DNA of 64,000 nt from Candidatus Woesearchaeota archaeon (GTDB taxonomy: Archaea; Nanobdellota; Nanobdellia; Pacearchaeales; GW2011-AR1). Made by a program: the position numbers and the translations under genes. The stretch is taken from assembly GCA_964419155.1 (NCBI GenBank), contig CAYQOK010000001.1, positions 3,623-67,622 of the forward strand. Reading direction: 5' to 3'. The notes under the pieces were generated by a model. The model did not search any database and was not told the origin of the DNA. It was given only the letters and a program-made list of their open reading frames with translations. Shown piece by piece: positions 1 through 64,000 of the stretch. Every line of letters begins with the position of its first letter. Positions within the stretch are counted from its first letter, which is position 1.

Positions 1-2343
1 ATTCTAAACCTCAATGAACTAGAAGAAATGAGTTTTAGTGAAGGAGATGAGATTATATTAGAGATATCAGCAACAGACCCTGAATCAGATGAAATATTCT
101 ATTTTATCAATAGTTCTTTATTTAATCAAAATCCTGATAATAAAAAGCAATTTGTTTGGATTCCTAGTTATGAAGATCAAGGGGAATATTTCTTTGAAAT
201 CTCTGTTAGAGATAGTGAATTTGAAACAATAATGATTTCTAAAATAAGTGTAATGAATAAAAATAGGCCTCCTCGAATATATGGGCCCTCAGAGATTTCT
301 TGGGATGAGGATATGGAAATTAAAATAAATTTAATGCAATATTCAAGAGATGAAGACCTAGATGAAGTTAATTTTAAGGTTAATAAGATATCTGATAATT
401 TTATTTATGATTTAGATAGTAAAACTGGTGAATTGATATTAAAAGCAGCTAAAGATTATTCAGGAGAAGGATATTTAGACTTAGAGATTAGTGACTATGA
501 GTTATCTAGTGAACTAAAAAATATAAGATTAATTGTAAATCCAATAAATGATGCTCCTATTTTGCTAAAAGAAATAGATGACATAACCCTTAATGAAGAT
601 ACTTACTTAGAAAATTTTTTAAATTTAAATGAATACTTTTATGACTCAGATAGTTTAATAGATTATGGTTCTGATTTTGCAAGACACATGTCTATAGAAA
701 TAAATAATGGGATTGTAAGCATATACCCACTCAAGGATTGGTATGGTATTGAAAACATTATATTCTATGCTACTGATGATAAGGAGATAGCTTATTCAAA
801 TGAGGTTACTATAATTGTTGAAGAGGTTCAAGAACCACCAAAAATAAAAGAATTAGAGTGTTTAACTGAAATAAATGAGGATGAAGATTATTCTTGTGAG
901 ATTATTGCAGAAGATATTGAAAATGATTTCTTGTATTATTCTATTATTGAAGAGAATAATATGAGTTGTTTTTTTGAAGGAAATGTAATAAGATATAATC
1001 CTTATCCGAATTACTTTGGAAATGCTTATTGTAAATTAAGGGTTGATGATGGAAAGGATTATGATGAAACAATATTAGAAGTAAAGGTCCTTCCAGTTCA
1101 AGATCCACCTTATATAAAATTAAAAAATCCTGATTCAGACCCTAAGATATTAGTTGGAAATGATTTAAAGTTTTCAGTAGATGCAATTGATATAGACGGT
1201 GATGACCTTAGTATAAAATGGTTTATTGAATCAACAGAAGTAGGTTCTGGAGAAAGTTATTTATTTAAACAAGATCTAGGGATATATTCTCTTAAAGCAA
1301 TTATAGAAGATGGAACACATAGTAAAGAAGCTTTGTGGAATGTTTTTGTAGGGGATTATAATTCTTTTAGTTGTAGTGAGGTTGGAGCTTATTTATGTAA
1401 TGAAAATGAGATGTGCACTGGAAAAGAATTAGATACCTTAGGGTTAGATGAAAGATCAATATGTTGCTCAACTAAATGTGTTAAAATGCCACCAAAATTC
1501 AAAGATGCAGATACTTGTAATGCTCTAAATTCTAATATCAGTATTGAAATAAGAAATCCTGAAGAAGATGAATCCCTTGAAATTGGAGAAAGAGTTACAA
1601 TTAAAACAATAATTAAAAATAATTTTGAAGAAGACCTTGATTTTGATGTATATGCTTACCTATATGATATCACTGAAGATGAATCTATACTAGAATTAGA
1701 AGAAAGTTTAGATGTTGATGAAAATAAAAGAGAAACTATAAGATTTGAATTTGATGTTCCAGGAGATATTGATGAAGATAATGAATTTGCTATATTGGTT
1801 GTGGCAGAAGATAATGTTTGTTCTCAGGCTTATCAAAATATAAAAATTGAAAGAAAAAAAGAAGATATTAGAATTATTGATTTTAAAATAAATAATCAGG
1901 AATTATTATGCGGTGATTTTATTGAAGGAGATATAAAGTTAAAAAATCTAGGTAGGAGAGATAGCGATGTTTCTGTTAAATTAATCAATAGTGAATTAGG
2001 AATAGAACATAGACTAGATTCATTTGAACTTGAAAAATATGATGAGGAGGATGAGATTTCAAAAGATTTTTTAATAAAAATTCCAGATAATTCAAAACAG
2101 GGAGTTTATTCTCTTAAAGCAGTTGTTGATTATGGCGAAGAGATTTTTGAAACAAGAACATTTTCATTAGGGGTCTGCGAACTAACAGAAAAAGGAACAG
2201 AAGATATAGTCTCACAAAGGTTAAGTTTAAATAAAAATCCTATCCAAAACAAAGAAAGTAAATTACCCTTAATATTATTAATTTCTTCAATAGTTTTAGC
2301 TGTTATATTGATTATGGTTTTAATTATTATTCTCTTTAGATAA
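1..2343 (+). CDS. Surface protein with cadherin-like repeats, Cys-rich module and C-terminal TM anchor (5' end probably outside window)
   Basis: No stop upstream of the first ATG, so the frame is open to position 1. Repeated blocks carry the cadherin-like motif 'VNPINDAPILL'. Very acidic (D/E-rich). Cys-rich stretch 'CSEVGAYLCNENEMCTGKELD...CCSTKC'. C-terminal hydrophobic segment 'LPLILLISSIVLAVILIMVLIIILFR' ends the protein. Confidence 0.5.
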   Translation: MLNLNELEEMSFSEGDEIILEISATDPESDEIFYFINSSLFNQNPDNKKQFVWIPSYEDQGEYFFEISVRDSEFETIMISKISVMNKNRPPRIYGPSEISWDEDMEIKINLMQYSRDEDLDEVNFKVNKISDNFIYDLDSKTGELILKAAKDYSGEGYLDLEISDYELSSELKNIRLIVNPINDAPILLKEIDDITLNEDTYLENFLNLNEYFYDSDSLIDYGSDFARHMSIEINNGIVSIYPLKDWYGIENIIFYATDDKEIAYSNEVTIIVEEVQEPPKIKELECLTEINEDEDYSCEIIAEDIENDFLYYSIIEENNMSCFFEGNVIRYNPYPNYFGNAYCKLRVDDGKDYDETILEVKVLPVQDPPYIKLKNPDSDPKILVGNDLKFSVDAIDIDGDDLSIKWFIESTEVGSGESYLFKQDLGIYSLKAIIEDGTHSKEALWNVFVGDYNSFSCSEVGAYLCNENEMCTGKELDTLGLDERSICCSTKCVKMPPKFKDADTCNALNSNISIEIRNPEEDESLEIGERVTIKTIIKNNFEEDLDFDVYAYLYDITEDESILELEESLDVDENKRETIRFEFDVPGDIDEDNEFAILVVAEDNVCSQAYQNIKIERKKEDIRIIDFKINNQELLCGDFIEGDIKLKNLGRRDSDVSVKLINSELGIEHRLDSFELEKYDEEDEISKDFLIKIPDNSKQGVYSLKAVVDYGEEIFETRTFSLGVCELTEKGTEDIVSQRLSLNKNPIQNKESKLPLILLISSIVLAVILIMVLIIILFR

Positions 2344-2712
2344 GGTTTCTTTATTTTCTAATACATTTTTGTTTTGAGAATTATTTTTTTTAATATAATG
2401 TATTACTAAAATAAATGAAAAAATAGATCCTAAAATAAAAATTATTGAATAAGAGAGATAAATAATATATGATTCTTGTTTATTCATATTTATAAAAAAA
2501 TAAAAAGAGAAAAACAAAGAAATAACTGAAATAAAAGAAAATAAAAATAATTTGAGTCTTATGTATTTTTCAATAGGTTTTGTTTCAGATTCTTGTTTTT
2601 TAAATTCTGTCAAATCATTAAATAATGGAGTTTGTCTTGAATTAGAAATAGAAGTATCTAAATCATTTAATGAATCCATATTTTGATTAAATAGATTTTC
2701 TTCAGGAACCAT
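2320..2712 (-). CDS. Small hypothetical membrane protein
   Basis: 130 aa. Central hydrophobic helices 'LFLFSFISVISLFFSFYFF' and 'IIFILGSIFSFILVIHYI'. No recognisable motif. Lies downstream of ftsZ on the same strand. Confidence 0.3.
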   Translation of the reverse strand: MVPEENLFNQNMDSLNDLDTSISNSRQTPLFNDLTEFKKQESETKPIEKYIRLKLFLFSFISVISLFFSFYFFINMNKQESYIIYLSYSIIFILGSIFSFILVIHYIKKNNSQNKNVLENKETLSKENNN

Positions 2713-2749
2713 AATTAATTCAGGGTATTTTGTTTATTAAATATTTCTA

Positions 2750-3202
2750 TTAATAAATATCTTCTTCTGTTAAAAAATCTTTTGCATAATGCGGATCTGG
2801 ATTTATGAAATCAAAATTAAAAAATCTTAAATACTCTAATAAGATTCTCTTATCCACATCAAGCTTTTTTAATAAATTAAATACAAATTCTGTAAAACAA
2901 TATGGGCAAATTGCTGCTTTTTTATTTCTACAGGAAACACAAGTAGTTAAATTTTGAAAAGCATCTTCTTTAAAATGAATTTCATTAAGATATTCCTGAA
3001 TCTTGGGCATAACTCTTTTACTTAAATCAGAATAGGTACTTAACCATACTTTTAATTGTTCTGATAAACAATCAGGGCAAATAGGATTTATTATAGGTTC
3101 CTGACAAACTATACAGTCATTGAAATTCCCTTGACCTTGAAAAAAAGTTTTTTTAATCATTTTGATTATGCAAAAATCCGAGGGGTAATCGAATTTCAGC
3201 AC
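2750..3202 (-). CDS. Cys-rich double zinc-ribbon-like protein
   Basis: Four CxxC pairs: 'CIVCQEPIINPICPDC' and 'CVSCRNKKAAICPYC'. 150 aa. Same strand as ftsZ and immediately downstream of it. Confidence 0.35.
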   Translation of the reverse strand: MLKFDYPSDFCIIKMIKKTFFQGQGNFNDCIVCQEPIINPICPDCLSEQLKVWLSTYSDLSKRVMPKIQEYLNEIHFKEDAFQNLTTCVSCRNKKAAICPYCFTEFVFNLLKKLDVDKRILLEYLRFFNFDFINPDPHYAKDFLTEEDIY

Positions 3203-3352
3203 TTAAATTTAATCACCAGAAAACAATAAGCACTGCTAAAAAAAGATATTTTAGAATTTCTTGTATGCATATCTAATTTAGACGTTGTACTCATAATAAA
3301 TTATAGTTAAACATCTATTTAAAGTTTTTGTTTGTTTAATAGATTATAAAAA

Positions 3353-4519
3353 TTATTCTAAGAATTCAATACCTAACTCTTCTGAAATTTCTCTTTTTTT
3401 TCTATCTTCAATAGGTTCATTTGAACCTCCGATTTGCTCACTTTTAACCCCTGTAACAATAAGCATTACCCTTATGGATTTATCCATATCTTCACTTATT
3501 TGAGCACCCCATATTAATTTAGCATCTTCAGATAATTTTTCTCCTACTGTAGCTATAATTGTTTTTGCTTCTTCTAAACTCATATCCATTCCTCCAATAA
3601 TATTAACAAGTGCTCCTGTTGAATTTGAAATATCTACATCCAATAATGGATTTACAATTGCTTTTTCAACTGCATCTAATGCTCTTTGTTGAGAATCACT
3701 TTCTCCCATCCCAATTAATGAAACTCCCCCATTAGACATAACTGCTTTAACATCTGCAAAATCTAGATTAACTAAACCTGATTTTGTTACTAATTCAGTT
3801 ATTCCTTTAACAGAGTTAGTAAGTATCTCATCTGCAACCTTAAATGCAGTATGTAGGGGCAATTCTGGGGCTAATTCAAGCAATTTATCATTAGGGATAA
3901 CAATTAATGTATCTACAACAGATTCCATTCTCTCAAGCCCGTATTGGGCATTTTCAAGCCTTTTTTTACCTTCTATTTGAAAAGGTACTGTAACTACACC
4001 AATAACTAATGCTCCTTGTTTTTTTGCAATTTCTGCAATTACTGGGGCTGCACCTGTTCCAGTTCCCCCTCCTAAACCGCAAGTAACAAAAACCATATCA
4101 CTTCCGCCAACTCTTTTTTTAATTTCTTGTTCTGATTCTTTTGCAGCTTCTTCTCCAATTCTTGGATTACTTCCAGCTCCAAGGCCTTGAGTTAATTCTT
4201 TTCCTATAAGTATTTTATGATCTGAGTTTGAATATAATAAATCTTGTGCATCTGTATTTGCTGCAATCATTTCAGCTCCTTTTATTCCTATTTCCCTCAT
4301 TCGAGAAATAGTGTTTCCTCCACCTCCTCCGACTCCAAAAACCTTTACTTTTGCAGATTGTCTTTTTAGAATTTCTTCTAGTTCTTTGTCAATAGCAATC
4401 AATTCTGCATCATTACTTAAGTTATGAGAAAAACCTTTTGCATTATAATAATCTTGTTTTTTAAACTGAGAATTATTTTCTGAATAATTATTACCTCTTT
4501 CATTAAAATTTTGATCCAT
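3353..4519 (-). CDS. ftsZ: Cell division GTPase FtsZ
   Basis: Tubulin/FtsZ signature '[19 protein letters not shown]' plus '[13 protein letters not shown]' and 'NTDAQDL'. Confidence 0.95.
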
Positions 4520-4599
4520 TATTAAAAAAATTGAAATAAGTTTATAAGCATTATGGAAGTATAGAATAATTATCTTATCTTTAATAAAAATAGGTTTTG

Positions 4600-5325
4600 T
4601 TAATTCTCTTGTTTGGTCCCTAAATCTTTTTCTTTTTCTGAATCTGTTTGTATTTCAATATCTAGAATTTCTTTAAATTTAGGTTTTATTGAATTTAAAA
4701 TAAGATCTAATTTTTTTTCATTAAATACAATAAATGTTTTGTCTTTTTCTTTTTTAATTTCAAAATCAAACTCTTTTCCAAGGTAAAATCTTTGTAATGC
4801 ATTTATTCTTTGTTTTAATGTTTCTTCTTTATTTTCTAAAATATTTTTAATGGTAAATTCATATTCTATATCTTTTCCTGCAAGGGGATTATTAAAATCA
4901 ATGGTAACTCTTCCTCCTGATACACTTAAAACTCTTACAAGATGATTATCTAATGCAAGAGTCATTCCTTGTTCTGGTCTAATATTCTTTTCAGTAAATA
5001 CTTTTAAGGGGATTAATTTAATTAATTCAGGATATCTTTTTCCAAAACCTTGTTCAGGGCTTAATTTTAGGTTATAGGTTTTATTTATCTCTTTGTTTTC
5101 AAGTTCTTTATCTAATCCGCTAATAACCATTGCCTGACCAATACATATAACAAGAGGATTAAGAGCTTCTGGATTTAAGTTTAAATTATTTTTTTCAGCA
5201 ATTTCTTTTATATTTGTGTCGAAGATTTCATTATTTGAAAGGTTTTTACCTGAAAAATAAAGCCCTATAAAATCATTTTTTTTAGTTAATTCCACATTAT
5301 TTTTTGAAATACCTGTTTCAACCAT
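4600..5325 (-). CDS. FKBP-type peptidyl-prolyl cis-trans isomerase (archaeal long type with IF/flap insert and C-terminal domain)
   Basis: Matches archaeal FKBP blocks 'GFGKRYPELIKLIPLKVF', 'RVLSVSGGRVTIDFNNPLAGKDIEYEFTI' and 'MVETGISKNN'. Start moved to the internal Met (MVETG) to avoid overlapping aIF5A. Confidence 0.85.
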   Translation of the reverse strand: MVETGISKNNVELTKKNDFIGLYFSGKNLSNNEIFDTNIKEIAEKNNLNLNPEALNPLVICIGQAMVISGLDKELENKEINKTYNLKLSPEQGFGKRYPELIKLIPLKVFTEKNIRPEQGMTLALDNHLVRVLSVSGGRVTIDFNNPLAGKDIEYEFTIKNILENKEETLKQRINALQRFYLGKEFDFEIKKEKDKTFIVFNEKKLDLILNSIKPKFKEILDIEIQTDSEKEKDLGTKQEN

Positions 5326-5375
5326 ATTAATTAAGCACAAGAAAGCTTTATAAATATAATTCTTTTCAAAAAGAT

Positions 5376-5768
5376 ATGGCTTTAAGATTAATAAATGGGA
5401 CAGAAGCAAAAGCAGGTGTTACCATACTCATTGAGGGAAGTGCATATGTTGTTAAAAGTCAGGATATTAGTAAAACTGGAAAACATGGCCATGCTAAATG
5501 TAGAATAGAGGCAATTGGAATTGTTGATGGTAAAAAAAAGGTTTTAGTTGTTCCAGGACATGAAAGATTTGAAGTTCCTATGATTAATAAGAGAAAAGCA
5601 CAAATCTTAAATATAAAAGGAGATAGTGTTGAAGTAATGGATTTAGAAAACTTTGAGACATTTGACCTTCTGATGAATGAAGAAGTAAAGGATGATATTG
5701 CAATCAATGATCAAGTAGAGTATTGGATTATTGATGAAAAAGAAAAAATGTTAAAAAGGAAAATTTAA
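5376..5768 (+). CDS. eif5a: Translation initiation factor 5A (aIF-5A)
   Basis: Hypusine-loop signature 'SKTGKHGHAKCRIEAIGI' and an OB-fold C-terminus. Confidence 0.9.
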   Translation: MALRLINGTEAKAGVTILIEGSAYVVKSQDISKTGKHGHAKCRIEAIGIVDGKKKVLVVPGHERFEVPMINKRKAQILNIKGDSVEVMDLENFETFDLLMNEEVKDDIAINDQVEYWIIDEKEKMLKRKI

Positions 5769-5792
5769 TAAACCTTCAAAAGATAAAATAAA

Positions 5793-5954
5793 ATGACAAA
5801 ACTACCTGCAGCACAAGCAAGATTATCAAAGAATGTTTTTGTATGTAAGAAATGTAAGTTAAAGGTAAGAGCAGAACCATTAAAAATCCTAACAAAAAAA
5901 GTTCAATGTAGGAAGTGTGATGGAAAAGAATTTAGACCTATAAGGAAAAAATAA
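5793..5954 (+). CDS. rpl40e: Ribosomal protein L40e (not in supplied ORF track)
   Basis: Hand translation gives MTKLPAAQARLSKNVFVCKKCKLKVRAEPLKILTKKVQCRKCDGKEFRPIRKK. This is the L40e C4 zinc-ribbon pattern CxxC...CRKCGxxxLRPKK. Confidence 0.8.
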   Translation: MTKLPAAQARLSKNVFVCKKCKLKVRAEPLKILTKKVQCRKCDGKEFRPIRKK

Positions 5955-6003
5955 CTTTTTAGGATTATAGAACATTTAAAAACTGTTTTGATTTGTAATT
6001 AAA

Positions 6004-7407
6004 ATGAACGCATATTATTATGATATTTTTTTTCTAGTAGTATTTAGTATTTCTATAATTTTATTTCTGTATAAAAAAAAGAAGAAATTAACTAAGGATG
6101 GTATTATGTATCTTTATAAAACTCAAATAGGAGTTAAAATAATTGATAAAATTGCTAAAAAAAATAAAAAATTATTAAAAATTACAAGTTATTTTATTTT
6201 AGTTACTGGATATATTTTAATGATTCTAATGGTCTTAATGTTAGCTCAACTTACTTATTTATTTGTCAGCACACCTCAAATTGCGAGAGATATAAAAGTG
6301 CCGCCTCTTATGCCCTTAATACCTTATCTTCCTGAATTATTTAATATTCCATGGCTACCTCCTTTTTATTTTACTTATTGGATAATTGCTATTGCTGTTG
6401 TTGCTATTGTTCATGAAGGGGCTCATGGTGTTTTTTCAAGACTTTATGATATTCCTGTTAAATCAACTGGATTTGGATTTTTAGGCCCTTTCTTAGCATT
6501 TTTTGTTGAACCTGATGAAAAAGAAATGGAAAAATCAAAGATATTTCCTCAACTAAGTATATTAGGGGCAGGAGTTTTTGCAAATGTATTAACAACAATT
6601 ATTTGTTTTTTAGTTATGATATTATTTTTTCATGCAGCTTATTCTCCATCAGGGGTATTATTTAATTCATATAGTTATGAATTAATAGATGGAAAAGATG
6701 TTGTTAATATTACAAATAGTAGTTTAACTATTAATAATGGGCAATCTTTAACTCTTATTAAAATTAAAGCAAACAATAATTACTATTATGTAGAACAATC
6801 TGAACTAGTTAGATTAAATCAAAATGAAATTCAGTCAATTATTGGTTTTAATGATTTTCCTGCAATAAATATTGGTTTAAGAGGGGCAATAACAAAAATT
6901 AATAATCAAAAAGTGACAAATGTAGAAGATTTAAGAGAAGAATTAGATAAATATAATGTTGGAGAAAAAGTTAATTTAACAACTAATTTTGAAGATAAAG
7001 AACTTTTATTTGAAATAGAATTAGAAGAGGACCCAAATCAAGAACAAAAACCAATTTTAGGTGTTGGAGTAATAGGTGCTGAAAAAAAAGGAGTGGGTGG
7101 TTTTGTATATAACCTTATAAATTTATTTAAAGACCCAACAACAGAATATAAACCAAAAGCAAATCCAGAATTAACCTTATTCATATATAATTTATTTTGG
7201 TGGATGGTTTTAATTAATATTAGTGTTGCTCTTGTAAATATGTTGCCTATGGGAATATTTGATGGGGGAAGATTTTTTTATCTGTCAATATTAGCAATAA
7301 CAAAAAAACAAAAATTATCAGAAAGAATATTTAAATTTGCAACCTGGATAATATTATTAATATTTATTATATTAATGTTATATTGGTTTGTTGGATTATT
7401 TATTTAA
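6004..7407 (+). CDS. Site-2 protease family (M50) membrane zinc metalloprotease with PDZ-like insert
   Basis: 'IVHEGAHGVFS' (HExxH) lies in a TM region. Downstream 'LPMGIFDGGRFF' is the LDG motif of M50. Multiple TM helices with a soluble middle domain. Confidence 0.8.
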   Translation: MNAYYYDIFFLVVFSISIILFLYKKKKKLTKDGIMYLYKTQIGVKIIDKIAKKNKKLLKITSYFILVTGYILMILMVLMLAQLTYLFVSTPQIARDIKVPPLMPLIPYLPELFNIPWLPPFYFTYWIIAIAVVAIVHEGAHGVFSRLYDIPVKSTGFGFLGPFLAFFVEPDEKEMEKSKIFPQLSILGAGVFANVLTTIICFLVMILFFHAAYSPSGVLFNSYSYELIDGKDVVNITNSSLTINNGQSLTLIKIKANNNYYYVEQSELVRLNQNEIQSIIGFNDFPAINIGLRGAITKINNQKVTNVEDLREELDKYNVGEKVNLTTNFEDKELLFEIELEEDPNQEQKPILGVGVIGAEKKGVGGFVYNLINLFKDPTTEYKPKANPELTLFIYNLFWWMVLINISVALVNMLPMGIFDGGRFFYLSILAITKKQKLSERIFKFATWIILLIFIILMLYWFVGLFI

Positions 7408-7420
7408 AATTATTTTATAA

Positions 7421-7774
7421 TTAAAGAAAAATTATTCCTTCTTTTGTTAATGCAGTAAATCTAACCCCCACTGGAAGACTTAGTAATGCAGAGATTATGG
7501 CCATATGCTCTTTTCCGTCTCCTGATGCAATACTTAATGCAACTTCAGTTCCTTTTATTTTTCCTTTTAGTTTCTTTAAAAGTTCATCTTTAATTTCTGT
7601 TATTCTGCTAGATTTTAATTCAATAAATTCCCATTCAACAGAAGTATTTGGTTCAAATTTTTTTGCAAACTCAGTTCCGATTAATAAAACCTTTTCCCAA
7701 TCACCTTCTTTTAATAGCCCTGCAACTTGACTCCATGTGCCTTTTCCAGAACTAAGTAATGCTACTAATTCCAT
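7421..7774 (-). CDS. Hypothetical small conserved-looking protein
   Basis: 117 aa 'MELVALLSSGKGTWSQVAGLL...'. No motif I can assign. Confidence 0.3.
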   Translation of the reverse strand: MELVALLSSGKGTWSQVAGLLKEGDWEKVLLIGTEFAKKFEPNTSVEWEFIELKSSRITEIKDELLKKLKGKIKGTEVALSIASGDGKEHMAIISALLSLPVGVRFTALTKEGIIFL

Positions 7775-7861
7775 TTAAAACAAAATAAATGTTTATTTAT
7801 AAGGATTTAGGTAATTTGAAAATATAAAAAGGGTTATAAACAATAAATATATTATAAATAA

Positions 7862-8107
7862 ATGAAACCAAAGGTTTTAGAAGAGATTTCTGAAAATATG
7901 GGTGAAGTAGAGGGATTAGAAATAAAGCAGTATTCTGGATTTATTGAAGATCCATTTATATTAAAGAGAAGCCCTGTAAAATGGTGTTGTTATAGGCCTA
8001 TGAAAAGAATTTTGGTTTATAAAAAAGTTAATGAAAAGAAATATGTTAGAGATATAAAATCAACTTTTTATTTATGTGCTCATTGTGGGAATAAAAAAGA
8101 GTATTAA
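7862..8107 (+). CDS. Hypothetical small protein with possible C-terminal zinc ribbon
   Basis: 81 aa with 'WCCYRP...CAHCG'. It sits where L11 would normally precede L1. Confidence 0.25.
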   Translation: MKPKVLEEISENMGEVEGLEIKQYSGFIEDPFILKRSPVKWCCYRPMKRILVYKKVNEKKYVRDIKSTFYLCAHCGNKKEY

Positions 8108-8213
8108 ACCAACAGATTTAAAAACCCCTATTATATTAAAGATACATAGACCAAAGACTACATCACTGAGACTAATAATTTCTTGGTTAAAGTGCATTAT
8201 GTAGGAGGTTAAT

Positions 8214-8849
8214 ATGAATATAGAAGATATAAAGAAAAGTTTTGATAAATTAAAGAAAAATAGTGAAGATTCTAAAAAAAGAAAATTTACTCAAACAGTA
8301 GATGTAATTATAAATTTAAAGGGTGTTGATGTTAAAAGAACTCCTGTAAACATTTTTGTTAATCTTCCTCATAGTATTAAAGAAAAGAAAGTTGCTGGGT
8401 TTTTAGAAAAAAAATCAAAGATTATTGATTCAATAACTCCAGAAGAATTTGATGATTTTAAAGATGTAAAAAGATTAAAAAAATTAGTAAGAAATTATGA
8501 TTTTTTTGTTTCAAATGCAAAACTTATGCCAAAGGTTGCTACAAACTTTGGTAGGGTTTTAGGTCAAGCAGGAAAAATGCCCTCTCCTCAATTAGGGATA
8601 ATAACTTCTGAAGACGAGGAACAAATTAAGGTAATACTAGAAAAAGTAAATAATATTTTAAAAATAAGGGCAAAAGAATCAAGTATTAAATTTGCTGTTG
8701 GGAAAGAAAATCAAAATCCAGATGAAATTTGTGAGAATATTTTAACAGCATATAATGAGGTTGTAAAAAGTCTTCCTAAAAAAATAGAAAATATCAAATC
8801 TGTTTTAATTAAATTTACAATGACTCCTGCAGTTAAGGTTGAAAATTAA
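8214..8849 (+). CDS. rpl1: Ribosomal protein L1
   Basis: 'FTQTVDVIINLKGVDVKRTPVNIFVNLPHSIKEKK' matches the L1 N-terminal block. GGAGG sits 6 nt upstream. Confidence 0.9.
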   Translation: MNIEDIKKSFDKLKKNSEDSKKRKFTQTVDVIINLKGVDVKRTPVNIFVNLPHSIKEKKVAGFLEKKSKIIDSITPEEFDDFKDVKRLKKLVRNYDFFVSNAKLMPKVATNFGRVLGQAGKMPSPQLGIITSEDEEQIKVILEKVNNILKIRAKESSIKFAVGKENQNPDEICENILTAYNEVVKSLPKKIENIKSVLIKFTMTPAVKVEN

Positions 8850-9699
8850 AATGGTAAAATCACAAACTCATGTAAGTAAAGAGAAGATAAAACAAGTTGA
8901 AGAACTTTCAAAAGGATTATCTGAAGCAAAATGTGTTATGTTAGTATCAATAAAAAGTCTACCTTCTGCCCAGTTTCAAAAAATAAAAAAAAGTCTTAGA
9001 GACCGAGCAAAAATAAAGGTTGCTAAAAAGACAGTTATATCAAAAGCTATTGAAAAATCAGGTAAAAAAGAACTTGAAGAATTAAAGAATTATATTAAAG
9101 AAGGTTCTGCTATTCTACTATCTGATCAAGATGGATTTGAATTAGCACTATGGCTTGTTGAAAACAGAAATCCTATTTCTGCTAAAGCAGGACAAATTGC
9201 TGAACAGGATATTTCTGTTGAACCTGGACCTACTGATTTAGTTCCAGGACCAGTTATAAGTGAGTTTGGCGCATTTGGTATTCAAATAGAAGTAAAAGAA
9301 GGTAAAATTGAAATTAAAAGAGAGAAAGTAGTTGTTGCAAAAGGAGAGGCTGTTAAAGAAAATGCTGCATCTCTTCTTCAAAAATTAGATATAAAACCGT
9401 TTATGATTGGATTAAATCCAGAGGTAATATATGAATCAGATTCAAAAAAAATATATGCAAATCTTGAATTTAATAAAGATAAAAACATAAAAGACTTGAT
9501 TCAATCTCAATCAAAATCAATTGGATTTGCTCAAAAAATGTGTTATTATTGTAATGAAACAATAAGTTATCTTATTGGAAAAGCAAGTATAAATGCAAAG
9601 GGTCTTGAAAACTTAAAATCAGAAGAAGTTAAAGAAGAGAAAAAAGAAAATGTTGAAAAAAATAATGTTCAAGAAGATAACAAGGAGGAAAGTGAATAA
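8839..9699 (+). CDS. rplP0: Ribosomal protein L10 / acidic P0
   Basis: Position between L1 and L12. N-terminal P0-like block and acidic K/E C-terminus. Confidence 0.85.
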   Translation: MKIKMVKSQTHVSKEKIKQVEELSKGLSEAKCVMLVSIKSLPSAQFQKIKKSLRDRAKIKVAKKTVISKAIEKSGKKELEELKNYIKEGSAILLSDQDGFELALWLVENRNPISAKAGQIAEQDISVEPGPTDLVPGPVISEFGAFGIQIEVKEGKIEIKREKVVVAKGEAVKENAASLLQKLDIKPFMIGLNPEVIYESDSKKIYANLEFNKDKNIKDLIQSQSKSIGFAQKMCYYCNETISYLIGKASINAKGLENLKSEEVKEEKKENVEKNNVQEDNKEESE

Positions 9700-9995
9700 T
9701 GGAAAACATATATGCAGCTCTTCTTTTACATAAGCTTGAAAAAGAAATTAGTGAAGATAGCTTAAAGAAAGTTATAGAAGCTGCTGGTGGACAAGCAGAT
9801 GAATCAAGGATAAAAACCTTAGTAGCAACTTTGAAGGGAATTGATATTGCTAAAGAACTTGAAAATGCTGCTGTTATGAGCGTTGCTGCACCTAGTGCAG
9901 GAAGTTCTGAGACAAGTGCAAAACCAGCTGAAGAAGTTAAAGAAGAAACAAAAACAGAAGCTGCTGCTGAAGGACTTTCAGCATTATTTGGTTAG
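9699..9995 (+). CDS. rpl12: Ribosomal protein L12 (P1 stalk protein)
   Basis: 'MENIYAALLLHKLEKEISE...AAGG' with an Ala/Glu-rich flexible tail ending 'GLSALFG'. Confidence 0.9.
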   Translation: MENIYAALLLHKLEKEISEDSLKKVIEAAGGQADESRIKTLVATLKGIDIAKELENAAVMSVAAPSAGSSETSAKPAEEVKEETKTEAAAEGLSALFG

Positions 9996-10095
9996 GTAAA
10001 TTTATTTTAGTTTTTTAACCTAACCACTATTAGTTAGCACTTTCTGTAATTTAATTGAATTTTTAAAAAATTTTTCTTAAATAAATATAACTTAT

Positions 10096-10659
10096 TTAGA
10101 TTTTATTACCAATTAATAAAATTACTAAAATCCCCAATGTATGTAGTATATAAGCAAGGGTTATAAATCTCTTTAAAGAGATTTTTTTAATGCTTGCTAT
10201 CATACTAACACCAATTTCTGTTGGAAGGGGAGATGCAATTAAAAAACTAGAAACAAAATAAGTTATGTATTTATGATTAACTCCAAAAAACTTTTTACTT
10301 TGTTTTTCTATTTTTTTAATTGATTTTTCTTTTTTAAGATTATTAATCTCATCCATAAATGAATGTCTAACAAATTTGAATATTAGAACATCACTAATTA
10401 AAGCACCAATACTCCCAATTAAAACAGCTAATATCAAATTATAATCATTTGCAAAAACAAGTAATACTGCTGTTGCAGGTGCAGAAGTAAATCCATAAGA
10501 ATAAAAAAATCCTCCTAAAAAAATTCCAATAAATCCAAATGAAAGGATAAAATCCTGAAATACAAAAGAATTATTTCCTTGATTAAATAAAGCAATTGCA
10601 ATTACAATACTAAGAACAAATAATACTAATTTTGGATATTTTATTTTATAGTCTATCAT
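10096..10659 (-). CDS. Hypothetical polytopic membrane protein
   Basis: 187 aa, several hydrophobic helices, no signature motif. Confidence 0.35.
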   Translation of the reverse strand: MIDYKIKYPKLVLFVLSIVIAIALFNQGNNSFVFQDFILSFGFIGIFLGGFFYSYGFTSAPATAVLLVFANDYNLILAVLIGSIGALISDVLIFKFVRHSFMDEINNLKKEKSIKKIEKQSKKFFGVNHKYITYFVSSFLIASPLPTEIGVSMIASIKKISLKRFITLAYILHTLGILVILLIGNKI

Positions 10660-10766
10660 AAGGTATTAAGTTTTGATAAGTATAAAAGCATTATCCAATA
10701 GAGTTATAATTTATTATTAATTCAAAAGAAGAATGTTTATAAATCATTTAATGTTAGAATAATTAA

Positions 10767-10846
10767 GCCTCCATCGCATAATGGTATTGCACCGGCCTTG
10801 AGAGCCGGGCCCTATGGGCTTCCCGGTTCGATTCCGGGTGGGGGCG
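10767..10846 (+). tRNA. tRNA-Ser (anticodon TGA), class II with long variable arm
   Basis: GC-rich island in AT-rich DNA. Acceptor stem GCCTCCA/TGGGGGC with one G-U pair. Anticodon stem CCGGC/GCCGG with loop CTTGAGA. Variable arm GCCCTATGGGC. T-arm CCGG-TTCGATT-CCGG. No encoded CCA. Folded by hand. Confidence 0.65.
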
Positions 10847-11147
10847 CTTTTTTTATAGTATCTTATATTTTTGAAAAAAGCAATGCTTTTTACTTATCCA
10901 CAGAAATTTTAATATCATTCAAATGCAAGAAAAAATATTCTATAAATTACGCCTAATTCTATTCTGACACAAATAAACTAAATTAACTCCCCTATTACCT
11001 GATTCTTCTTCTAAATAATTTAATAATGAAGTTTCAAAAGAAGGGGTAAATAGAAGTTTTTCTTTTCTCTAGCGGCCCTAAATTTATTCTTTAGATCAGT
11101 ATAGTCTTCTTACAAATCTTTTTAAATATTAGTAGTTAGTTAAAGTT

Positions 11148-14100
11148 ATGAAAAAAAGAGGGAAAAAAGAGAATTTTAAATTAATAGTTATAATCATCTT
11201 ATTATTAATATTAGTATCAAGTATTCTTTTTTTAGTTCTTTCAGATCAACTTAAAACAACTGGAAGAGTAACTGAGATTTCAAAAACTTATAATATTCTT
11301 GCTATTGGGGATTCAAATACTGTTGGAGTTGGAAATCCTGTTGGTTGTTTAACAAATTGCGATGGATATAGAAAAAAACTAATTGAGTTATTAACAAATG
11401 CAGGATATAAAGTTAATTTTGTTGGTTCAAAATCAGATGGAAATTTTCAAGATAAACAACATGAAGGAACAAGTGGTATTGGAATTGCAGGAACAAGACA
11501 AAAAATAAATAATGGAATAATAGAAAAAACAAACCCAGATATTATATTAATAATGATTGGTGCAAATGATATGTGGGTCTCTGTTCAACCGGTTTCAGGT
11601 AGAGGTCCGATATCTAATCAAAAAGCAGAATATTGGGTTTCTGAATTAAGGGGTCTGTTAAATGATATTATTCAAAGAAAACCAAATGCTAAGATTATCA
11701 TTGCAAAACCAACAACACCTAGTAATTCACAAACACCCCTTAAGGTATTTAGAAATGGTATTGAAACAATTACCTCTGAATTAAATTCTCAGGGAAAAGA
11801 CATATCTGTTATTGATTGTTCTGGTGCATCAAATGATGGAGTTCATTTTACTCCTAATGGATATAATACGCTGGCTCAAAGATGGTTTAATGAAATTGAT
11901 AATTTTTTAAAAAAACAAACATCAGATAATGTTCAAATGACCTCGGATTCAAATGATAATCTATTATCAGAAATTACCCAATATCCAATAAAGGCAGATA
12001 CTAACTCTGGAACAATTGGAAATATTTTGTCAAATAGAGAATCAAGTTATTCTTGTTCTAAAACTAATTTTAATGGTGCTTGGAAAAAATCAACTGATAC
12101 ATCCTCTGGAAAAATAATTTTAGAGTTTCAAACACCAGTTTATCCAAAAAAAGCAATTGTTTATGGAATTGATTCTTGGTTTACAAAATTAGAAGCTTGG
12201 AATGGAACTGATTGGGAGATAATTTGGATGGGGGAATCAAGTAATTGCATTACTGAAATGAATGTTAAACAAATAGATTTTAAATCAAATAAATATAGAA
12301 TTACTTCCCCTATTGGAAAATTCGGCGGAATCTATGCTGTAAAAATTATAGGAAATAAAGATGAAGTATATAATTTTCCAAGTTGCAAAAGTACTGGAAC
12401 AAAATGTGAGGTCGGAGAGGTGTGTACTACTTCATGGAAAAATTCAAATGATACTTCTATGTGTTGTGCAGATAGTTGTGAATATAGATTTTATATATTT
12501 ACATTAGACATGTCACCTGGATTTTCTTCTCTTGATGCAGTAAGAGTTGCTAAAGAATTAAACATGAATTATTATAGATTTCTTAATCATAGGTGGTATC
12601 ATTCAGAAACTAATGATGATGCATCAGAATGGCAAGAGGTTATTGATTTTTATGAGAAAACAGAAAACTCAAATATAAATCACTTTTTAGCATTTAATAG
12701 TCGGATGTCTTTTGGACCGCAATACAGGGACAGTCTTCCTTTAATAAACACTTATCAAAATATTAAAGCAACTTATGGCGATGATGCTTCGAACTATGGA
12801 TACCTGGATATTTATAAAAATGTTCTTCCTATATTAAAAGAAGGTTCAGAATTGCTTATTTTTCTAGTAGGGTATAGTAGAAATTTTAATGGATGGGGTA
12901 GTGCATTTAATACTTATTTTGGAGAAAAAAATGAATTAGGAAAATATGTTGTATGGGCAGATTTTGGATATAGTATTCCTTGTGTTGTTAATAATCCAAA
13001 TCTTTGGGAAATAGCAAATTATAATGCTCATAAACCTGCAAATAAAGTTATAATTGGCCTTTATACTTCTTCTTATACTCCTTATTATTGTATTAATTTA
13101 AGGAAAATGACTAGTGGTTGGGATCCTAATGATGTTTCTAAACAAAGAGTATTTTGGAGAGATGGATTAAAGGCAGGGGCAGGTGGAATTTATTTTTGGA
13201 ATCCCTGGATGTTCAGCACTAATGGAAGAAATTTTGATTATTATAATTGGAAAGGACAGGTATGGCCAAAAGTATCTCCTTCTTCTTCAAGAGATTGGAC
13301 ACCCGAGGGTGTTGTAGTTTCAAATACAGTGGATTTAGCTAAAAAAGAAATACCGGATTTGTGCCCTTATTGTTCATTTTGTGGAGAAGATAAAATCTAT
13401 ATGGAAGATGGATTTCATGGTGCAAGTTGTTGTTATGAAAATGAAATTGCATTAGGAAATGATTGTTTTAAAAAAGATGTGAAATATCAATGGGCAAAAA
13501 ACTCAGATAAAAATAATGTTATTGGAACCCCATCAGATAAATTTACTTGTTATGGAAATATTGATCCTCAGAGTATGTGGACCCTGTCCACAACAGCAAA
13601 GATTCCTGAATCAAGTATTGTTTTAGATTATGAAGAAAGTGTTTCTCCTAATGCACTAGTTTTATACGGAAGTTATATGGTTATAGATAAAATTGAAGCT
13701 TGGGATGGAAGTTCATGGAAAGTTTTATGGAATGGGGTAAACAAAGGATATTGTATTTCTACAATAAATTTTACAGAGCAATCATTTGAAACTAATAAAA
13801 TAAGAATTCACATTCCTTCCAAGGATTTAGGAGATATTTACAAGTTCACTAGAAGCGGAATTGATGCTGTTTTGATGATTAGCGATAGTCCTAAGAAAAT
13901 CTGTTCAGGAGAAGATTGGGATTATTCTCTTGGAGAATGTACTAATGGAAATCAATTAAAGACATGGGTAAAAATAAATGAATGTTATCAAGGAGTCGAA
14001 CATCAAGATATTGAAATAGTTTCTTGTTCAGTTACTGCTCCTGAAGTAATATCCGAACCTGATTTAGAGAATGATTCTGATGGGGATGGGGTAGTTAATG

Positions 14101-15011
14101 TTCTAGACCAATGTCCAAATACACCTAGGGGAATGAATGTATCTCAAAGTGGATGTATTATTCCAAATTGGGGAGATTATAGAAAAATATATTCTCAAAC
14201 AAAAATCAATGGCATTGTAGAAAATCTTCAGATATCAAATTCAAATGCTAGTGTATTATTTAAAAATATAGTTAAAGTAGAAAGGGCAGAAGGAAATTTA
14301 GATATTGAAAATAATGTTATTTTAGAAAATAAAAAAGTCACTATAAAAAGTCATGAAATACCTGAATTAAATAAAACAGCAATAATCACTTTTAAAAATA
14401 TAAATTTAAATGAGCCAATAATTTTAATGGATGGAGAAAATTGTAGTGAATGTAAAATAATAAATTATAGAAATAACATATTAGAAGTAGAAGTACCCCA
14501 TTTTACAACTTATGAATTAATTGAAAAAAAAGATTATGAAAATATGACTACTTCAGAACAAACTCCTGAAGCGGAAAATAATGAAAGCTCAGATACAGAT
14601 AATGATGAGAAACCGGAACCTGATGTTTTACTTCCAACAAGTGATTTTATAGAGGATAATATAAAAAATAATCCATTAGAAAAAGATCAGGAGATCATGG
14701 AGTTTAAAGATGATGATAAAGATTCAGGAGATAATAAAAATAATAAATGGATTTATTATATTTTAATAATTGTTTTAATTTTAATTGTTATTGGAATTCT
14801 TATTTGGATTTTCTTAAAAAAGAAAAAAGAAAATTCTGAAAAGAATGGGCAATTAGATAACTCAACTTTTAAACCAGATAATCCTACTCAAAAACAACAA
14901 GTAATGCCTATGCAGAGGAGAGTTTTAAGACCCTTAGACAGAAGAGGATTTGAAAGCAGAAATTTTAGAAGAAACCCTAATTTCCGACCAAGACAAAATT
15001 TTAGGTTATAA
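11148..15011 (+). CDS. Giant type-I membrane-anchored surface protein: N-terminal SGNH/GDSL hydrolase, two beta-sandwich repeats, Cys-rich modules, Ca-binding-like DxDxDG, C-terminal TM and Arg-rich tail
   Basis: Signal/TM 'IIILLLILVSSILFLVL'. SGNH blocks 'ILAIGDSNTVGVG' (I), 'IMIGANDMW' (III) and 'DGVHFTPNGY' (V). Internal repeat around 'IEAWNGTDWEIIW' / 'IEAWDGSSWKVLW'. 'DSDGDGVVNVLDQCPNT'. TM 'WIYYILIIVLILIVIGILIWIFL'. Tail rich in R/N/F. Confidence 0.6.
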   Translation: MKKRGKKENFKLIVIIILLLILVSSILFLVLSDQLKTTGRVTEISKTYNILAIGDSNTVGVGNPVGCLTNCDGYRKKLIELLTNAGYKVNFVGSKSDGNFQDKQHEGTSGIGIAGTRQKINNGIIEKTNPDIILIMIGANDMWVSVQPVSGRGPISNQKAEYWVSELRGLLNDIIQRKPNAKIIIAKPTTPSNSQTPLKVFRNGIETITSELNSQGKDISVIDCSGASNDGVHFTPNGYNTLAQRWFNEIDNFLKKQTSDNVQMTSDSNDNLLSEITQYPIKADTNSGTIGNILSNRESSYSCSKTNFNGAWKKSTDTSSGKIILEFQTPVYPKKAIVYGIDSWFTKLEAWNGTDWEIIWMGESSNCITEMNVKQIDFKSNKYRITSPIGKFGGIYAVKIIGNKDEVYNFPSCKSTGTKCEVGEVCTTSWKNSNDTSMCCADSCEYRFYIFTLDMSPGFSSLDAVRVAKELNMNYYRFLNHRWYHSETNDDASEWQEVIDFYEKTENSNINHFLAFNSRMSFGPQYRDSLPLINTYQNIKATYGDDASNYGYLDIYKNVLPILKEGSELLIFLVGYSRNFNGWGSAFNTYFGEKNELGKYVVWADFGYSIPCVVNNPNLWEIANYNAHKPANKVIIGLYTSSYTPYYCINLRKMTSGWDPNDVSKQRVFWRDGLKAGAGGIYFWNPWMFSTNGRNFDYYNWKGQVWPKVSPSSSRDWTPEGVVVSNTVDLAKKEIPDLCPYCSFCGEDKIYMEDGFHGASCCYENEIALGNDCFKKDVKYQWAKNSDKNNVIGTPSDKFTCYGNIDPQSMWTLSTTAKIPESSIVLDYEESVSPNALVLYGSYMVIDKIEAWDGSSWKVLWNGVNKGYCISTINFTEQSFETNKIRIHIPSKDLGDIYKFTRSGIDAVLMISDSPKKICSGEDWDYSLGECTNGNQLKTWVKINECYQGVEHQDIEIVSCSVTAPEVISEPDLENDSDGDGVVNVLDQCPNTPRGMNVSQSGCIIPNWGDYRKIYSQTKINGIVENLQISNSNASVLFKNIVKVERAEGNLDIENNVILENKKVTIKSHEIPELNKTAIITFKNINLNEPIILMDGENCSECKIINYRNNILEVEVPHFTTYELIEKKDYENMTTSEQTPEAENNESSDTDNDEKPEPDVLLPTSDFIEDNIKNNPLEKDQEIMEFKDDDKDSGDNKNNKWIYYILIIVLILIVIGILIWIFLKKKKENSEKNGQLDNSTFKPDNPTQKQQVMPMQRRVLRPLDRRGFESRNFRRNPNFRPRQNFRL

Positions 15012-15404
15012 TTCAAAAGAATTATCTACTTTTTTAGAAACTTCTAATAATCTATTAAACATTAATTCTGAATCTTTTTTTAATTCTTCAATTGCACCTG
15101 ATAATGACTTTCCCCTTAATGCAATCTTTCTTTTTTCTCTTATGATTATTCCACTTTCCATAAGCCCCCTAACATGGTGATTTATTACATAAGGTTCTAA
15201 TTTTAATGATTTTGAAATAACTTCTGTTGAAACTAAATCTTGTTCTGAGACTAAGTTAAGAAGTTCATATAATACCTTAAAAGAAATGCATTCAGTGTCC
15301 CTTCCATTCATCAATCCAAGACTATTACAGATCCATCTAACATTTTCTTTAAGATTTATTTCTCTAGGTTTATCTAAATTTTTTATAGTTATTCTTTGTC
15401 TCAT
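15006..15404 (-). CDS. Putative winged-helix transcriptional regulator
   Basis: 132 aa. 'ISKSLKLEPYVINHHVRGLMESGIIIREKR' resembles a wHTH recognition helix plus wing. Confidence 0.4.
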   Translation of the reverse strand: MRQRITIKNLDKPREINLKENVRWICNSLGLMNGRDTECISFKVLYELLNLVSEQDLVSTEVISKSLKLEPYVINHHVRGLMESGIIIREKRKIALRGKSLSGAIEELKKDSELMFNRLLEVSKKVDNSFEL

Positions 15405-15768
15405 TTATTTGATAAGGGTATTCTATATTTAAATGTTTTGAATTAAATCGATACAGTTTACCTTTAGTATAAATCATTTCTATTTAAACAAAAGATTTAA
15501 ATACTTATGTTAATTTTAAAAATTATAAAAATTTTGCTTGGGAAAAAAATATAAAATAATATAGCAAAAGAAGATTTTAAAAGAAATAAATTTTATACAG
15601 AAAATAATTTAAAAGAGTATACTTGGTTTTAACCACTCTTTAATTTCCCAATATAGTTAACTGAATAAATTAGGTTGGATTTGTAAATAGAAAAGTATTA
15701 GATTAAAGAATAATAAAAAAGCAAAATTTAAAAAATAAAAAAACAATTAAAATTAAAGGAGAATAAAA

Positions 15769-16194
15769 ATGGGATTTTTTGATGAAGATGATACATTTGA
15801 CAGCATTGTAAGAGAATTTTTTGGAGGATCTCCAGTTAGAAAATCCAGAAGAGAACAATTTATTAAAGGAGAAGATGAAGATAGGATCATTGATTTTATA
15901 GAAGATGAAAGAAAGGTTTATCTTGTATTTGAACTTTATGGATTTAATGAAAAAGATGTTTCTGTTAAGATAACTGGAATGAATCTAGAGATTTCAGCTA
16001 AAAAATCAAATAAAGAAGATATGCAAAATTATTTAAATCAAAAATTAAGGAAAGGAATTTTGATTAAAAAAAGATTACCAAATATAGTTGATATTGAAAG
16101 CATGCAACACTATTTTAATAATGGTGTTTTAGAAATAATACTTAATAAACAAGGAGAAAATAAAAATGGCTCAAGAAAAATTAAAGTTAACTGA
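15769..16194 (+). CDS. Small heat-shock protein Hsp20/alpha-crystallin family
   Basis: ACD blocks 'VYLVFELYGFNEKDVSVKI' and 'NNGVLEIILNK'. GGAG RBS upstream. Confidence 0.8.
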   Translation: MGFFDEDDTFDSIVREFFGGSPVRKSRREQFIKGEDEDRIIDFIEDERKVYLVFELYGFNEKDVSVKITGMNLEISAKKSNKEDMQNYLNQKLRKGILIKKRLPNIVDIESMQHYFNNGVLEIILNKQGENKNGSRKIKVN

Positions 16195-18346
16195 ACTTGA
16201 AGTAACTGAAAGTTTACAGGAAGATATTGATAAAGGAATTGTTAGAATTCCCTCAAATATAATGAACGAGCTTGGATTGCTTTCTGGAATGATAATTGAA
16301 ATAAAAGCAAAAGAATCAACTGTTGTTAAGGCAATGAGATCTATAAAAGATGATTTTAATAAAAAAATCATTAGGCTTGATGGTACAACAAGGTCAAATA
16401 TTGGGGCTTCTATTGGAGATAAAATAGAAATTTTTAAAACAAAAATACAAGAAGCTAAAAAAATAACATTGTCTCCGCTTCAAGAGATTCAATTTTCTGA
16501 TGATCCTACTGAATATTTTCATTCAAAATTATTACATAAACCATTAAAACAGGGACATAAAACAATAATAGATGTTTTTGGAACAAGACTGGGGTATGTT
16601 GTTTCTAAAACTGATCCCAAAGATTATGTAATTGTAACTCCTTTAACAAAAATAATTGTTTCTTCAAATCCCTATGTGGGGGATTTAAAAGCAACTGGAA
16701 TAAGTTATGAAGATATTGGTGGATTGAAAAATGAAATAGAATTAGTTAGAGAGATGGTCGAACTTCCAATGAAACATCCAGAAGTATTTCAAAAATTAGG
16801 TGTTGGTGCACCAAAAGGTGTTCTTTTAACAGGTCCTCCTGGAACTGGTAAAACTCTTTTAGCAAAGGCAGTTGCATCTGAAACAGATTCTTCATTTTTT
16901 TCAATTGCAGGTCCTGAAATTGTTTCTAAATTTTATGGAGAATCTGAAAAACATATAAGAGATATTTTCGAGCAAGCTGAAAAAAATGCTCCTGCAATTA
17001 TTTTTATTGATGAAATTGATTCTATTGCACCTAAAAGAGGTGAGGGAATTGATCAAACCGAAAAAAGAATTGTTGCACAGTTGTTAACACTAATGGATGG
17101 ACTTAAATCAAGAGGGCAAGTTGTTGTTATGGCTGCTACAAATAGGCCAGATGATATTGATGAAGCACTTAGAAGACCGGGAAGGTTTGATAGAGAGCTA
17201 CGGATTAATTCTCCTGATGAAATCGGAAGAAAAGAGATATTACAAATTCATACAAGAGGAATGCCATTAGATAGAGATGTAAATTTTGAAGAGATTGCTT
17301 ATAAAACCATTGGTTTTACAGGTGCAGATATTGAGGTTTTATGCAAAGAATCTGCACTTAAGGCAATTAAACCTTATTTTACACAATTAAAAAACATTGA
17401 AGAAAAAGTTCCTACTCAAATCTTAGATAAAATAAAAGTAAATAGACAACATTTTTTAGATTCCTTAAGATCAATAGAGCCTTCTGCGATGAGAGAGGTA
17501 TTAATTAATCGACCAAATACTACTTGGGAGGATATTGGTGGATTAGAAGAAACAAAAGAAAAATTAAGAGAATTAGTTGAACTTCCCTTGATAAGGCCTG
17601 ATTTATTTGAAAGGGCAGGAATAAGGCCCTCAAAAGGAATTTTATTAAGCGGACCTTCTGGAACTGGTAAAACATTATTAGCAAAGGCAGTTGCAAATGA
17701 ATCAAATGCAAATTTCATATCTGTTAAAGGGCCTGAGTTAATAAGTAAATGGGTTGGTGAGAGTGAAAAACATGTTAGAGAGATTTTTAAAAAAGCAAGA
17801 CAAGTTGCACCTGCAATTATTTTCTTTGATGAATTTGATTCAATATCTAAACAAAGAGGAATTTCATTATCAGATTCAACTGAAAGAGTTGTTAATCAAT
17901 TATTAACAGAATTAGATGGAATAGAAGAATTAGAAAAAGTTATTGTAATTGCTGCTACAAACAGAAAAGACTTAATTGATTCTTCTCTTTTAAGGCCTGG
18001 AAGAATAGATACTATTGTAGAATTAGGTATTCCAGACGAGAAAACAAGAGAGAAAATATTTGAAGTTCATGTAAAAAAAATGCCATTAGATAAAGATGTA
18101 AACATAAAAGATTATGTTAAAAAAACAGAAAATTGGACAGGTGCAGAAATTGAGTCCATATGTAGAAATGCAGGAATTAATGCAATAAAAAGATATTATA
18201 GTAAACAAAAAAAACAAGAAACCCTTACAATATCTAAAGAAGATTTTGAAAAAGCATTAATAGAAGTTTCAAAAAATATAAATAAAGAAATAAAATCATT
18301 GGAAAAAGAAAAAACTATTTCTGATAAAAAAAGCAATCAAAAATAA
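16166..18346 (+). CDS. cdc48: CDC48/VCP-like AAA+ ATPase (two AAA domains plus N-domain)
   Basis: Two Walker A sites '[15 protein letters not shown]' and '[15 protein letters not shown]'. Walker B 'IIFIDEIDS' and 'IIFFDEFDS'. N-domain '[15 protein letters not shown]'. Confidence 0.95.
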
Positions 18347-18405
18347 ACGTAATATATTTTTTACAAAAACAAAACATTTAAATAGTAAGAAATATATTAC
18401 GTTTT

Positions 18406-18807
18406 ATGATAACAAAAAATAAAACAGGGACAGTATGGAGATATGGATTTGCAGTTTTATTAATATTAGCAGGTTTGTTAACTCTTCATTATAATATTGG
18501 AAATGAATTTTTAGGATTTTCTTCAGTTGGAACCTGGCTTATTTATGTTGGTTTTATTATGCTAACAGTAACTACATTGCAATTAGTATCTAAAAAGAAA
18601 AAAATTGTTGATGAAAGAATGCAGTTTATATCTTCTAAAGCATTAGGGATAACTTATCTTTCAGTAATTTTAATAGCTTTTATTGTTATGATTATAGATG
18701 GGATTAAACCAATTACAATTCCCTATTCTTATTTTATGAGTTATTTTGCTTGCGGGATTATATTAATTTATGCTATTTCTTATAAAATCCTTTTGAGGTA
18801 TTATTAA
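18406..18807 (+). CDS. Small membrane protein
   Basis: Four predicted TM helices, 133 aa. Confidence 0.3.
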   Translation: MITKNKTGTVWRYGFAVLLILAGLLTLHYNIGNEFLGFSSVGTWLIYVGFIMLTVTTLQLVSKKKKIVDERMQFISSKALGITYLSVILIAFIVMIIDGIKPITIPYSYFMSYFACGIILIYAISYKILLRYY

Positions 18808-18808
18808 A

Positions 18809-19240
18809 ATGGTTTTTGGAAATCCAAAATGGTTTGGAAGAAGAAAATATGGCGGATGGGGGTTAAGTATTAAATCTTGGAGGGGACTTGTACATATCTT
18901 AATATTAATAATCCCTTTGATGGTATTTCAATTTATTCCGTATTGGTCATTTCAAACAAGATTAATTACAACAGGAATATGGATGTTATTTTTATTAATA
19001 GAAATTGTTGATATTATGAGAAGAATAGATAAAGATGAAAGAGAGAAAATTCATGAAGCTATTGCAGAAAGAAATGCGTTATGGGGTGTAATGACTGTAT
19101 TAGTTTTGGCTATTCTTTACCAAACAATTACAAGTGCATTAAACCAAAATTTATTTGTAAATTGGTGGATTGTTTCTGCTTTATTGGTTGGAGTAATAAT
19201 TAAAGCTGCATCTAATTATTACTTAGATAGAAAAAATTAA
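18809..19240 (+). CDS. Small membrane protein
   Basis: 143 aa, 3-4 TM helices. Separated from the previous gene by 1 nt and followed by an XRE regulator. Confidence 0.3.
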
Positions 19241-19248
19241 GAGAAACT

Positions 19249-19443
19249 ATGAAAATAAAAATAAAAGAATTTAGAAAAAAATTAAAAATGACCCAAGAAG
19301 AATTAGCAAATAATGTAGGAGTAACTAGACAAACAATAAATGCATTAGAACAGGGAAGATATAATCCTTCTCTTGAATTAGCTTATAAAATTAAGAAAGC
19401 ATTAAAAGCAAAAAGTATAGAAGATTTATTTAAATTCAATTAA
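19249..19443 (+). CDS. XRE/Cro-family HTH transcriptional regulator
   Basis: '[35 protein letters not shown]' is a canonical HTH_3 motif. Confidence 0.8.
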
Positions 19444-19501
19444 CTTCAAATCTATTTGAAGTTATCTTATGATTTATAAAGTAATATAAATTATAATTCT
19501 T

Positions 19502-20164
19502 ATGGCTGAAAAAAATATTTTAATATCTTTAGATGATGAAAAACAAATAAAAAGAGTTTCTGAGGCATTAAGTAATAAAACTTGTAAAAAAATTATTGAT
19601 ATATTATCTGAAACAGAGGGGGATAGTGGATTAAGTGCAAGTGATATTGCAAAAAAATTAAATATTGGATTAAATACAATAGATTATAATCTAAAAAAAT
19701 TAATTGATACTGGATTAATTGAAAAAACAAAGGAATTTTTTTGGAGTATAAGGGGAAAAAGAATTTCGTTATACCGGGTATCTAATAAAAAAATAATTAT
19801 AAGTCCTAAAAAATCAATTAGAAGTAAAATAATAAAAATTTTGCCCACTGTATTAATTTCAAGTGTTATTGGTCTTGGATTAAAAGTTTTTGACTCTATT
19901 AAAAATAAGAGCTTAATAGTACAAAAAGACTTTAATGTTTATGATACAGGTCTATTATCTGAAGGCAATAATATTGCAGTTAGGGGCTATTCAGAAGAAG
20001 GTGTATTAATGGCTAAAGATTCTGTTATGCAAGTTAGTGATAATGGGGTAGATTTAATTACAAAAATATTAAATTTAGATATAGGAATTTGGTTTATTAT
20101 AGGGGCTTTTTTCGGATTATTTATTTTTTTAATATTAAATTGGAAAAAATTAAATGATTTATAG
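19502..20164 (+). CDS. Membrane-tethered ArsR-like winged-helix regulator
   Basis: N-terminal wHTH 'LSASDIAKKLNIGLNTIDYNLKKLIDTGLIEK'. C-terminal TM helices 'ILPTVLISSVIGLGL' and 'IGIWFIIGAFFGLFIFLIL'. Confidence 0.5.
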   Translation: MAEKNILISLDDEKQIKRVSEALSNKTCKKIIDILSETEGDSGLSASDIAKKLNIGLNTIDYNLKKLIDTGLIEKTKEFFWSIRGKRISLYRVSNKKIIISPKKSIRSKIIKILPTVLISSVIGLGLKVFDSIKNKSLIVQKDFNVYDTGLLSEGNNIAVRGYSEEGVLMAKDSVMQVSDNGVDLITKILNLDIGIWFIIGAFFGLFIFLILNWKKLNDL

Positions 20165-20185
20165 GATGAAAGGAGGTATTAAAAG

Positions 20186-20923
20186 ATGAAACAAGGAATT
20201 CAAATAACATTAATTATTGCAGCAACTTTATTAATCATAACTTTTTCAGGAGTTTATGCTTTTTTTCAGATGGCTCCTACAAATACAGTAAGTTCAAATG
20301 GTTATGCTGAAATTAGTGTTGATCCGGATATTATAGGAATTCATTTTAATGTAGAAACAAATGGTTCTACTGCTAAAGAAGCTAAGGATGAAAATTCTGA
20401 GATAGTTGAAGAAGTTATTACAGCCTTAATTAAAAAAGGATTAGAAAGAGACGACATTGAAACACAAAACTTTAATGTTTATCAAGACTATATTTGGAAT
20501 AAAGATGGAAGAGAAGATAATGGATTTAGAGCAACACATACTATTAGAATAGAAGTATCCGCAGATAAGTCTGATAAAATTGGAGAATTTATTGATGTTA
20601 GTGTTGATGAGGGTGCATTAGTTTCTTATGTAAGTTTTGAGCTTAGTCCAGAATTACAAAATGAATATAAATCAGATGCATTAAGTGAAGCTGCAAAAGA
20701 TGCAAAACAAAAAGCAGAAGCTATTGCAAAAGGACTTGGAAAAAGAATTGGAAGAATTGTATCAACAAGTAGTTCTGATTTTAATTATAGCCCCTGGATG
20801 GCTTATGAAAGTAAGGATATTGCAATGGATGCAGGATCAGAAGTTCAAAGAGCAGTAACAGACATACAACCTGGAGAAAAACAAATAACAGCAAGAGTTT
20901 CTGTTACCTATAAGATTTATTAA
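20186..20923 (+). CDS. SIMPL/DUF541-family secreted protein (BP26/OMP28-like)
   Basis: Signal peptide. 'ISVDPDIIGIHFNVETNGSTAKEAKDENSEIVEEVITAL' and 'ALSEAAKDAKQKAEAIAKGLGKRIGRIVS' are typical SIMPL blocks. Confidence 0.7.
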   Translation: MKQGIQITLIIAATLLIITFSGVYAFFQMAPTNTVSSNGYAEISVDPDIIGIHFNVETNGSTAKEAKDENSEIVEEVITALIKKGLERDDIETQNFNVYQDYIWNKDGREDNGFRATHTIRIEVSADKSDKIGEFIDVSVDEGALVSYVSFELSPELQNEYKSDALSEAAKDAKQKAEAIAKGLGKRIGRIVSTSSSDFNYSPWMAYESKDIAMDAGSEVQRAVTDIQPGEKQITARVSVTYKIY

Positions 20924-20939
20924 TTTTTTTTATTATTTT

Positions 20940-21221
20940 TTATTTTTTGAAAATTCTTCTGAAAAAACTTTTTTTTTCAGGTTTAATATCTTCTTTTTTT
21001 AATTCTAAATAATTTTCATAAGTAATATTTGGTTTTTCTTTATTTTTTTCAGTTTCAGAATTAGATTGTTTTTTTAAGATAGTTATTGCATGATTAATTG
21101 AGGTTCTACTATATCCCTGTTTCATTAGTGCATAGTATAATCCTTCTACTTTATATCCTTTTTTAATATTTTTTCTAAGATATTCTACTATTTTTTGTGT
21201 TTGTGTATCTGGTTGTTCCAT
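20940..21221 (-). CDS. Hypothetical protein
   Basis: 93 aa, Lys-rich, possible HTH-like N-terminus. No motif. Confidence 0.25.
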   Translation of the reverse strand: MEQPDTQTQKIVEYLRKNIKKGYKVEGLYYALMKQGYSRTSINHAITILKKQSNSETEKNKEKPNITYENYLELKKEDIKPEKKSFFRRIFKK

Positions 21222-21428
21222 TTTAGTCTAATTAAGATATCAAAAATAATTGCAGCGAGTATAAAAGTCTTTCTAAACAAAAATTGTTACTTTGGAGGGT
21301 AAAATAACTTTTAGAGAAAATTCCTAATTTAATTATTTTCTTTATTAAATTAAAAGATTATTTAAAAACCAACAACTTTTTATATTATCTGATTTTTAGA
21401 TAAGTGTAGTAATTAAAAAAAGAGAATA

Positions 21429-23147
21429 ATGATTAATCCATTTATACAATTCGGTACTATAATCTTAGTAGTATTAGGAGTTTCTGTTATAATGAGGATT
21501 CTAAAACAACCCTTGATAATTGGATATATTATATCTGGAATTCTTGTTGGTCCTTCTTTTTTTAATTTAATTGGTAGTGGAGAGATGCTTAATGTTTTTT
21601 CTGAGATGGGGATTGCATTTCTTTTATTTATTGTAGGACTTCATTTATCCCCCAGAGTAATTAAAGAGGTGGGCCCTGTTGCATTAGTTACTGGAATTGG
21701 GCAGATTGTTTTTACTGCTTCAATAGGTTATATTATTGGTTTGTTTTTTGGTTTTAATCCCCTAACTTCTCTTTATATCGCAACTGCACTGACTTTCTCT
21801 TCAACAATTATAATTTTAAAATTAATCTCTGATAAAGATGCATTAGAAAAACTTTATGGAAAAATCTCTGTTGGATTTTTACTTGTTCAAGACTTTGTTG
21901 CAATACTTATTTTAATAGTTGTGTCTTCGGTTAGTTCGGGTAGTGAGGGTAATGCAGGATTATTATTTTTAATGACCTTATTAAAAGGTAGCGTGATTAT
22001 TTTTGTATTTGGTTTAATTAGTTATTATGCATTACCAAAATTAGATAGTTTTTTATCTAAATCTCAGGAATTTTTATTTTTGTTTTCTATTGCATGGGGG
22101 TTTGGATTATCAATAATTTTTCTTTATAATGGTTTTTCAATTGAAGTTGGAGCACTTATTGCAGGAATTTTACTTTCATTTGCACCTTATAGTTATGAAA
22201 TAAGTTCAAAATTAAAACCATTAAGGGATTTTTTTCTTATTTCATTTTTTGTAATTCTAGGAAGTCAAATGGTTTTTTCAGATATTAGTTCTCTTAAGAT
22301 TCCAATAATTGCATTTACATTACTTGTTGTTTTAGGAAACCCTTTTATTGTTATATTTTTAATGGGAAGAATGAAATATTCAAAAAAGACTTCTTTTATG
22401 GCTGGATTAGCTGTTGCCCAAATAGGAGAATTTTCATTGATCTTTGTTGCATTAGGAGTTAAAGTGGGGCATGTTTCACAAGAGATTCTTTCTTTTATAA
22501 CCATAATTAGTTTAATGACAATTTTTGGATGTACTTATTTGATTATGTATTCTGAATTAATTTATAAAAAGATTTCAAGATTCCTTCAGATTTTTGAAAG
22601 AAAGAATATAAAAGAAAAAGATATTCCTGAAAAGAGCTATGAATATATTTTATTAGGATATAACAGGATAGGATTTTCAATAATAAAATCATTTTCAAAA
22701 ATAACAAAAAACTTCCTTGTTATTGATTATGATCCAAAGATAGTTCAAGAATTAAAAGATCAGGGAATTGATGCTGTTTATGGGGATGCGGATGACTCTG
22801 AATTACTTGAAGACATAGGAATACATAAGGCATCTGTTATTGTTTCAACGATTCCTGAAAAAGAAACAAATGGATTAATATTAGATATATTAAAAAGAAA
22901 TAAATCACAAGCACTTGCATTACTTACTTCAAGGCAAATTAAAGATGCTCTTGATCTTTATAAAAAAGGTGCTGATTATGTTATACTCCCTCATTTTTTA
23001 GGTGGAGAATATACTGCTAAATTAATTGAATCCTTTAAAAAAAATAAAATTAAATACAAAAGTGAAAAACAAAAAGAAATTAAATCACTTTATGAAAGGA
23101 TTAAAAGAGGACACAAACACCCAAATGTTGAAAAAGAAAGGAAATAA
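21429..23147 (+). CDS. CPA2-family monovalent cation/H+ antiporter with C-terminal RCK/TrkA-N domain (Kef-like)
   Basis: About 12 TM helices in the N-terminal part. Rossmann 'ILLGYNRIGFSIIKSF...VIDYDPKIVQELKDQGIDAVYGDADDSELLEDIGI'. Confidence 0.75.
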   Translation: MINPFIQFGTIILVVLGVSVIMRILKQPLIIGYIISGILVGPSFFNLIGSGEMLNVFSEMGIAFLLFIVGLHLSPRVIKEVGPVALVTGIGQIVFTASIGYIIGLFFGFNPLTSLYIATALTFSSTIIILKLISDKDALEKLYGKISVGFLLVQDFVAILILIVVSSVSSGSEGNAGLLFLMTLLKGSVIIFVFGLISYYALPKLDSFLSKSQEFLFLFSIAWGFGLSIIFLYNGFSIEVGALIAGILLSFAPYSYEISSKLKPLRDFFLISFFVILGSQMVFSDISSLKIPIIAFTLLVVLGNPFIVIFLMGRMKYSKKTSFMAGLAVAQIGEFSLIFVALGVKVGHVSQEILSFITIISLMTIFGCTYLIMYSELIYKKISRFLQIFERKNIKEKDIPEKSYEYILLGYNRIGFSIIKSFSKITKNFLVIDYDPKIVQELKDQGIDAVYGDADDSELLEDIGIHKASVIVSTIPEKETNGLILDILKRNKSQALALLTSRQIKDALDLYKKGADYVILPHFLGGEYTAKLIESFKKNKIKYKSEKQKEIKSLYERIKRGHKHPNVEKERK

Positions 23148-23616
23148 AAAAAGTAGATATCTTGTAAAGGTTTACAGATCAAGAAGCTCTTATTTTTTTA
23201 TTTATATGATGATTATTACTCTGCTCAGTTCTCTAGGATATAGTTATTATATTGGAAAACATCCTTCAAAAATTGCTTTTATGTTATCAGGCATATTTAC
23301 TATAATTGCAATATACTCTACTGAGATCCATAGAGTAAGAGAATGGTGGGCAATAACAGAAACTTCATTAGTTCATAGTGTTAGTATATTTAATAAAAAT
23401 GTAAGGGAAGTTGATTTTTCTTCAATCTCTGATCTTGATTTAGATCAACCATTTATTAAGAGAATTTTAAATCATGGAACTGTGAATGTTAGACTTTTTT
23501 TAAACGAAACTTCTATAAAGATAATTAACATTGATGAACCAGCAAAGTTTATTGAGTTTTTACAAAAAACAATGGCAAAAAGCAGGATAAAAAAGCATGG
23601 CATACGAAAAATATAA
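23125..23616 (+). CDS. Membrane protein with bacterial-PH (bPH_2/DUF304)-like domain; start uncertain
   Basis: Two TM helices, then 'WWAITETSLVHSVSIFNKNVREVDFSSISDLDLDQPFIKRILNHGTV'. The ORF-track start at 23026 overlaps the antiporter; 23125 or 23200 are alternatives. Confidence 0.35.
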   Translation: MLKKKGNKKSRYLVKVYRSRSSYFFIYMMIITLLSSLGYSYYIGKHPSKIAFMLSGIFTIIAIYSTEIHRVREWWAITETSLVHSVSIFNKNVREVDFSSISDLDLDQPFIKRILNHGTVNVRLFLNETSIKIINIDEPAKFIEFLQKTMAKSRIKKHGIRKI

Positions 23617-24304
23617 TGGTGGTGATTTTTATCATCATGGAAGAAAATCTTCAAAAGTAAAATGGTTTATTTTCTTATGTTTTTTAGGAATCTTAACAGT
23701 CATACTTCTACCCTTGTTTTATGAAGATTTAAAATTAACTGGAAATTCAATAGATAAATTAGACAAAGAAAAAACAATTAAAATAAGCTCCTCTTTAACA
23801 TTTCCTGAAATAATTCTTGATGGATTTTATGAAGAAATAATTTTATCAATAAAACAAGGTTCTTTTGTTAATTTCGATGGTAAAAAAATACTTCTAGATG
23901 AGACTAATAATATTATTATCTTAGAGGGATTTGAAGGTTTTATTGAGTTAAATGAAAACGAAATAAAAAGATTAGATGGGAGGGTCTCTGATGTAAAGAT
24001 AAATAATATGTTTATTGATTCTGAGGATAAATCAAGATCTAAATTTTCAATTTCAAAAGATTCTGAGTATAATCTATTTAAAATTAATAAAGATGTTTAT
24101 TTAAAAGATATACATTTTTTATCTTCTGGTAGTGTTTCATTTAATGGTGATAGTTTAAAAATAAATTCTGAAAAAATAAGATTTTTAAATTATCTAGGAT
24201 CCTTAAGGGCTGAAAAAGGAAGATTATATTTAGAAGGAATAACAGAAGAGATTAGTATTGAAGGAGATTTGAGAAAAATAAAAATTAATTATCCAGAAGG
24301 TTAA
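23597..24304 (+). CDS. Hypothetical N-terminally anchored protein
   Basis: TM 'WFIFLCFLGILTVILLPLF', remainder soluble, no motif. Confidence 0.3.
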   Translation: MAYEKYNGGDFYHHGRKSSKVKWFIFLCFLGILTVILLPLFYEDLKLTGNSIDKLDKEKTIKISSSLTFPEIILDGFYEEIILSIKQGSFVNFDGKKILLDETNNIIILEGFEGFIELNENEIKRLDGRVSDVKINNMFIDSEDKSRSKFSISKDSEYNLFKINKDVYLKDIHFLSSGSVSFNGDSLKINSEKIRFLNYLGSLRAEKGRLYLEGITEEISIEGDLRKIKINYPEG

Positions 24305-25773
24305 TTATAAAAAATAAAGGGATTATTTTTTTCAAAAAAGTTTAATGCTTGATTTAATTTGTTTTTTGATTCTGAATAAAATTTTATTATTGGTTCTGAA
24401 GATTCTAATTTTTGGTTTCTATGTTTAAATAAATATAATCCAGCCCCTTTATCTTCAGGAGCTCCAGCAAGACTGGCAATAAAATTTATTTTTTTATTAT
24501 CTATTGATTTTATCTTACATTTCTTTTTAGAAAAAATTGTCTTTTGAAATTTTCCTAAACTAAACTCCTGAGGGATTTTTCCTTTTTGAGACTTAATTAT
24601 TTTTTTAAATTGTTCAAATGCTTTTCCAGATTCTAAAATTTCTTTTGCTAGTTTAATCCCTTGATTTTTTTTACAGATTCCTGATAGTTCTAAAAGTTCC
24701 CCTGATAATAAAATTGATTTTTGTTTAAGATCTTTCGGAGGGTCTTTGTTTTCTAAAACCCTTAAAATATCTATAATCTCTAAAAGAGGTCCAACTCCAT
24801 TTCCAATTGGTTCTGAACCATCTGTTAAAATACATTTAAGTTTTAGATTAAATGAATTAGATAGTTTTTCAAATTTATATTTTAAGTTAATTGCTTGAGA
24901 TTTACTTACTTTTGCTGAACTTCCATAAGGTATATCAATTAAAATAAATTTACTTCCCACTGCAATTTTTTTAGATAAAACACTTGCTAAAAGTTGGGAT
25001 TCTGGATCAATGTGTAAAATCCTTTCTATTTTAATTAATTTATCATCTGCAGGGGAAAGACCAAGAACCCCATTCCAAACAAGGCAGGCATTTGTTTTTT
25101 TAATAATTTTTTTTAATTGTTTTATTGAAAAATCTATTTTAGATATTGATTCAATAACATCTGCAGTTCCTGCTGCACTTGTAATTGCCCTCGAAGATGT
25201 TTTTGGAATAATCAGTCCTGTTGAAGAACAAATAGAAACAATGATTGGCGTTGTTCTGTTTCCTGCTACACCACCAATACAATGTTTATCTGCTACTTTT
25301 CCTTTAAAATTAAGTTTCTTTCCAGATGAAACCATGGATTTTATAAGATATTCTGTTTCTTTTAGATCCATTCCGCACTTGTAAACTGCAGAGATAAAAT
25401 AAGCTATTTCTACATCAGTAAGTGAACCACTAACAATATCCTTTATTATTAAATCTATTTTTTTTGAGTCCAATCTTTTACAATTTAATTTTTCCTGGAT
25501 ATATAATTTACTTTTAGGATCTTTTGCCATTGATATCTCAACAAAAGAATTTTTTTTAAGTTTTAAAAATTTAAAGATTTTATTGGAAACAATTACTTCT
25601 GATTTTTTAACTAATTTAGAAGAAATATTAACTACAGCAATGTCTTTTCTTGAATTTTTAGAAATCAATACTCTTTCTCCCTCTCTAATGTGGAGCTCTT
25701 TAGCTGAATCTAGATTTAAAATTGCAATAGATTTTCCAATTAATAAATCTGATTTTTTTATTTTAAATTTCAT
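24301..25773 (-). CDS. deoA: AMP phosphorylase / thymidine phosphorylase family (archaeal DeoA-type)
   Basis: 'DKHCIGGVAGNRTTPIIVSI' and 'SSRAITSAAGTADVIESI' match pyrimidine-nucleoside phosphorylase blocks. The length and N-terminal extension fit archaeal AMP phosphorylase. Confidence 0.8.
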   Translation of the reverse strand: MKFKIKKSDLLIGKSIAILNLDSAKELHIREGERVLISKNSRKDIAVVNISSKLVKKSEVIVSNKIFKFLKLKKNSFVEISMAKDPKSKLYIQEKLNCKRLDSKKIDLIIKDIVSGSLTDVEIAYFISAVYKCGMDLKETEYLIKSMVSSGKKLNFKGKVADKHCIGGVAGNRTTPIIVSICSSTGLIIPKTSSRAITSAAGTADVIESISKIDFSIKQLKKIIKKTNACLVWNGVLGLSPADDKLIKIERILHIDPESQLLASVLSKKIAVGSKFILIDIPYGSSAKVSKSQAINLKYKFEKLSNSFNLKLKCILTDGSEPIGNGVGPLLEIIDILRVLENKDPPKDLKQKSILLSGELLELSGICKKNQGIKLAKEILESGKAFEQFKKIIKSQKGKIPQEFSLGKFQKTIFSKKKCKIKSIDNKKINFIASLAGAPEDKGAGLYLFKHRNQKLESSEPIIKFYSESKNKLNQALNFFEKNNPFIFYN

Positions 25774-25794
25774 ATTACCTCTTTAATTAGCAGT

Positions 25795-26808
25795 TTAACT
25801 AAATCTTCCTTCTTTATAGAACTCTATTATTAAAAATAGATATTCTAAAGTTAATGGTCCAATAACAAGACCTACAACTCCAAAAGCATAAAGCCCTCCA
25901 ACCATTCCAATTAATGCGATTGCAGTATGCATTTTAGCCATTTTAGAAACAACTAAAGGTCTTATTAAGTTATCTACAGAACTGATAACCAAAGTTCCAT
26001 ATATTAAAAGACCTACACCACCAAATGTTTTTCCAAGTGCTAATAAATAAAATGCAGCAGGTAACCAAACAATTACAGGGCCAATAACTGGTAAAATACC
26101 CATTAAAGTTGCTAAAATACCCAATAATAATGCTTGATTTAATCCAAATATAAAAAATCCTAATGTTGCTGTTATACCTTGGGCGATTCCAGTAATTACC
26201 TGACCATATATAACTGAATTAGTTACTTGTTTAAAATGATTATAAAACCTCTTTCCTGATTCTTGTGAAAAAGGAGAGATGTTTAAAACGTATTTTTTTA
26301 GTTTCTCTTTATCTCTTAATGCAAAATAAAAAGTAAATAATATAATGGATGTTTGTAAAAAGAAAGAAGGTAAATTTAAAAATAGTTTTTGAAATCCACT
26401 TAAAACAAATTTAGCAAGGTCTGCTGTGAATGTTGTTAAATAAGCATATACTTCGGTAGACATTTCAGGAGAATTTGAAATCATTGGAAAAAATCTGCTT
26501 ATAATTGGATAAGGATCAAATCTTGTTAAAAACAAATAAAAATCAATAACCTGTCTTGAAATAAAAGGTATTAAGAAAAATAAAGGAATAATAATAACCA
26601 TACAAATAACTAAAAATATTAATGAAACAGTGAGATTTGGTTTTTTAATTCTTTTATTCACTAAATCATAAACTGGAGAGAAAATATAAGCTAATAAAAG
26701 ACCTGATACAATTGATAAGATAATTGATTTTAAAATTAAAAATGTTAGGCCTAATAAAATAAAAATTCCTAAAATAGAAATAATTTTTTTTGTTTCTTGT
26801 ATTTCCAT
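25795..26808 (-). CDS. AI-2E/UPF0118 family transporter (PerM-like)
   Basis: About 8 TM helices, 337 aa. 'LGILATLMGILPVIGPVIVWLPAAFYLL' resembles the conserved iPyiGp block. Confidence 0.6.
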   Translation of the reverse strand: MEIQETKKIISILGIFILLGLTFLILKSIILSIVSGLLLAYIFSPVYDLVNKRIKKPNLTVSLIFLVICMVIIIPLFFLIPFISRQVIDFYLFLTRFDPYPIISRFFPMISNSPEMSTEVYAYLTTFTADLAKFVLSGFQKLFLNLPSFFLQTSIILFTFYFALRDKEKLKKYVLNISPFSQESGKRFYNHFKQVTNSVIYGQVITGIAQGITATLGFFIFGLNQALLLGILATLMGILPVIGPVIVWLPAAFYLLALGKTFGGVGLLIYGTLVISSVDNLIRPLVVSKMAKMHTAIALIGMVGGLYAFGVVGLVIGPLTLEYLFLIIEFYKEGRFS

Positions 26809-26934
26809 CTATAAAATAAAGAAAAATTCTTTATAAACTTTGTTAAAGGTTCTTAAAGGATTTGAAAACCTTAATAAAAAACCTTGAAGTTAGTTTAAGA
26901 TAACATTTATAAATATATGATGTAAAAATATTTT

Positions 26935-27639
26935 ATGGATAATTTTATTAAAAAGATATTTGATAAAAAAGAAAGTGATGAATTTATGCATCTTCAATTT
27001 CAGAGATTTAGTAAAGGAAGTTTTAAAAATAGAGCACTAATAAAAGCTTCTTGTACTGCTTCTAATAAATATAAAATTCAAACGACTTTTGAATTTGCTA
27101 ATGAGATTGTTAGATTCTGTGCTGAGGATTTAGAAGATGAAAAAACAAACATAAGAGGTATTGTTGTTTCAACAAGAGATTTAACAGGAGAATTAGAATT
27201 TAAAACAAAAAAACAATATATGGGTGTTAAACAATATGGAATCGATGGTTATATGAGTGGAAAAGAGATTATTGAATTATTAAATAAATATCCTGCTGCT
27301 TTTTTTGCATTTTCATTTAAATCAAAGAATATGGAGATAAAAATAAAGGCAAAACCCCCTAAATCAAAACCAAGCACCAAGGGAGATGGGGATATAAAAG
27401 CAGATTTTTGTACAATTACAACAAATAATAAAGAGATAGCGAGAAATTTTATATTTGAATCAGATAATTTTAAAAAAGTAGAAATTATTCATACATTCAT
27501 AATAGAAGATATAATTTTACCTAAAACTGAAGAAGATATTGCAAAAATAAGAGAGCTTGCAAAAAGAAAAGGAAAAATTATAAGAAACTCAAATATTGAT
27601 GGAATCCAAAAAGAGAGTCAAATAGAATTCTTAGCTTAG
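26935..27639 (+). CDS. Hypothetical protein
   Basis: 234 aa, soluble, no motif. Stop codon abuts the repeat element. Confidence 0.3.
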   Translation: MDNFIKKIFDKKESDEFMHLQFQRFSKGSFKNRALIKASCTASNKYKIQTTFEFANEIVRFCAEDLEDEKTNIRGIVVSTRDLTGELEFKTKKQYMGVKQYGIDGYMSGKEIIELLNKYPAAFFAFSFKSKNMEIKIKAKPPKSKPSTKGDGDIKADFCTITTNNKEIARNFIFESDNFKKVEIIHTFIIEDIILPKTEEDIAKIRELAKRKGKIIRNSNIDGIQKESQIEFLA

Positions 27640-27712
27640 AGGCATCGGCTTTGTTTAATAAGTCCTAATTAGTCCATACTTTTTAAACAGCCACTACTTA
27701 TTAAACAAAGCC
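27638..27712. repeat. 9-bp 'agaggcatc' followed by a perfect 16-bp inverted-repeat hairpin (GGCTTTGTTTAATAAG, 34-nt loop, CTTATTAAACAAAGCC)
   Basis: Read directly: arms at 27647-27662 and 27697-27712 are exact reverse complements. The 9-mer at 27638-27646 recurs at 29314-29322. Confidence 0.7.
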
Positions 27713-27760
27713 GTAATTAATCTACCAAATCTATTTAAATAATAAAAAATCAATATTTTT

Positions 27761-28900
27761 ATGAAAATAATCCATGTATGCCCTTTTTCTTCAGGAGGGT
27801 GCGGGGTTTGGGCAAGAGCAAAACAAGAATCATTAGAATTAATAAAAAAAGGCCATGAAGTTTTTGTTTTTTCATCTAATTTAGATAAAGGGACTAATGA
27901 AATTGTCTCAGATTATGAAAATTTAAAAGGAATATTTATTTATCGATTTCCTGCAAAAAAATTAGGTGGCGAAAGCTTTATGGATTGGCTTTCAAAAACC
28001 GCAGAAGAAAAAATAATGCAAATTTCTCCAGATATAATAATTACCCATAATTATAGGCATATTCATACAACCAAGTCCTTAAAAATAAGAGATAAATTAA
28101 CAAAAAAAATTAAAAAATGTAAAATATTTTTAGTAACTCATGCCCCCTTCCCAGAAAAAAATATAACTAGAAGTTTTTTGCAAAAAATAATTGTTTATTG
28201 TTATGATAAATTTATTGGTCCAAGAACGCTAAATAAATTTGATAAAATTTTAGCAATCTCTAATTGGGAAATTCCATTTTTAATAAAATGTGGAGCAAGA
28301 AAAGAAAAAATTATTTACATTCCCAATGGAATTCCTAATGAGTTTTTTAAATTAAAAAAACAAGTAAAAACAGAAAATAAGATAATATTTTTAGGAAGAG
28401 TTGCACCAAAAAAGAAAATAGAAACAATTCTTAGATCTTTTAAATATCTCCAAGATAAAGAAATATTTTTAGAAGTAATCGGGCCCGTTGAAGATAAATA
28501 TTCAAATTATCTTCAGAATCTAATTAAAAAATTAAAAATAGAAAAAAGGGTGAAATTTACTGAGGCGATTTACGATTTAAAAAAGAAAATAGAAAAATTA
28601 GATTCTGGAAAAATTTATATTTTAGCATCAATGGTAGAGGGAATGCCCCAAGGATTAATTGAAGCTATGTCTCGGGAAATGATAGTTATTGGAAGTGATA
28701 GTTTAGCTATTCGGGATATAATCACAAATCATGAAAATGGTTATTTATTTCAATTTGATAACCCTCAAGATTTAGCAAAAAAAATAGATTTAGCATTAAA
28801 AGAAAATAAAATAAATAATCAGATAAAAATAAATGCAAAAAATTTTGTAGAAAAATTCAATTGGGGAAAAATAATAAACTCTATAAATAGATTATTTTAA
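27761..28900 (+). CDS. Glycosyltransferase family 4 (GT-B)
   Basis: C-terminal 'ASMVEGMPQGLIEAMSREMIVIGSD' is the GT4 E-x7-E region. 'FLGRVAPKKK'. Confidence 0.75.
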   Translation: MKIIHVCPFSSGGCGVWARAKQESLELIKKGHEVFVFSSNLDKGTNEIVSDYENLKGIFIYRFPAKKLGGESFMDWLSKTAEEKIMQISPDIIITHNYRHIHTTKSLKIRDKLTKKIKKCKIFLVTHAPFPEKNITRSFLQKIIVYCYDKFIGPRTLNKFDKILAISNWEIPFLIKCGARKEKIIYIPNGIPNEFFKLKKQVKTENKIIFLGRVAPKKKIETILRSFKYLQDKEIFLEVIGPVEDKYSNYLQNLIKKLKIEKRVKFTEAIYDLKKKIEKLDSGKIYILASMVEGMPQGLIEAMSREMIVIGSDSLAIRDIITNHENGYLFQFDNPQDLAKKIDLALKENKINNQIKINAKNFVEKFNWGKIINSINRLF

Positions 28901-28901
28901 A

Positions 28902-29160
28902 ATGATTTCAATAATTATAACTTCGTATAAAGAACCTAATAAAATTGAACTAGATAAAACAGCAGTTGCTAAAGATTTAAGTCTTGAACCCTTAAATGGC
29001 TTTCTTGTTTGCTAAAGACAGAAATTCAGCATTAGAAAGAATAAGAAAACTCGCTAAGGAAGATAGATATTATCGTTGTAAGTCTGTTCGTCTTAATAAA
29101 AAACAAGTTCCGCACAGTTCTGGGTGGAAAACTTGGAAGATTGTAAAGCAAAAATCTTGT
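28902..29160 (+). pseudogene. Remnant of a GT2 glycosyltransferase gene (N-terminal 37 codons, then out-of-frame C-terminal-like piece)
   Basis: 'MISIIITSYKEPNKIE' closely resembles the N-terminus 'MKISIIITSFKESHLIS' of the GT2 at 62615-63529, then hits a stop. A second short frame follows. Confidence 0.35.
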
Positions 29161-29279
29161 TAATACCATTTTCTAAAAATAATAAATGATTTTTAAGTTC
29201 GGAGCAGTTAATAATTTTTTTTTAAAAAATAATATTTTATTTAAACAAAAGAAATTTTTATCCCAAAACTTCTTTACGA

Positions 29280-29322
29280 CTTATTAAACAGAAAGGAATT
29301 ATTAAACAAAGCCAGAGGCATC
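29280..29322. repeat. Partial tandem copies of the right inverted-repeat arm (CTTATTAAACAG / TTATTAAACAAAGCC) followed by 'agaggcatc'
   Basis: Read directly. Mirrors the element at 27638-27712, so the two sites bracket the GT4 gene and GT2 remnant. Confidence 0.6.
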
Positions 29323-29455
29323 AAAAGCTTTATAAATACCTTATTTCTTTGAATATTATAAGTTTCTGATAGCAGTCACTTGTGGACAGGCTCAGGAACA
29401 TGTCTTAACTAGAATTGTTAAGAGTGTTTTCTATCAGAAATAATAAGATATTAAA

Positions 29456-30445
29456 ATGACAAACAGAAATTCTCCTAGAAGAGGAAGTTTGCAGTTTTGG
29501 CCAAGAAAAAGGGCAAATAAACTTGTTCCTAGAGTGAACTGGGTTAATGTTATATCAAGATTAGATCTGCAAGAAAATAAAAGTTCTTGTAATTTTTTAG
29601 GTTTTATTGGGTATAAGGTTGGAATGAAATCAGCATATGTTAAAGATTCTACTCCTCATTCAATGACTAAAAATAAAAGAATTGTCATTCCAATTACAAT
29701 CATTGAATGCCCTCCAATGAAAATTTTTTCAATAAGATTATATAAGGATAATAAAGTCCTTACAGAGATTATTAATTCTAATTTAGATAAGGAATTAAAG
29801 AGAAAATTAAAGTTACCAAAAAGTTATAATACTAAAAAGAAATTAGAAGAATTAGATTCTAAGACAGATATTTATGATGATTTAAAGGTTATTGTTTATT
29901 CAGTATCTAAAAAAACTTCTATAAAAAAAACTCCTGATTTAATTGAAATTGCATTAAATGGATCAAAACAAGAAAAATTAGAAATAATAAAACAAAACCT
30001 AACCAAGGAAATTTCTAGTTCCGATATATTACAAAAAGGATTAGTAGACATAAGGGGGATAACAAAAGGATTTGGAACTCAGGGCCCTGTTAAAAGATTT
30101 GGTGTAAAACTAAGAAACCATAAGTCAGAAAAAGGAAGAAGAGGTCCTGGGAGTATTGGTCCATGGCATCCTTCAAGAGTTAGTTTTAGAATTCCAATGG
30201 CTGGTCAAACAGGTTATTTTACTAGGGTTTGTTTTAATGGTCATATTTTAGAATCAAAGAAAATATCTGAAAAAGATATTAATCCCAAAGAAGGTTTTAA
30301 AAATTATGGAAAAATAAAAACAGAATATATTTTATTAAATGGTAGTGTTCAAGGACCTTCAAAAAGGCAATTAGTTCTTACAAAGGCATATAGGCCAACA
30401 AAAAAACAATTAAAAAAGCAATATGAGGTTATAGAGATAAGATGA
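29456..30445 (+). CDS. rpl3: Ribosomal protein L3
   Basis: 'SPRRGSLQFWPRKRA' N-terminus and 'FTRVCFNGH'. Confidence 0.9.
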   Translation: MTNRNSPRRGSLQFWPRKRANKLVPRVNWVNVISRLDLQENKSSCNFLGFIGYKVGMKSAYVKDSTPHSMTKNKRIVIPITIIECPPMKIFSIRLYKDNKVLTEIINSNLDKELKRKLKLPKSYNTKKKLEELDSKTDIYDDLKVIVYSVSKKTSIKKTPDLIEIALNGSKQEKLEIIKQNLTKEISSSDILQKGLVDIRGITKGFGTQGPVKRFGVKLRNHKSEKGRRGPGSIGPWHPSRVSFRIPMAGQTGYFTRVCFNGHILESKKISEKDINPKEGFKNYGKIKTEYILLNGSVQGPSKRQLVLTKAYRPTKKQLKKQYEVIEIR

Positions 30446-31263
30446 AAATACAGATTTTAACAAGTGATGAAAAAAAATCAAAGGAAATTAATACAAAGAT
30501 ATTTGAATCAAAGATAAGAGATGATATTGTTCAAAAAGTAGTTGAATCTGAAAAATATTGGCAAGAATATGCTCCTGGTTATGATTCTGGAAATAAATAT
30601 TCTGCGAGTGGAAAAATAAAACATAGAAGACATGTTTGGAAATCTCATTATGGAAGAGGAATGTCAAGAATTCCAAGAAAAAGTATGTCTGTAAGAGGAA
30701 ATAGATATAATTGGGTTGGGGCCACTATTCCAAGTACAAGGGGTGGAAGAAGAGCACACCCTCCAAAAGTAGTTGAGAGAATTCTTAAAATTAATAAAAA
30801 AGAACAAAAAATAGCTTTTAAATCAGCACTTTCAATGATTGCAAAAATAGATTTAGTTAAAATGAAATATAAAAAACTGGAAAATAAAAAAATAGAGGAA
30901 AAAAATTTTCCATTTGTTTTAGATTCAAAAGTCCTTGATAAAAAGACAAAAGATTTCTTATTATTTTTAAATAATATTTTAGGAGAATTTAAGGTAGTTA
31001 GTTTTCAAGAAAAAAGTATTAGAGCTGGAAAAGGAAAATTAAGAAATAGAAGATATAAAAAGAATTCAGGTTTATTATTGGTCTTAGGAAACAATGAAAA
31101 AAAGAAAGTGAATACCATTGAAATAAAAAATGCAAAAGATTTAACTGTTAGTGATATTGCATCAAATGGTGCTAGATTAACTTTATTTACTGAAGAAGCA
31201 ATAAGAGATATTGAAGAAAGACTTGAAGGGGTCAATAAAAAACAAAAGGAAAAAGAAAAATGA
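30442..31263 (+). CDS. rpl4: Ribosomal protein L4 (L1e)
   Basis: Position and 'GRGMSRIPRK...WVGATIPSTRGGRRAHPPK'. Confidence 0.85.
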   Translation: MKIQILTSDEKKSKEINTKIFESKIRDDIVQKVVESEKYWQEYAPGYDSGNKYSASGKIKHRRHVWKSHYGRGMSRIPRKSMSVRGNRYNWVGATIPSTRGGRRAHPPKVVERILKINKKEQKIAFKSALSMIAKIDLVKMKYKKLENKKIEEKNFPFVLDSKVLDKKTKDFLLFLNNILGEFKVVSFQEKSIRAGKGKLRNRRYKKNSGLLLVLGNNEKKKVNTIEIKNAKDLTVSDIASNGARLTLFTEEAIRDIEERLEGVNKKQKEKEK

Positions 31264-31496
31264 AACCAATTGTATCAGAAAAAGCTGTTAGATTAATAGA
31301 ATCAAATAATTCATTAGTAATTGAAGTTCCAAGAAGAATGAATAAAGAAGAAATAAAAAAAGAATTTGAAGAAATTTTTAAAGGAGCTGTAGAAAAGATT
31401 AATATAAATATTAGAAAAAACAAAAAATATGCTTACATAAAATTAAAACAAAAAACTCCTGCAATTGATATTGCAACGAAGTTTGGATTAATATAA
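31260..31496 (+). CDS. rpl23: Ribosomal protein L23
   Basis: 'IVSEKAVRLIESNNSLVIEV' and operon position. Confidence 0.85.
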   Translation: MKPIVSEKAVRLIESNNSLVIEVPRRMNKEEIKKEFEEIFKGAVEKININIRKNKKYAYIKLKQKTPAIDIATKFGLI

Positions 31497-31497
31497 A

Positions 31498-32202
31498 ATG
31501 GGTAAAAGAATAATACAACAAGCAAGAGGAAAAGGAAGTTTTACTTATAGAGTAAGAAGAAAGGCATTTAAATATAGATTAAAATATCCTTTAAGAGAAG
31601 AACAAGGAAATGCAATAGTTTCAAAATTAATAAACTCTCCAGCACATACTGCGCCTATTGCATTAATAAATTTAAATGGAAAAGTGTTTTATAATCCTGC
31701 AAATCAAGGATTATATGAAGGGCAAGAAATAATTATTGGTGGTGAAGAAATAAAACAGGGAAATATATTAAAATTAAAAGATATTCCTATTGGAACAAGA
31801 GTTTTTAATGTTGAGTTAAAACCAGGAGATGGAGGGAAGATAATAAGGGCAGGTGGATTAAGTGCATTAATCACTAAAAAAGCAAAAGGAGAAGTAATAT
31901 TGATGTCCTCGAATAAAAGAGAAATAAAATTAAATGAGGATTGTAGAGCGACTATTGGAATTATTGCAGGACAAGGAAGAAAAATTAAACCAATAGTTAA
32001 GGCTGGCAAAAAAGGGTATATGATGAAAGCAAAGAATAGATTATGGCCCAGAACATCTGCAGTAAAGTTTAATGCAGTAGATCACCCATTTGGTGGTGGA
32101 AGAGGAAAGAGAATTAAGAGTAAAATTGCAAAAAGAAATTCTCCGCCAGGTAAGAAAGTAGGAACATTGAGTCCAAGGAGAACTGGAAGAAAGAAAAAAT
32201 AA
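31498..32202 (+). CDS. rpl2: Ribosomal protein L2
   Basis: 'GKRIIQQARGKGSFTYR' and 'VDHPFGGGRGK'. Confidence 0.9.
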   Translation: MGKRIIQQARGKGSFTYRVRRKAFKYRLKYPLREEQGNAIVSKLINSPAHTAPIALINLNGKVFYNPANQGLYEGQEIIIGGEEIKQGNILKLKDIPIGTRVFNVELKPGDGGKIIRAGGLSALITKKAKGEVILMSSNKREIKLNEDCRATIGIIAGQGRKIKPIVKAGKKGYMMKAKNRLWPRTSAVKFNAVDHPFGGGRGKRIKSKIAKRNSPPGKKVGTLSPRRTGRKKK

Positions 32203-32203
32203 A

Positions 32204-32593
32204 ATGGCAAAAGAATTTACATATCGTGGAAAAACATTGGAAGAATTAAAAAATATGGATACTCGTGAGTTTGCAAAACTTGTGCGTTCAAGAGAAAAAA
32301 TAACTATATTGAAGAATTTTGAAGAAATAGAAGATTTTGTAAAAAAATGCAAAATAAAAACTGAGAAAAATAAATCAATAAGAACCCATAAAAGGGATTT
32401 GGTTATTGTTCCAAAAATGATTGGTTATAAAGTATCAATTTATAATGGAAAGCAGTTTGTTCCTGTAGACATAATCCCAGAAATGTTAGGACATAGATTT
32501 GGAGAATTTTCACTTTCAAGAAATAAAATAAAACATGGTTCTGCAGGATTAGGCGCTACAAAATCAGGATCATCAAAATCAGTGAAAAAATAA
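32204..32593 (+). CDS. rps19: Ribosomal protein S19
   Basis: 'GHRFGEFSLSRNKIKHGSAG' and operon position. Confidence 0.9.
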   Translation: MAKEFTYRGKTLEELKNMDTREFAKLVRSREKITILKNFEEIEDFVKKCKIKTEKNKSIRTHKRDLVIVPKMIGYKVSIYNGKQFVPVDIIPEMLGHRFGEFSLSRNKIKHGSAGLGATKSGSSKSVKK

Positions 32594-32594
32594 G

Positions 32595-33140
32595 ATGACA
32601 GAAGAGAAAAAACAGATAAAATCAGAAGTAAATGAAAAAAAGATAGTTGAAAACTTAGAAAAAACAAATAAAGAAAATGAATCAGTAAAAGAAGATACAC
32701 CTGAAAAAAAGAAAAAGAAGATTGTAGAAAAACAAAATCCAAGAGAGTTTATATTAGTAAAAGGATTAAACCTGAGAATTTCTACAAAAAATTCAATTGC
32801 AGTTTGTAATATGATTAGAAACAGAAGCATAAAAAAAGCTCTTCAAATGTTAGAAGAAGTTTTAGAATATAAAAGAGTAGTTAAAATGAATAACAGAGAA
32901 GTAGGACATAAAAGGGGTAAAGGAGTTATGGCTGGAAGATATCCTCAAAATGTTGTTAAAGAGTTCATAAGATTAGTAAAACAACTTGAAGCTAATGCAA
33001 ATAACCATGGATTTGAGACCCAGAATACAATAATTTGGTGTAAGGCAGATCAAGCAAGCAGGCCTTATAGGGGAGGAGGAACTAGGTTTAAAAGAACCCA
33101 TGTTACACTTAAATTAATTAAAAATATAAAGAAAAAATAA
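32595..33140 (+). CDS. rpl22: Ribosomal protein L22 with Lys/Glu-rich N-terminal extension
   Basis: 'SRPYRGGGTRFKRTHVTLKL' C-terminal block. About 55-aa K/E-rich N-extension. Confidence 0.85.
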   Translation: MTEEKKQIKSEVNEKKIVENLEKTNKENESVKEDTPEKKKKKIVEKQNPREFILVKGLNLRISTKNSIAVCNMIRNRSIKKALQMLEEVLEYKRVVKMNNREVGHKRGKGVMAGRYPQNVVKEFIRLVKQLEANANNHGFETQNTIIWCKADQASRPYRGGGTRFKRTHVTLKLIKNIKKK

Positions 33141-33141
33141 A

Positions 33142-33819
33142 ATGGATGAAAAAAAATTTGTTGAATTTAAAAAAGAAGAATTATCTATGAAGAGATATAT
33201 TCATTCTTCTTTAGGTAAGGGAAAAATAAGTTCAGTAAGGGTAGAATATACTCCAATAGGAGAAAAGATAATTATCTCTACTGATAGGCCTGGAATAATT
33301 ATTGGTTCAAGAGGAGAAAGAATCAATGAACTTACAAGTGTTTTAAAAACAAGATTTAAACTTGAAAATCCTCATATTGAAATAGAAGAAATAAGAAATC
33401 CTTATTTAGATGCAAGATTAGTTGCTGATAGAATTGCTCTTGAAATAGAGAGGTTTGGTAATCTTAGATTTAAAAAAATAGCTTATAAGGAACTTACAAA
33501 AATAAGAAAAGCTGGAGCACTTGGTGCTGAAATAAGATTGGGTGGAAAATTACCTAGCGATAGAGCAAAGGTATGGAGATTTTCAGAAGGTTATTTAAAG
33601 AAAGTTGGAGAAAGTTCAAAAATTGTTGAAAAAGCAAATTCTGTTGCACTAACTAAGTTAGGAATAACAGGAATAAAAGTAAGTATATTACCTCCGGGTG
33701 CATTTTTATATGATAAAATTGAAATAACAGATGAAGTTAAACAAAGAATAAAACAAGGAATACCGGAAGAAATTGTAAAAAACAAAAAAACAAAAAAATT
33801 AGATAAGGAGAAAAAATAA
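33142..33819 (+). CDS. rps3: Ribosomal protein S3
   Basis: KH-domain 'IIIGSRGERINELTSVLKTRF'. Confidence 0.9.
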   Translation: MDEKKFVEFKKEELSMKRYIHSSLGKGKISSVRVEYTPIGEKIIISTDRPGIIIGSRGERINELTSVLKTRFKLENPHIEIEEIRNPYLDARLVADRIALEIERFGNLRFKKIAYKELTKIRKAGALGAEIRLGGKLPSDRAKVWRFSEGYLKKVGESSKIVEKANSVALTKLGITGIKVSILPPGAFLYDKIEITDEVKQRIKQGIPEEIVKNKKTKKLDKEKK

Positions 33820-33820
33820 A

Positions 33821-34060
33821 ATGGCTGTATTAAAAAACAAAGATGTTAAAAAAATGAATATTCAAGATACAGATCAAAAATTAAAAGAATTAAAAATAGA
33901 ATTGATTAAATCAAAAGTTAATAGTCAAAAATCTAGTAAGATAAGACCAAAAGAAATTAAAAGGGCAATTGCTAGAGTATTGACACAGAAAAATCTCCTA
34001 AATAAAGGAGATAAAACAAAAAACAAACATGGAGATAGATCCGAGATCAGGACTACCTAA
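33821..34060 (+). CDS. rpl29: Ribosomal protein L29
   Basis: 'DQKLKELKIELIKSKVNSQ...KEIKRAIARVLT'. Confidence 0.8.
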   Translation: MAVLKNKDVKKMNIQDTDQKLKELKIELIKSKVNSQKSSKIRPKEIKRAIARVLTQKNLLNKGDKTKNKHGDRSEIRTT

Positions 34061-34325
34061 AGAAATAGGAGTCTTTGAAGAAATAGAAAAAACCCAACAG
34101 CAGATAAAAATAGAAACTGTTAAGAGAAGATATGGAAAAATAACCACTCTTGTTTCAGGGTTTAGTAATATCGATATAAAAGATATTGCTAAAGAACTAA
34201 AACAAAGGCTTGCATGTGGTGGGACAGTGAAAAATAATGTGATAGAACTTCAGGGCGAACACAAGGGAAAAGTGAAAGAAGCCTTGATTAAGATGGGTTT
34301 TGACAAAGACTCAATAGAAGAATAA
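34029..34325 (+). CDS. sui1: Translation initiation factor SUI1 (aIF1)
   Basis: 'KITTLVSGFSNIDIKDIAKELKQRLACGGTVKNNVIELQG'. Confidence 0.85.
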   Translation: MEIDPRSGLPKEIGVFEEIEKTQQQIKIETVKRRYGKITTLVSGFSNIDIKDIAKELKQRLACGGTVKNNVIELQGEHKGKVKEALIKMGFDKDSIEE

Positions 34326-34346
34326 ATAAATAGGTGCAAAGAAAAA

Positions 34347-34679
34347 ATGAAAAAAACAGCCGAGCCTTTAGAAAATAAAGAAAAAAATAAAGATAGTTGT
34401 AAAGATAGAGATTGCCCTGTTCATGGAAATCTTAAAACTAGGGGACGATCTTTTAAAGGAAAAGTAATTAGAAAATTTCCAAGAAGGATTACAATAGAAT
34501 TTGAAAGAACATTGTATATTAGAAAATATGAAAGATATGCAAAAAAAAGAACAAGGATTCATGCAAGACTACCTGATTGTTTAAAAGATGAAATTAATAT
34601 TGGAGACTATATTGAAGTTACTGAATGTAGGCCCTTAAGTAAGATAATTCATTTTGTAGTTGTTAGGAGGATATCATGA
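34347..34679 (+). CDS. rps17: Ribosomal protein S17
   Basis: 'GKVIRKFPRRITIEFERTLYIRKYERY' and 'IGDYIEVTECRPLSK'. Confidence 0.9.
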   Translation: MKKTAEPLENKEKNKDSCKDRDCPVHGNLKTRGRSFKGKVIRKFPRRITIEFERTLYIRKYERYAKKRTRIHARLPDCLKDEINIGDYIEVTECRPLSKIIHFVVVRRIS

Positions 34680-35077
34680 AAGCAGTAAGTGCAAAAACAA
34701 CAAAAGGATTGAATATAGGGACAATAGCAGAAGTTGCAGATAATAGTGGAGCCTTAAAAGCAAAAATTGTAAGTGTTAAAGGAGGAAAAGTAAGAAGAAA
34801 AACACAACAGTATGCAAAAATTGCTGATAGAGTAAAGGTATCTATAAAAAAAGGAGTTCCTGATATGAAAGGTAAAGTTTTTGATGCAGTTATTGTAAGA
34901 CAAAAAAAATATTATAGAAGATTAACTGGAGAAAGAGTTGCTTTTGTAGATAATGCAGTTGCCATACTCAAGGATGAGAAGGGCAACCCAAAAGGAACTC
35001 AGATAAAGGGTCCTGTTTCAAGAGAAGTTGCTGAAAGGTGGCCTGCTGTCTCTAAGATAGCTAAATTTGTATTATAA
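34676..35077 (+). CDS. rpl14: Ribosomal protein L14
   Basis: 'LNIGTIAEVADNSGA' and operon position. GGAGG upstream. Confidence 0.9.
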   Translation: MKAVSAKTTKGLNIGTIAEVADNSGALKAKIVSVKGGKVRRKTQQYAKIADRVKVSIKKGVPDMKGKVFDAVIVRQKKYYRRLTGERVAFVDNAVAILKDEKGNPKGTQIKGPVSREVAERWPAVSKIAKFVL

Positions 35078-35078
35078 A

Positions 35079-35480
35079 ATGAAAAAAGAATTTTCAACCA
35101 AATGGAAGTCAAGTAAGCAGACAAGAAAACAAAGAAAATATTTAGCTAATGCTCCTCTTCATTTAAGAAAAAGAATAATCTCTTCACAATTATCAGGTGA
35201 TTTAAAGAAGAAGTATAATAGGAGAAGTATTCCATTAAGGAAAGGGGATAAAGTAACAATAACCACTGGAAACTTTAAGGGAAAATCAGGTAAAATAGAG
35301 TTAATTAATCTTAAAACAGGCAAGGTCATAATAGAGGGTATACAAAGAAGTAAAAGAGATGGTTCAAAAGTAAATGTAAGAATTGAATCTTCGAACCTAA
35401 AGGTCCTTGAGTTAAATCTCGAGGATAAAAAAAGGGTAAGCAGATTAGAAAATAAAAAAACAATTAAGGAGAAAAAATAA
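35079..35480 (+). CDS. rpl24: Ribosomal protein L24 (KOW)
   Basis: KOW motif 'KGDKVTITTGNFKGKSGKI'. Start moved to MKKEF after the L14 stop. Confidence 0.85.
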   Translation: MKKEFSTKWKSSKQTRKQRKYLANAPLHLRKRIISSQLSGDLKKKYNRRSIPLRKGDKVTITTGNFKGKSGKIELINLKTGKVIIEGIQRSKRDGSKVNVRIESSNLKVLELNLEDKKRVSRLENKKTIKEKK

Positions 35481-35481
35481 A

Positions 35482-36147
35482 ATGCATATTAAAAGAAAAT
35501 CAGCACCAGTAATCTGGGGAGTTCCTAGGAAAGGAACAAAATACTTAGTTAGATCCTCGCATGAAGTTTACAATGGTATTCCACTGATTATTGTTTTAAG
35601 AGATTTATTAAAGCAAGTTGAAAATACTAAAGAAGCTAAAAAGGTTATTGCAGATAAAAAAATACAGATTAATAGTAAGGAAATTAGGGACTTAAAATAT
35701 CCTGTGATGATATTTGATTCATTAAGTTTTCCACAATCAAATAAACATTTTAGGGCTGTAATCAAAAATAAAAGGGTATCTTTTATAGAGATAAATGAAT
35801 CTCAAAGTAAGAAGAGAGTATATAGGATATTGAATAAAAAAGTGTTAAAAAATAAAAAGATACAATTAAACCTAGACAATGGAAAAAACATACTTGTAGA
35901 TAAAAAATTTGATGTTGGGGATTTTGTAATATTTGACAATAAAGCAAATAAAATATTAGAAGCAATAAAAGTAAAAGTGGGTTTAGAAATGGTTGCAGTT
36001 GAAGGTAAGCACCTGGGAAAAACTGGATTTATTCAGTCAATAGAAGAATCAGGGGAGAAAAAAATATTAAATTTAAAAAATAAAAAAACTGGAGAAGAGT
36101 TCCAAGTAGATCTTGATAATGGATACTTAATTTATAGAGATGAATAA
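35482..36147 (+). CDS. rps4e: Ribosomal protein S4e
   Basis: 'MHIKRKSAPVIWGVPRKGTKYL'. Confidence 0.9.
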   Translation: MHIKRKSAPVIWGVPRKGTKYLVRSSHEVYNGIPLIIVLRDLLKQVENTKEAKKVIADKKIQINSKEIRDLKYPVMIFDSLSFPQSNKHFRAVIKNKRVSFIEINESQSKKRVYRILNKKVLKNKKIQLNLDNGKNILVDKKFDVGDFVIFDNKANKILEAIKVKVGLEMVAVEGKHLGKTGFIQSIEESGEKKILNLKNKKTGEEFQVDLDNGYLIYRDE

Positions 36148-36646
36148 AGAAAATATTATGAGAAATATTGAAATAGAAAAAGTAGTTCTTAATTGTGGTG
36201 CTACAGACGATAAACTTGAAAGATCTGAAAAACTATTAAAATTATTAACTGGAAGAAAAATAAAGAAAAGTTCTTCTACAAAAAGAATTCCTTCTTTTGG
36301 AGTAAGGCCTGGACTTAAAACTGGTTGTATGGTAACAATTAGGGGTAATGAAAAAGAAAAGTTATTAAAAAGATTATTAGGATCAATTGGTAATCAGATT
36401 AGAAAAAAACAAATTGTGGAGAATCAGTTTTCATTTGGAATAAAAGAATATTTAGAAATTCCTGATATGGAATATCAAAGGGATATTGGAATGTTGGGAT
36501 TAGATGTTTGTGTTGTTTTTAAAAGAAAGGGCAAAAGAGTTGGACTTAAAAAAATAAAGAGGGGAAAGGTTCCAAGTTCACAGAATGTTACAAAAGAAGA
36601 GATTTTTATGTATGTTCAAGATAAATTAGGAATAGAGGTAAAATAA
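36140..36646 (+). CDS. rpl5: Ribosomal protein L5
   Basis: 'IEKVVLNCGATDDKLERSEKLLKLLTGRK' and 'GMLGLDVCV'. Confidence 0.9.
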   Translation: MNKENIMRNIEIEKVVLNCGATDDKLERSEKLLKLLTGRKIKKSSSTKRIPSFGVRPGLKTGCMVTIRGNEKEKLLKRLLGSIGNQIRKKQIVENQFSFGIKEYLEIPDMEYQRDIGMLGLDVCVVFKRKGKRVGLKKIKRGKVPSSQNVTKEEIFMYVQDKLGIEVK

Positions 36647-36647
36647 A

Positions 36648-36878
36648 ATGACAGCAAGTGATTGGAAAAAAGCATTAAAACAATTGAAAAGAAAACCAGC
36701 TGTAAAAGCAAAATACATTAAACATTGCAAACCAAAAGAAAGAAAATTTGGGATTGCGGTAAAAAAATGTGAAAATTGTGGAAGATTTGGAGCAATGATA
36801 AATAAATACAACCTAAACCTTTGCAGACATTGTTTTAGAGAAATGGCTGTAGATTTGGGATTTAAAAAATATAGTTAG
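36648..36878 (+). CDS. rps14: Ribosomal protein S14 (zinc type)
   Basis: 'CENCGRFGAMINKYNLNLCRHCFRE'. Confidence 0.85.
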   Translation: MTASDWKKALKQLKRKPAVKAKYIKHCKPKERKFGIAVKKCENCGRFGAMINKYNLNLCRHCFREMAVDLGFKKYS

Positions 36879-36886
36879 GAGTTAAA

Positions 36887-37258
36887 ATGAGTACAGATAT
36901 AATAGCAGATACAATGAATCAAATAATGAATGCTAGAAGGGCAAATAAGAAAACAATTAGAACAACCAGATTTTCAAAATTATTGTTAAATGTTCTCGAG
37001 ATAATGAAAAAGCAAGAATATATTGACTATAGGGTTGAGGGTAATCATCTTATTATTAATATAATAAGTGTTACTGAATGCAAAGCAATAAAACCTCGTT
37101 ATAGTGTAAATATGAAGAACATAGACAAGTATATAAGAAGATTTTTACCTTCTAGAAATTTTGGATATGTTGTTGTTTCAACAAACAAAGGTTTAATGTT
37201 GCATCCAGAAGCATTGGAAAATAAAATAGGAGGAAGCCTTATAGCATTTTTTTATTAA
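36887..37258 (+). CDS. rps8: Ribosomal protein S8
   Basis: 'DIIADTMNQIMNARRANKKT' and operon position. Confidence 0.85.
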   Translation: MSTDIIADTMNQIMNARRANKKTIRTTRFSKLLLNVLEIMKKQEYIDYRVEGNHLIINIISVTECKAIKPRYSVNMKNIDKYIRRFLPSRNFGYVVVSTNKGLMLHPEALENKIGGSLIAFFY

Positions 37259-37830
37259 TGGAACAAAAAAAATCAAGTGTTAAAAGTAAGGGTATTAAAA
37301 AAACAATAAAAATACCTGAGGGAATAATTGTAACATTAGAAGAAAATAAGATTATAATGGAGAAGGATGGAAAAAAAATAGAAAGAATTGTTAATCCCTT
37401 AATTAAAGTTAAAAAAGAGAACGCAGATGTTATTATTGAAACAAAGGGTTCAAAAAGAATTGAGAGAAAAAATATTGGAACAATTCAAAGTCATATCTAT
37501 AATATGATTATAGGATTAGATAAGGATTATATTTATAGATTACAATTTTGTGCTGTTCATTTTCCAATGACTGTTAGCTTTGATGGGTCTAAAAATGAAT
37601 TTGTAATAAAAAACTTTTTAGGAGAGAAAAAAGAAAGAATTGTTAAAGTAGATAAAAATATATCTGTTAAAATAGAAAAAGATATTATAACCATATCTTC
37701 TTATGATATTGAAGCAGCAGGACAATCAGCAGTTAAACTTGAAAATAAAATAAAACCAACAAAGAGAGATAGAAGAATATTTCAAGATGGAATTTATATC
37801 ATAGAAAAACCAAACAAAATTTATTTATAA
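37258..37830 (+). CDS. rpl6: Ribosomal protein L6
   Basis: Operon position, two-domain 190 aa, 'IPEGIIVTLEENKIIMEKDGKK'. Confidence 0.85.
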   Translation: MEQKKSSVKSKGIKKTIKIPEGIIVTLEENKIIMEKDGKKIERIVNPLIKVKKENADVIIETKGSKRIERKNIGTIQSHIYNMIIGLDKDYIYRLQFCAVHFPMTVSFDGSKNEFVIKNFLGEKKERIVKVDKNISVKIEKDIITISSYDIEAAGQSAVKLENKIKPTKRDRRIFQDGIYIIEKPNKIYL

Positions 37831-37831
37831 A

Positions 37832-38329
37832 ATGGCAAAATTTCAAAGAACCAAATTTAGAGCATATGTGAAATTAGGAAAAGGACAAAAAAGTAAACAA
37901 AGTTATAGAAAAGCTACTGGAAGACATAATAAGATAAGAGAAAAACAAAAAGGAAGACCTCCAAGAGTAGAAATTGGATATAAAAATGAAACAGGGGGTA
38001 GGGGATTGATTAATAATAAATTACCTGTATTAGTTAATTGTTTAAAAGACCTTGAAAAAGTAAAAAAAGAAAATATTATAATTATTGGTAAAATTGGAGA
38101 TAAAAATAAAGAAAAAATTGCTAAGGAAATTCAAAAAAAAGGATTTGATGTGGATAATTTAAACATAAAAAAATTCCTTAAAAAAATTGAAAAAACAAGA
38201 GCTTATAAGTTAAAGAAAAAACAAGAAAAATCAAAAAATAATTCAGAAAAGAAAAAACAAGAAAAAGTTAAAGAAGAAAAAAAAATAGAAGAGAAAAATA
38301 AAGATGAAACAAAAGGAGAATCAAAATGA
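37832..38329 (+). CDS. rpl32e: Ribosomal protein L32e with long K/E-rich C-terminal tail
   Basis: 'FQRTKFRAYVKLGKGQKSKQSYRKATGRHNKIR'. About 60-aa tail 'KKQEKSKNNSEKKKQEKVKEEKKIEEK'. Confidence 0.85.
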   Translation: MAKFQRTKFRAYVKLGKGQKSKQSYRKATGRHNKIREKQKGRPPRVEIGYKNETGGRGLINNKLPVLVNCLKDLEKVKKENIIIIGKIGDKNKEKIAKEIQKKGFDVDNLNIKKFLKKIEKTRAYKLKKKQEKSKNNSEKKKQEKVKEEKKIEEKNKDETKGESK

Positions 38330-38733
38330 AAGGATTAGATAAAAGAAAAAATATAGCAGCAAAGGTACTTAATGTAGGAAAAAATAGATTATATTTTGAT
38401 CCAGAATCACTATCTGAAATAAAAGAAGCTATAACAAAACAAGATATTAGAGAACTTCATTCACAGGGAATAATTAAAGTAAAAGAGAAAAAAGGTAGAA
38501 AAAAGGTAGAAAAAAGAAAAACTAAAAGAGGGCCTGGAAAGATAAAGAAAAAAGTTAATAATAGAAAACAAGAATATGTTAAAAGAGTAAGAAAACAAAG
38601 AGAATATATTAAAAACCTACTTAAGTTAAATAAAATTGAAAAAGAAACCTATAGGGACTTAAGAAAACAAATAAAGGCAAATTCATTTAAAAGCCTTAAC
38701 AACTTAAGAGCATATTTAAGGGAGAATAAATAA
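38326..38733 (+). CDS. rpl19e: Ribosomal protein L19e
   Basis: 'KRKNIAAKVLNVGKNRLYFDPE' and 'KRGPGKIKKK'. Confidence 0.85.
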   Translation: MKGLDKRKNIAAKVLNVGKNRLYFDPESLSEIKEAITKQDIRELHSQGIIKVKEKKGRKKVEKRKTKRGPGKIKKKVNNRKQEYVKRVRKQREYIKNLLKLNKIEKETYRDLRKQIKANSFKSLNNLRAYLRENK

Positions 38734-38734
38734 A

Positions 38735-39211
38735 ATGAGAACAATTAAGAAAAGAAGATTAGAAAGAAAAACAAATTATTTAAGAAGAAGAAGAATCCTT
38801 GAAACAGAAAGGCCTAGAATAGTTATTAGAAAAACAAATAGATATATCATCATCCAGTATGTCAAAAGTGAGGGGGCTAAAGATAGTATACCCTATTCAT
38901 TTACTTCAAAAGAATTATTAAAAAAAGGATGGCCTAAAGAAAAAGCAGGATCATTGAAATCAATTAGTGGTGCATATTCTGCAGGATTTGTTTTTGGAAA
39001 GAAAATATTAAAAGAAAAAGAAAAAGCTACATTAGATATTGGTTTAATAAGAAGCACCAAAGGTTCAAGAGTTTATGCAGCATTAAAAGGAATTGTTGAT
39101 TCAGGAGCAAATGTTTATTATAATGATGTTAATTTTCCTGATGAAAAAAAGATATTTAATGAGAAATTTAAGGATATTATCAATAAAATAAAAAAATCAG
39201 AGGAAAAATAA
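38735..39211 (+). CDS. rpl18: Ribosomal protein L18 (L5e)
   Basis: 'RRLERKTNYLRRRRILETERPRIVIRKTNRYI'. Confidence 0.85.
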   Translation: MRTIKKRRLERKTNYLRRRRILETERPRIVIRKTNRYIIIQYVKSEGAKDSIPYSFTSKELLKKGWPKEKAGSLKSISGAYSAGFVFGKKILKEKEKATLDIGLIRSTKGSRVYAALKGIVDSGANVYYNDVNFPDEKKIFNEKFKDIINKIKKSEEK

Positions 39212-39212
39212 A

Positions 39213-39917
39213 ATGGCAGGAGAAACAAAAAAACAGATTATGGGAAAGGAAAGAGAAGTATTAGAAAAAGAACAAAGAATAAGTGATTGGATTCCAAAAA
39301 CAGAATTGGGAAAATTAGTAAAAGAAAAAAAAATAAAAAATATTGATGAGATTATTGGAAAAAAGATCCTAGAGGATCAAATAATTGATGTTCTTATGAT
39401 TGAGCAAGAATCAGATTTACTTTTAATAGGCCAAGCAAAAGGTAAATTTGGTGGTGGAAAAAGAAGAGCTTGGAGACAAACACAGAAAAAAACAATGGAA
39501 GAAAATATTCCATCTTTTGCAGCAATGGTTGTAATTGGAGATAAAAATGGACATGTTGGTCTTGGGTTTGGAAAAGCAAAAGAAACACTTCCAGCAAGAG
39601 CTAAGGCAGTTAGAAAGGCAAAACTTAATATGATAAAAGTTAAAAGAGGGTGTGGAAGTTTTGATTGTGTTTGTAAAGAAAATCATAGTGTTCCGTTTAT
39701 TGTTAAAGGAAAATGCGGAAGTTGTGAGATTACACTTTATCCGGCACCACAAGGAACCGGTTTGGTCATTGGAGATGAATGTAAAAAAATATTAAAACTT
39801 GCAGGAATAAAGGATGTTTATAGTAGAACCTTTGGTAAAACAAGAACAACATTTAATTTAGCAAAGGCTTGTATAAATGCGCTTGAAAAAACAAATAAGG
39901 AGAAAAAAGAAAATTAA
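39213..39917 (+). CDS. rps5: Ribosomal protein S5
   Basis: 'VVIGDKNGHVGLGFGKAKETLPARAKAVRKA'. Confidence 0.9.
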   Translation: MAGETKKQIMGKEREVLEKEQRISDWIPKTELGKLVKEKKIKNIDEIIGKKILEDQIIDVLMIEQESDLLLIGQAKGKFGGGKRRAWRQTQKKTMEENIPSFAAMVVIGDKNGHVGLGFGKAKETLPARAKAVRKAKLNMIKVKRGCGSFDCVCKENHSVPFIVKGKCGSCEITLYPAPQGTGLVIGDECKKILKLAGIKDVYSRTFGKTRTTFNLAKACINALEKTNKEKKEN

Positions 39918-39918
39918 A

Positions 39919-40344
39919 ATGATTGCAATAATAAGGATTTCGGGATTAGTGAATGTTAGTAAAGAAGTTCAGGAAACACTCTATAGAATGAGACTTAGAA
40001 GAAAATATGCTTGTGTTTTAGCTTCAGAAACTCCTGAAGAAATTAAAAAATTAAAAAAAATAAGAAGTTTTGTTGCTTATGGAAAAATTAATGAGGAAAC
40101 TATTGAAAAATTAATAAAATTTAGAGGAAAAGCAATTGATAAGAAAAAAGCAGGGGCATTATTAGATACAAAAAAAACAACTGAAAAAATCATTAAAGGA
40201 GAGTCATTTGAAAGTTTAGGAATAAAACCATTTTTTAGATTACATCCTCCAAGAAAGGGAATAAACAGCAAAATCCATTATCCAAAAGGAGTTTTGGGGG
40301 ATAATAAAGAGGATATAAACAAATTAATAGAGAGGATGTTATAA
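39919..40344 (+). CDS. rpl30: Ribosomal protein L30
   Basis: 'MIAIIRISGLVNVSKEVQETLYRMRLRR'. Start placed at the ATG right after the S5 stop. Confidence 0.85.
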   Translation: MIAIIRISGLVNVSKEVQETLYRMRLRRKYACVLASETPEEIKKLKKIRSFVAYGKINEETIEKLIKFRGKAIDKKKAGALLDTKKTTEKIIKGESFESLGIKPFFRLHPPRKGINSKIHYPKGVLGDNKEDINKLIERML

Positions 40345-40345
40345 A

Positions 40346-40786
40346 ATGAATTTGAAAAAAAGGAAAAAATCAGATAGAAGACATGGAAAAACTACTTCAG
40401 GTCATGGTGCTAGAAAAAAAGCAAAAGGAAGTGGAAATAGGGGCGGATTTGGTATGGCTGGTAGTGGAAAAAGAGCAGATCATAAAAAAAGTTTAATAAT
40501 CAAACTTTATGGAACTAAATATTTTGGTAAACAAGGAATTGTTGGAAAAAGTTCAGAAAGAAAAAAGAGAAAGGAAGTTAATATAAGAGATTTAGAAAAC
40601 TTCAAAGTAAATGAAAAAGGAATTATAGATATTTCAAATTATAAATTAATTGGAAATGGGAATATTAATAAGAAAGTAAAAGTTATTGTTAAAGAAGCTA
40701 CTAAATCAGCAATTGAAAAAGTTGAGGGTGTTGGTGGAAAAGTCATTTTAAAAAAAGAGTTAGAAGAAAAAAATGTCACTAACTAA
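40346..40786 (+). CDS. rpl15: Ribosomal protein L15
   Basis: 'RRHGKTTSGHGARKKAKGSGNRGGFG'. Confidence 0.85.
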   Translation: MNLKKRKKSDRRHGKTTSGHGARKKAKGSGNRGGFGMAGSGKRADHKKSLIIKLYGTKYFGKQGIVGKSSERKKRKEVNIRDLENFKVNEKGIIDISNYKLIGNGNINKKVKVIVKEATKSAIEKVEGVGGKVILKKELEEKNVTN

Positions 40787-42161
40787 TATCATCCATAACC
40801 TTCCTGAAGTAAAGGGTCCGACTGAAAAAAGATTAAGTTTTAATGTTAAGCTTAAGTGGACCTTAATTGTTTTAATTTCATTTTTTGTTTTAGCAAATAT
40901 TAGTATCTATGGCGGAACCCCTGAAGGATTAAAGAGATTTGAATATCTTGCAGTTATCCTTGGAACTGATTTTGGATCAATAATCTCTCTTGGAATTGGT
41001 CCAATTGTTATGTCTTCTATAATACTTCAGTTATTAGTTGGTGCAGGAATATTAAATATTGATACTTCAACAAAAGAAGGAAAAAGGTTTTTTCAAGCAA
41101 TTCAAAAATTAGGGGTATTTTTCTTTATAATTTTTGAAGCTATTGTTTATGTTCTAATGGGAGGTATTGAAGCATTACCTGGTTTTGAATTAATTGTTAT
41201 AACACAATTGATTCTTGGAGGAATCTTAATATTATTTATGGATGAGGTTTGTCAAAAGTGGGGATTTGGATCTGGAGTTAGTTTGTTTATTATGGCTGGT
41301 GTAGGGTGGAGATTATTTACTGGATTATTTGGATTTATTGGTCCCGAGGGTTCAATACAAGCAATTGGAAGTGTTCTTGTTTTAATTCAAGGTCTGGCAT
41401 TAGGTGATGCAAGCGGTATGCAGACTGCACTTGGTGCTGGAATAACAATTTTATCTACTGCAATAATTTTTCTTATTGTTGTTTGGGCTCAATCCCTTAA
41501 AATAGAAATACCTCTTTCTTATGATAGGGTAAGGGGTTATGGTGTTAAATGGCCTCTTTCATTTTTTTATGCAAGTGTTATTCCAGTGATCTTAACTGGA
41601 GCATTAGTTGCAAATCTTCAGTTATTTGGTGGATTAATTCAAGATAAAGTTGGACATCCTACAATTTTGGGAAATTTTGTAAATGGTCAAGCAGTTTGTC
41701 AAAGTGATGGTTGTGGACTTGCTTTTTGGTTATCTTCAACTCAATTAGTAAATCTTATTGTAACTTCCAGTCAAATAAAAATTATTTATTTATGGCAAAC
41801 AATTACACATATTCTATTTTATGTATTTTTCTCTGTTTTATTTTCATTGTTTTGGATAAAAACAAGCGGAACTGATGCTCAGGGGCAAGCAAAAAATATT
41901 ATATCTTCAGGATTACAGTTACCTGGATTTAGAAAAGATCCAAGAATTTTAGAAGCTGTTTTAAATAGATATATTATACCCCTAACTGTGATGGGCGGTA
42001 TGGCCATTGGATTACTTGCAGCAGTATCTAATGTTCTTGGTGCGATTACTGGGGGAACATCTATATTATTGGGAATAATGATTACATTTCAATTTTATCA
42101 AAACATATCACAACAACATGCAATGGATATGCATCCTGTATTAAAGAAGTTTATGAGTTAA
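40773..42161 (+). CDS. secY: Preprotein translocase subunit SecY
   Basis: 10 TM helices, 'GIGPIVMSSIILQLL', position after L15. Confidence 0.95.
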   Translation: MSLTNIIHNLPEVKGPTEKRLSFNVKLKWTLIVLISFFVLANISIYGGTPEGLKRFEYLAVILGTDFGSIISLGIGPIVMSSIILQLLVGAGILNIDTSTKEGKRFFQAIQKLGVFFFIIFEAIVYVLMGGIEALPGFELIVITQLILGGILILFMDEVCQKWGFGSGVSLFIMAGVGWRLFTGLFGFIGPEGSIQAIGSVLVLIQGLALGDASGMQTALGAGITILSTAIIFLIVVWAQSLKIEIPLSYDRVRGYGVKWPLSFFYASVIPVILTGALVANLQLFGGLIQDKVGHPTILGNFVNGQAVCQSDGCGLAFWLSSTQLVNLIVTSSQIKIIYLWQTITHILFYVFFSVLFSLFWIKTSGTDAQGQAKNIISSGLQLPGFRKDPRILEAVLNRYIIPLTVMGGMAIGLLAAVSNVLGAITGGTSILLGIMITFQFYQNISQQHAMDMHPVLKKFMS

Positions 42162-42173
42162 TGAGGTTAATAA

Positions 42174-42689
42174 ATGAATAAAAAAGAGATTTGGATTTTA
42201 ATTATTATAATGAGCATTTCTTTGTATATTGCTCAGAATTGGGATAGTTTACCTGTTATTAAAGATAATGTTGAAAAAGTATTAAATCCTAGTTTAGGAT
42301 ATCTTCTTGAAAAAAATATTTATATTGGATTTATAATCATAATTGGAATAATATCTTTTTTATTAACTCTTTCTCAGAAATATTTCTCAGACCAAAAAGC
42401 ATTAAAAGAACTAAAAGAAGAACAAAAAATACTTCAAGAAGAAATGAAAAAATATAGGGATCATCCAGAAAAACTTATTGAACTTCAAAAAAAACAACTT
42501 GAGTTTCTTCCAAAAACAATGAATCTTACATTAAAACCAATGATGGTGACTTCAATACCTATAATACTTTTATTTAGATGGTTTTCTTCATACCTTCTTC
42601 CTGTTTTTGGAAATTGGTGGATATTTTTTTATTTAATAGGGAGTATGATTTTTTCAAGTATTTTCAGAAAATGGTTAAATGTAGTTTAA
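42174..42689 (+). CDS. DUF106 / archaeal Oxa1-YidC-like membrane protein
   Basis: TM1, then a coiled-coil hairpin 'KALKELKEEQKILQEEMKKYRDHPEKLIELQKKQ', then TM2 and TM3. Canonical position after secY. Confidence 0.55.
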   Translation: MNKKEIWILIIIMSISLYIAQNWDSLPVIKDNVEKVLNPSLGYLLEKNIYIGFIIIIGIISFLLTLSQKYFSDQKALKELKEEQKILQEEMKKYRDHPEKLIELQKKQLEFLPKTMNLTLKPMMVTSIPIILLFRWFSSYLLPVFGNWWIFFYLIGSMIFSSIFRKWLNVV

Positions 42690-42728
42690 AAATAATAAGT
42701 TTTTAAATGCAAGGTTCTAATTAAAATA

Positions 42729-43112
42729 ATGGTAAAATATAATCAAGAAGAAATGATAGAACTTCAGATGATTCAACAGGAAGCAGAGCATATTGAAGAA
42801 CGAATTCAGGTAATAAATCAACAGATTCAAGAATTAATAGAAGTTAAAAGATCTTTAAATGAAATTAATTTGAAAAATACTCCTGTTAAAAATCTTTTTA
42901 ATATAGGGAAGGGAATTTTTATTGAATCAGAAACAGTTTCAAAACAAGTTTTTGTTAACATTGGTGCAGGAGTTATTGTTAAAAGAGATATTATGGAAGC
43001 AATCTTAATTATAGATAATCAAATTAAAAAATTAAATCAAGGAAAAGATTATTTTTTTCAAAAAATACTTGAAATACAAGAAGAGGCTGAAAAAATATTA
43101 AAAGATAAATAG
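42729..43112 (+). CDS. pfdA: Prefoldin alpha-like subunit
   Basis: Coiled coil, then beta-hairpin 'IGKGIFIESETVSKQVFVNIGAGVIVKRDIMEAI', then coiled coil. Confidence 0.55.
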   Translation: MVKYNQEEMIELQMIQQEAEHIEERIQVINQQIQELIEVKRSLNEINLKNTPVKNLFNIGKGIFIESETVSKQVFVNIGAGVIVKRDIMEAILIIDNQIKKLNQGKDYFFQKILEIQEEAEKILKDK

Positions 43113-43113
43113 A

Positions 43114-43512
43114 TTATTTAATAATCTTCCAATTTTTTATTTTAACTTCAATGCTTTGTGAATCTTCTCTTGTTAAGTGAACATTAAAGCAACCTGAACA
43201 ATCTCCTAGTTCTATATTCACAATTGTTAATCCTTTTGAAGATCCAATATGTTCAACAGACATTTTTGCTGCAATAGACTTATTAAATGGTTTTAATTCC
43301 CAGTTTCTTACACAAGCACCAACTGACTCATTCCAAGAATATCCTGCACTACTAATACAAAGATTTTCATCTTTTCCATTAATATCTGATTCATTATCTC
43401 GATAAACAAATAAAATTATTAAAAAAAGTAGAATGGTGATAATAATTATCCAGATATAAGAAGAATTTTCTTTTTTAAGTTTTAAGTCATTAGATTCTGT
43501 TTGATTTAACAA
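43114..43512 (-). CDS. Hypothetical small secreted/anchored Cys-containing protein
   Basis: N-terminal TM 'IWIIIITILLFLIILFV', 4 Cys, no motif. Confidence 0.3.
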   Translation of the reverse strand: MLNQTESNDLKLKKENSSYIWIIIITILLFLIILFVYRDNESDINGKDENLCISSAGYSWNESVGACVRNWELKPFNKSIAAKMSVEHIGSSKGLTIVNIELGDCSGCFNVHLTREDSQSIEVKIKNWKIIK

Positions 43513-44350
43513 TTTTCTGTTTTTCTACTATTTTAATAAACTTATTAAATTCTAAAGTCCCTAAATCTGAAATAATTCCAGAGATATTTTTAGGTTCTAT
43601 TTTTTCAAATGCAGGATTTAAAATATTATGTTTATTTTTTAATTTAATTTTCCATGCTTCAAAATAACTCCTTTTCTCAATTTCTATTTTTTTAGTAAAC
43701 TTCCAAGAATCTGCTAAAATATAGACTGGAATTTTAAGATGTTTTGCCATATTTGCAAACAAATCTGACCCTACTTTGTTTACAATAAAATTAGGTGTTA
43801 TTGCATCTGCTCCAAAAAGGACAATATCTACTTTTTTTGTTCCCTGTTTTTTATTTAATGCAATTCCTGCTGCAGAATCAATGAATGTTGTGACTTTTAT
43901 TTTTGAGTCTCTAAGTTTTTTTGCTGTTTTTCTTCCCTGAAATAATGGCCTTGTTTCAGTATGATAAACTTCAAAATTAATCCCTTTTTGTTTACAGTAT
44001 ATTAAGGCATTAACAACAGATGATGAATGACAATGAGTAAAAATAACTTTTTTATTTTTAATTATCTTAAATAACTCTTTGTTTATCTTTTCTTGAGTCT
44101 TTTTTAAATGTTCTTCAAATTCATTTAATTTCAGATTATTTTTTTCAGCGAAATTAATTGCATTTTTTAAAAGTGGTTCTGTTTTTCTTAATGATAGTAA
44201 TTTTTTCTTAGATTTTTTAGAAGGCAATAAAAGATATGCAGTTAAACCTTGTCTTGCAATATTAGTAGCTCCTTGTATCTTAATGGATTTGATATCTCTA
44301 CAGATTTTTTTAAATTTTGATTTTTTTATTTTATCTTCTTTATTTAGCAT
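43490..44350 (-). CDS. eIF-2B alpha/beta/delta family protein; candidate ribose-1,5-bisphosphate isomerase
   Basis: 'THCHSSSVVNALIYCKQKGINFEVYHTETRP' and 'VLFGADAITPNFIVNKVGS' match e2b2/MtnA-like blocks. AMP phosphorylase lies upstream in the same window. Confidence 0.65.
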   Translation of the reverse strand: MLNKEDKIKKSKFKKICRDIKSIKIQGATNIARQGLTAYLLLPSKKSKKKLLSLRKTEPLLKNAINFAEKNNLKLNEFEEHLKKTQEKINKELFKIIKNKKVIFTHCHSSSVVNALIYCKQKGINFEVYHTETRPLFQGRKTAKKLRDSKIKVTTFIDSAAGIALNKKQGTKKVDIVLFGADAITPNFIVNKVGSDLFANMAKHLKIPVYILADSWKFTKKIEIEKRSYFEAWKIKLKNKHNILNPAFEKIEPKNISGIISDLGTLEFNKFIKIVEKQKIVKSNRI

Positions 44351-44489
44351 AGTTCACCTCTTTTAAAATAAATATTAAGTTATTTATAAGTTTATAGGAT
44401 TAGTGTATATATAAAAATAAATTATTGAGACATATAGGTTTAAAAATGATAAGAGCCACATAAACTTATTAAAAAAAGAGAAAGATAAA

Positions 44490-45350
44490 ATGTTAGAGAT
44501 GTTTATAAATCCAAAAAGAGCTCAAAGAAGGCCTTGGGAAATGTTTTTTATAGGGCTTATTTATGCAACATTATCAATTTTTATTGCAAACTGGATTTTT
44601 ATGGGAGATCCGGTTCTTAACAAACATATGGGTATCTGGATTGTGACTTTTTGTGTAATGTTCTCTGTTCCATTTGTTTATTACACTTTAAAAATGGAAG
44701 AAGAAAAAGATATATTATATAGTGGGGGACTAAGATTATTAAGAGAACATAGTAAAGCTATTTTTGTTTTAATGTGGTTGTTTATTGGATTTATAATTGC
44801 TTTTTCATTTTGGTATATTGTTCTTCCAACAGGACCTCATAATTTCTATACCCAAATAGAGGTTTTTTGTCAGATAAATAATCCTTCAGATATTCAAGGT
44901 TGTGTGGATCAATTCTTAGAAAAACAAAGTAATGTAGTTACAGGGGCTGTAACTGCAGGAGATAGAATGGTGGCTATTTTTGTTAATAATATCTATGTTT
45001 TAGTGTTTACATTAATATTTTCTATAATATTTGGTGCTGGTGCTGTATTTGTTTTAGCATGGAATGCAAGTGTTATTTCAGCTGCAATTGGTTTATTTTC
45101 AGAATCGAGTATACATAGGCTTCCAACTGGATTTTTTAGATATATGATTCATGGTTTTCCAGAAATAAGTGCTTATTTTGTTGGTGCATTAGCAGGAGGA
45201 ATTTTAAGTGTTGCTGTTATAAAACATGATATACATAATGAAAGATTTTGGGCAATTTTACAAGATTCTCTTAATTTAATATTAATTGCTATTGGAATTT
45301 TGTTTTTTTCTGCATTAATTGAGGTTTTTATAACACCTGCATTATTTTAA
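44490..45350 (+). CDS. SpoIIM/DUF95-like polytopic membrane protein
   Basis: 6 TM helices. 'MIHGFPEISAYFVGALAGGIL' resembles the PHGifElpA block of DUF95. Confidence 0.4.
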   Translation: MLEMFINPKRAQRRPWEMFFIGLIYATLSIFIANWIFMGDPVLNKHMGIWIVTFCVMFSVPFVYYTLKMEEEKDILYSGGLRLLREHSKAIFVLMWLFIGFIIAFSFWYIVLPTGPHNFYTQIEVFCQINNPSDIQGCVDQFLEKQSNVVTGAVTAGDRMVAIFVNNIYVLVFTLIFSIIFGAGAVFVLAWNASVISAAIGLFSESSIHRLPTGFFRYMIHGFPEISAYFVGALAGGILSVAVIKHDIHNERFWAILQDSLNLILIAIGILFFSALIEVFITPALF

Positions 45351-45397
45351 GAAATGAAAAACTTAAAAACCTTGTTTTAATTTAATATAAATAAAAA

Positions 45398-45550
45398 ATG
45401 ACTAAATTTATATGTACAAGTTGTAATTTTAGGTTTGAATCAGAAAAAATGATATGTTGTCCTTATTGTAATAGCAATAATATTGAAAGAGATAAAAATG
45501 CTAAAGAAATAATAGATGAAGTTACAAAAATTCTTGAGGAAAAGGATTAA
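45398..45550 (+). CDS. Small zinc-ribbon protein (not in ORF track)
   Basis: Hand translation gives MTKFICTSCNFRFESEKMICCPYCNSNNIERDKNAKEIIDEVTKILEEKD. It has a CxxC...CxxC pair. Confidence 0.35.
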   Translation: MTKFICTSCNFRFESEKMICCPYCNSNNIERDKNAKEIIDEVTKILEEKD

Positions 45551-45603
45551 ATATGGATAAATGATTTAAGTTTTTAAATAATACTAAATTATAATAAATA
45601 ATA

Positions 45604-48360
45604 ATGGAAGAAGAAAAAATAATTGAACAAAGAAGAAAAAATTTTATTAGTTCATTAAAGAAAAATACTTTTTTAATAACAATTATATTTTTATTAATTG
45701 CCCTAGTTCTCGGAGTTTATATTAGGAGTCTTCCTATGAAGAGTCATGGAGATAATCCTGGTTTGTGGGATATTTCCACTGATTCGTGGACCTTGGGCCC
45801 TGATTTAGATCCTTTTTTGTTTCTAAGATATGCAGAGTTAATTGTAGAACAAGGAAAAATTCCTGAGATAGATACTCTAAGATATGTTCCATTGGGATTT
45901 GAAACTTCAAGAGAAACACAGTTATTACCTTATCTTATTGCATACACTTATAAGTTTTTAAATTTGTTTATGAATCCAACTATTGCTTTTGCAGGAGTTA
46001 TTCTTCCTGTAATTATGTTTGGATTAACTGTGATTGCTTTCTTTTTATTTGTAAGAGAGTTATTTATTGATTTTGAGTTTTTTGAAAAATCAAGGAGGAA
46101 AATAATTGCAAATTCTATTTCACTAATATCTACTTTCTTAATGATTGTTGCACCATCATTTTTATCAAGAACAATTGCTGGAATTCCTGAAAAAGAATCT
46201 GTTAGTTTCTTTTTTATGTTTCTCTGTTTTTATTTATTTTTAAAAGCATGGAAATCTGAAAATAAGAAAAGATTAGTTATTTTTAGTGTTCTTGCTGGTT
46301 TATCAACTGCTGCAATGGGTCTTGTATGGGGTGGTGTTATTTATGTTTTTGTTACAATTTCAGTTTCTTTTTTAATAGGTTTTATATTAAATAAAACAAA
46401 AGAAAAAGAAATATTAGTATATGGAATTTGGTTTTTGGTTTCATTAGCAGGAATATTCTTTTTTACAGATAAATTTTCTTTAAAAGAATTTATTTCATCA
46501 CTTGATACTGGTTTAGCTTTTGTAGTATTTTTTATTTCAATAGTTCATATTATAGTATTAAAAACAAGATTATTAGAAAAAGAAAGTGTTAAGAAAAAAT
46601 TAAAACATCACATGCCTGAAAATTTTGTTTCTTTGGGTATTGCAATATTAATAGGTATTTTAGGTGTTTTGATTTTTTTTGGTCCTGGATTTTTTATTGA
46701 AAAAATAAGTGATTTAAATAGAATTTTATTTAAACCTGTTGAAGGAAGGTGGAATATTACTGTTGCGGAAAACAGACAACCTTATTTTACAGAATGGGTA
46801 GCAAATTTTGGCCCTAATATTAGAAACATTCCATTAATGTTCTGGTTGTTTTTTATTGGATCTGTAGTACTGTTTAATGATACTATTAAAAAATTAGATA
46901 AGAAAGATAAGGCTATATTGATAATACTCTATATATTATTCTTTTTTGGTTTAGTTTTTTCAAGATATTCTGAAGCAAGTTTATTAAATGGGGAAAATCT
47001 CATTAGTAAATTGTTTTATTATGGGACCTCTATATTATTTGGGGTATACTTAGCTTATTCTTATTTTAAATATTCAAAAAAGCAAGAAAATCCATTTGAA
47101 AAAATAAATTATGAAATAATCTTTTTATTTGTTTTATTTGTTTTAACTCTTTTTACAGCAAGGAGTGCTATAAGGCTTATTATGGTTCTTGGGCCAATAT
47201 CTCCTATATTTCCAAGTTATTTAATAGTTTCAAGCATATTTAAACTAAAAAACATTAAAGATGAAACAACAAGAGCTGTTGGATTATTTATTGTTGTTGT
47301 GTTATTATTTTTAATAGCATATATGTTTTTTGTTAATTTTCAAATTATTAAAGCTCAAGCCTCTGTATTTATTCCATCCTCTTATACAAATCAATGGCAA
47401 TTAGCAATGGAATGGGTTAGAGAAAATACTCAAGAAGATGATGTTTTTGCACATTGGTGGGATTATGGATACTGGATTCAATCAATGGCAAAAAGACCAA
47501 CAGTCACGGATGGGGGCAATGCAATAAGCTATTGGAATTATTTAGTTGGAAGATATGTTTTAACCGGAGATAATCAAAAACAAGCACTTGAATTTTTGCA
47601 TACCCATAATGCAGATTATATTTTAATAGATTCTAGTGATATTGGAAAATATACTGCTTTTTCAAGTATTGGAAGCAATAAAGACTATGATAGATTTTCT
47701 TGGGTTCCTATAATGGTATCTTCAAAACAAAAAAATATAGAGACCAGAAATGGAACTACAAGAATATATGAGGGCGGTTCTATTATTGATGAAGATATTT
47801 TATATGGTGAAAATGAAACTAAGATATTTTTACCGCAAGAAAGTTCTGCTATTATTGGGGTCATTATAGAGGTAGAAGAAAATAATGAAAGTATCAAACT
47901 TAAACAACCAAATGGAGTTTATTATTCTAATGGTAAGCAAGAAATTATCCCTTTAAGATATATTTACTATAATAATCAAATTTTTGATTTTAAAAAAGGA
48001 TTAAATGCAACTGCATTTGTTATCCAATTAGCTCAAAGTAATGGAAATCAATTGTTTTTAGATAATCAGGGTGCATTAATGTATTTATCTCCTAGGATGA
48101 TGAAAGGATTATTTGCTCAGTTATATTTACTAAATGATCCTTTTGATAACTTTGATGCATTTAAGTTAGTACATTCAGAAGATAGTATTTTAATTAATTC
48201 AGTAAATAAGCAAGGTGCTGATTTAAATGAATTTGTTTATTATGGTGGTGGTATTCAGGGGCCAATAAAAATATGGGAAGTTAATTATAAAGGTGATGAA
48301 GTAGTAAATCCTGATTGGCTTTTAACAACACAACCTAATTATATTGATTGGAAATTTTAA
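45604..48360 (+). CDS. aglB: Oligosaccharyltransferase AglB/STT3
   Basis: 'HWWDYGYWIQ' (WWDYG motif). 13 N-terminal TM helices plus a soluble C-terminal domain. Confidence 0.9.
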   Translation: MEEEKIIEQRRKNFISSLKKNTFLITIIFLLIALVLGVYIRSLPMKSHGDNPGLWDISTDSWTLGPDLDPFLFLRYAELIVEQGKIPEIDTLRYVPLGFETSRETQLLPYLIAYTYKFLNLFMNPTIAFAGVILPVIMFGLTVIAFFLFVRELFIDFEFFEKSRRKIIANSISLISTFLMIVAPSFLSRTIAGIPEKESVSFFFMFLCFYLFLKAWKSENKKRLVIFSVLAGLSTAAMGLVWGGVIYVFVTISVSFLIGFILNKTKEKEILVYGIWFLVSLAGIFFFTDKFSLKEFISSLDTGLAFVVFFISIVHIIVLKTRLLEKESVKKKLKHHMPENFVSLGIAILIGILGVLIFFGPGFFIEKISDLNRILFKPVEGRWNITVAENRQPYFTEWVANFGPNIRNIPLMFWLFFIGSVVLFNDTIKKLDKKDKAILIILYILFFFGLVFSRYSEASLLNGENLISKLFYYGTSILFGVYLAYSYFKYSKKQENPFEKINYEIIFLFVLFVLTLFTARSAIRLIMVLGPISPIFPSYLIVSSIFKLKNIKDETTRAVGLFIVVVLLFLIAYMFFVNFQIIKAQASVFIPSSYTNQWQLAMEWVRENTQEDDVFAHWWDYGYWIQSMAKRPTVTDGGNAISYWNYLVGRYVLTGDNQKQALEFLHTHNADYILIDSSDIGKYTAFSSIGSNKDYDRFSWVPIMVSSKQKNIETRNGTTRIYEGGSIIDEDILYGENETKIFLPQESSAIIGVIIEVEENNESIKLKQPNGVYYSNGKQEIIPLRYIYYNNQIFDFKKGLNATAFVIQLAQSNGNQLFLDNQGALMYLSPRMMKGLFAQLYLLNDPFDNFDAFKLVHSEDSILINSVNKQGADLNEFVYYGGGIQGPIKIWEVNYKGDEVVNPDWLLTTQPNYIDWKF

Positions 48361-48397
48361 ATGTAAAATTTAAAAGTATTGAATTCTAAATAAATTA

Positions 48398-49426
48398 ATG
48401 GATTATAATTTGATAATTTCATTAATCATAAGTCTTTGTTTGGTTTTAATTGTAATGCCTAGATGGATTAGAAAAACAAAAGAAATAAATTTTATCTGGA
48501 AAGATATGAATAAACCACATAATAATGATTTAGAAACAAAATGGGTTTCAGGTTCAGGGGGTATTGTGGTTTGTTTTTCTTTTATTATTGGGGTCTTATC
48601 TTATATTGCAATTAGAACTTTTTTAATTCAAACTCAGGAAAATACAATTGAAATTTTTGCATTACTAACTACTATATTAATTACCTTATTAGTTGGTTTT
48701 ATTGATGATGTTTTTGGATGGGAAAGAAAAGGATTGGCTATGAGAGTTAGAATTCTTTTAGTAATGGTTGCAGCAATCCCCTTAATGGTTATAAATGCGG
48801 GAGTTTCTTTTATTAATATTCCATTAATAGGTTTAATTGATGTTGGAATCCTTTATGCTATTTTTTTAATACCCTTAGGTGTTGTTGGTGCAGCTACCAC
48901 TTATAATTTTTTAGCTGGTTTTAATGGACTTGAAGCTGGACAAGGAATTATTATTTTAAGTTTTTTATCAATGGTAGCATATTTAACAGATTCAAGTTGG
49001 TTAGCGGTTATTGGTCTTTGTATGGTTTCGAGTTTAATTGGTTTTTATTATTTTAATAAAGTTCCAGCAAAAGTATTTCCAGGAGATGTATTAACATACT
49101 CTATTGGTGCATTAATTGCAGGAATGGCAATATTAGGAAATTTTGAAAAAATAGCTGTGTTTGTATTTATTCCTTATATTTTTGAAGTAATATTTAAGGT
49201 TAGGGGTAAATTAAAAAAACATTCTTTTGGAAAAGTTTTAGAAGATGGAAGTTTAGAAATGCCTTATGATAAAATCTATGGTTTAGAACATTTTTCAATT
49301 TATTTTTTAAAGAATTTTATAAAAAAGAAGAAAGTATATGAAAAAGATGTTGTTTATTTTATTTTTTCAATACAAATATTAATTTGTATATTTGCTGTTT
49401 TTATTTTTAAAGGGGCATTAGTTTAA
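48398..49426 (+). CDS. Polyprenyl-phosphate HexNAc-1-phosphate transferase (MraY/WecA/GPT family, AglH-like)
   Basis: 'LVGFIDDVFGW', 'NFLAGFNGLEAG' and 'VFPGDVLTYSIGALIAG' correspond to the three conserved cytoplasmic-loop motifs of the family. Confidence 0.8.
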   Translation: MDYNLIISLIISLCLVLIVMPRWIRKTKEINFIWKDMNKPHNNDLETKWVSGSGGIVVCFSFIIGVLSYIAIRTFLIQTQENTIEIFALLTTILITLLVGFIDDVFGWERKGLAMRVRILLVMVAAIPLMVINAGVSFINIPLIGLIDVGILYAIFLIPLGVVGAATTYNFLAGFNGLEAGQGIIILSFLSMVAYLTDSSWLAVIGLCMVSSLIGFYYFNKVPAKVFPGDVLTYSIGALIAGMAILGNFEKIAVFVFIPYIFEVIFKVRGKLKKHSFGKVLEDGSLEMPYDKIYGLEHFSIYFLKNFIKKKKVYEKDVVYFIFSIQILICIFAVFIFKGALV

Positions 49427-49427
49427 A

Positions 49428-50660
49428 ATGAATTATATTCAAAGATTTTTAAAAAGTGATGTTGGAAAAGGGAGCCTTATTCTTTTTATTTTAATTAATA
49501 TTTATAATGTTATTAATTATTTATTTCATTTTTCAATGGCAAGGTTACTTAGTCCAGGCAATTATGCTATAATTGCTTCTATGTCTTCTCTTATCTACAT
49601 TTACACAGCTCCTGTTGAAGCTATACAAGGAATACTTTCAAATTATTCCACTCAGTTTAGTTCTGAGCTTGGAAAAATAAAAAATCTTTGGAAAAAAAGC
49701 ACAAAAAAAGGACTAATATATTCTATTAGTATCTTTATATTACTTTTTCCATTTTGTTTTTTTTTATCTAATTACCTCAATATTCCTTTTTGGGCATTAG
49801 TTTTAACAAATTTTACATTTGTTTTAATTGTTTTAGTTTCAATTAATAGGGGAATCTTACAAGGGAAAAAGCGATTTTATGGTTTGGGTATTAGTCTTAT
49901 AACAGAATCTTTAATTAAACTTGTTTTTGCTTGTGCTCTTGTTTTAATTGGTTTTAGTTATTTTGGAGCCTTAACTGGAATTTTAATTGGATTACTTCTT
50001 GGATTTGTTTTTTCATTTTATTTTTTAAAAGATATTCTAATCTCAAAAGAAGAAGAATCAAAAACACCTAATATCAAAGAGTATAGTTTTTCATTTACCG
50101 GAGCAATGATTGTAGTTGTTTTAATGTATAGTTTAGATATTTTATTAGCAAAAAGATTTTTTTCACCTGAAATTGCTGGAAAATTTGCTGTTTTATCAAT
50201 GCTTGGGAAAATGATTTTTTTTGGAACAATTCCAATTAGTAAAGCCATGTTTCCGATTTGTTCTGAAAGATATTATAAAAAACAAAAAACAAAAACAGTA
50301 TTTATTAAATCATTTTTAGGAATAGCAACATTATGTATTTTAGCAAGTACTTGTTTTTTAATTATACCTTCTCTTATAATTAAAATATTATTTGGTAATC
50401 AGTATTTAGATGTAGCAGATTCTCTTTTTTATGTTGGTATGGCTTATTCATTTCTTGCATTATCTAATAATGTTTTGTTTTATGGGCTTTCGATTAATAA
50501 ATTTAAAAAACCTTATTATTTATCAATTTTTTTAATAATGCAAATTGTTTTGTTATATTTATTTAACTCAACCATAATGCAGTTTTCATTAGCATTAATG
50601 AGCTCAAATGCAATAATGTTTTTATGTTTACTCTTATTAATATTATTTAAAAGAAAATGA
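49428..50660 (+). CDS. Wzx/AglR-like polysaccharide flippase
   Basis: 410 aa, about 12 TM helices, no soluble domains. Located between the GPT and a Dol-P-sugar synthase. Confidence 0.5.
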   Translation: MNYIQRFLKSDVGKGSLILFILINIYNVINYLFHFSMARLLSPGNYAIIASMSSLIYIYTAPVEAIQGILSNYSTQFSSELGKIKNLWKKSTKKGLIYSISIFILLFPFCFFLSNYLNIPFWALVLTNFTFVLIVLVSINRGILQGKKRFYGLGISLITESLIKLVFACALVLIGFSYFGALTGILIGLLLGFVFSFYFLKDILISKEEESKTPNIKEYSFSFTGAMIVVVLMYSLDILLAKRFFSPEIAGKFAVLSMLGKMIFFGTIPISKAMFPICSERYYKKQKTKTVFIKSFLGIATLCILASTCFLIIPSLIIKILFGNQYLDVADSLFYVGMAYSFLALSNNVLFYGLSINKFKKPYYLSIFLIMQIVLLYLFNSTIMQFSLALMSSNAIMFLCLLLLILFKRK

Positions 50661-51457
50661 AAAAAATAGCTATAATTATTCCTGCTTATAATGAAGAAAA
50701 AAGAATTAGAAAAACACTTAATGAATATTGTAGATATTTTGAAAAAAGTAAATTTTCTAAAACAGATGTTAAGATAATTGTTGTTGCAAATAATTGTAAT
50801 GATAAAACAGTTAAAATACTTGAAGAATTAAAAAAGAAATTTGAGAACTTAGAATATCTTGATTTAGAAAAGGGTGGAAAAGGTTTTGCAATTACAGAGG
50901 GATATGTTTATGCACTAAAAAAAGATTATGATTTTATTGGTTTTGTTGATGCTGATTTAGCTACTTCTCCAAAAGAATTTAATAAATTGATAAACAGCTT
51001 AGTTCAATCTAGTTTTGATGGGGTTATAGCAGACAGATATATTAAAGGATCTAAAGTCTATCCTTCTTTTGGTTTTAGGAGAATTGTTGTTAGTAGAATT
51101 TTTAATTTTATCGTAAGAGCCTTGTTTTTATTTTCTTATAGAGATACACAATGTGGTGCAAAACTATTTAAAAAAGATGTTATTAAAAAGGTCATTAAAG
51201 AAATAACAATTAGTCAATGGGCTTATGATATTGGATTCTTATATGCTTGTAAAAAAAATGGTTTTAAAATAAGGTCTATTCCAACTGTTTGGTATGAAAT
51301 GCCTGATAGTAAATTGAATATCAGTAAAGCTTCTGTTGAAATGTTCTTTGCAGTAATTCAATTAAAAATTCTTGTATCAAGATTTAAAAGGCTATTGACC
51401 CCAATAAAACCATTGATTTCAATAATTTATAAATATCTTAAAAACAGAAATAATTAA
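50657..51457 (+). CDS. GT2 dolichyl/polyprenyl-phosphate sugar synthase (DPM1-like)
   Basis: 'IAIIIPAYNEEKRI', 'GFVDADLATSPKEF' (DxD) and 'TQCGAKLFKKDV' match the DPM1 family QCGFK block. Confidence 0.75.
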   Translation: MKKIAIIIPAYNEEKRIRKTLNEYCRYFEKSKFSKTDVKIIVVANNCNDKTVKILEELKKKFENLEYLDLEKGGKGFAITEGYVYALKKDYDFIGFVDADLATSPKEFNKLINSLVQSSFDGVIADRYIKGSKVYPSFGFRRIVVSRIFNFIVRALFLFSYRDTQCGAKLFKKDVIKKVIKEITISQWAYDIGFLYACKKNGFKIRSIPTVWYEMPDSKLNISKASVEMFFAVIQLKILVSRFKRLLTPIKPLISIIYKYLKNRNN

Positions 51458-51464
51458 AGATATA

Positions 51465-52577
51465 ATGGAAAATAAAAAAACATTTTTAATTTTAGGGAGT
51501 TTGCAGGCCCCTTTAACAGGTTCTAAGATTAGAAGTAGGTCAATTGCAAAATATTTAGCAAAAAGAGGCCATAAGGTAATTTATTTAGAACCTACTGATC
51601 CTAATTCAAAGGAAAATCTTAAAATTAAAGGGGTAAAAATAATAAAAACCAAATTTCCAAATTTGATTTTTAGTTTAGGAATGATTATTGCAAGTATTGA
51701 TAATCTTTTAAAAGTAAAAAAAGTAAAAAAAGTAGATTATGTTATTGCAACAAAACCCCTTCCTAGTTCTTGTTTAGCTGCATTAAAATTAAGAAATAAA
51801 GATACTAAAATAATTTTAGATATTGATGATTTAGAATATGCTTATTGGTTAAACAACAAACCCATTGCTTATCTTTTAAAAATATTTGAAAAATGGGTTA
51901 TAAAAAGATTTGATTATATCACAGTCCATAATAATTCATTAAGAAGATATGTTGAAAAAAGCCTTAAAATCCCATCTGAAAAAATATTATTCTTATCTCA
52001 GGGATTGGATCTAGACCATTACACTGTTAGGACTAAGAATAATTTTAAGAATAAAAACCAGATATTAATTGTTTATACTGCTTTTTTAGGTATTGCCTCA
52101 GATTTAATTCCTATATTAGAGGTATATAAAAACGCAAAAAAACAATTTAATAATATTAAACTAATTGTGGTTGGGGGCGGCCCTAAATTAAAAGAGTATA
52201 AGAGGTATTGTAAAAGAAACCACGTCCCTGTTTTATTTTTAGGTTATAAAGACCATAATGAGACTTTAAAAATTTTAAAATTTGCGGATATTACATTAAA
52301 TTATAATAAAAAAAATTTTGCAAATAAATTCAGATCCCCTATAAAATTAAGGGAATACATTCTCTTAGGTAAAGAGGTTGTAACAACAGATATAGGAGAT
52401 ACTGCATTATTTAAAAGATATATTTATATATCCAAGAATAATTTAAATGATTATCTTCTATGTCTTAAAAAGGCAATTAAAGTTAAAAAAAATATCAATG
52501 GGCCAGACTATATAAAAAAAGAGTGTGATTGGGATAAAATAATTAATAAATTTTTAAAAGATTTAAATGAAAAATAA
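51465..52577 (+). CDS. GT-B glycosyltransferase (GT4-like)
   Basis: 'LIVVGGGPKLKEYKRY' and 'LREYILLGKEVVTTDIGDTA' resemble the GT4 C-terminal half. Confidence 0.5.
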   Translation: MENKKTFLILGSLQAPLTGSKIRSRSIAKYLAKRGHKVIYLEPTDPNSKENLKIKGVKIIKTKFPNLIFSLGMIIASIDNLLKVKKVKKVDYVIATKPLPSSCLAALKLRNKDTKIILDIDDLEYAYWLNNKPIAYLLKIFEKWVIKRFDYITVHNNSLRRYVEKSLKIPSEKILFLSQGLDLDHYTVRTKNNFKNKNQILIVYTAFLGIASDLIPILEVYKNAKKQFNNIKLIVVGGGPKLKEYKRYCKRNHVPVLFLGYKDHNETLKILKFADITLNYNKKNFANKFRSPIKLREYILLGKEVVTTDIGDTALFKRYIYISKNNLNDYLLCLKKAIKVKKNINGPDYIKKECDWDKIINKFLKDLNEK

Positions 52578-54015
52578 AAAAATTTTGGTTATAAATCCTC
52601 CAAGGGTGGATCAAAGACCGGTAGTAAGAGAAGAAAGATTTGAACATAAGGATTTTGAAGTTATTTATCCCCCTTTAACTCTACTTTATTGTGCTGGACA
52701 AATAAAGAAGAACGTAAGTAATGTAGAAGTATCTTTTATTGATGCAATGGGATATAATCTTAATTTAGATCAAATAAAAGAAAAGTTTAAGATTATAAAT
52801 CCTGATATTGTTATAAGCAGGTTTGCTTTTGATACTTTTCATGAAGATCTTAGTTTTTTAGAAGAAATTAAAAAATGGAAAAAAGATATTATAGTTCTAA
52901 CTAGGAATAAAATTGTAGGAGATGTTAATGATTTAATTGAAAAATATCTCAAAAAATATCCTAAAATTGATTATTTTATCACTTCTGAACAAGATATTGT
53001 GATCCATAAAATAATAAAAGATATTTTAAATAAAAAAATTCCTGGCTCTTGCGCGTATATTAAAAAAAATAAATTATTCTTTTCAGAAAAGTATAAAGAA
53101 GATGAAAGTTTAGATGAAATGGCTTTTCCAGCATATGAATTATTACCTAAATCTCCTTGGCCTTATAAAAGTTCATTATTTCCAAAGGACTTTACATTAG
53201 TTATGAGTAGTAGAGGGTGTCCAAATCAATGTACTTTTTGTGCATATAGAAATCAAAAATGGAGGCCTAGAAGTCCTGAAAATGTAGTTGAAGAATTAAA
53301 GATGTTAAGAAAAAAATATAATATTAAAAATTTTGTTTATTTTGATGACACTATTTCTATAAATAAAGAAAGGTGTTTAAAAATTTGCGAATTAATGAAA
53401 GAAAATGGATTAACCGATATGAAATATGCTATTTGTACAAGAGTGAATGCAATTGATGTAGAGTTATTAAAAGCCTGGAAAGAAACAGGCTTAGAAGAGA
53501 TCTCATTTGGAGTAGAATCTGGATCTGAAAAAATATTAAAAATGACTCGCAAGGGTATAACTAAAAAACAAATCCTAAATGCTTTTGATTTGTGTAAGAA
53601 AATGAAAATAAAGGCCATTACATTAGTTATTTTAGGACTTCCTGGGGAAACCTTGAACACTATAAATGAAACAAAAGGGCTAATTAAAAAAATAAATCCT
53701 TTTTATTTACAATACTCTTTGTGTATTCCTTTTCCAAATACTCCTGCATATGATTATTATAAACAGAATAATCTTTTAATTCATGAGGATTATTCAAAAT
53801 ATAATCCCTTAACCCTGGATCCTGTTATGAGGACAAAAGATTTAAGTGCAGAACAATTAATAAAAGAAAAAGAAAAAGCATATAAGGAATTCATATTAAA
53901 CCCTAGATTTTTTTTAAATAAGATCTCCTTAACTGATTGGGCCTGGAATATTAGGGGATTAAAAATGTTCTTAGATAGGGTTAAAGGAATAATAAAAGAA
54001 AAGTATGTTAGATAA
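52567..54015 (+). CDS. B12-binding-domain radical SAM enzyme (class-B-like), paralog 1
   Basis: N-terminal Rossmann-like 'KILVINPP...YPPLTLLYCAG', then 'SSRGCPNQCTFCAY' (CxxxCxxC). 482 aa. Confidence 0.8.
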   Translation: MKNKKILVINPPRVDQRPVVREERFEHKDFEVIYPPLTLLYCAGQIKKNVSNVEVSFIDAMGYNLNLDQIKEKFKIINPDIVISRFAFDTFHEDLSFLEEIKKWKKDIIVLTRNKIVGDVNDLIEKYLKKYPKIDYFITSEQDIVIHKIIKDILNKKIPGSCAYIKKNKLFFSEKYKEDESLDEMAFPAYELLPKSPWPYKSSLFPKDFTLVMSSRGCPNQCTFCAYRNQKWRPRSPENVVEELKMLRKKYNIKNFVYFDDTISINKERCLKICELMKENGLTDMKYAICTRVNAIDVELLKAWKETGLEEISFGVESGSEKILKMTRKGITKKQILNAFDLCKKMKIKAITLVILGLPGETLNTINETKGLIKKINPFYLQYSLCIPFPNTPAYDYYKQNNLLIHEDYSKYNPLTLDPVMRTKDLSAEQLIKEKEKAYKEFILNPRFFLNKISLTDWAWNIRGLKMFLDRVKGIIKEKYVR

Positions 54016-55048
54016 AATGACAGATCAAACAAAAATTAAATATAGCATTATTATTCCAGTTTATAATTCTCAGGGAACAATTTTAGAATTATTAAATGCA
54101 TTAGAAAATCAAACAAAAAAAGATTTTGAGGTAATTATTGTTGATGATGGTTCTAAAGATAATTCACTTGAGTTAATCAGGGCGCATAAAAAAAATAAAA
54201 AAATTAATTATCCTATTAAATTAATCAAACAAGAAAATGCAGGACCTGCTAAAGCAAGAAATGTTGGAGCAAAACATGCTGCAGGAGATATTATTATTTT
54301 TATTGATTCTGATTGTGTTCCTACTAATGATTTTATCGAGAAAATAACCCTTCCAATTGAGTTACATAAAAATATATCTGGAGTTCAAGGGGAGTATTTA
54401 ACAAAAAATAAAGAATATTTAATTGCAAGATATGTTGGCTATGAAATTTATTATAGGCATGAGAGAATGAAGGGAAAAAATATTGATCATATTGCAACTT
54501 ATGCTTGCTTGTATAAAAAAGAAGATTTTGGAGAAGGATTTTTAGAAAAATTTTCTAGTGCAGATATGGAAGACACTGAATTCTCTTATAGAATCTCAAA
54601 AAGTGGAAAGAGATTAATTTTTGAGCCAAATGCAGTGGTTTTCCATCCCCATCCCCATAATTTAAAGAAATTTATTAAACAACAATTTAAAAGAGGTTAT
54701 TGGAGAGCTTTTGGATATGGAGGTCATCAAGAAAAAATCTTTAAGGATTCTTATATGGGAAGCTCTGTTGTTATTCAGGGAAGTTTAAGTCTTTTATTTT
54801 TTATTAGTTTATTTATTTCTGTATTAGAACTATTTTTAAAGATTAATAACTTTTTTTTATTCATTCCTCTGATTTTATTAGCTATGATTTATATCACAAA
54901 TCTAGGTTTTGGATTTTACTGTTATAGGTATGAAAAAAATATGATTTTTATTGCACCTTTAATTGCATCAATAAGATCTTTAGCTGGAACCGCTGGTTTT
55001 ATTAAGGGTGTTTGCTCTAAAATTTTAAGGAAATATAAAATTAGGTGA
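54005..55048 (+). CDS. GT2 glycosyltransferase with C-terminal TM helices
   Basis: 'YSIIIPVYNSQGTI', 'VIIVDDGSKDNS' and 'IIFIDSDCVP' (DxD). Two to three C-terminal TM segments. Confidence 0.7.
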   Translation: MLDKMTDQTKIKYSIIIPVYNSQGTILELLNALENQTKKDFEVIIVDDGSKDNSLELIRAHKKNKKINYPIKLIKQENAGPAKARNVGAKHAAGDIIIFIDSDCVPTNDFIEKITLPIELHKNISGVQGEYLTKNKEYLIARYVGYEIYYRHERMKGKNIDHIATYACLYKKEDFGEGFLEKFSSADMEDTEFSYRISKSGKRLIFEPNAVVFHPHPHNLKKFIKQQFKRGYWRAFGYGGHQEKIFKDSYMGSSVVIQGSLSLLFFISLFISVLELFLKINNFFLFIPLILLAMIYITNLGFGFYCYRYEKNMIFIAPLIASIRSLAGTAGFIKGVCSKILRKYKIR

Positions 55049-55055
55049 AGTTAAA

Positions 55056-56513
55056 ATGAAAGTTTTTTATTTGATTCCACAATATGTAAAAGGGTTTAGT
55101 AAATCATCTAGATGGCAAACTATCAGTAGAGGATATACATTAAGACATCCTGATTTTCAACTACAATCTGTTGCTGTTTTAGAAGAATCTGGTCATAAGG
55201 TTAAATTTTGTGATGCAACTGCTGAAAAAATTGAAAAAAAATTGGTTTTTGAAAAAATAAAAAAATTTAATCCAGATATGTTAGTAGTGTATTGTACAAC
55301 CCCTAGTATTTATGATGATCTATCTTATATTCAGGAGTTTAAAAAAAAATATCCTAATGCAATTAGTGTAGTTATTGGAGCTCATGTTTCAGTTGAGTGG
55401 GAGGATACATTAAAAATTGCTGGACCTAGTTTAGATGTAGTAGTTATAGGAGAATATGATTATAGTTTAAGAGATCTTGCTAATAAAGTTTCATTAGAAA
55501 AATGTAAGGGTATTGTTTATCAAAAAAATAAAAAAATAAAAATAAATGCTCCAAGACCTCCAGTACCTATTAATGAACTTCCTTTTCCTGCATGGTATCA
55601 TATTAAACCAGAAGATTATCCAGATCCTGGTAAATTAAATCCTTTTATTACTATTATTGGTAGTAGGGGGTGTGTTGGAAGATGTGCTTTTTGTTTAATG
55701 ACTAATACGCTTTATAAAACATTAAGATTAAAAGATCCAAAAAAGATTTGTGATGAAATTGAATATGATCTTAAATTATTCCCTTATTTAAAAGAAATTA
55801 TGTTTGAAGACGATACCTTAGGTGCAATATCTAAACATACTAATGAAGTTTGTGATGAAATAATTAAAAGAAAATTAAATAAAAAAGTTTCATTTGCATG
55901 TAATCTAAGAGTAGACACAAAAAAAGAATTAATCAAAAAATTAAAACAAGCAGGATTTAGATGGGCTTGTGTTGGATTTGAGTTTGGAACTAATAAATCT
56001 CTAAAGGCTGTTAGAAAAACAACAACAATTGAACAAGCTAAAGAATTTGCAAAAGAAACTGCAAAACAAGGTCTAAAGATTCATGGATGTTTTATGTTTG
56101 GGGCTCCGGGTGAAACAAAAGAAGATTGTAGAAAGACTATTGATTTTGCTAAATCATTGCCATTAGATACTGTTCAGTTTTCAGGTATTGCTGTTTATCC
56201 TGGAACTCCTTTATATGACTGGGCTAAACAAAATAATTATCTTGTTCCAAAAAACTGGAGGAACTGGGTTACTGAAGATTATAAACAAGCAGGTTTACTA
56301 GATTACCCTCAACTTTCAACAGAAGATATAAATAAATTTATTGATATTGGATTAAAAGAATGGTATGGTAGGCCTAAACAAATTTTGAGATTAGGATTTA
56401 AGGTTTTGAAGAATAAAGGAGAACGAAAAAGAATAATACATGGATTTAAAAGTTGGATAAAACTTTATTCTCCAAGCCCGAAAATTTACAAAGTTGGAGG
56501 CTACAATGAATAA
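55056..56513 (+). CDS. B12-binding-domain radical SAM enzyme (class-B-like), paralog 2
   Basis: 'GSRGCVGRCAFCLM' (CxxxCxxC) preceded by a Rossmann-like N-domain. 485 aa. Same architecture as 52567-54015 but clearly diverged. Confidence 0.8.
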   Translation: MKVFYLIPQYVKGFSKSSRWQTISRGYTLRHPDFQLQSVAVLEESGHKVKFCDATAEKIEKKLVFEKIKKFNPDMLVVYCTTPSIYDDLSYIQEFKKKYPNAISVVIGAHVSVEWEDTLKIAGPSLDVVVIGEYDYSLRDLANKVSLEKCKGIVYQKNKKIKINAPRPPVPINELPFPAWYHIKPEDYPDPGKLNPFITIIGSRGCVGRCAFCLMTNTLYKTLRLKDPKKICDEIEYDLKLFPYLKEIMFEDDTLGAISKHTNEVCDEIIKRKLNKKVSFACNLRVDTKKELIKKLKQAGFRWACVGFEFGTNKSLKAVRKTTTIEQAKEFAKETAKQGLKIHGCFMFGAPGETKEDCRKTIDFAKSLPLDTVQFSGIAVYPGTPLYDWAKQNNYLVPKNWRNWVTEDYKQAGLLDYPQLSTEDINKFIDIGLKEWYGRPKQILRLGFKVLKNKGERKRIIHGFKSWIKLYSPSPKIYKVGGYNE

Positions 56514-58452
56514 GAGATCAGACAAAATCATTGATAGTTTTATGGATTTATTTTATTCAAAAAACAAAACAAAACTTTGTGTTTTAATGTTAGCATTAAT
56601 TGGATTTATACTAAGGATTATCTCTGCTAGAAATATAGGAATAAGTGCAGATGATGCAGTACATGCTATTAGGCCAATTGGAATAATTGAAAGTGGTAAA
56701 ATGGTAGAATTAGGACAATCTTCGGCAATGTGGTATTATATTCAAGAAATTTTTTATAAGATATTTGGAGCTACTCAAATTGGTTCTAGATTTGCATCCG
56801 CATTGTTTGGTGCGGCGTTAATTATTTTAATTTACTTGTTTGTTAAACAAATATTTAAATCAGAAAAAATAGGTTTAATTGCATCTGCTTTGATTACATT
56901 TTCACCTTTTTTAATTAAAATGACCTTACCTGAGATGGATATTGTTGTGATGTTCTTTGTTATATTTTCAGGATTGTTTATCTTTAGATTTAATGAGTCT
57001 TACAAAAATAAAGATTTGTTTTTTGCAGGTTTTTTAATGGGAATTGCTGTTTTAATTAAGGTCTACTCATTATTTTTTGTAGGAACATACTGTATCTTTT
57101 TAATTTATAAGGGGGTTAAGAAAAAAAAGATTAATAAAAGGTTCATTAAAGGCATTTTGATTTTTGGGTTTACAATCTTTATTTTTACAGTTCCTACCTT
57201 AACTCATAATTATTTATTATACAAAGATAAAGGTTTTATGGATTTAATTTTTACAAATGTGTTTAAATTAGGTCTTGAAAAAGCAGAAGAACTTTATTCT
57301 TGGGGTGCAGGATGGATGCCTCATACAGATTATAAAGGATTTTTTTTAGGAAATCAAGTTAATTTTCAGGAAAATCCAGAAACCATATACAGACTTCCTG
57401 GATTTATTGTTCTTCTTTATTTAAGTTTTATGGAAGACCCAATTTTAATATTATTTGGATTATTAGGATTTATTTATTTGATATTAAAAAAACATGAAAA
57501 TTATCTTAGTTTTTTTATAATTACTTTTTTTGTACCTTTTATTTATCTTGGATCTCATATTCCAATGTTAAAACATTTTACATTTATCTTTGTTTTACTA
57601 GTTCCAATATCTTCTTATTTTATTTATAATCTAGGAACTGATATTATTAAAAAAAATAAAAAAATAAAATGGAAATATCTTCTTATTTTATTAATTTTAA
57701 TTAATTTATTATGGCTTGGAAAAGGAGTTGATGGATTAAATAGTCATTTTTATAGTGAAAGTGGTGAAGGTCAATTAATTAATTATAAAAATCAAGTGAT
57801 CACAGAAGATTCTTTAGTAGTAGTAGACAGTAGAATTTTCAGAGGTTTTATTGGTTGGTTATTTAATGATAGATTTTACTTAGAATCAAATTATTTTGGT
57901 GCTGCTTTAGAACAAAGTGCTCAATATGGAGATCCTGTTCCACTTGAAGTTTACTATGTTGAATGTGCAAAAGATGATTGTGGATGGGGAACAATAAAAA
58001 ATCAACCAGAGTTTAATAAAACAATGGAAGAATTAACTACTTGGTTTAGTAATAATTCAGAGTTAATAAAAGAAATAAAAGCAGTTAATAGATATGAATA
58101 TTATTTTCCTTTTATTACTTCAAATAAAGAAGAACCTATTTATAGGGTATATAGGTCTACATTAATGGTAAATCCATCTATTCTTTTAATTGCAAAATCA
58201 ACTCATAATGTTTTAATGTATCCAATTGGATATGATGAGACCATAGGCCCTGTTTTTGATGAGTATCAGGTTTATTCTGCTTTTGATGGTTTATTAGATA
58301 AAACAGCACACATTATTTTAAAAACAGGCTGGATCTTTTCTTTTATAAGTTTAGGGTTTTTGATTTATTTGTTTATTAAAGAAGATGATGAAGACATTAA
58401 AGAAATTAAAGAATCAAAAAATGAAGTTAACCATAGTAATTCCAGTTTATAA
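56494..58452 (+). CDS. GT-C fold membrane glycosyltransferase (PMT/ArnT, GT39/83-like)
   Basis: About 11 TM helices. First-loop acidic motif 'ISADDAVHAIRP'. Large soluble C-terminal domain. Confidence 0.55.
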   Translation: MEATMNKRSDKIIDSFMDLFYSKNKTKLCVLMLALIGFILRIISARNIGISADDAVHAIRPIGIIESGKMVELGQSSAMWYYIQEIFYKIFGATQIGSRFASALFGAALIILIYLFVKQIFKSEKIGLIASALITFSPFLIKMTLPEMDIVVMFFVIFSGLFIFRFNESYKNKDLFFAGFLMGIAVLIKVYSLFFVGTYCIFLIYKGVKKKKINKRFIKGILIFGFTIFIFTVPTLTHNYLLYKDKGFMDLIFTNVFKLGLEKAEELYSWGAGWMPHTDYKGFFLGNQVNFQENPETIYRLPGFIVLLYLSFMEDPILILFGLLGFIYLILKKHENYLSFFIITFFVPFIYLGSHIPMLKHFTFIFVLLVPISSYFIYNLGTDIIKKNKKIKWKYLLILLILINLLWLGKGVDGLNSHFYSESGEGQLINYKNQVITEDSLVVVDSRIFRGFIGWLFNDRFYLESNYFGAALEQSAQYGDPVPLEVYYVECAKDDCGWGTIKNQPEFNKTMEELTTWFSNNSELIKEIKAVNRYEYYFPFITSNKEEPIYRVYRSTLMVNPSILLIAKSTHNVLMYPIGYDETIGPVFDEYQVYSAFDGLLDKTAHIILKTGWIFSFISLGFLIYLFIKEDDEDIKEIKESKNEVNHSNSSL

Positions 58453-59101
58453 TGAAGAAAAAACAATTCTAGAAGTTATTCAAAGAGTTAAAGATTTAAA
58501 ATTAGGAATAGAAAAAGAGATAATTGTGGTTGATGATGGTTCTAAAGATAATAGTTATAAGCTTGCTAAAACTATGAATGGCATAATTTTGTTAAAACAT
58601 AAAAAAAATCTTGGAAAGGGCGCAGGTTTTAAAACTGCATTAAAACAATCAACGGGAGAGATTATTATAATCCAAGATGCAGATATGGAACTAGATCCTA
58701 TAGAAATATCTAAGGTTATAAAACCAATATTAGATGGAAAAAGTGAAGTAGTTTATGGATCAAGAAATCTGCATAATCCTGGAAAAGATAGAAGTCCTTT
58801 ATTTTATTTTGGAGGTTATTTTCTAACAAAAATAGTTAACTTTCTTTATGGGACTAAATTAACTGATGAACCTTGTGGGTATAAGGCATTTAAAACTAAA
58901 ACAATAAAACAAATTAAAATTAAAGCAAATCGTTTTGAATGGGAACCTGAAGTAACAGCAAAATTATCTAAAAAAAATATTAAGATCATTGAAGTTCCAG
59001 TTTCTTCAGTTTCAAGATCTATAAAAGAGGGTAAAAAATTAAGAAGAAGAGATGGAGTAATTGCCCTTTTAACTTTAATGAGATATAGATTTAAAGATTG
59101 A
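58421..59101 (+). CDS. GT2 polyprenyl-phosphate sugar synthase (DPM1/GtrB-like)
   Basis: 'LTIVIPVYNEEKTI', 'IIVVDDGSKDNS', 'IIIQDADMELDP' and 'EPCGYKAFKTK'. Start placed at the internal ATG at 58421. Confidence 0.75.
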   Translation: MKLTIVIPVYNEEKTILEVIQRVKDLKLGIEKEIIVVDDGSKDNSYKLAKTMNGIILLKHKKNLGKGAGFKTALKQSTGEIIIIQDADMELDPIEISKVIKPILDGKSEVVYGSRNLHNPGKDRSPLFYFGGYFLTKIVNFLYGTKLTDEPCGYKAFKTKTIKQIKIKANRFEWEPEVTAKLSKKNIKIIEVPVSSVSRSIKEGKKLRRRDGVIALLTLMRYRFKD

Positions 59102-59132
59102 TTTCTAGAATAATAATATTTAATAGTCTAAG

Positions 59133-60260
59133 ATGGGAGATATTACTATGAATATTTTAATTATTAATTGGAGAGATATTAAAAATAATGTTTTAGGAGG
59201 TTCTGAAATTTATTTTTATGAAATTGCTAAAAGATTTGCTGAAAATGGCCATAAAGTAACTTGGTTAACTTCTAGAAATAAAAATAAGAAAATTGAGTAT
59301 TATGAAGGTTTAAAAATTATAAGAATTGGCAATAAATGGACTACTTATTTTTTAATTCCATTAAAATATTTATTTTCATTAAAACATAATTTTGATGTTA
59401 TTGTTGATGTAGAAAATGGAATTCCTTTTTTTTCACCTTTTTATAAAAAAAATAAAAATACAAAAGTTATTTTACATATTCACCATATTCATAAAGAAGT
59501 TTGGTTTAGAGAGCTTCCATTAATACTTGCAAAAATTGGTTGGTTTTTAGAAGGAAGGATTATGTCAAAAGTTTATAAAAATTCAGGTATAATTACTTTA
59601 TCAGAAAGTTCTAAAAAAGAGATTTTAAAAAATAAAATAAAAATAAAATCAGAAGAAGTATTTGTTGTAAATCCTGGTATTAAAAAATATAAATTAAAAA
59701 ATATAAAAAAAACAAAAGAACCTAGTATTTTATTTTTAAATAGAATTAAAAAATATAAAGGGGTAAAAACTTTTTTAAGAGCAGTAAAATCATTACAGGA
59801 CCAGGATATTAAATTTAATACTTTAGTAGCAGGCACTGGAGATGATTTAAATGAAATGAAAGATTATGCAAAAAAACTTAAAATAAAAAATATTAAATTT
59901 TTAGGAAGAGTAAGTGAACAAGAAAAAATAAAGATTATGCAAGAATCCTGGGTTTTTATTAATCCTAGTATGAAAGAAGGATGGGGGATTGTAAATATAG
60001 AAGCAAATTATTGTGGAACTCCAGTTATAGGTTCAAATGTAGCAGGAATTAAAGATTCTGTTTTAGAAAATAAATCTGGTTTGCTTTTTGAATATAATAA
60101 TGTAGGTGATCTTGCTAATAAAATCAAAGAGATTATTAAGAATAAAAAGCTTAGGGATAATTTAAGTAAGGAATCAAAAAAATGGGCTAATAAATTTTCA
60201 TGGGAAAAATCTTTTAAAGATTATGAATCAGCTATAAATAAAATATTAAAAATAAATTAA
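59133..60260 (+). CDS. Glycosyltransferase family 4 (GT-B)
   Basis: 'PSMKEGWGIVNIEANYCGTPVIGSNVAGIKDSV' is the canonical GT4 E-x7-E block. Confidence 0.8.
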   Translation: MGDITMNILIINWRDIKNNVLGGSEIYFYEIAKRFAENGHKVTWLTSRNKNKKIEYYEGLKIIRIGNKWTTYFLIPLKYLFSLKHNFDVIVDVENGIPFFSPFYKKNKNTKVILHIHHIHKEVWFRELPLILAKIGWFLEGRIMSKVYKNSGIITLSESSKKEILKNKIKIKSEEVFVVNPGIKKYKLKNIKKTKEPSILFLNRIKKYKGVKTFLRAVKSLQDQDIKFNTLVAGTGDDLNEMKDYAKKLKIKNIKFLGRVSEQEKIKIMQESWVFINPSMKEGWGIVNIEANYCGTPVIGSNVAGIKDSVLENKSGLLFEYNNVGDLANKIKEIIKNKKLRDNLSKESKKWANKFSWEKSFKDYESAINKILKIN

Positions 60261-60266
60261 TGAGGC

Positions 60267-61796
60267 TTAAGAATTCTTTGCGTAGATAACTAAAGTAGGT
60301 GCATTATTTATATTAATAGCTTTTACAGGGGTATAATTAAATTCTGAAAGCCCTTGTTGAGAATAAGCCCATTCAGGATGTTTTTCAAATATAGAGATTA
60401 TAATATATTTAGGATTTAGTTCTGATATATTCTTAATTAAATCTTCTTTAGTATCTGAAAAAGCATAACTATGTCTTTCTGAATAATAAGTGTTTTGAGT
60501 TCTACTCTGTGTTAAAATAATATCTCCTGGTTTTGAATTTTGTTTAATCCATAATGCAGCATCTTTTACAGGGCCATAAGAAGAAATACTTCTTTTTATA
60601 ATATTATCTGAAGAAACTAATAGTTGATAACTTCCAGTAATTAAAATAAATATAATAAATATCATTGGAAGTTTTTTATGAATTTTTTTAAGATATTCAG
60701 AAATTTTTATAATTGAATAACTGATTATATAAAACATTGCAGGGAAAATCATAAAAATATATCTATCTTCATAGTGGCTTACTCCAAAACCAAAGTAAAG
60801 GAGAGGAATCATAATCCAAATTAAAATTAAAAATTTTGAATTTAAAAATTTGTTTTTATTTTTAAAAACAAGGTCTAATCCTAAAAATACATCTAAGAAA
60901 AATAAAATTCCTATGAAGAGAATTATTAAAAGTAAATTGTTTAAATAATATGGAAAGGAGTTTATATATTGCATAAATATACTCAATCCTGATGAAAATG
61001 TAATTCCTTCAAGAGCACCTGAACCTGCATGAATAATAGGATAAAGGGGGTGGCCTAATTTTAATTGATTCCAAATTAAATATGGGCTTACAATAATTAA
61101 TGAGATTATTCCAGATATCCAATAATCTTTATTTTTTAGAGCATTTAATCTTTCAGTAGATAATATATAAAGAATTAATATAACAAAAAATAAAAAAGTC
61201 GGAAATCTAATTAAGGTCCCTATTGCAATTAGTGGAAAAACAAGCCATGTTGCTTTTTGTTTTTTTAATAAAAACAAATAATAAGCTGATAATCCAAGAG
61301 TTATGTGCAAAACATCGACCATAATTCTCATTGAGTAAAAAAGATTAACATAAACAATGGAGTAAAAAAAAGAAGATAAAAGAGCAATATTTTTATTAAA
61401 TAATTTTTCGCCAACTAAATAAACTAAAAATACTGTAAAAACAGAGATTAAAATTAAAAAAAATCTAATAGATAGTTCTCCCATACCAATAAAATAAAAG
61501 AAAGATAATAAAATGGAAAATAAAATTGGTCTTCCTTCCCAAAAACCTGTTTCAGGTGTGTTTAATGCAATATTTTTTGCTTTTAATAAATACTCTGCCT
61601 CATCCCACCAAACAGCCTGATCTTTTGTTAAAGAAAAATAATAAACACGAACAAGGAAAGAAAATAGCAAAATTAGTATCAAGAATACCAATGGTTTATT
61701 TTTAAAAAAATTAATTATATTTTTTTTAGTTTCTTTTTTCTTTTTTTCAAGTTCTTTTGAATCTTCTAAAGCATTTTCTTTTAGATCTTCACCCAT
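60267..61796 (-). CDS. GT-C fold membrane glycosyltransferase (ArnT/PMT-like)
   Basis: More than 10 TM helices. First-loop 'VWWDEAEYLLKAK' resembles the ArnT/PMT DE motif. Short soluble C-terminus. Confidence 0.5.
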   Translation of the reverse strand: MGEDLKENALEDSKELEKKKKETKKNIINFFKNKPLVFLILILLFSFLVRVYYFSLTKDQAVWWDEAEYLLKAKNIALNTPETGFWEGRPILFSILLSFFYFIGMGELSIRFFLILISVFTVFLVYLVGEKLFNKNIALLSSFFYSIVYVNLFYSMRIMVDVLHITLGLSAYYLFLLKKQKATWLVFPLIAIGTLIRFPTFLFFVILILYILSTERLNALKNKDYWISGIISLIIVSPYLIWNQLKLGHPLYPIIHAGSGALEGITFSSGLSIFMQYINSFPYYLNNLLLIILFIGILFFLDVFLGLDLVFKNKNKFLNSKFLILIWIMIPLLYFGFGVSHYEDRYIFMIFPAMFYIISYSIIKISEYLKKIHKKLPMIFIIFILITGSYQLLVSSDNIIKRSISSYGPVKDAALWIKQNSKPGDIILTQSRTQNTYYSERHSYAFSDTKEDLIKNISELNPKYIIISIFEKHPEWAYSQQGLSEFNYTPVKAININNAPTLVIYAKNS

Positions 61797-61885
61797 AAAT
61801 TAATTATATAATTAAGGTTTTTAATGTTTTGTGCTTGATAGATTATAAAGAAAAGGATTAAAAAGAAAGTTTATTAATAAAGAAG

Positions 61886-62613
61886 ATGAAAAAGCATCTT
61901 TATAACTCAAAATTATCAAAGTTTAAATGGTTTGTTAAAAGGTTTGGTTTAAAAGAGGTTTTTAAAAAACCGATAAGAGTATTGTTTTCAAAACAGATTA
62001 TAAAAAGGAAGAAAGATTCTTATTTTTTCTTAAATAATAAAAAATATGCTCTTTTTTATAATGAATATAATACAACATGGGATAATGAACGATGTGTTGA
62101 AGTTCCAGTTATTAATAATATAATAAATGAATTTTTAAAAAATAAAAATAAAAAGATTCTTGAAATAGGTAATGTGTTATCTAATTACTTTAAAAAACAA
62201 TGGGATATATTAGACAAATATGAAAAAGGATTTGGGGTAATTAACAAAGATATTCTTAATTTTAATCCTAATGTTAAATATGATTTAATTGTTTCTATTT
62301 CAACATTAGAGCATATTGGATTTGATGATTTTCCATTTGATTCGGGAGAAAAGATTTTAAAATCTATTGAGTATATAAGAAAATCCCTATTAAATAGGGG
62401 GGGTTGTTTGTGTTTACGATTCCAATTAACTATAACCCCTACTTAGATAAATTAATATCTAATAAGAAAATAAAGATGACGAAAACCTATTTTTTAAAAA
62501 GAATTAAAAAAGACATTTGGAAGCAGGTTGATTTAAATGAAGAATTAAAAAGTAAATATGGAAAGCCATTTGCTTATGATAATTGTGTGATGATAGGAGA
62601 AATTGAAAATTAA
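61886..62613 (+). pseudogene. Class I SAM-dependent methyltransferase split by a frameshift at a 7-G homopolymer
   Basis: Frame 1 has 'ILEIGNVLSNY' and 'YDLIVSISTLEHIGFDD' and stops 16 codons after the G7 at 62397-62403. The +1 frame continues 'GGLFVFTIPINYNPY...', which is the expected post-motif-III sequence. One extra G would fuse both frames into about 242 aa. Confidence 0.6.
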
Positions 62614-62614
62614 T

Positions 62615-63529
62615 CTAATGTTTTGTGCTTTTTACCCTTAACCAAGTTTTATTAAAACTTCTTTTCCAAAGTCTTTTATCAAAAATAACTCTAAACCAAA
62701 TGTAAAATCTCAGGATAATTAAAAGAAAAAACCAAAAAATTCTTTTAAAGGATTTTAAATTTAAAAGAGATTTAATGCCCACTGATATTTCCTCAAATAA
62801 TGAACTAGTTTTAGAAAATTTAAAATAATTATTTAATTGATAATATCTAGCAGCTGTTCTTTTTTTTTGTTTAATCCAATCCACAAGATTATCTGGATAT
62901 AATACAAAAACTTTTGCACGAGGTTCATAAATTGTCTTGTGAGACTTTTTGTTTAGCATTAAAGATATAAATGCATCATCTGCTAATGCGTCCTCTGGAA
63001 TTTTTTTAATAATATTTGATTTTATTGCATAAAGATAACCTGAACAGATAATATTTTTATTTAATCTTGTTTGTTTTAATCTTAGTTTATGAAATCCATT
63101 TGTTAATAAAAATGCCCAAAAACCAAACATTTTTTTTAAGTCATTAGTTGAAACAACTCTTGCGCTAACACCTCCTAAATCTATTTTATTTTCTTTAAAG
63201 TGTTTTATTAAATATTTTAGAGAAATATTAGAAACATAAACATCTCCGTCTGTTAAGATTAATAAATCTCCTTTTGCTTTTGAGAATCCTATATTTAATG
63301 CAGTTGGCTTACCTTTTCCAGGATCTTTAATAGATCTTATTCTTGGATTTTTCCTTGAAAAATCTTTTACAACTTCAAGTGTTTCTTTATCTGGTGCAAG
63401 AACAATTATTTCATAATCTATTTTATTTTTTTTATAATTTTTTAATAAATCTTGTTTTAAAAAAGAATTTATAGATCTTGAAATTAAATGAGATTCTTTA
63501 AAAGAAGTTATTATTATTGAGATCTTCAT
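62615..63529 (-). CDS. GT2 glycosyltransferase with C-terminal TM
   Basis: 'MKISIIITSFKESHLI', 'EIIVLAPDKETLE' and 'LILTDGDVYV' (DxD). C-terminal hydrophobic 'IFWFFLLIILRFYIWF'. Confidence 0.7.
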   Translation of the reverse strand: MKISIIITSFKESHLISRSINSFLKQDLLKNYKKNKIDYEIIVLAPDKETLEVVKDFSRKNPRIRSIKDPGKGKPTALNIGFSKAKGDLLILTDGDVYVSNISLKYLIKHFKENKIDLGGVSARVVSTNDLKKMFGFWAFLLTNGFHKLRLKQTRLNKNIICSGYLYAIKSNIIKKIPEDALADDAFISLMLNKKSHKTIYEPRAKVFVLYPDNLVDWIKQKKRTAARYYQLNNYFKFSKTSSLFEEISVGIKSLLNLKSFKRIFWFFLLIILRFYIWFRVIFDKRLWKRSFNKTWLRVKSTKH

Positions 63530-63549
63530 GGGGTTATTTGTTTTAATTT

Positions 63550-64000
63550 TTAATTGAAAAATCTAATTATTTCTTCTAAAACTTCATTAGAAGATATGCT
63601 TTTAACAAGATTTTCATTGTACTGGTCCATTTTTTCAGGAAAAAATTCATTAAGTTTTGGAGAAATTTTTTTAGATAATAAGTTGTAACCCTCAATTTCA
63701 TGAGGACTTGTACAAAAAAATAATCCAACAACTCTTTTTTTTAATGCTAAAGCAACATGTAAACAAAAACTATCTCCGCAAACAACTCCATCACAAATAT
63801 TAACTAAAGAAATAAATTCTCTTATTGTATTATTTGGGTTGTTTTGAATAACATTGATCCCTATATCTTTAAGTTCTTTTGTTATTAAATCTTGTTCTTT
63901 AACTTCATTAGTTCCACCAAATAAGATAATAGAATAACCTAATTCTTGTGATTTTTTAATAAAATCTTTAACATTATCTTTATGCCATTTTTTAGAAGGC
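63550..64000 (-). CDS. GT9 (ADP-heptose:LPS heptosyltransferase-like) glycosyltransferase, 5' end outside window
   Basis: Hand translation of the minus strand gives '...LVNICDGVVCGDSFCLHVALALKKRVVGLFFCTSPHE...'. This matches the GT9 C-terminal nDSGpmHlAaAlg...T.P block. Confidence 0.55.
   Translation of the reverse strand, partial: PSKKWHKDNVKDFIKKSQELGYSIILFGGTNEVKEQDLITKELKDIGINVIQNNPNNTIREFISLVNICDGVVCGDSFCLHVALALKKRVVGLFFCTSPHEIEGYNLLSKKISPKLNEFFPEKMDQYNENLVKSISSNEVLEEIIRFFN

Follow-up and report, generated by a model that had tools for sequence, protein, structure and literature searches.

A pair of radical-SAM genes that bracket a membrane glycosyltransferase gene, inside what looks like an archaeal N-glycosylation island, raises the question of which chemistry the two enzymes perform and on which substrate. 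The locus lies in a window of 64,000 nucleotides of contig CAYQOK010000001.1, from a Candidatus Woesearchaeota archaeon. The preliminary description regarded both proteins as B12-binding radical-SAM enzymes with GenK/Fom3-like chemistry, and took two of them in a tiny AT-rich archaeal genome as a sign of an unusual glycan- or lipid-carrier-modifying step.

The three open reading frames encode, in this order and on the forward strand, rSAM1 (482 aa), a membrane GT2 (GT2mid, 347 aa) and rSAM2 (485 aa), and the bracketing originally described was confirmed by Pfam (Radical_SAM, E = 1.7e-27 for rSAM1 and 6.7e-15 for rSAM2; Glycos_transf_2, E = 7.5e-35 for GT2mid, whose C-terminus is hydrophobic). 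Orthologues exist at 70–98% identity, so that the ORFs are genuine genes and did not arise by chance. They belong to a run of 11 genes, from aglB to GT4b, with junctions of −68 to +37 bp, which is consistent with a single operon (Table 1). The notion of an N-glycosylation island also holds, as AglB, a GT4-family phosphotransferase, a Polysacc_synt_3 flippase and small GT2s are all present. The AglB translation contains WWDYG and scores 84.6 bits on NCBIfam archaeo_STT3 (below the cutoff of 450); GT2a matches AglJ and PgfS weakly (about 45 bits), and GT2b reaches 116.5 bits on AglJ and 59 on PpgS, both below cutoffs. Relatives L001 and L179 both carry orthologues of the HexNAc-1-P transferase, of GT4b, of the convergent second GT-C and, 3' of rSAM2, of the first PMT_2 GT-C (751 and 653 bits, respectively), an enzyme predicted to work outside the membrane with a polyprenyl-phosphate sugar as donor.

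Table 1. Genes of the putative glycan operon and the convergent gene that follows it (positions in the window).
Feature	Position	Strand	Support
AglB oligosaccharyltransferase, operon gene 1	45604..48360	+	Pfam STT3 62 bits, STT3-PglB_core, AglB_core-like
Polyprenyl-phosphate HexNAc-1-P transferase (GT4 / MraY-WecA family), putative initiating enzyme	48398..49426	+	Pfam Glycos_transf_4 E=1.5e-31
Wzx-type flippase candidate	49428..50660	+	Pfam Polysacc_synt_3 E=3.2e-15
GT2a, small GT2, polyprenyl-phosphate sugar synthase-like	50657..51457	+	Pfam Glycos_transf_2 E=3.6e-23
GT4a, GT4-family glycosyltransferase, recurrent rSAM1 partner	51465..52577	+	Pfam Glyco_transf_4 + Glycos_transf_1
rSAM1, putative accessory tailoring enzyme, degenerate Rossmann N-domain	52567..54015	+	PF04055 97 bits, no PF02310
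GT2mid, membrane-anchored GT2, conserved rSAM2 partner	54005..55048	+	PF00535 120.8 bits, Glyco_trans_2_3
rSAM2, HpnJ-clade radical-SAM, intact cobalamin-type domain, putative core tailoring enzyme	55056..56513	+	PF04055 + PF02310 above cutoff
GT-C glycosyltransferase (PMT_2 / ArnT / AglS-like)	56494..58452	+	Pfam PMT_2 74 bits, PMT 38 bits
GT2b, small GT2, AglJ / PpgS-like polyprenyl-phosphate sugar synthase	58385..59101	+	PF00535 112 bits
GT4b, GT4-family glycosyltransferase, end of forward-strand run	59133..60260	+	Pfam Glycos_transf_1 146.6 bits
Second PMT_2-type GT-C, convergent with operon	60267..61796	-	Pfam PMT_2 60.5 bits

rSAM2 presents its CxxxCxxC motif at C206/C210/C213 and matches the B12-binding profile PF02310 with 50 bits (cutoff 32.1). 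It keeps, at the right structural positions, the cobalamin motifs that PMC9204698 lists (T82-P-S84-I-Y86 after beta3, G108-A-H110 after beta4 and G132-E133 before alpha5; model pLDDT 88.7), whereas they are lost in rSAM1, and from its sequence we infer rSAM2 to be a cobalamin-type radical-SAM enzyme. Its affinity is to HpnJ: on the TIGR03471 model it scores 304 bits over the full length, well below the equivalog cutoff of 577.6, and the same model gives 338–357 bits for four orthologues of other phyla, also over the full length, while the next-best family (BchE or ApyD) yields about 100–120 bits. Identity to true HpnJ is 30% over 468 aa (E = 4e-65). In a neighbor-joining tree of 119 B12-like radical-SAM proteins, rSAM2, HpnJ and about ten intermediates fall into one clade, to the exclusion of rSAM1, in 100 of 100 bootstraps, Fom3, MoeK5, GenK, Cds and Grs sequences having been left out of the rSAM2 comparisons. 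Moreover, all three HpnJ sequences have the identical residue at 62 of the 110 family-conserved rSAM2 positions, among them the GE motif and the Gly of beta4, whereas rSAM1 does so at 31. By sequence, then, rSAM2 is a member of a widespread, uncharacterised sister family of HpnJ, which makes the rebuilding or methylation of a sugar anchored in the membrane its probable activity. Two residues near the predicted cobalamin site differ between the two enzymes, namely Tyr86 (Pro in HpnJ) and His110 (Lys in HpnJ), and in this respect rSAM2 comes closer to TokK and other canonical class B methylases.

The situation of rSAM1 is different. As paralogues, the two proteins share 28% identity over 398 aa (E = 3e-32), and rSAM1 has its own CxxxCxxC motif (C218/C222/C225). 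Membership in the B12-domain radical-SAM superfamily stands for both; the B12-binding assignment, in contrast, was retained for rSAM2 only. The Pfam search gave no PF02310 match for rSAM1 at E < 0.01, and its NCBIfam scores (HpnJ 167, BchE 153 bits) indicate no specific family affinity. The rSAM1 family is small (about 57 orthologues) and has an invariant NPPRVxGxPVVREERFEHKD-type loop; R113-N-K replaces G-x-H after beta4, and the beta4 Gly and the beta3 Thr/Ser are absent across the whole family. In the structure model (pLDDT 93), the N-domain is a degenerate Rossmann fold with AprD4 as the best PDB match (TM 0.73–0.78), an enzyme that sits in the B12-radical-SAM network and yet binds no cobalamin (PMC12931638). 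The missing PF02310 match, the lost beta4 Gly and the likeness to AprD4 make cobalamin use by rSAM1 doubtful: judging from sequence and model, its Rossmann domain has probably lost the cobalamin pocket and the enzyme is probably cobalamin-free. No cobalamin gene was found among the approximately 40 window ORFs scanned.

The distribution of the cassette indicates which of its parts belong together. rSAM2 has orthologues of about 50% identity in Woesebacteria, Elusimicrobia, Thermodesulfobacteriota, Sedimentisphaerales and Altiarchaeota, and the GT2 adjoins them in archaea and in five bacterial lineages. Of the 9 rSAM2 orthologues, 8 have a GT2mid orthologue within 3.5 kb, versus 6 of 114 other B12-like radical-SAM genes (Fisher p = 2.5e-8), figures drawn from a small sample (9 contexts) and a control set biased by retrieval. 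A small GT2, often with DUF2304, flanks rSAM2 orthologues in 7/8 contexts and a PMT_2 gene is present in 6/8. The conserved core is made of rSAM2 and GT2mid, together with a small GT2 of the polyprenyl-phosphate sugar synthase type and a PMT_2 GT-C. Class I methyltransferases are also frequent cassette neighbours; a rearrangement of the HpnJ type would not obviously require them, which is a point against it. A GT4 gene lies within 3.5 kb of rSAM1 orthologues in four of six cases. The rSAM-GT2-rSAM order after aglB, which the preliminary description proposed to look for in relatives, is kept in two related archaeal contigs, but in one rSAM1 is replaced by a different paralogue, hence its accessory status. 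The bacterial loci show no aglB in the flanks examined, and the cassette, widespread as it is in bacteria, is specific neither to DPANN nor to AglB; it is no peculiarity of a reduced archaeon.

Among known systems, the closest is HpnJ, a hopanoid-associated radical-SAM enzyme with a B12 domain. It has been proposed to turn BHT-glucosamine into BHT cyclitol ether by contracting the glucosamine ring, although this reaction is a genetic inference, never reconstituted (PMC13459092). HpnJ and rSAM2 have the same length and domain order and are both encoded beside a GT2, which in the case of HpnJ makes a membrane-anchored glycoside; no BLASTP similarity was found between GT2mid and HpnI, and the best NCBIfam matches of GT2mid are EpsD and MftF (AglG, 52 bits; all below cutoff). 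The neighbours of true hpnJ are hpnI, hpnK and an LPG_synthase_TM gene, and the latter type is found in three bacterial loci, once beside an rSAM2 orthologue and twice beside rSAM1 orthologues. The cassette of relative L179 contains a polysaccharide deacetylase, paralleling HpnK. Unlike hpnJ, rSAM2 resides in an AglB/GT-C glycan operon free of hopanoid genes, in an archaeon without the hopanoid substrate. The calditol synthase Cds (Saci_1489) of Sulfolobus acidocaldarius, proposed by analogy with HpnJ to convert a lipid-linked glucose to a five-membered carbocycle (PMC13459092), may be likened to rSAM2: chemistry and substrate class would be the same, but Cds serves GDGT head groups in acidophiles, whereas our cassette lies within a glycosylation operon and is present in bacteria too. 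As for the Agl pathway of Haloferax volcanii (AglB, AglJ, AglG, AglD, AglR, AglS, AglP), the operon shares with it AglB, AglJ-like and AglG-like GT2s, a flippase and a PMT_2-type GT-C, but every match falls well short of its equivalog cutoff (for AglJ, 116 versus 325), and in the literature examined no described Agl pathway includes a radical-SAM enzyme.

These elements can be assembled into a model in which the operon from aglB to GT4b builds a surface glycan on a polyprenyl-phosphate carrier. On the cytoplasmic side, a GT2 would attach a hexose or a hexosamine to an acceptor anchored in the membrane; rSAM2 would then take a hydrogen from that sugar and rearrange its carbon skeleton, preferably contracting the pyranose to a five-membered carbocycle as proposed for HpnJ, C-methylation being nearly as likely; and the unit would be flipped, after which AglB or the GT-C enzyme would transfer it to a protein or some other acceptor. 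rSAM1 and its GT4 partner would constitute a swappable accessory module, in which rSAM1, given the probable loss of its cobalamin pocket, would act on a sugar by radical chemistry that probably needs no cobalamin, in the manner of AprD4. Tailoring of sugars while lipid-linked has precedents in ArnD, DprE1/E2, PpgS/Rv3632/Rv3779 and Haloferax AglP, which acts on the dolichol-phosphate-linked glycan. We prefer this sequence of events, with its ring contraction, only tentatively: the pairing of rSAM2 with its GT2 parallels that of HpnJ with HpnI, but neither HpnK nor a squalene-hopene cyclase turned up in a scan of the cluster genes and some 30 other window ORFs.

A possible, if somewhat doubtful, alternative is that rSAM2, and perhaps rSAM1, are class B cobalamin-dependent C-methyltransferases of the GenK / Fom3 / MoeK5 type, acting on an unactivated carbon of the glycan or of a carrier-linked sugar. 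MoeK5 itself methylates a lipid-linked sugar. rSAM2 retains a downstream T-x-S-x-Y motif that is TokK-like, along with the G-x-H after beta4 and the GE before alpha5 (PMC9204698), and methylation is the activity of most superfamily members characterised so far (PMC12931638). HpnJ co-clusters with Fom3 and MoeK5 in a similarity network (PMC9204698), so that clade membership leaves the chemistry unfixed. Nevertheless, the methylase models score far lower on rSAM2 (HpnR 70, PhpK 69, KedN5 45 and TsrM 23.5 bits, versus 304 for HpnJ), and HpnJ, a non-methylase, is the only characterised enzyme in the fully supported clade; the GenK/Fom3-like chemistry suggested at the outset is favoured by the motifs of rSAM2 but not by its closest characterised relative. 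rSAM1, probably devoid of a cobalamin pocket, is unlikely to be a methylcobalamin methylase.

It is less probable that the two enzymes use soluble nucleotide sugars, or else the completed glycan, as their substrate, through deoxygenation, deamination or epimerisation of the AprD4 / DesII type that would supply an unusual donor to the adjacent glycosyltransferases. AprD4 (PDB 6FD2), a cobalamin-independent 1,2-diol dehydratase of the free aminoglycoside paromamine, is the top structural (TM 0.71–0.78) and PDB sequence match of both proteins, with which it shares a Rossmann-like N-domain, a radical-SAM core and, on the reading proposed here, a sugar substrate, and bacterial cassettes often lie near NDP-sugar epimerases/dehydratases, nucleotidyltransferases and aminotransferases. 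However, identity is only 17–19%, the AprD4 family model (NF033070) gives 60–75 bits against a cutoff of 500, and AprD4 works with a partner reductase and serves antibiotic biosynthesis, not a membrane glycan pathway; rSAM2, in addition, retains the cobalamin motifs. The archaeal operons contain transferases and no nucleotide-sugar enzymes, and the tightly conserved neighbour is a membrane GT2. Most improbable of all appears a modification of membrane lipid cores or of the dolichol carrier (Grs-type ring formation, Gmm-type methylation or ladderane-type chemistry). Archaeal B12-domain radical-SAM enzymes that modify lipids do exist, namely GrsA/B and Gmm (PMC11214058) and Cds (PMC13459092), and the lipid-biosynthesis model TIGR04072 reaches about 100 bits on rSAM2; yet this is one third of the HpnJ score, no lipid-synthesis genes lie nearby, and the bacterial orthologues are always within glycosyltransferase clusters. 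The most sensible reading of this cassette, in agreement with the tailoring step originally suggested, is that it modifies the sugar of a glycan or of its lipid carrier.

The genes rSAM1 and rSAM2, each encoding a radical-SAM protein, and the membrane GT2 gene GT2mid that separates them lie exactly where the preliminary description had placed the three ORFs. The two radical-SAM proteins are paralogues (28% identity over 398 residues, E=3e-32), and both belong, as had been claimed, to the Radical SAM superfamily (PF04055), given their scores above the gathering threshold and the presence of a CxxxCxxC cluster motif (C218/C222/C225 in rSAM1, C206/C210/C213 in rSAM2), which is invariant within each family. 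They form part of an uninterrupted run of 11 genes on the + strand, encoding AglB, a GT4-family phosphotransferase, a Polysacc_synt_3 flippase, the glycosyltransferases GT2a (a small GT2) and GT4a, rSAM1, GT2mid, rSAM2, a PMT_2 GT-C and the glycosyltransferases GT2b (also a small GT2) and GT4b, with gene junctions ranging from -68 to +37 bp. Immediately downstream, the opposite strand encodes one more PMT_2 protein and one more GT2. The occurrence in one cluster of AglB (with the STT3 core and WWDYG), an initiating phosphotransferase, a flippase and glycosyltransferases corresponds to an AglB-dependent N-glycosylation cluster, and the N-glycosylation island proposed previously is therefore upheld.

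Coordinates of the features discussed (window positions unless a comparison locus is named)
Feature	Position	Strand	Length	Observation
771-aa ORF	28-2343	+	771 aa	Big_9 and cadherin-like domains
tRNA	10767-10846	+	80 nt	Sole Rfam match in the window; model of 71 positions
1287-aa ORF	11148-15011	+	1287 aa	Sole recognised domain an N-terminal GDSL lipase/acylhydrolase, residues 50-246
rSAM1	52567-54015	+	482 aa	Radical_SAM PF04055, 97.1 bits (Pfam cutoff 29.5)
rSAM1 β1-α1 loop	52594-52656			Residues 10-30; N10, P12, V19, R21, E22, R24 and E26 invariant
GT2mid	54005-55048	+	347 aa	Glycos_transf_2, 121 bits (Pfam)
rSAM2	55056-56513	+	485 aa	Radical_SAM PF04055, 56.1 bits (cutoff 29.5); B12-binding PF02310, 50 bits (cutoff 32.1)
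rSAM2 β1-α1 loop	55104-55151			Residues 17-32; S17, R19, R25, R30, H31 and P32 invariant in the family
GT2b, listed start	58385-58452		68 bp	Overlaps the end of the PMT_2 gene
186-aa ORF	61886-62446	+	186 aa	ILEIG...DLIVSISTLEHIG pattern; no Pfam match
Third B12-domain rSAM	L001:8608-9987		459 aa	Between GT2mid and rSAM2
Different rSAM paralogue	L179:7538-8977			Only 153 bits to rSAM1
LPG_synthase_TM, true hpn loci	L176:4686-9334; L177:4001-7741			Constant neighbour of hpnI/hpnJ
LPG_synthase_TM, bacterial loci	L002:5135-6022; L169:4257-5375; L170:15615-16559			One beside an rSAM2 orthologue, the others beside rSAM1 orthologues
Lawsonia plasmid region (L175)	NC_008012.1:8304-21898			HpnJ-clade rSAM, 34% identical to rSAM2

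The remainder of the window contains an archaeal ribosomal-protein/SecY block, CDC48, FtsZ, aIF-2B and aIF5A, with a GC content of 24-31%, which marks the host as an AT-rich archaeon. Its assignment to DPANN is based on these archaeal markers, the low GC and the Nanoarchaeota label of one homologue with 68% identity. A recent horizontal acquisition was considered and set aside, as GC is uniform across the window and offers no compositional sign of it. With regard to gene boundaries, GT2b probably starts later than listed, given its in-frame Met codons at codons 2 and 13 (MMKTLKKLKNQKMKL...), and for the PMT_2 ORF the listed start is a TTG, five codons upstream of an ATG. Among the other genes, the GDSL ORF could encode a large lipase, either secreted or located at the surface, of an archaeon that perhaps relies on host lipids, and the Big_9/cadherin-like ORF is a candidate surface adhesin and a possible target of glycosylation. 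The pattern found in the 186-aa ORF is typical of class I SAM methyltransferases, and two related archaeal contigs with an aglB-led cluster, L001 and L179, carry annotated methyltransferases at comparable positions of the island. The extra length of the tRNA may reflect an extended variable arm or a short insert.

The preliminary description had attributed a B12-binding domain to both radical-SAM proteins. A class B domain was defined by a PF02310 match above threshold, the sequence G/A-x-S/T-x-X after β3, a Gly after β4 and GE before α5, and rSAM2 presents the match and the three motifs at the predicted structural positions. Its AlphaFold model (pLDDT 88.7, pTM 0.89) contains a Rossmann domain with five strands, in which β3 is followed, according to the alignment of 40 orthologues and to the model, by T82-P-S84-I-Y86, the TokK version of this downstream motif being A-x-S-x-Y (the cobalamin hallmarks are set out in PMC9204698). 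G108-A-H110 is found after β4, with G108 in 40/40 orthologues, and G132-E133 precedes α5 (37/40 and 40/40 orthologues, respectively).

The model of rSAM1 is also confident (pLDDT 93.2), and this protein falls outside the class B definition: the Pfam search gave no PF02310 match at E<0.01, R113-N-K replaces G-x-H after β4 in 30/30 family members, and the family has R85-x-A/G-F-D89 after β3, with F88-D89 in place of T-P. Of the other B12-like rSAMs collected, 94% have the β4 Gly, as do 3/3 HpnJ (the hopanoid B12-domain radical-SAM enzyme), compared with 0% of the rSAM1 family, although about half of the rSAM1 orthologues listed do match PF02310, some of them faintly. The closest fold match for both models is AprD4 (6FD2; TM 0.71-0.78), a cobalamin-independent radical-SAM sugar dehydratase, ahead of MgmA, TsrM, OxsB, CysS and TokK. 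Since AprD4 and ArsL homologues lie inside the B12-rSAM network and do not bind cobalamin (PMC12931638), membership of this network is insufficient to establish cobalamin dependence. As far as motifs and predicted structures can tell, rSAM2 is probably cobalamin-binding and rSAM1 probably is not. Thus, the notion of two B12 enzymes was discarded for rSAM1 on the motif evidence, and the domain proposed for both proteins holds for rSAM2.

The orthologues of rSAM1 constitute a small family (about 57) and, in the contexts examined, another B12-like rSAM is always found within a few kb, usually with an adjoining GT4. Both rSAM1 and rSAM2 have a long β1-α1 loop, which corresponds to the 'His loop' of MetH and whose invariant charged residues differ by family. 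In rSAM2, H31 stands directly before α1, at approximately the position of the cobalt-ligating His of MetH, and the corresponding residue in HpnJ is a Tyr.

As for family placement, rSAM2 matches the NCBIfam HpnJ model (TIGR03471) end to end with 304 bits, and its orthologues do so with 338-357 bits, followed at a distance by the next family with about 100-120 bits. None of these proteins reaches the equivalog cutoff of 577.6 bits, nor does rSAM1 (167 bits). Compared with a bona fide HpnJ encoded by a Mycetohabitans megaplasmid, rSAM2 is 30% identical over 468 residues (E=4e-65), and of 110 positions conserved in the rSAM2 family, 62 are identical in all three HpnJ and 31 in rSAM1. A distance (NJ) tree of 119 subsampled B12-like rSAMs, with an outgroup lacking Fom3, MoeK5 and GenK and with Cds and Grs also outside the comparison, recovered in 100/100 bootstraps a split that groups the rSAM2 family, three HpnJ and about ten intermediates, including one enzyme from a Lawsonia plasmid and one from Thaumarchaeota, and excludes rSAM1. 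Support is 100% for the rSAM1 family and likewise for the rSAM2 family. About 160 distant paralogues provided the outgroup and the controls; they were among the matches listed from a profile search of genome and metagenome contigs with the rSAM1 alignment, in which the generic RGCPxxCxFC pattern dominated and at least two true rSAM1 orthologues also appeared. In this tree, rSAM2 belongs to a monophyletic, broader HpnJ-like clade, with rSAM1 outside it. rSAM1 has no specific family affinity, its 167 bits on HpnJ being close to its 152.9 bits on the BchE model (TIGR02026, cutoff 481 bits). On the latter rSAM2 scores 121.9 bits, and the AprD4 family (NF033070, cutoff 500 bits) gives 74.9 bits for rSAM1 and 59.5 for rSAM2.

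More than 2,400 rSAM2 homologues were found at E<=1e-10, with at least 47% identity in all 120 listed, and mean column identity is 65% over 40 sequences. Identity is about 70% in close archaeal relatives (one homologue, 68% identical, is labelled Nanoarchaeota) and about 50% in Woesebacteria, Elusimicrobia, Nitrospirota, Sedimentisphaerales, Thermodesulfobacteriota and Altiarchaeota. A GT2mid orthologue lies within 3.5 kb of rSAM2 in 8/9 independent contexts, the window itself included (the remaining context has one within 7 kb), compared with 6/114 for other B12-like rSAMs (Fisher p=2.5e-8). Most of the nine contexts also have a small GT2 (225-250 aa) flanking rSAM2, often followed by DUF2304, and a PMT_2 GT-C. 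No aglB was seen in the fetched flanks of the bacterial contexts, and hence the cassette is independent of AglB. The bacterial orthologues rule out a DPANN-specific invention, so that what had been presented as a peculiarity of this archaeon is a cross-domain cassette.

The aglB-led layout is maintained in L001 and L179. The former keeps the gene order of the window and adds a third B12-domain rSAM, while in the latter aglB ... GT2a is followed by a polysaccharide deacetylase, a methyltransferase and a different rSAM paralogue in place of GT4a and rSAM1, and then by orthologues of GT2mid (398 bits), rSAM2 (808 bits), PMT_2 (653 bits), GT2b and GT4b. Conservation of the triad beside aglB is thus borne out as a layout, with rSAM2 and GT2mid as its core and an upstream rSAM that is accessory and exchangeable; the varying rSAM content of the operon in close relatives suggests that tailoring enzymes are exchanged as modules. 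The original observation was correct, and its interpretation was right in part, the proper object being rSAM2 and its GT2 rather than two B12 enzymes.

True hpnJ adjoins hpnI (a GT2) and an LPG_synthase_TM gene, with hpnK (a deacetylase) in one of two annotated loci. Both settings combine a GT2 that would make a membrane-anchored glycoside, sometimes a deacetylase, an HpnJ-type rSAM and a flippase-like membrane protein. However, no BLASTP similarity was detected between GT2mid and HpnI (E=1.5), and no HpnK was found among the window ORFs scanned, which led to the rejection of HpnI-HpnJ-HpnK orthology. The same ORFs contain no squalene-hopene cyclase. The association with hpnI, hpnK and hopanoid synthesis that characterizes HpnJ is absent from the locus, the deacetylase in L179 belongs to a different family from HpnK and, unlike the hpn system, the cassette has no hopanoid genes. 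By analogy, it may work in an HpnIJK-like manner without being a member of that system. The LPG_synthase_TM protein, which has the MprF flippase domain, may be a flippase for a modified lipid-linked head group. The 27-kb plasmid of Lawsonia intracellularis, an obligate intracellular pathogen, surrounds its HpnJ-clade rSAM with two GT2s, two DUF2304, a SIS-domain protein, a second rSAM, five class I methyltransferases, a HAD-IIIA hydrolase and a GHMP kinase, a gene set that suggests a heavily tailored, heptose-like surface sugar.

A mechanism can be envisaged in which the small GT2 and/or GT2mid would make, at the cytoplasmic face, a sugar linked to polyprenyl phosphate or to another lipid. Sugars are known to be modified while still on the lipid by ArnD, DprE1/E2, the PpgS/Rv3632/Rv3779 system and Haloferax AglP. 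That rSAM2 would act instead on a soluble nucleotide sugar seems improbable, and that it would modify the lipid core, highly improbable. On the lipid-linked sugar, rSAM2 would abstract a hydrogen, followed by either a rearrangement of the carbon skeleton or the transfer of a methyl group from methylcobalamin. In the former case the ring would contract to a carbocycle, the reaction suggested for HpnJ and calditol synthase (PMC13459092). However, similarity networks place HpnJ together with Fom3 and MoeK5 (PMC9204698), and consequently membership of its clade does not fix the chemistry of rSAM2. On the methylase models, with cutoffs of 500-700 bits, rSAM2 scores 23.5 (TsrM), 70 (HpnR), 69 (PhpK) and 45 bits (KedN5), and rSAM1 scores 59.7 (HpnR) and 104 bits (PhpK). 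An HpnJ-type rearrangement of the lipid-linked sugar is put forward tentatively, as a possible rather than a probable outcome, and C-methylation is rated only slightly lower.

Whichever the reaction of rSAM2, the unit would then be flipped, either the PMT_2 GT-C or, once the unit is on the AglB substrate, AglB would transfer it, and rSAM1 with GT4a would add a second, cobalamin-independent radical tailoring. In its most specific form, the rearrangement reading envisages a cassette horizontally exchanged among DPANN, CPR and several other anaerobic lineages, whose HpnJ-type cobalamin rSAM would make a carbocyclic, cyclitol or calditol-like unit from a hexose or hexosamine attached to a lipid, this unit being placed on the cell surface by a GT-C or AglB; this extended version must be regarded as a long shot.

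A full-text literature search yielded no paper linking radical-SAM enzymes to DUF2304, AglB clusters or DPANN glycosylation, and in the literature searched such enzymes are absent from the described archaeal N-glycosylation pathways. The rSAM2 family is large, highly conserved across domains and without an assigned function, and its tie to HpnJ and its fixed GT2 partner provide a testable hypothesis, namely a new sugar-tailoring step on lipid carriers. HpnJ itself has genetic support only (PMC13459092) and its type of chemistry has yet to be reconstituted; the rSAM2 cassette represents a tractable system in which to study it. Should rSAM2 truly require cobalamin, this would be an extra cofactor dependency in organisms thought to be metabolically minimal. 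Were the carbocycle cassette real, acid- and glycosidase-resistant pseudo-sugars, so far unseen in prokaryotic surface glycans, would be widespread, and cobalamin would constitute a hidden nutritional dependency of reduced symbionts.

Follow-up and report, generated by a model that had tools for sequence, protein, structure and literature searches.

A seven-guanine tract at the frame break of a methyltransferase-like gene in an archaeal N-glycosylation island

Campylobacter jejuni NCTC11168 carries 29 polyG/C tracts, eight of which lie in the CPS/LOS clusters, including the tract of the methyltransferase gene cj1426 (PMC8437040). This gene encodes a capsule heptose 6-O-methyltransferase that is phase-variable through its poly-G tract, with switching at about 2e-2 (PMC8437040). 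Reversible inactivation of genes by homopolymers has also been described elsewhere in prokaryotes, for example at the poly-A tract of Listeria inlA, in a survey that included 18 archaeal genomes (Orsi et al. 2010, PMC2831843); the tracts that were enriched and placed towards the 5' end of genes in that survey were poly-A/T, not poly-G/C. The archaeal distribution of phase-variable loci is still listed as future mapping work in a 2025 review (PMC11868660). Split genes in archaea can also be read through by other means; programmed -1 frameshifting at the heptamer A-AAA-AAT has been shown experimentally for the split gene fucA1 of Saccharolobus solfataricus (PMC1616953).

Here, we describe an interrupted gene in a 64-kb stretch of archaeal DNA, the whole of which was analysed and is called the window below. 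Its GC content is 26.8%, and its archaeal markers include AglB/STT3, prefoldin, an aIF-2B-like protein, an EMC3-like protein, SecY and a ribosomal-protein operon. A complete homopolymer scan of the window found only one run of G or C longer than five nucleotides, a tract of seven G's (TAAATAGGGGGGGTTG; wider context ...AAATCCCTATTAAATAGGGGGGGTTGTTTGTG...; Table 1). The same scan returned 20 runs of G5 and eight of C5, and none of G6 or C6.

The tract sits exactly at a switch of reading frame. Upstream, ORF A (61886-62446, 186 aa) ends in ...SLLNRGG followed by 13 aberrant codons, while the ORF B frame carries the downstream part (LFVFTIPINYNPY... / LFVFTIPINYNPYLDK...). Adding one G to the tract gives an ORF of 242 aa, whose peptide across the junction reads ...LLNRGGLFVFTIPINYNPYLDK, and removing two G's gives one of 241 aa. 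The coordinates and ORF frames agree with the original prediction, made from the sequence before this analysis, that the seven G's mark the frame switch, and the 242-aa ORF obtained with one additional G was likewise reproduced. The downstream part had been assigned to the +1 frame, which needs correcting: by coordinates it is offset by -1 from the upstream frame (61886 mod 3 = 2; 62404 mod 3 = 1). The frame is restored either by the insertion of one nucleotide in the DNA or by a -1 slip of the ribosome. Gain or loss of a single G within the tract therefore switches the reading frame inside an ORF, as in a contingency locus.

The locus shares with cj1426 a low-GC genome, a G tract within an ORF, a predicted surface-glycan methyltransferase, a frame toggled by one base and a location in a glycan cluster. 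Unlike the Campylobacter loci, which have measured switching and many tracts, we have here a single tract in an archaeal host. The protein belongs to an uncharacterised family that is presumably unrelated to that of cj1426. The homopolymeric-tract alleles of Orsi et al. (PMC2831843) are similar in that one coding homopolymer leads to a truncated product that slippage may revert. They differ in that the tract here consists of G, shows no over-representation and falls at 71% of the gene length.

Table 1. Positions of the gene, its tract and the surrounding features in the window
Feature	Position	Strand	Basis
N-glycosylation island enclosing the gene	45604..63529	.	Pfam scans
Flanking GT-C type glycosyltransferase, PMT_2, 509 aa	60267..61796	-	Pfam E 3e-16
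AT-rich spacer, 89 nt, between the divergent PMT_2 and methyltransferase-like genes	61797..61885	.	ORF map
N-terminal coding part, residues 1-173 of the repaired 242-aa protein	61886..62403	+	ORF list, homologue alignment
Palindrome CCCTATT-A-AATAGGG, 15 nt, possible hairpin	62385..62399	.	Perfect 7-nt arms
G7 homopolymer, zero-frame AAT AGG GGG GGT, conserved Arg-Gly-Gly, one short of G8	62397..62403	+	
C-terminal coding part, residues 174-242 and stop, -1 frame	62404..62613	+	69 open codons
Aberrant tail of the truncated product, CLCLRFQLTITPT and stop, if G7 is uncorrected	62404..62446	+	ORF list
Flanking family-2 glycosyltransferase, 304 aa	62615..63529	-	Pfam Glycos_transf_2 E 8e-19

The annotation pipeline called only the 186-aa product, which appears among the homologues as the window's own truncated ORF (P0001, from an NCBI contig of 71,123 nt). 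When the repaired protein is used as the query, 733 homologues are found at E<=1e-3, mostly of about 240 aa and covering 98-100% of its length; the best non-self matches have 53-54% identity. Alignments of 20 and of 78 sequences show no gap across the junction, and once a G is added the spacing (G173, six residues, P180) is the same as in the homologues. Among the 78 sequences, E68, E72, L92, E93, G95, V97, D110, S139, T140, E142, H143, G145 and G173 are invariant upstream of the break, and P180, N184, D188 and W212 downstream of it. The four downstream residues are all kept here, as are the near-invariant C-terminal residues T178, P228 and N233. One gene, not two, occupies positions 61886-62613, and ORF A and ORF B should be annotated as a single frameshifted gene.

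The structure model of the 242-aa protein shows a class-I methyltransferase fold, that is, an alpha/beta Rossmann-like fold that can be superimposed on solved members of the class. The nearest structure is NodS (3ofj/3ofk), the N-methyltransferase of Nod-factor chito-oligosaccharides and a class-I SAM-dependent methyltransferase. In common with NodS and its class, the modelled protein has the invariant acidic D110 after strand 2, a 'GG' turn before strand 5 and a carbohydrate-related context; D110 directly follows model strand 107-109, where the acidic residue that binds the SAM ribose is expected. Unlike NodS, with which it shares only 15% identity, it is extended at the N terminus by about 85 residues, comprising three helices, a beta-hairpin and an invariant N-T-T-W-x-N-E-R motif. 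The glycine-rich motif I is also cut to E-x-G-N-V-L-S; its region reads I-L-E93-I-G95-N-V97-L-S, which retains only the acidic residue and the first glycine of E/D-x-G-x-G-x-G.

The protein further differs from NodS and other class-I enzymes in falling below the threshold of every Pfam and NCBIfam model. Methyltransf_23 scored 13.4 bits (cut-off 27) and Methyltransf_12 14 bits (cut-off 30), NCBIfam gave no relevant match, and the best match in a sequence profile search of the PDB was a weak one to the isoaspartate methyltransferase PIMT (1vbf, E 0.005). Because motif I is degenerate (LEIGNVLS, not GxGxG) and the Pfam matches are below threshold, we treat methyltransferase activity as putative; a SAM-dependent methyltransferase is nonetheless a reasonable inference for the protein's identity. 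Thus, of the claim that a SAM-methyltransferase is split here, the class-I fold was borne out, whereas no curated sequence family reached its threshold. The Arg-Gly-Gly encoded by the tract precedes model strand 169-180. According to the model, the truncated product, which lacks residues 174-242 and with them most of this strand and the remaining strands of the sheet, should be inactive.

The family of 733 matches is named by no Pfam or NCBIfam model and has an invariant N-terminal Y-N-T-T-W-x-N-E-R-x-x-E-x-P. It is spread over Verrucomicrobiota, DPANN, Bathyarchaeia, Asgard archaea and others, and this wide distribution suggests lateral transfer together with glycan loci. The gene thereby defines an uncharacterised, widespread family with a methyltransferase fold, whose members accompany pairs of GT2 and GT-C genes in glycan loci.

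Pfam scans also upheld the proposed location of the gene within a glycosylation island, with AglB and glycosyltransferases around it. The island comprises AglB/STT3, a GT4 (Glycos_transf_4), a flippase-like gene, four GT2, two GT1, two radical-SAM and two PMT_2 (GT-C) genes. PMT_2 and GT2 genes, which flank the gene in the window, also adjoin its intact orthologues in L081 (Nanoarchaeota MAG GCA_030698805.1) and L082 (a Logan assembly). These orthologues have 51-54% identity and lie in the order GT2, PMT, GT2, GT1, methyltransferase-like gene, PMT_2 (-), GT2 (-). Since intact orthologues occupy this shared context in both assemblies, the gene is a conserved part of the glycosylation island. 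The family is a conserved component of N-glycosylation islands in DPANN-type (Nanoarchaeota/Pacearchaeota-like) archaea, beside a pair of GT2 and GT-C (PMT_2) genes. Because of this synteny we ascribe to the gene a presumptive role in glycan methylation; the substrate, judged by synteny alone, is most likely a sugar of a glycan or of a lipid-linked precursor.

The order differs locally between these loci. At 6001-9189 of L081 and L082, GT1 is followed by the methyltransferase-like gene (+), PMT_2 (-) and GT2 (-). The corresponding part of the window (60267-63529) is rearranged, with PMT_2 upstream; the methyltransferase-like gene is here the only one on the + strand and has a minus-strand gene on either side. 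The spacer between it and the divergent PMT_2 gene (Table 1) is presumed, from its position, to be the promoter region.

We also examined the homologous site in 80 homologues. Its G run is three or fewer in 74 of the 80; single homologues have G8, G6 and G5. The G8 belongs to L002, a Verrucomicrobiota MAG (CAZIDG010000058.1, 4038-4050), in which the gene is intact and the run is in frame (AGC AGG GGG GGG CGC). It falls on the homologous Arg-Gly-Gly codons and so represents the predicted in-frame state of the tract described here. The closest relative in the scan, L001 from a Pacearchaeota, has G6 at the site. The site is read through in one frame at all 80 loci and no homologue is split (0/80); the comparison of orthologous loci that had been proposed as a check therefore did not turn up the same lesion in any relative, the nearest of which are those with 53-54% identity.

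A habit of poly-G throughout the family, whether here or at other positions in the gene, was considered and rejected on these run lengths. Runs of at least seven G or C occur anywhere in the gene in only three of the 80 homologues, all of them in frame. A Woesearchaeota homologue (L063) has an in-frame G7 elsewhere in the gene. Recurrent frame breaks at G/C tracts in related loci were likewise rejected, as each of the four further G/C7 tracts in related archaeal loci of low GC content keeps the frame. Frame-break flags raised for two high-GC loci (L023 and L025) cannot be relied on, since base composition alone leaves alternative frames open in them.

The gene shows a single lesion. The 69 codons downstream of it are open in DNA of 24% GC, and the ratio of C-terminal to N-terminal identity to homologues is 0.775, compared with a family mean of 0.768 +/- 0.062 (rank 39 of 77). 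The lesion is therefore very young, or reversible, or not real; this lack of decay is equally expected from an artefact or from a truly phase-variable gene.

We favour, at chances we would put about even, an ordinary allele of a mutational hotspot: a young slippage from G8 to G7 that forms the majority in the sampled population and could revert. The functional state would be G8, encoding the conserved Arg-Gly-Gly as AGG GGG GG(G), from which strand slippage during replication would have dropped one G. The product would then end after 173 native and 13 aberrant residues and presumably be inactive. Such an event would have been very recent, with the rest of the gene still undamaged, and reversion could come about through the gain of a G at the same tract. 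The intact G8 of L002, the gap-free repair, the invariant residues on both sides of the break and the family-median ratio of C-terminal to N-terminal identity all support this reading. The direction, from G8 to G7 rather than from G5 to G7, is suggested by the gap-free alignment only. We infer that the indel arose in vivo and is reversible, much as we do the substrate of the enzyme. In kind, a one-base homopolymer frameshift is an event that is already well known.

The palindrome beside the tract (Table 1) includes its first three G's as the 3' arm, and a terminator-like scan gave three overlapping matches there, compared with 0.2 in shuffles. The palindrome might promote slippage of the polymerase in vivo, or else trouble during sequencing, although such a role is putative.

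We consider it doubtful, yet worth weighing first among the alternatives, that the 242-aa gene is intact in the organism, with G8, and that the consensus simply dropped one G during sequencing or assembly. Once repaired, the gene has no flaw and no sign of relaxed constraint, as would be the case if nothing had been lost, and the break falls exactly in a homopolymer, the sole long G run of the region, with the palindrome abutting it. Palindromic contexts raise sequencing error. The MAG is also represented by a single NCBI record. By exact sequence, the 186-aa ORF was matched a single time, on one contig, and there was no match to the 69-aa ORF or to the repaired protein; look-ups of contigs by P0001 and by each of the two neighbouring genes returned nothing.

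Against an artefact, none of the 219 coding A/T runs of at least seven nucleotides in the window is frameshifted, including 63 of at least eight and six of nine, and the coding density is 93.7%. No other split genes or frameshifts were seen in the window. As all 219 runs are in frame, an assembly generally prone to homopolymer errors is unlikely. A consensus error would moreover mean that an 8-mer was misread in most reads, which is uncommon in short-read or HiFi data. The proposal of a homopolymer sequencing error is thus weakened, although an error specific to this single G tract keeps a modest probability.

The tract might instead be a contingency locus, in which a selected slipped-strand switch turns glycan methylation stochastically ON (G8) and OFF (G7 or G9). 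By analogy, such a switch might serve, for example, to vary the cell surface that viruses, or the host cell of a DPANN symbiont, would meet. The codons of the tract give this idea some appeal. It is built from rare codons (AGG makes up 21% of Arg codons and GGG 12% of Gly codons), so that AGG GGG GGG has a probability of 0.003 given Arg-Gly-Gly, and GGG GGG is used in none of the 58 Gly-Gly pairs in 41 intact ORFs. The tract also stands out against an overall depletion of G runs of at least six (one observed vs 3.5-6.2 expected, by Markov models of order 1-4 fitted to the window). Poly-G phase variation is known from just this setting, a gene for surface-glycan modification in a low-GC genome, and the gene is otherwise under intact constraint.

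The same Markov models, whose expectations are analytic estimates, predict 0.6-1.6 G runs of at least seven per window and 0.12-0.41 of at least eight. The existence of the tract is thus not improbable and needs no selection; it had been singled out as the longest G run in the window, which the full scan supports, but it does not stand clearly beyond chance. G runs can arise by synonymous drift at this conserved Gly-Gly site, where they are short in most homologues, and the syntenic archaeal orthologues have AAA GGG GCT and AGA GGA AAA at these codons. The other G/C7 tracts of low-GC related archaeal loci, all in frame, speak against a switch too. The tract is the only one in the 64 kb and in the 18-kb island, with no multi-locus phasome within the window, and it lies late in the gene. 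Seven G's are at the short end of known hypermutable lengths. Length variants were also sought in pattern scans, which gave no matches for G6-G9 versions of the tract in metagenome contigs and viral contigs, and none for variants of the L002 G8 tract in metagenomes.

On balance, phase variation is mechanistically possible, but an evolved switch is a minority reading that we judge distinctly unlikely. If true, it would extend SSR-mediated phase variation of surface glycans, hitherto known mainly from host-associated bacteria, to archaea, and be relevant to surface variation in tiny DPANN symbionts. Should G7 and G8 vary within the population, the locus would provide a concrete, testable archaeal case of a phenomenon that is well established in Campylobacter and other bacteria and barely explored in archaea.

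Recoding of a stable G7 seems very improbable. In this case, the full-length protein would depend on ribosomes making a programmed -1 frameshift on G_GGG_GGT, or on an RNA polymerase that slips and adds a G to the transcript. The zero-frame heptamer (62398-62404) is a formal match to X_XXY_YYZ, though no more than formal, and a -1 slip on it would yield the homologue-like ...NRGGLFVF.... There is precedent for -1 frameshifting in archaea (PMC1616953, PMC8211752), and the C-terminal frame is fully preserved, which a young lesion explains equally well. Like fucA1, the gene is archaeal and carbohydrate-related, with two ORFs in frames 0 and -1 and a homopolymer-type heptamer at the junction. Unlike fucA1, its site consists entirely of G, is conserved in no homologue and has no predicted downstream structure.

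A canonical stimulator of -1 frameshifting after the tract was in fact ruled out: the 97 nt at 62404-62500 fold with -5.8 kcal/mol, no better than shuffled sequences (z = 0.05; 101 of 200 shuffles fold as well). As no homologue is split, frameshifting is no trait of the family. To our knowledge, the efficient slippery sites do not include any made up solely of G.

Finally, that the gene is genuinely decayed, as had also been proposed, is scarcely credible in the sense of a long-dead pseudogene: although the gene is interrupted and its 186-aa product alone annotated, its one lesion, its retained C-terminal invariants and a C-terminal divergence at the family median lead us to reject long-term decay.

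Several other features of the island and the window were observed. Two radical-SAM genes lie amid the glycosyltransferases (52567-54015 and 55056-56513), one of them with a B12-binding domain, and may encode radical enzymes that modify sugars or methylate. The syntenic stretches shown for L081 and L082 contain neither gene. Three island genes contain in-frame A9/T9 runs, namely the GT2 gene (62860-62868), the flippase-like gene (49757-49765) and the B12-radical-SAM gene (55341-55349), which are further potential slippage sites. The largest non-coding gaps of the window are at 28901-29455 (555 nt) and 10660-11147 (488 nt); Rfam and ARAGORN searches found nothing in the former and a tRNA-Ser (10767-10847) in the latter. 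The cumulative GC skew climbs almost monotonically between about 6 kb and 60 kb, which fits the + strand bias of the genes.
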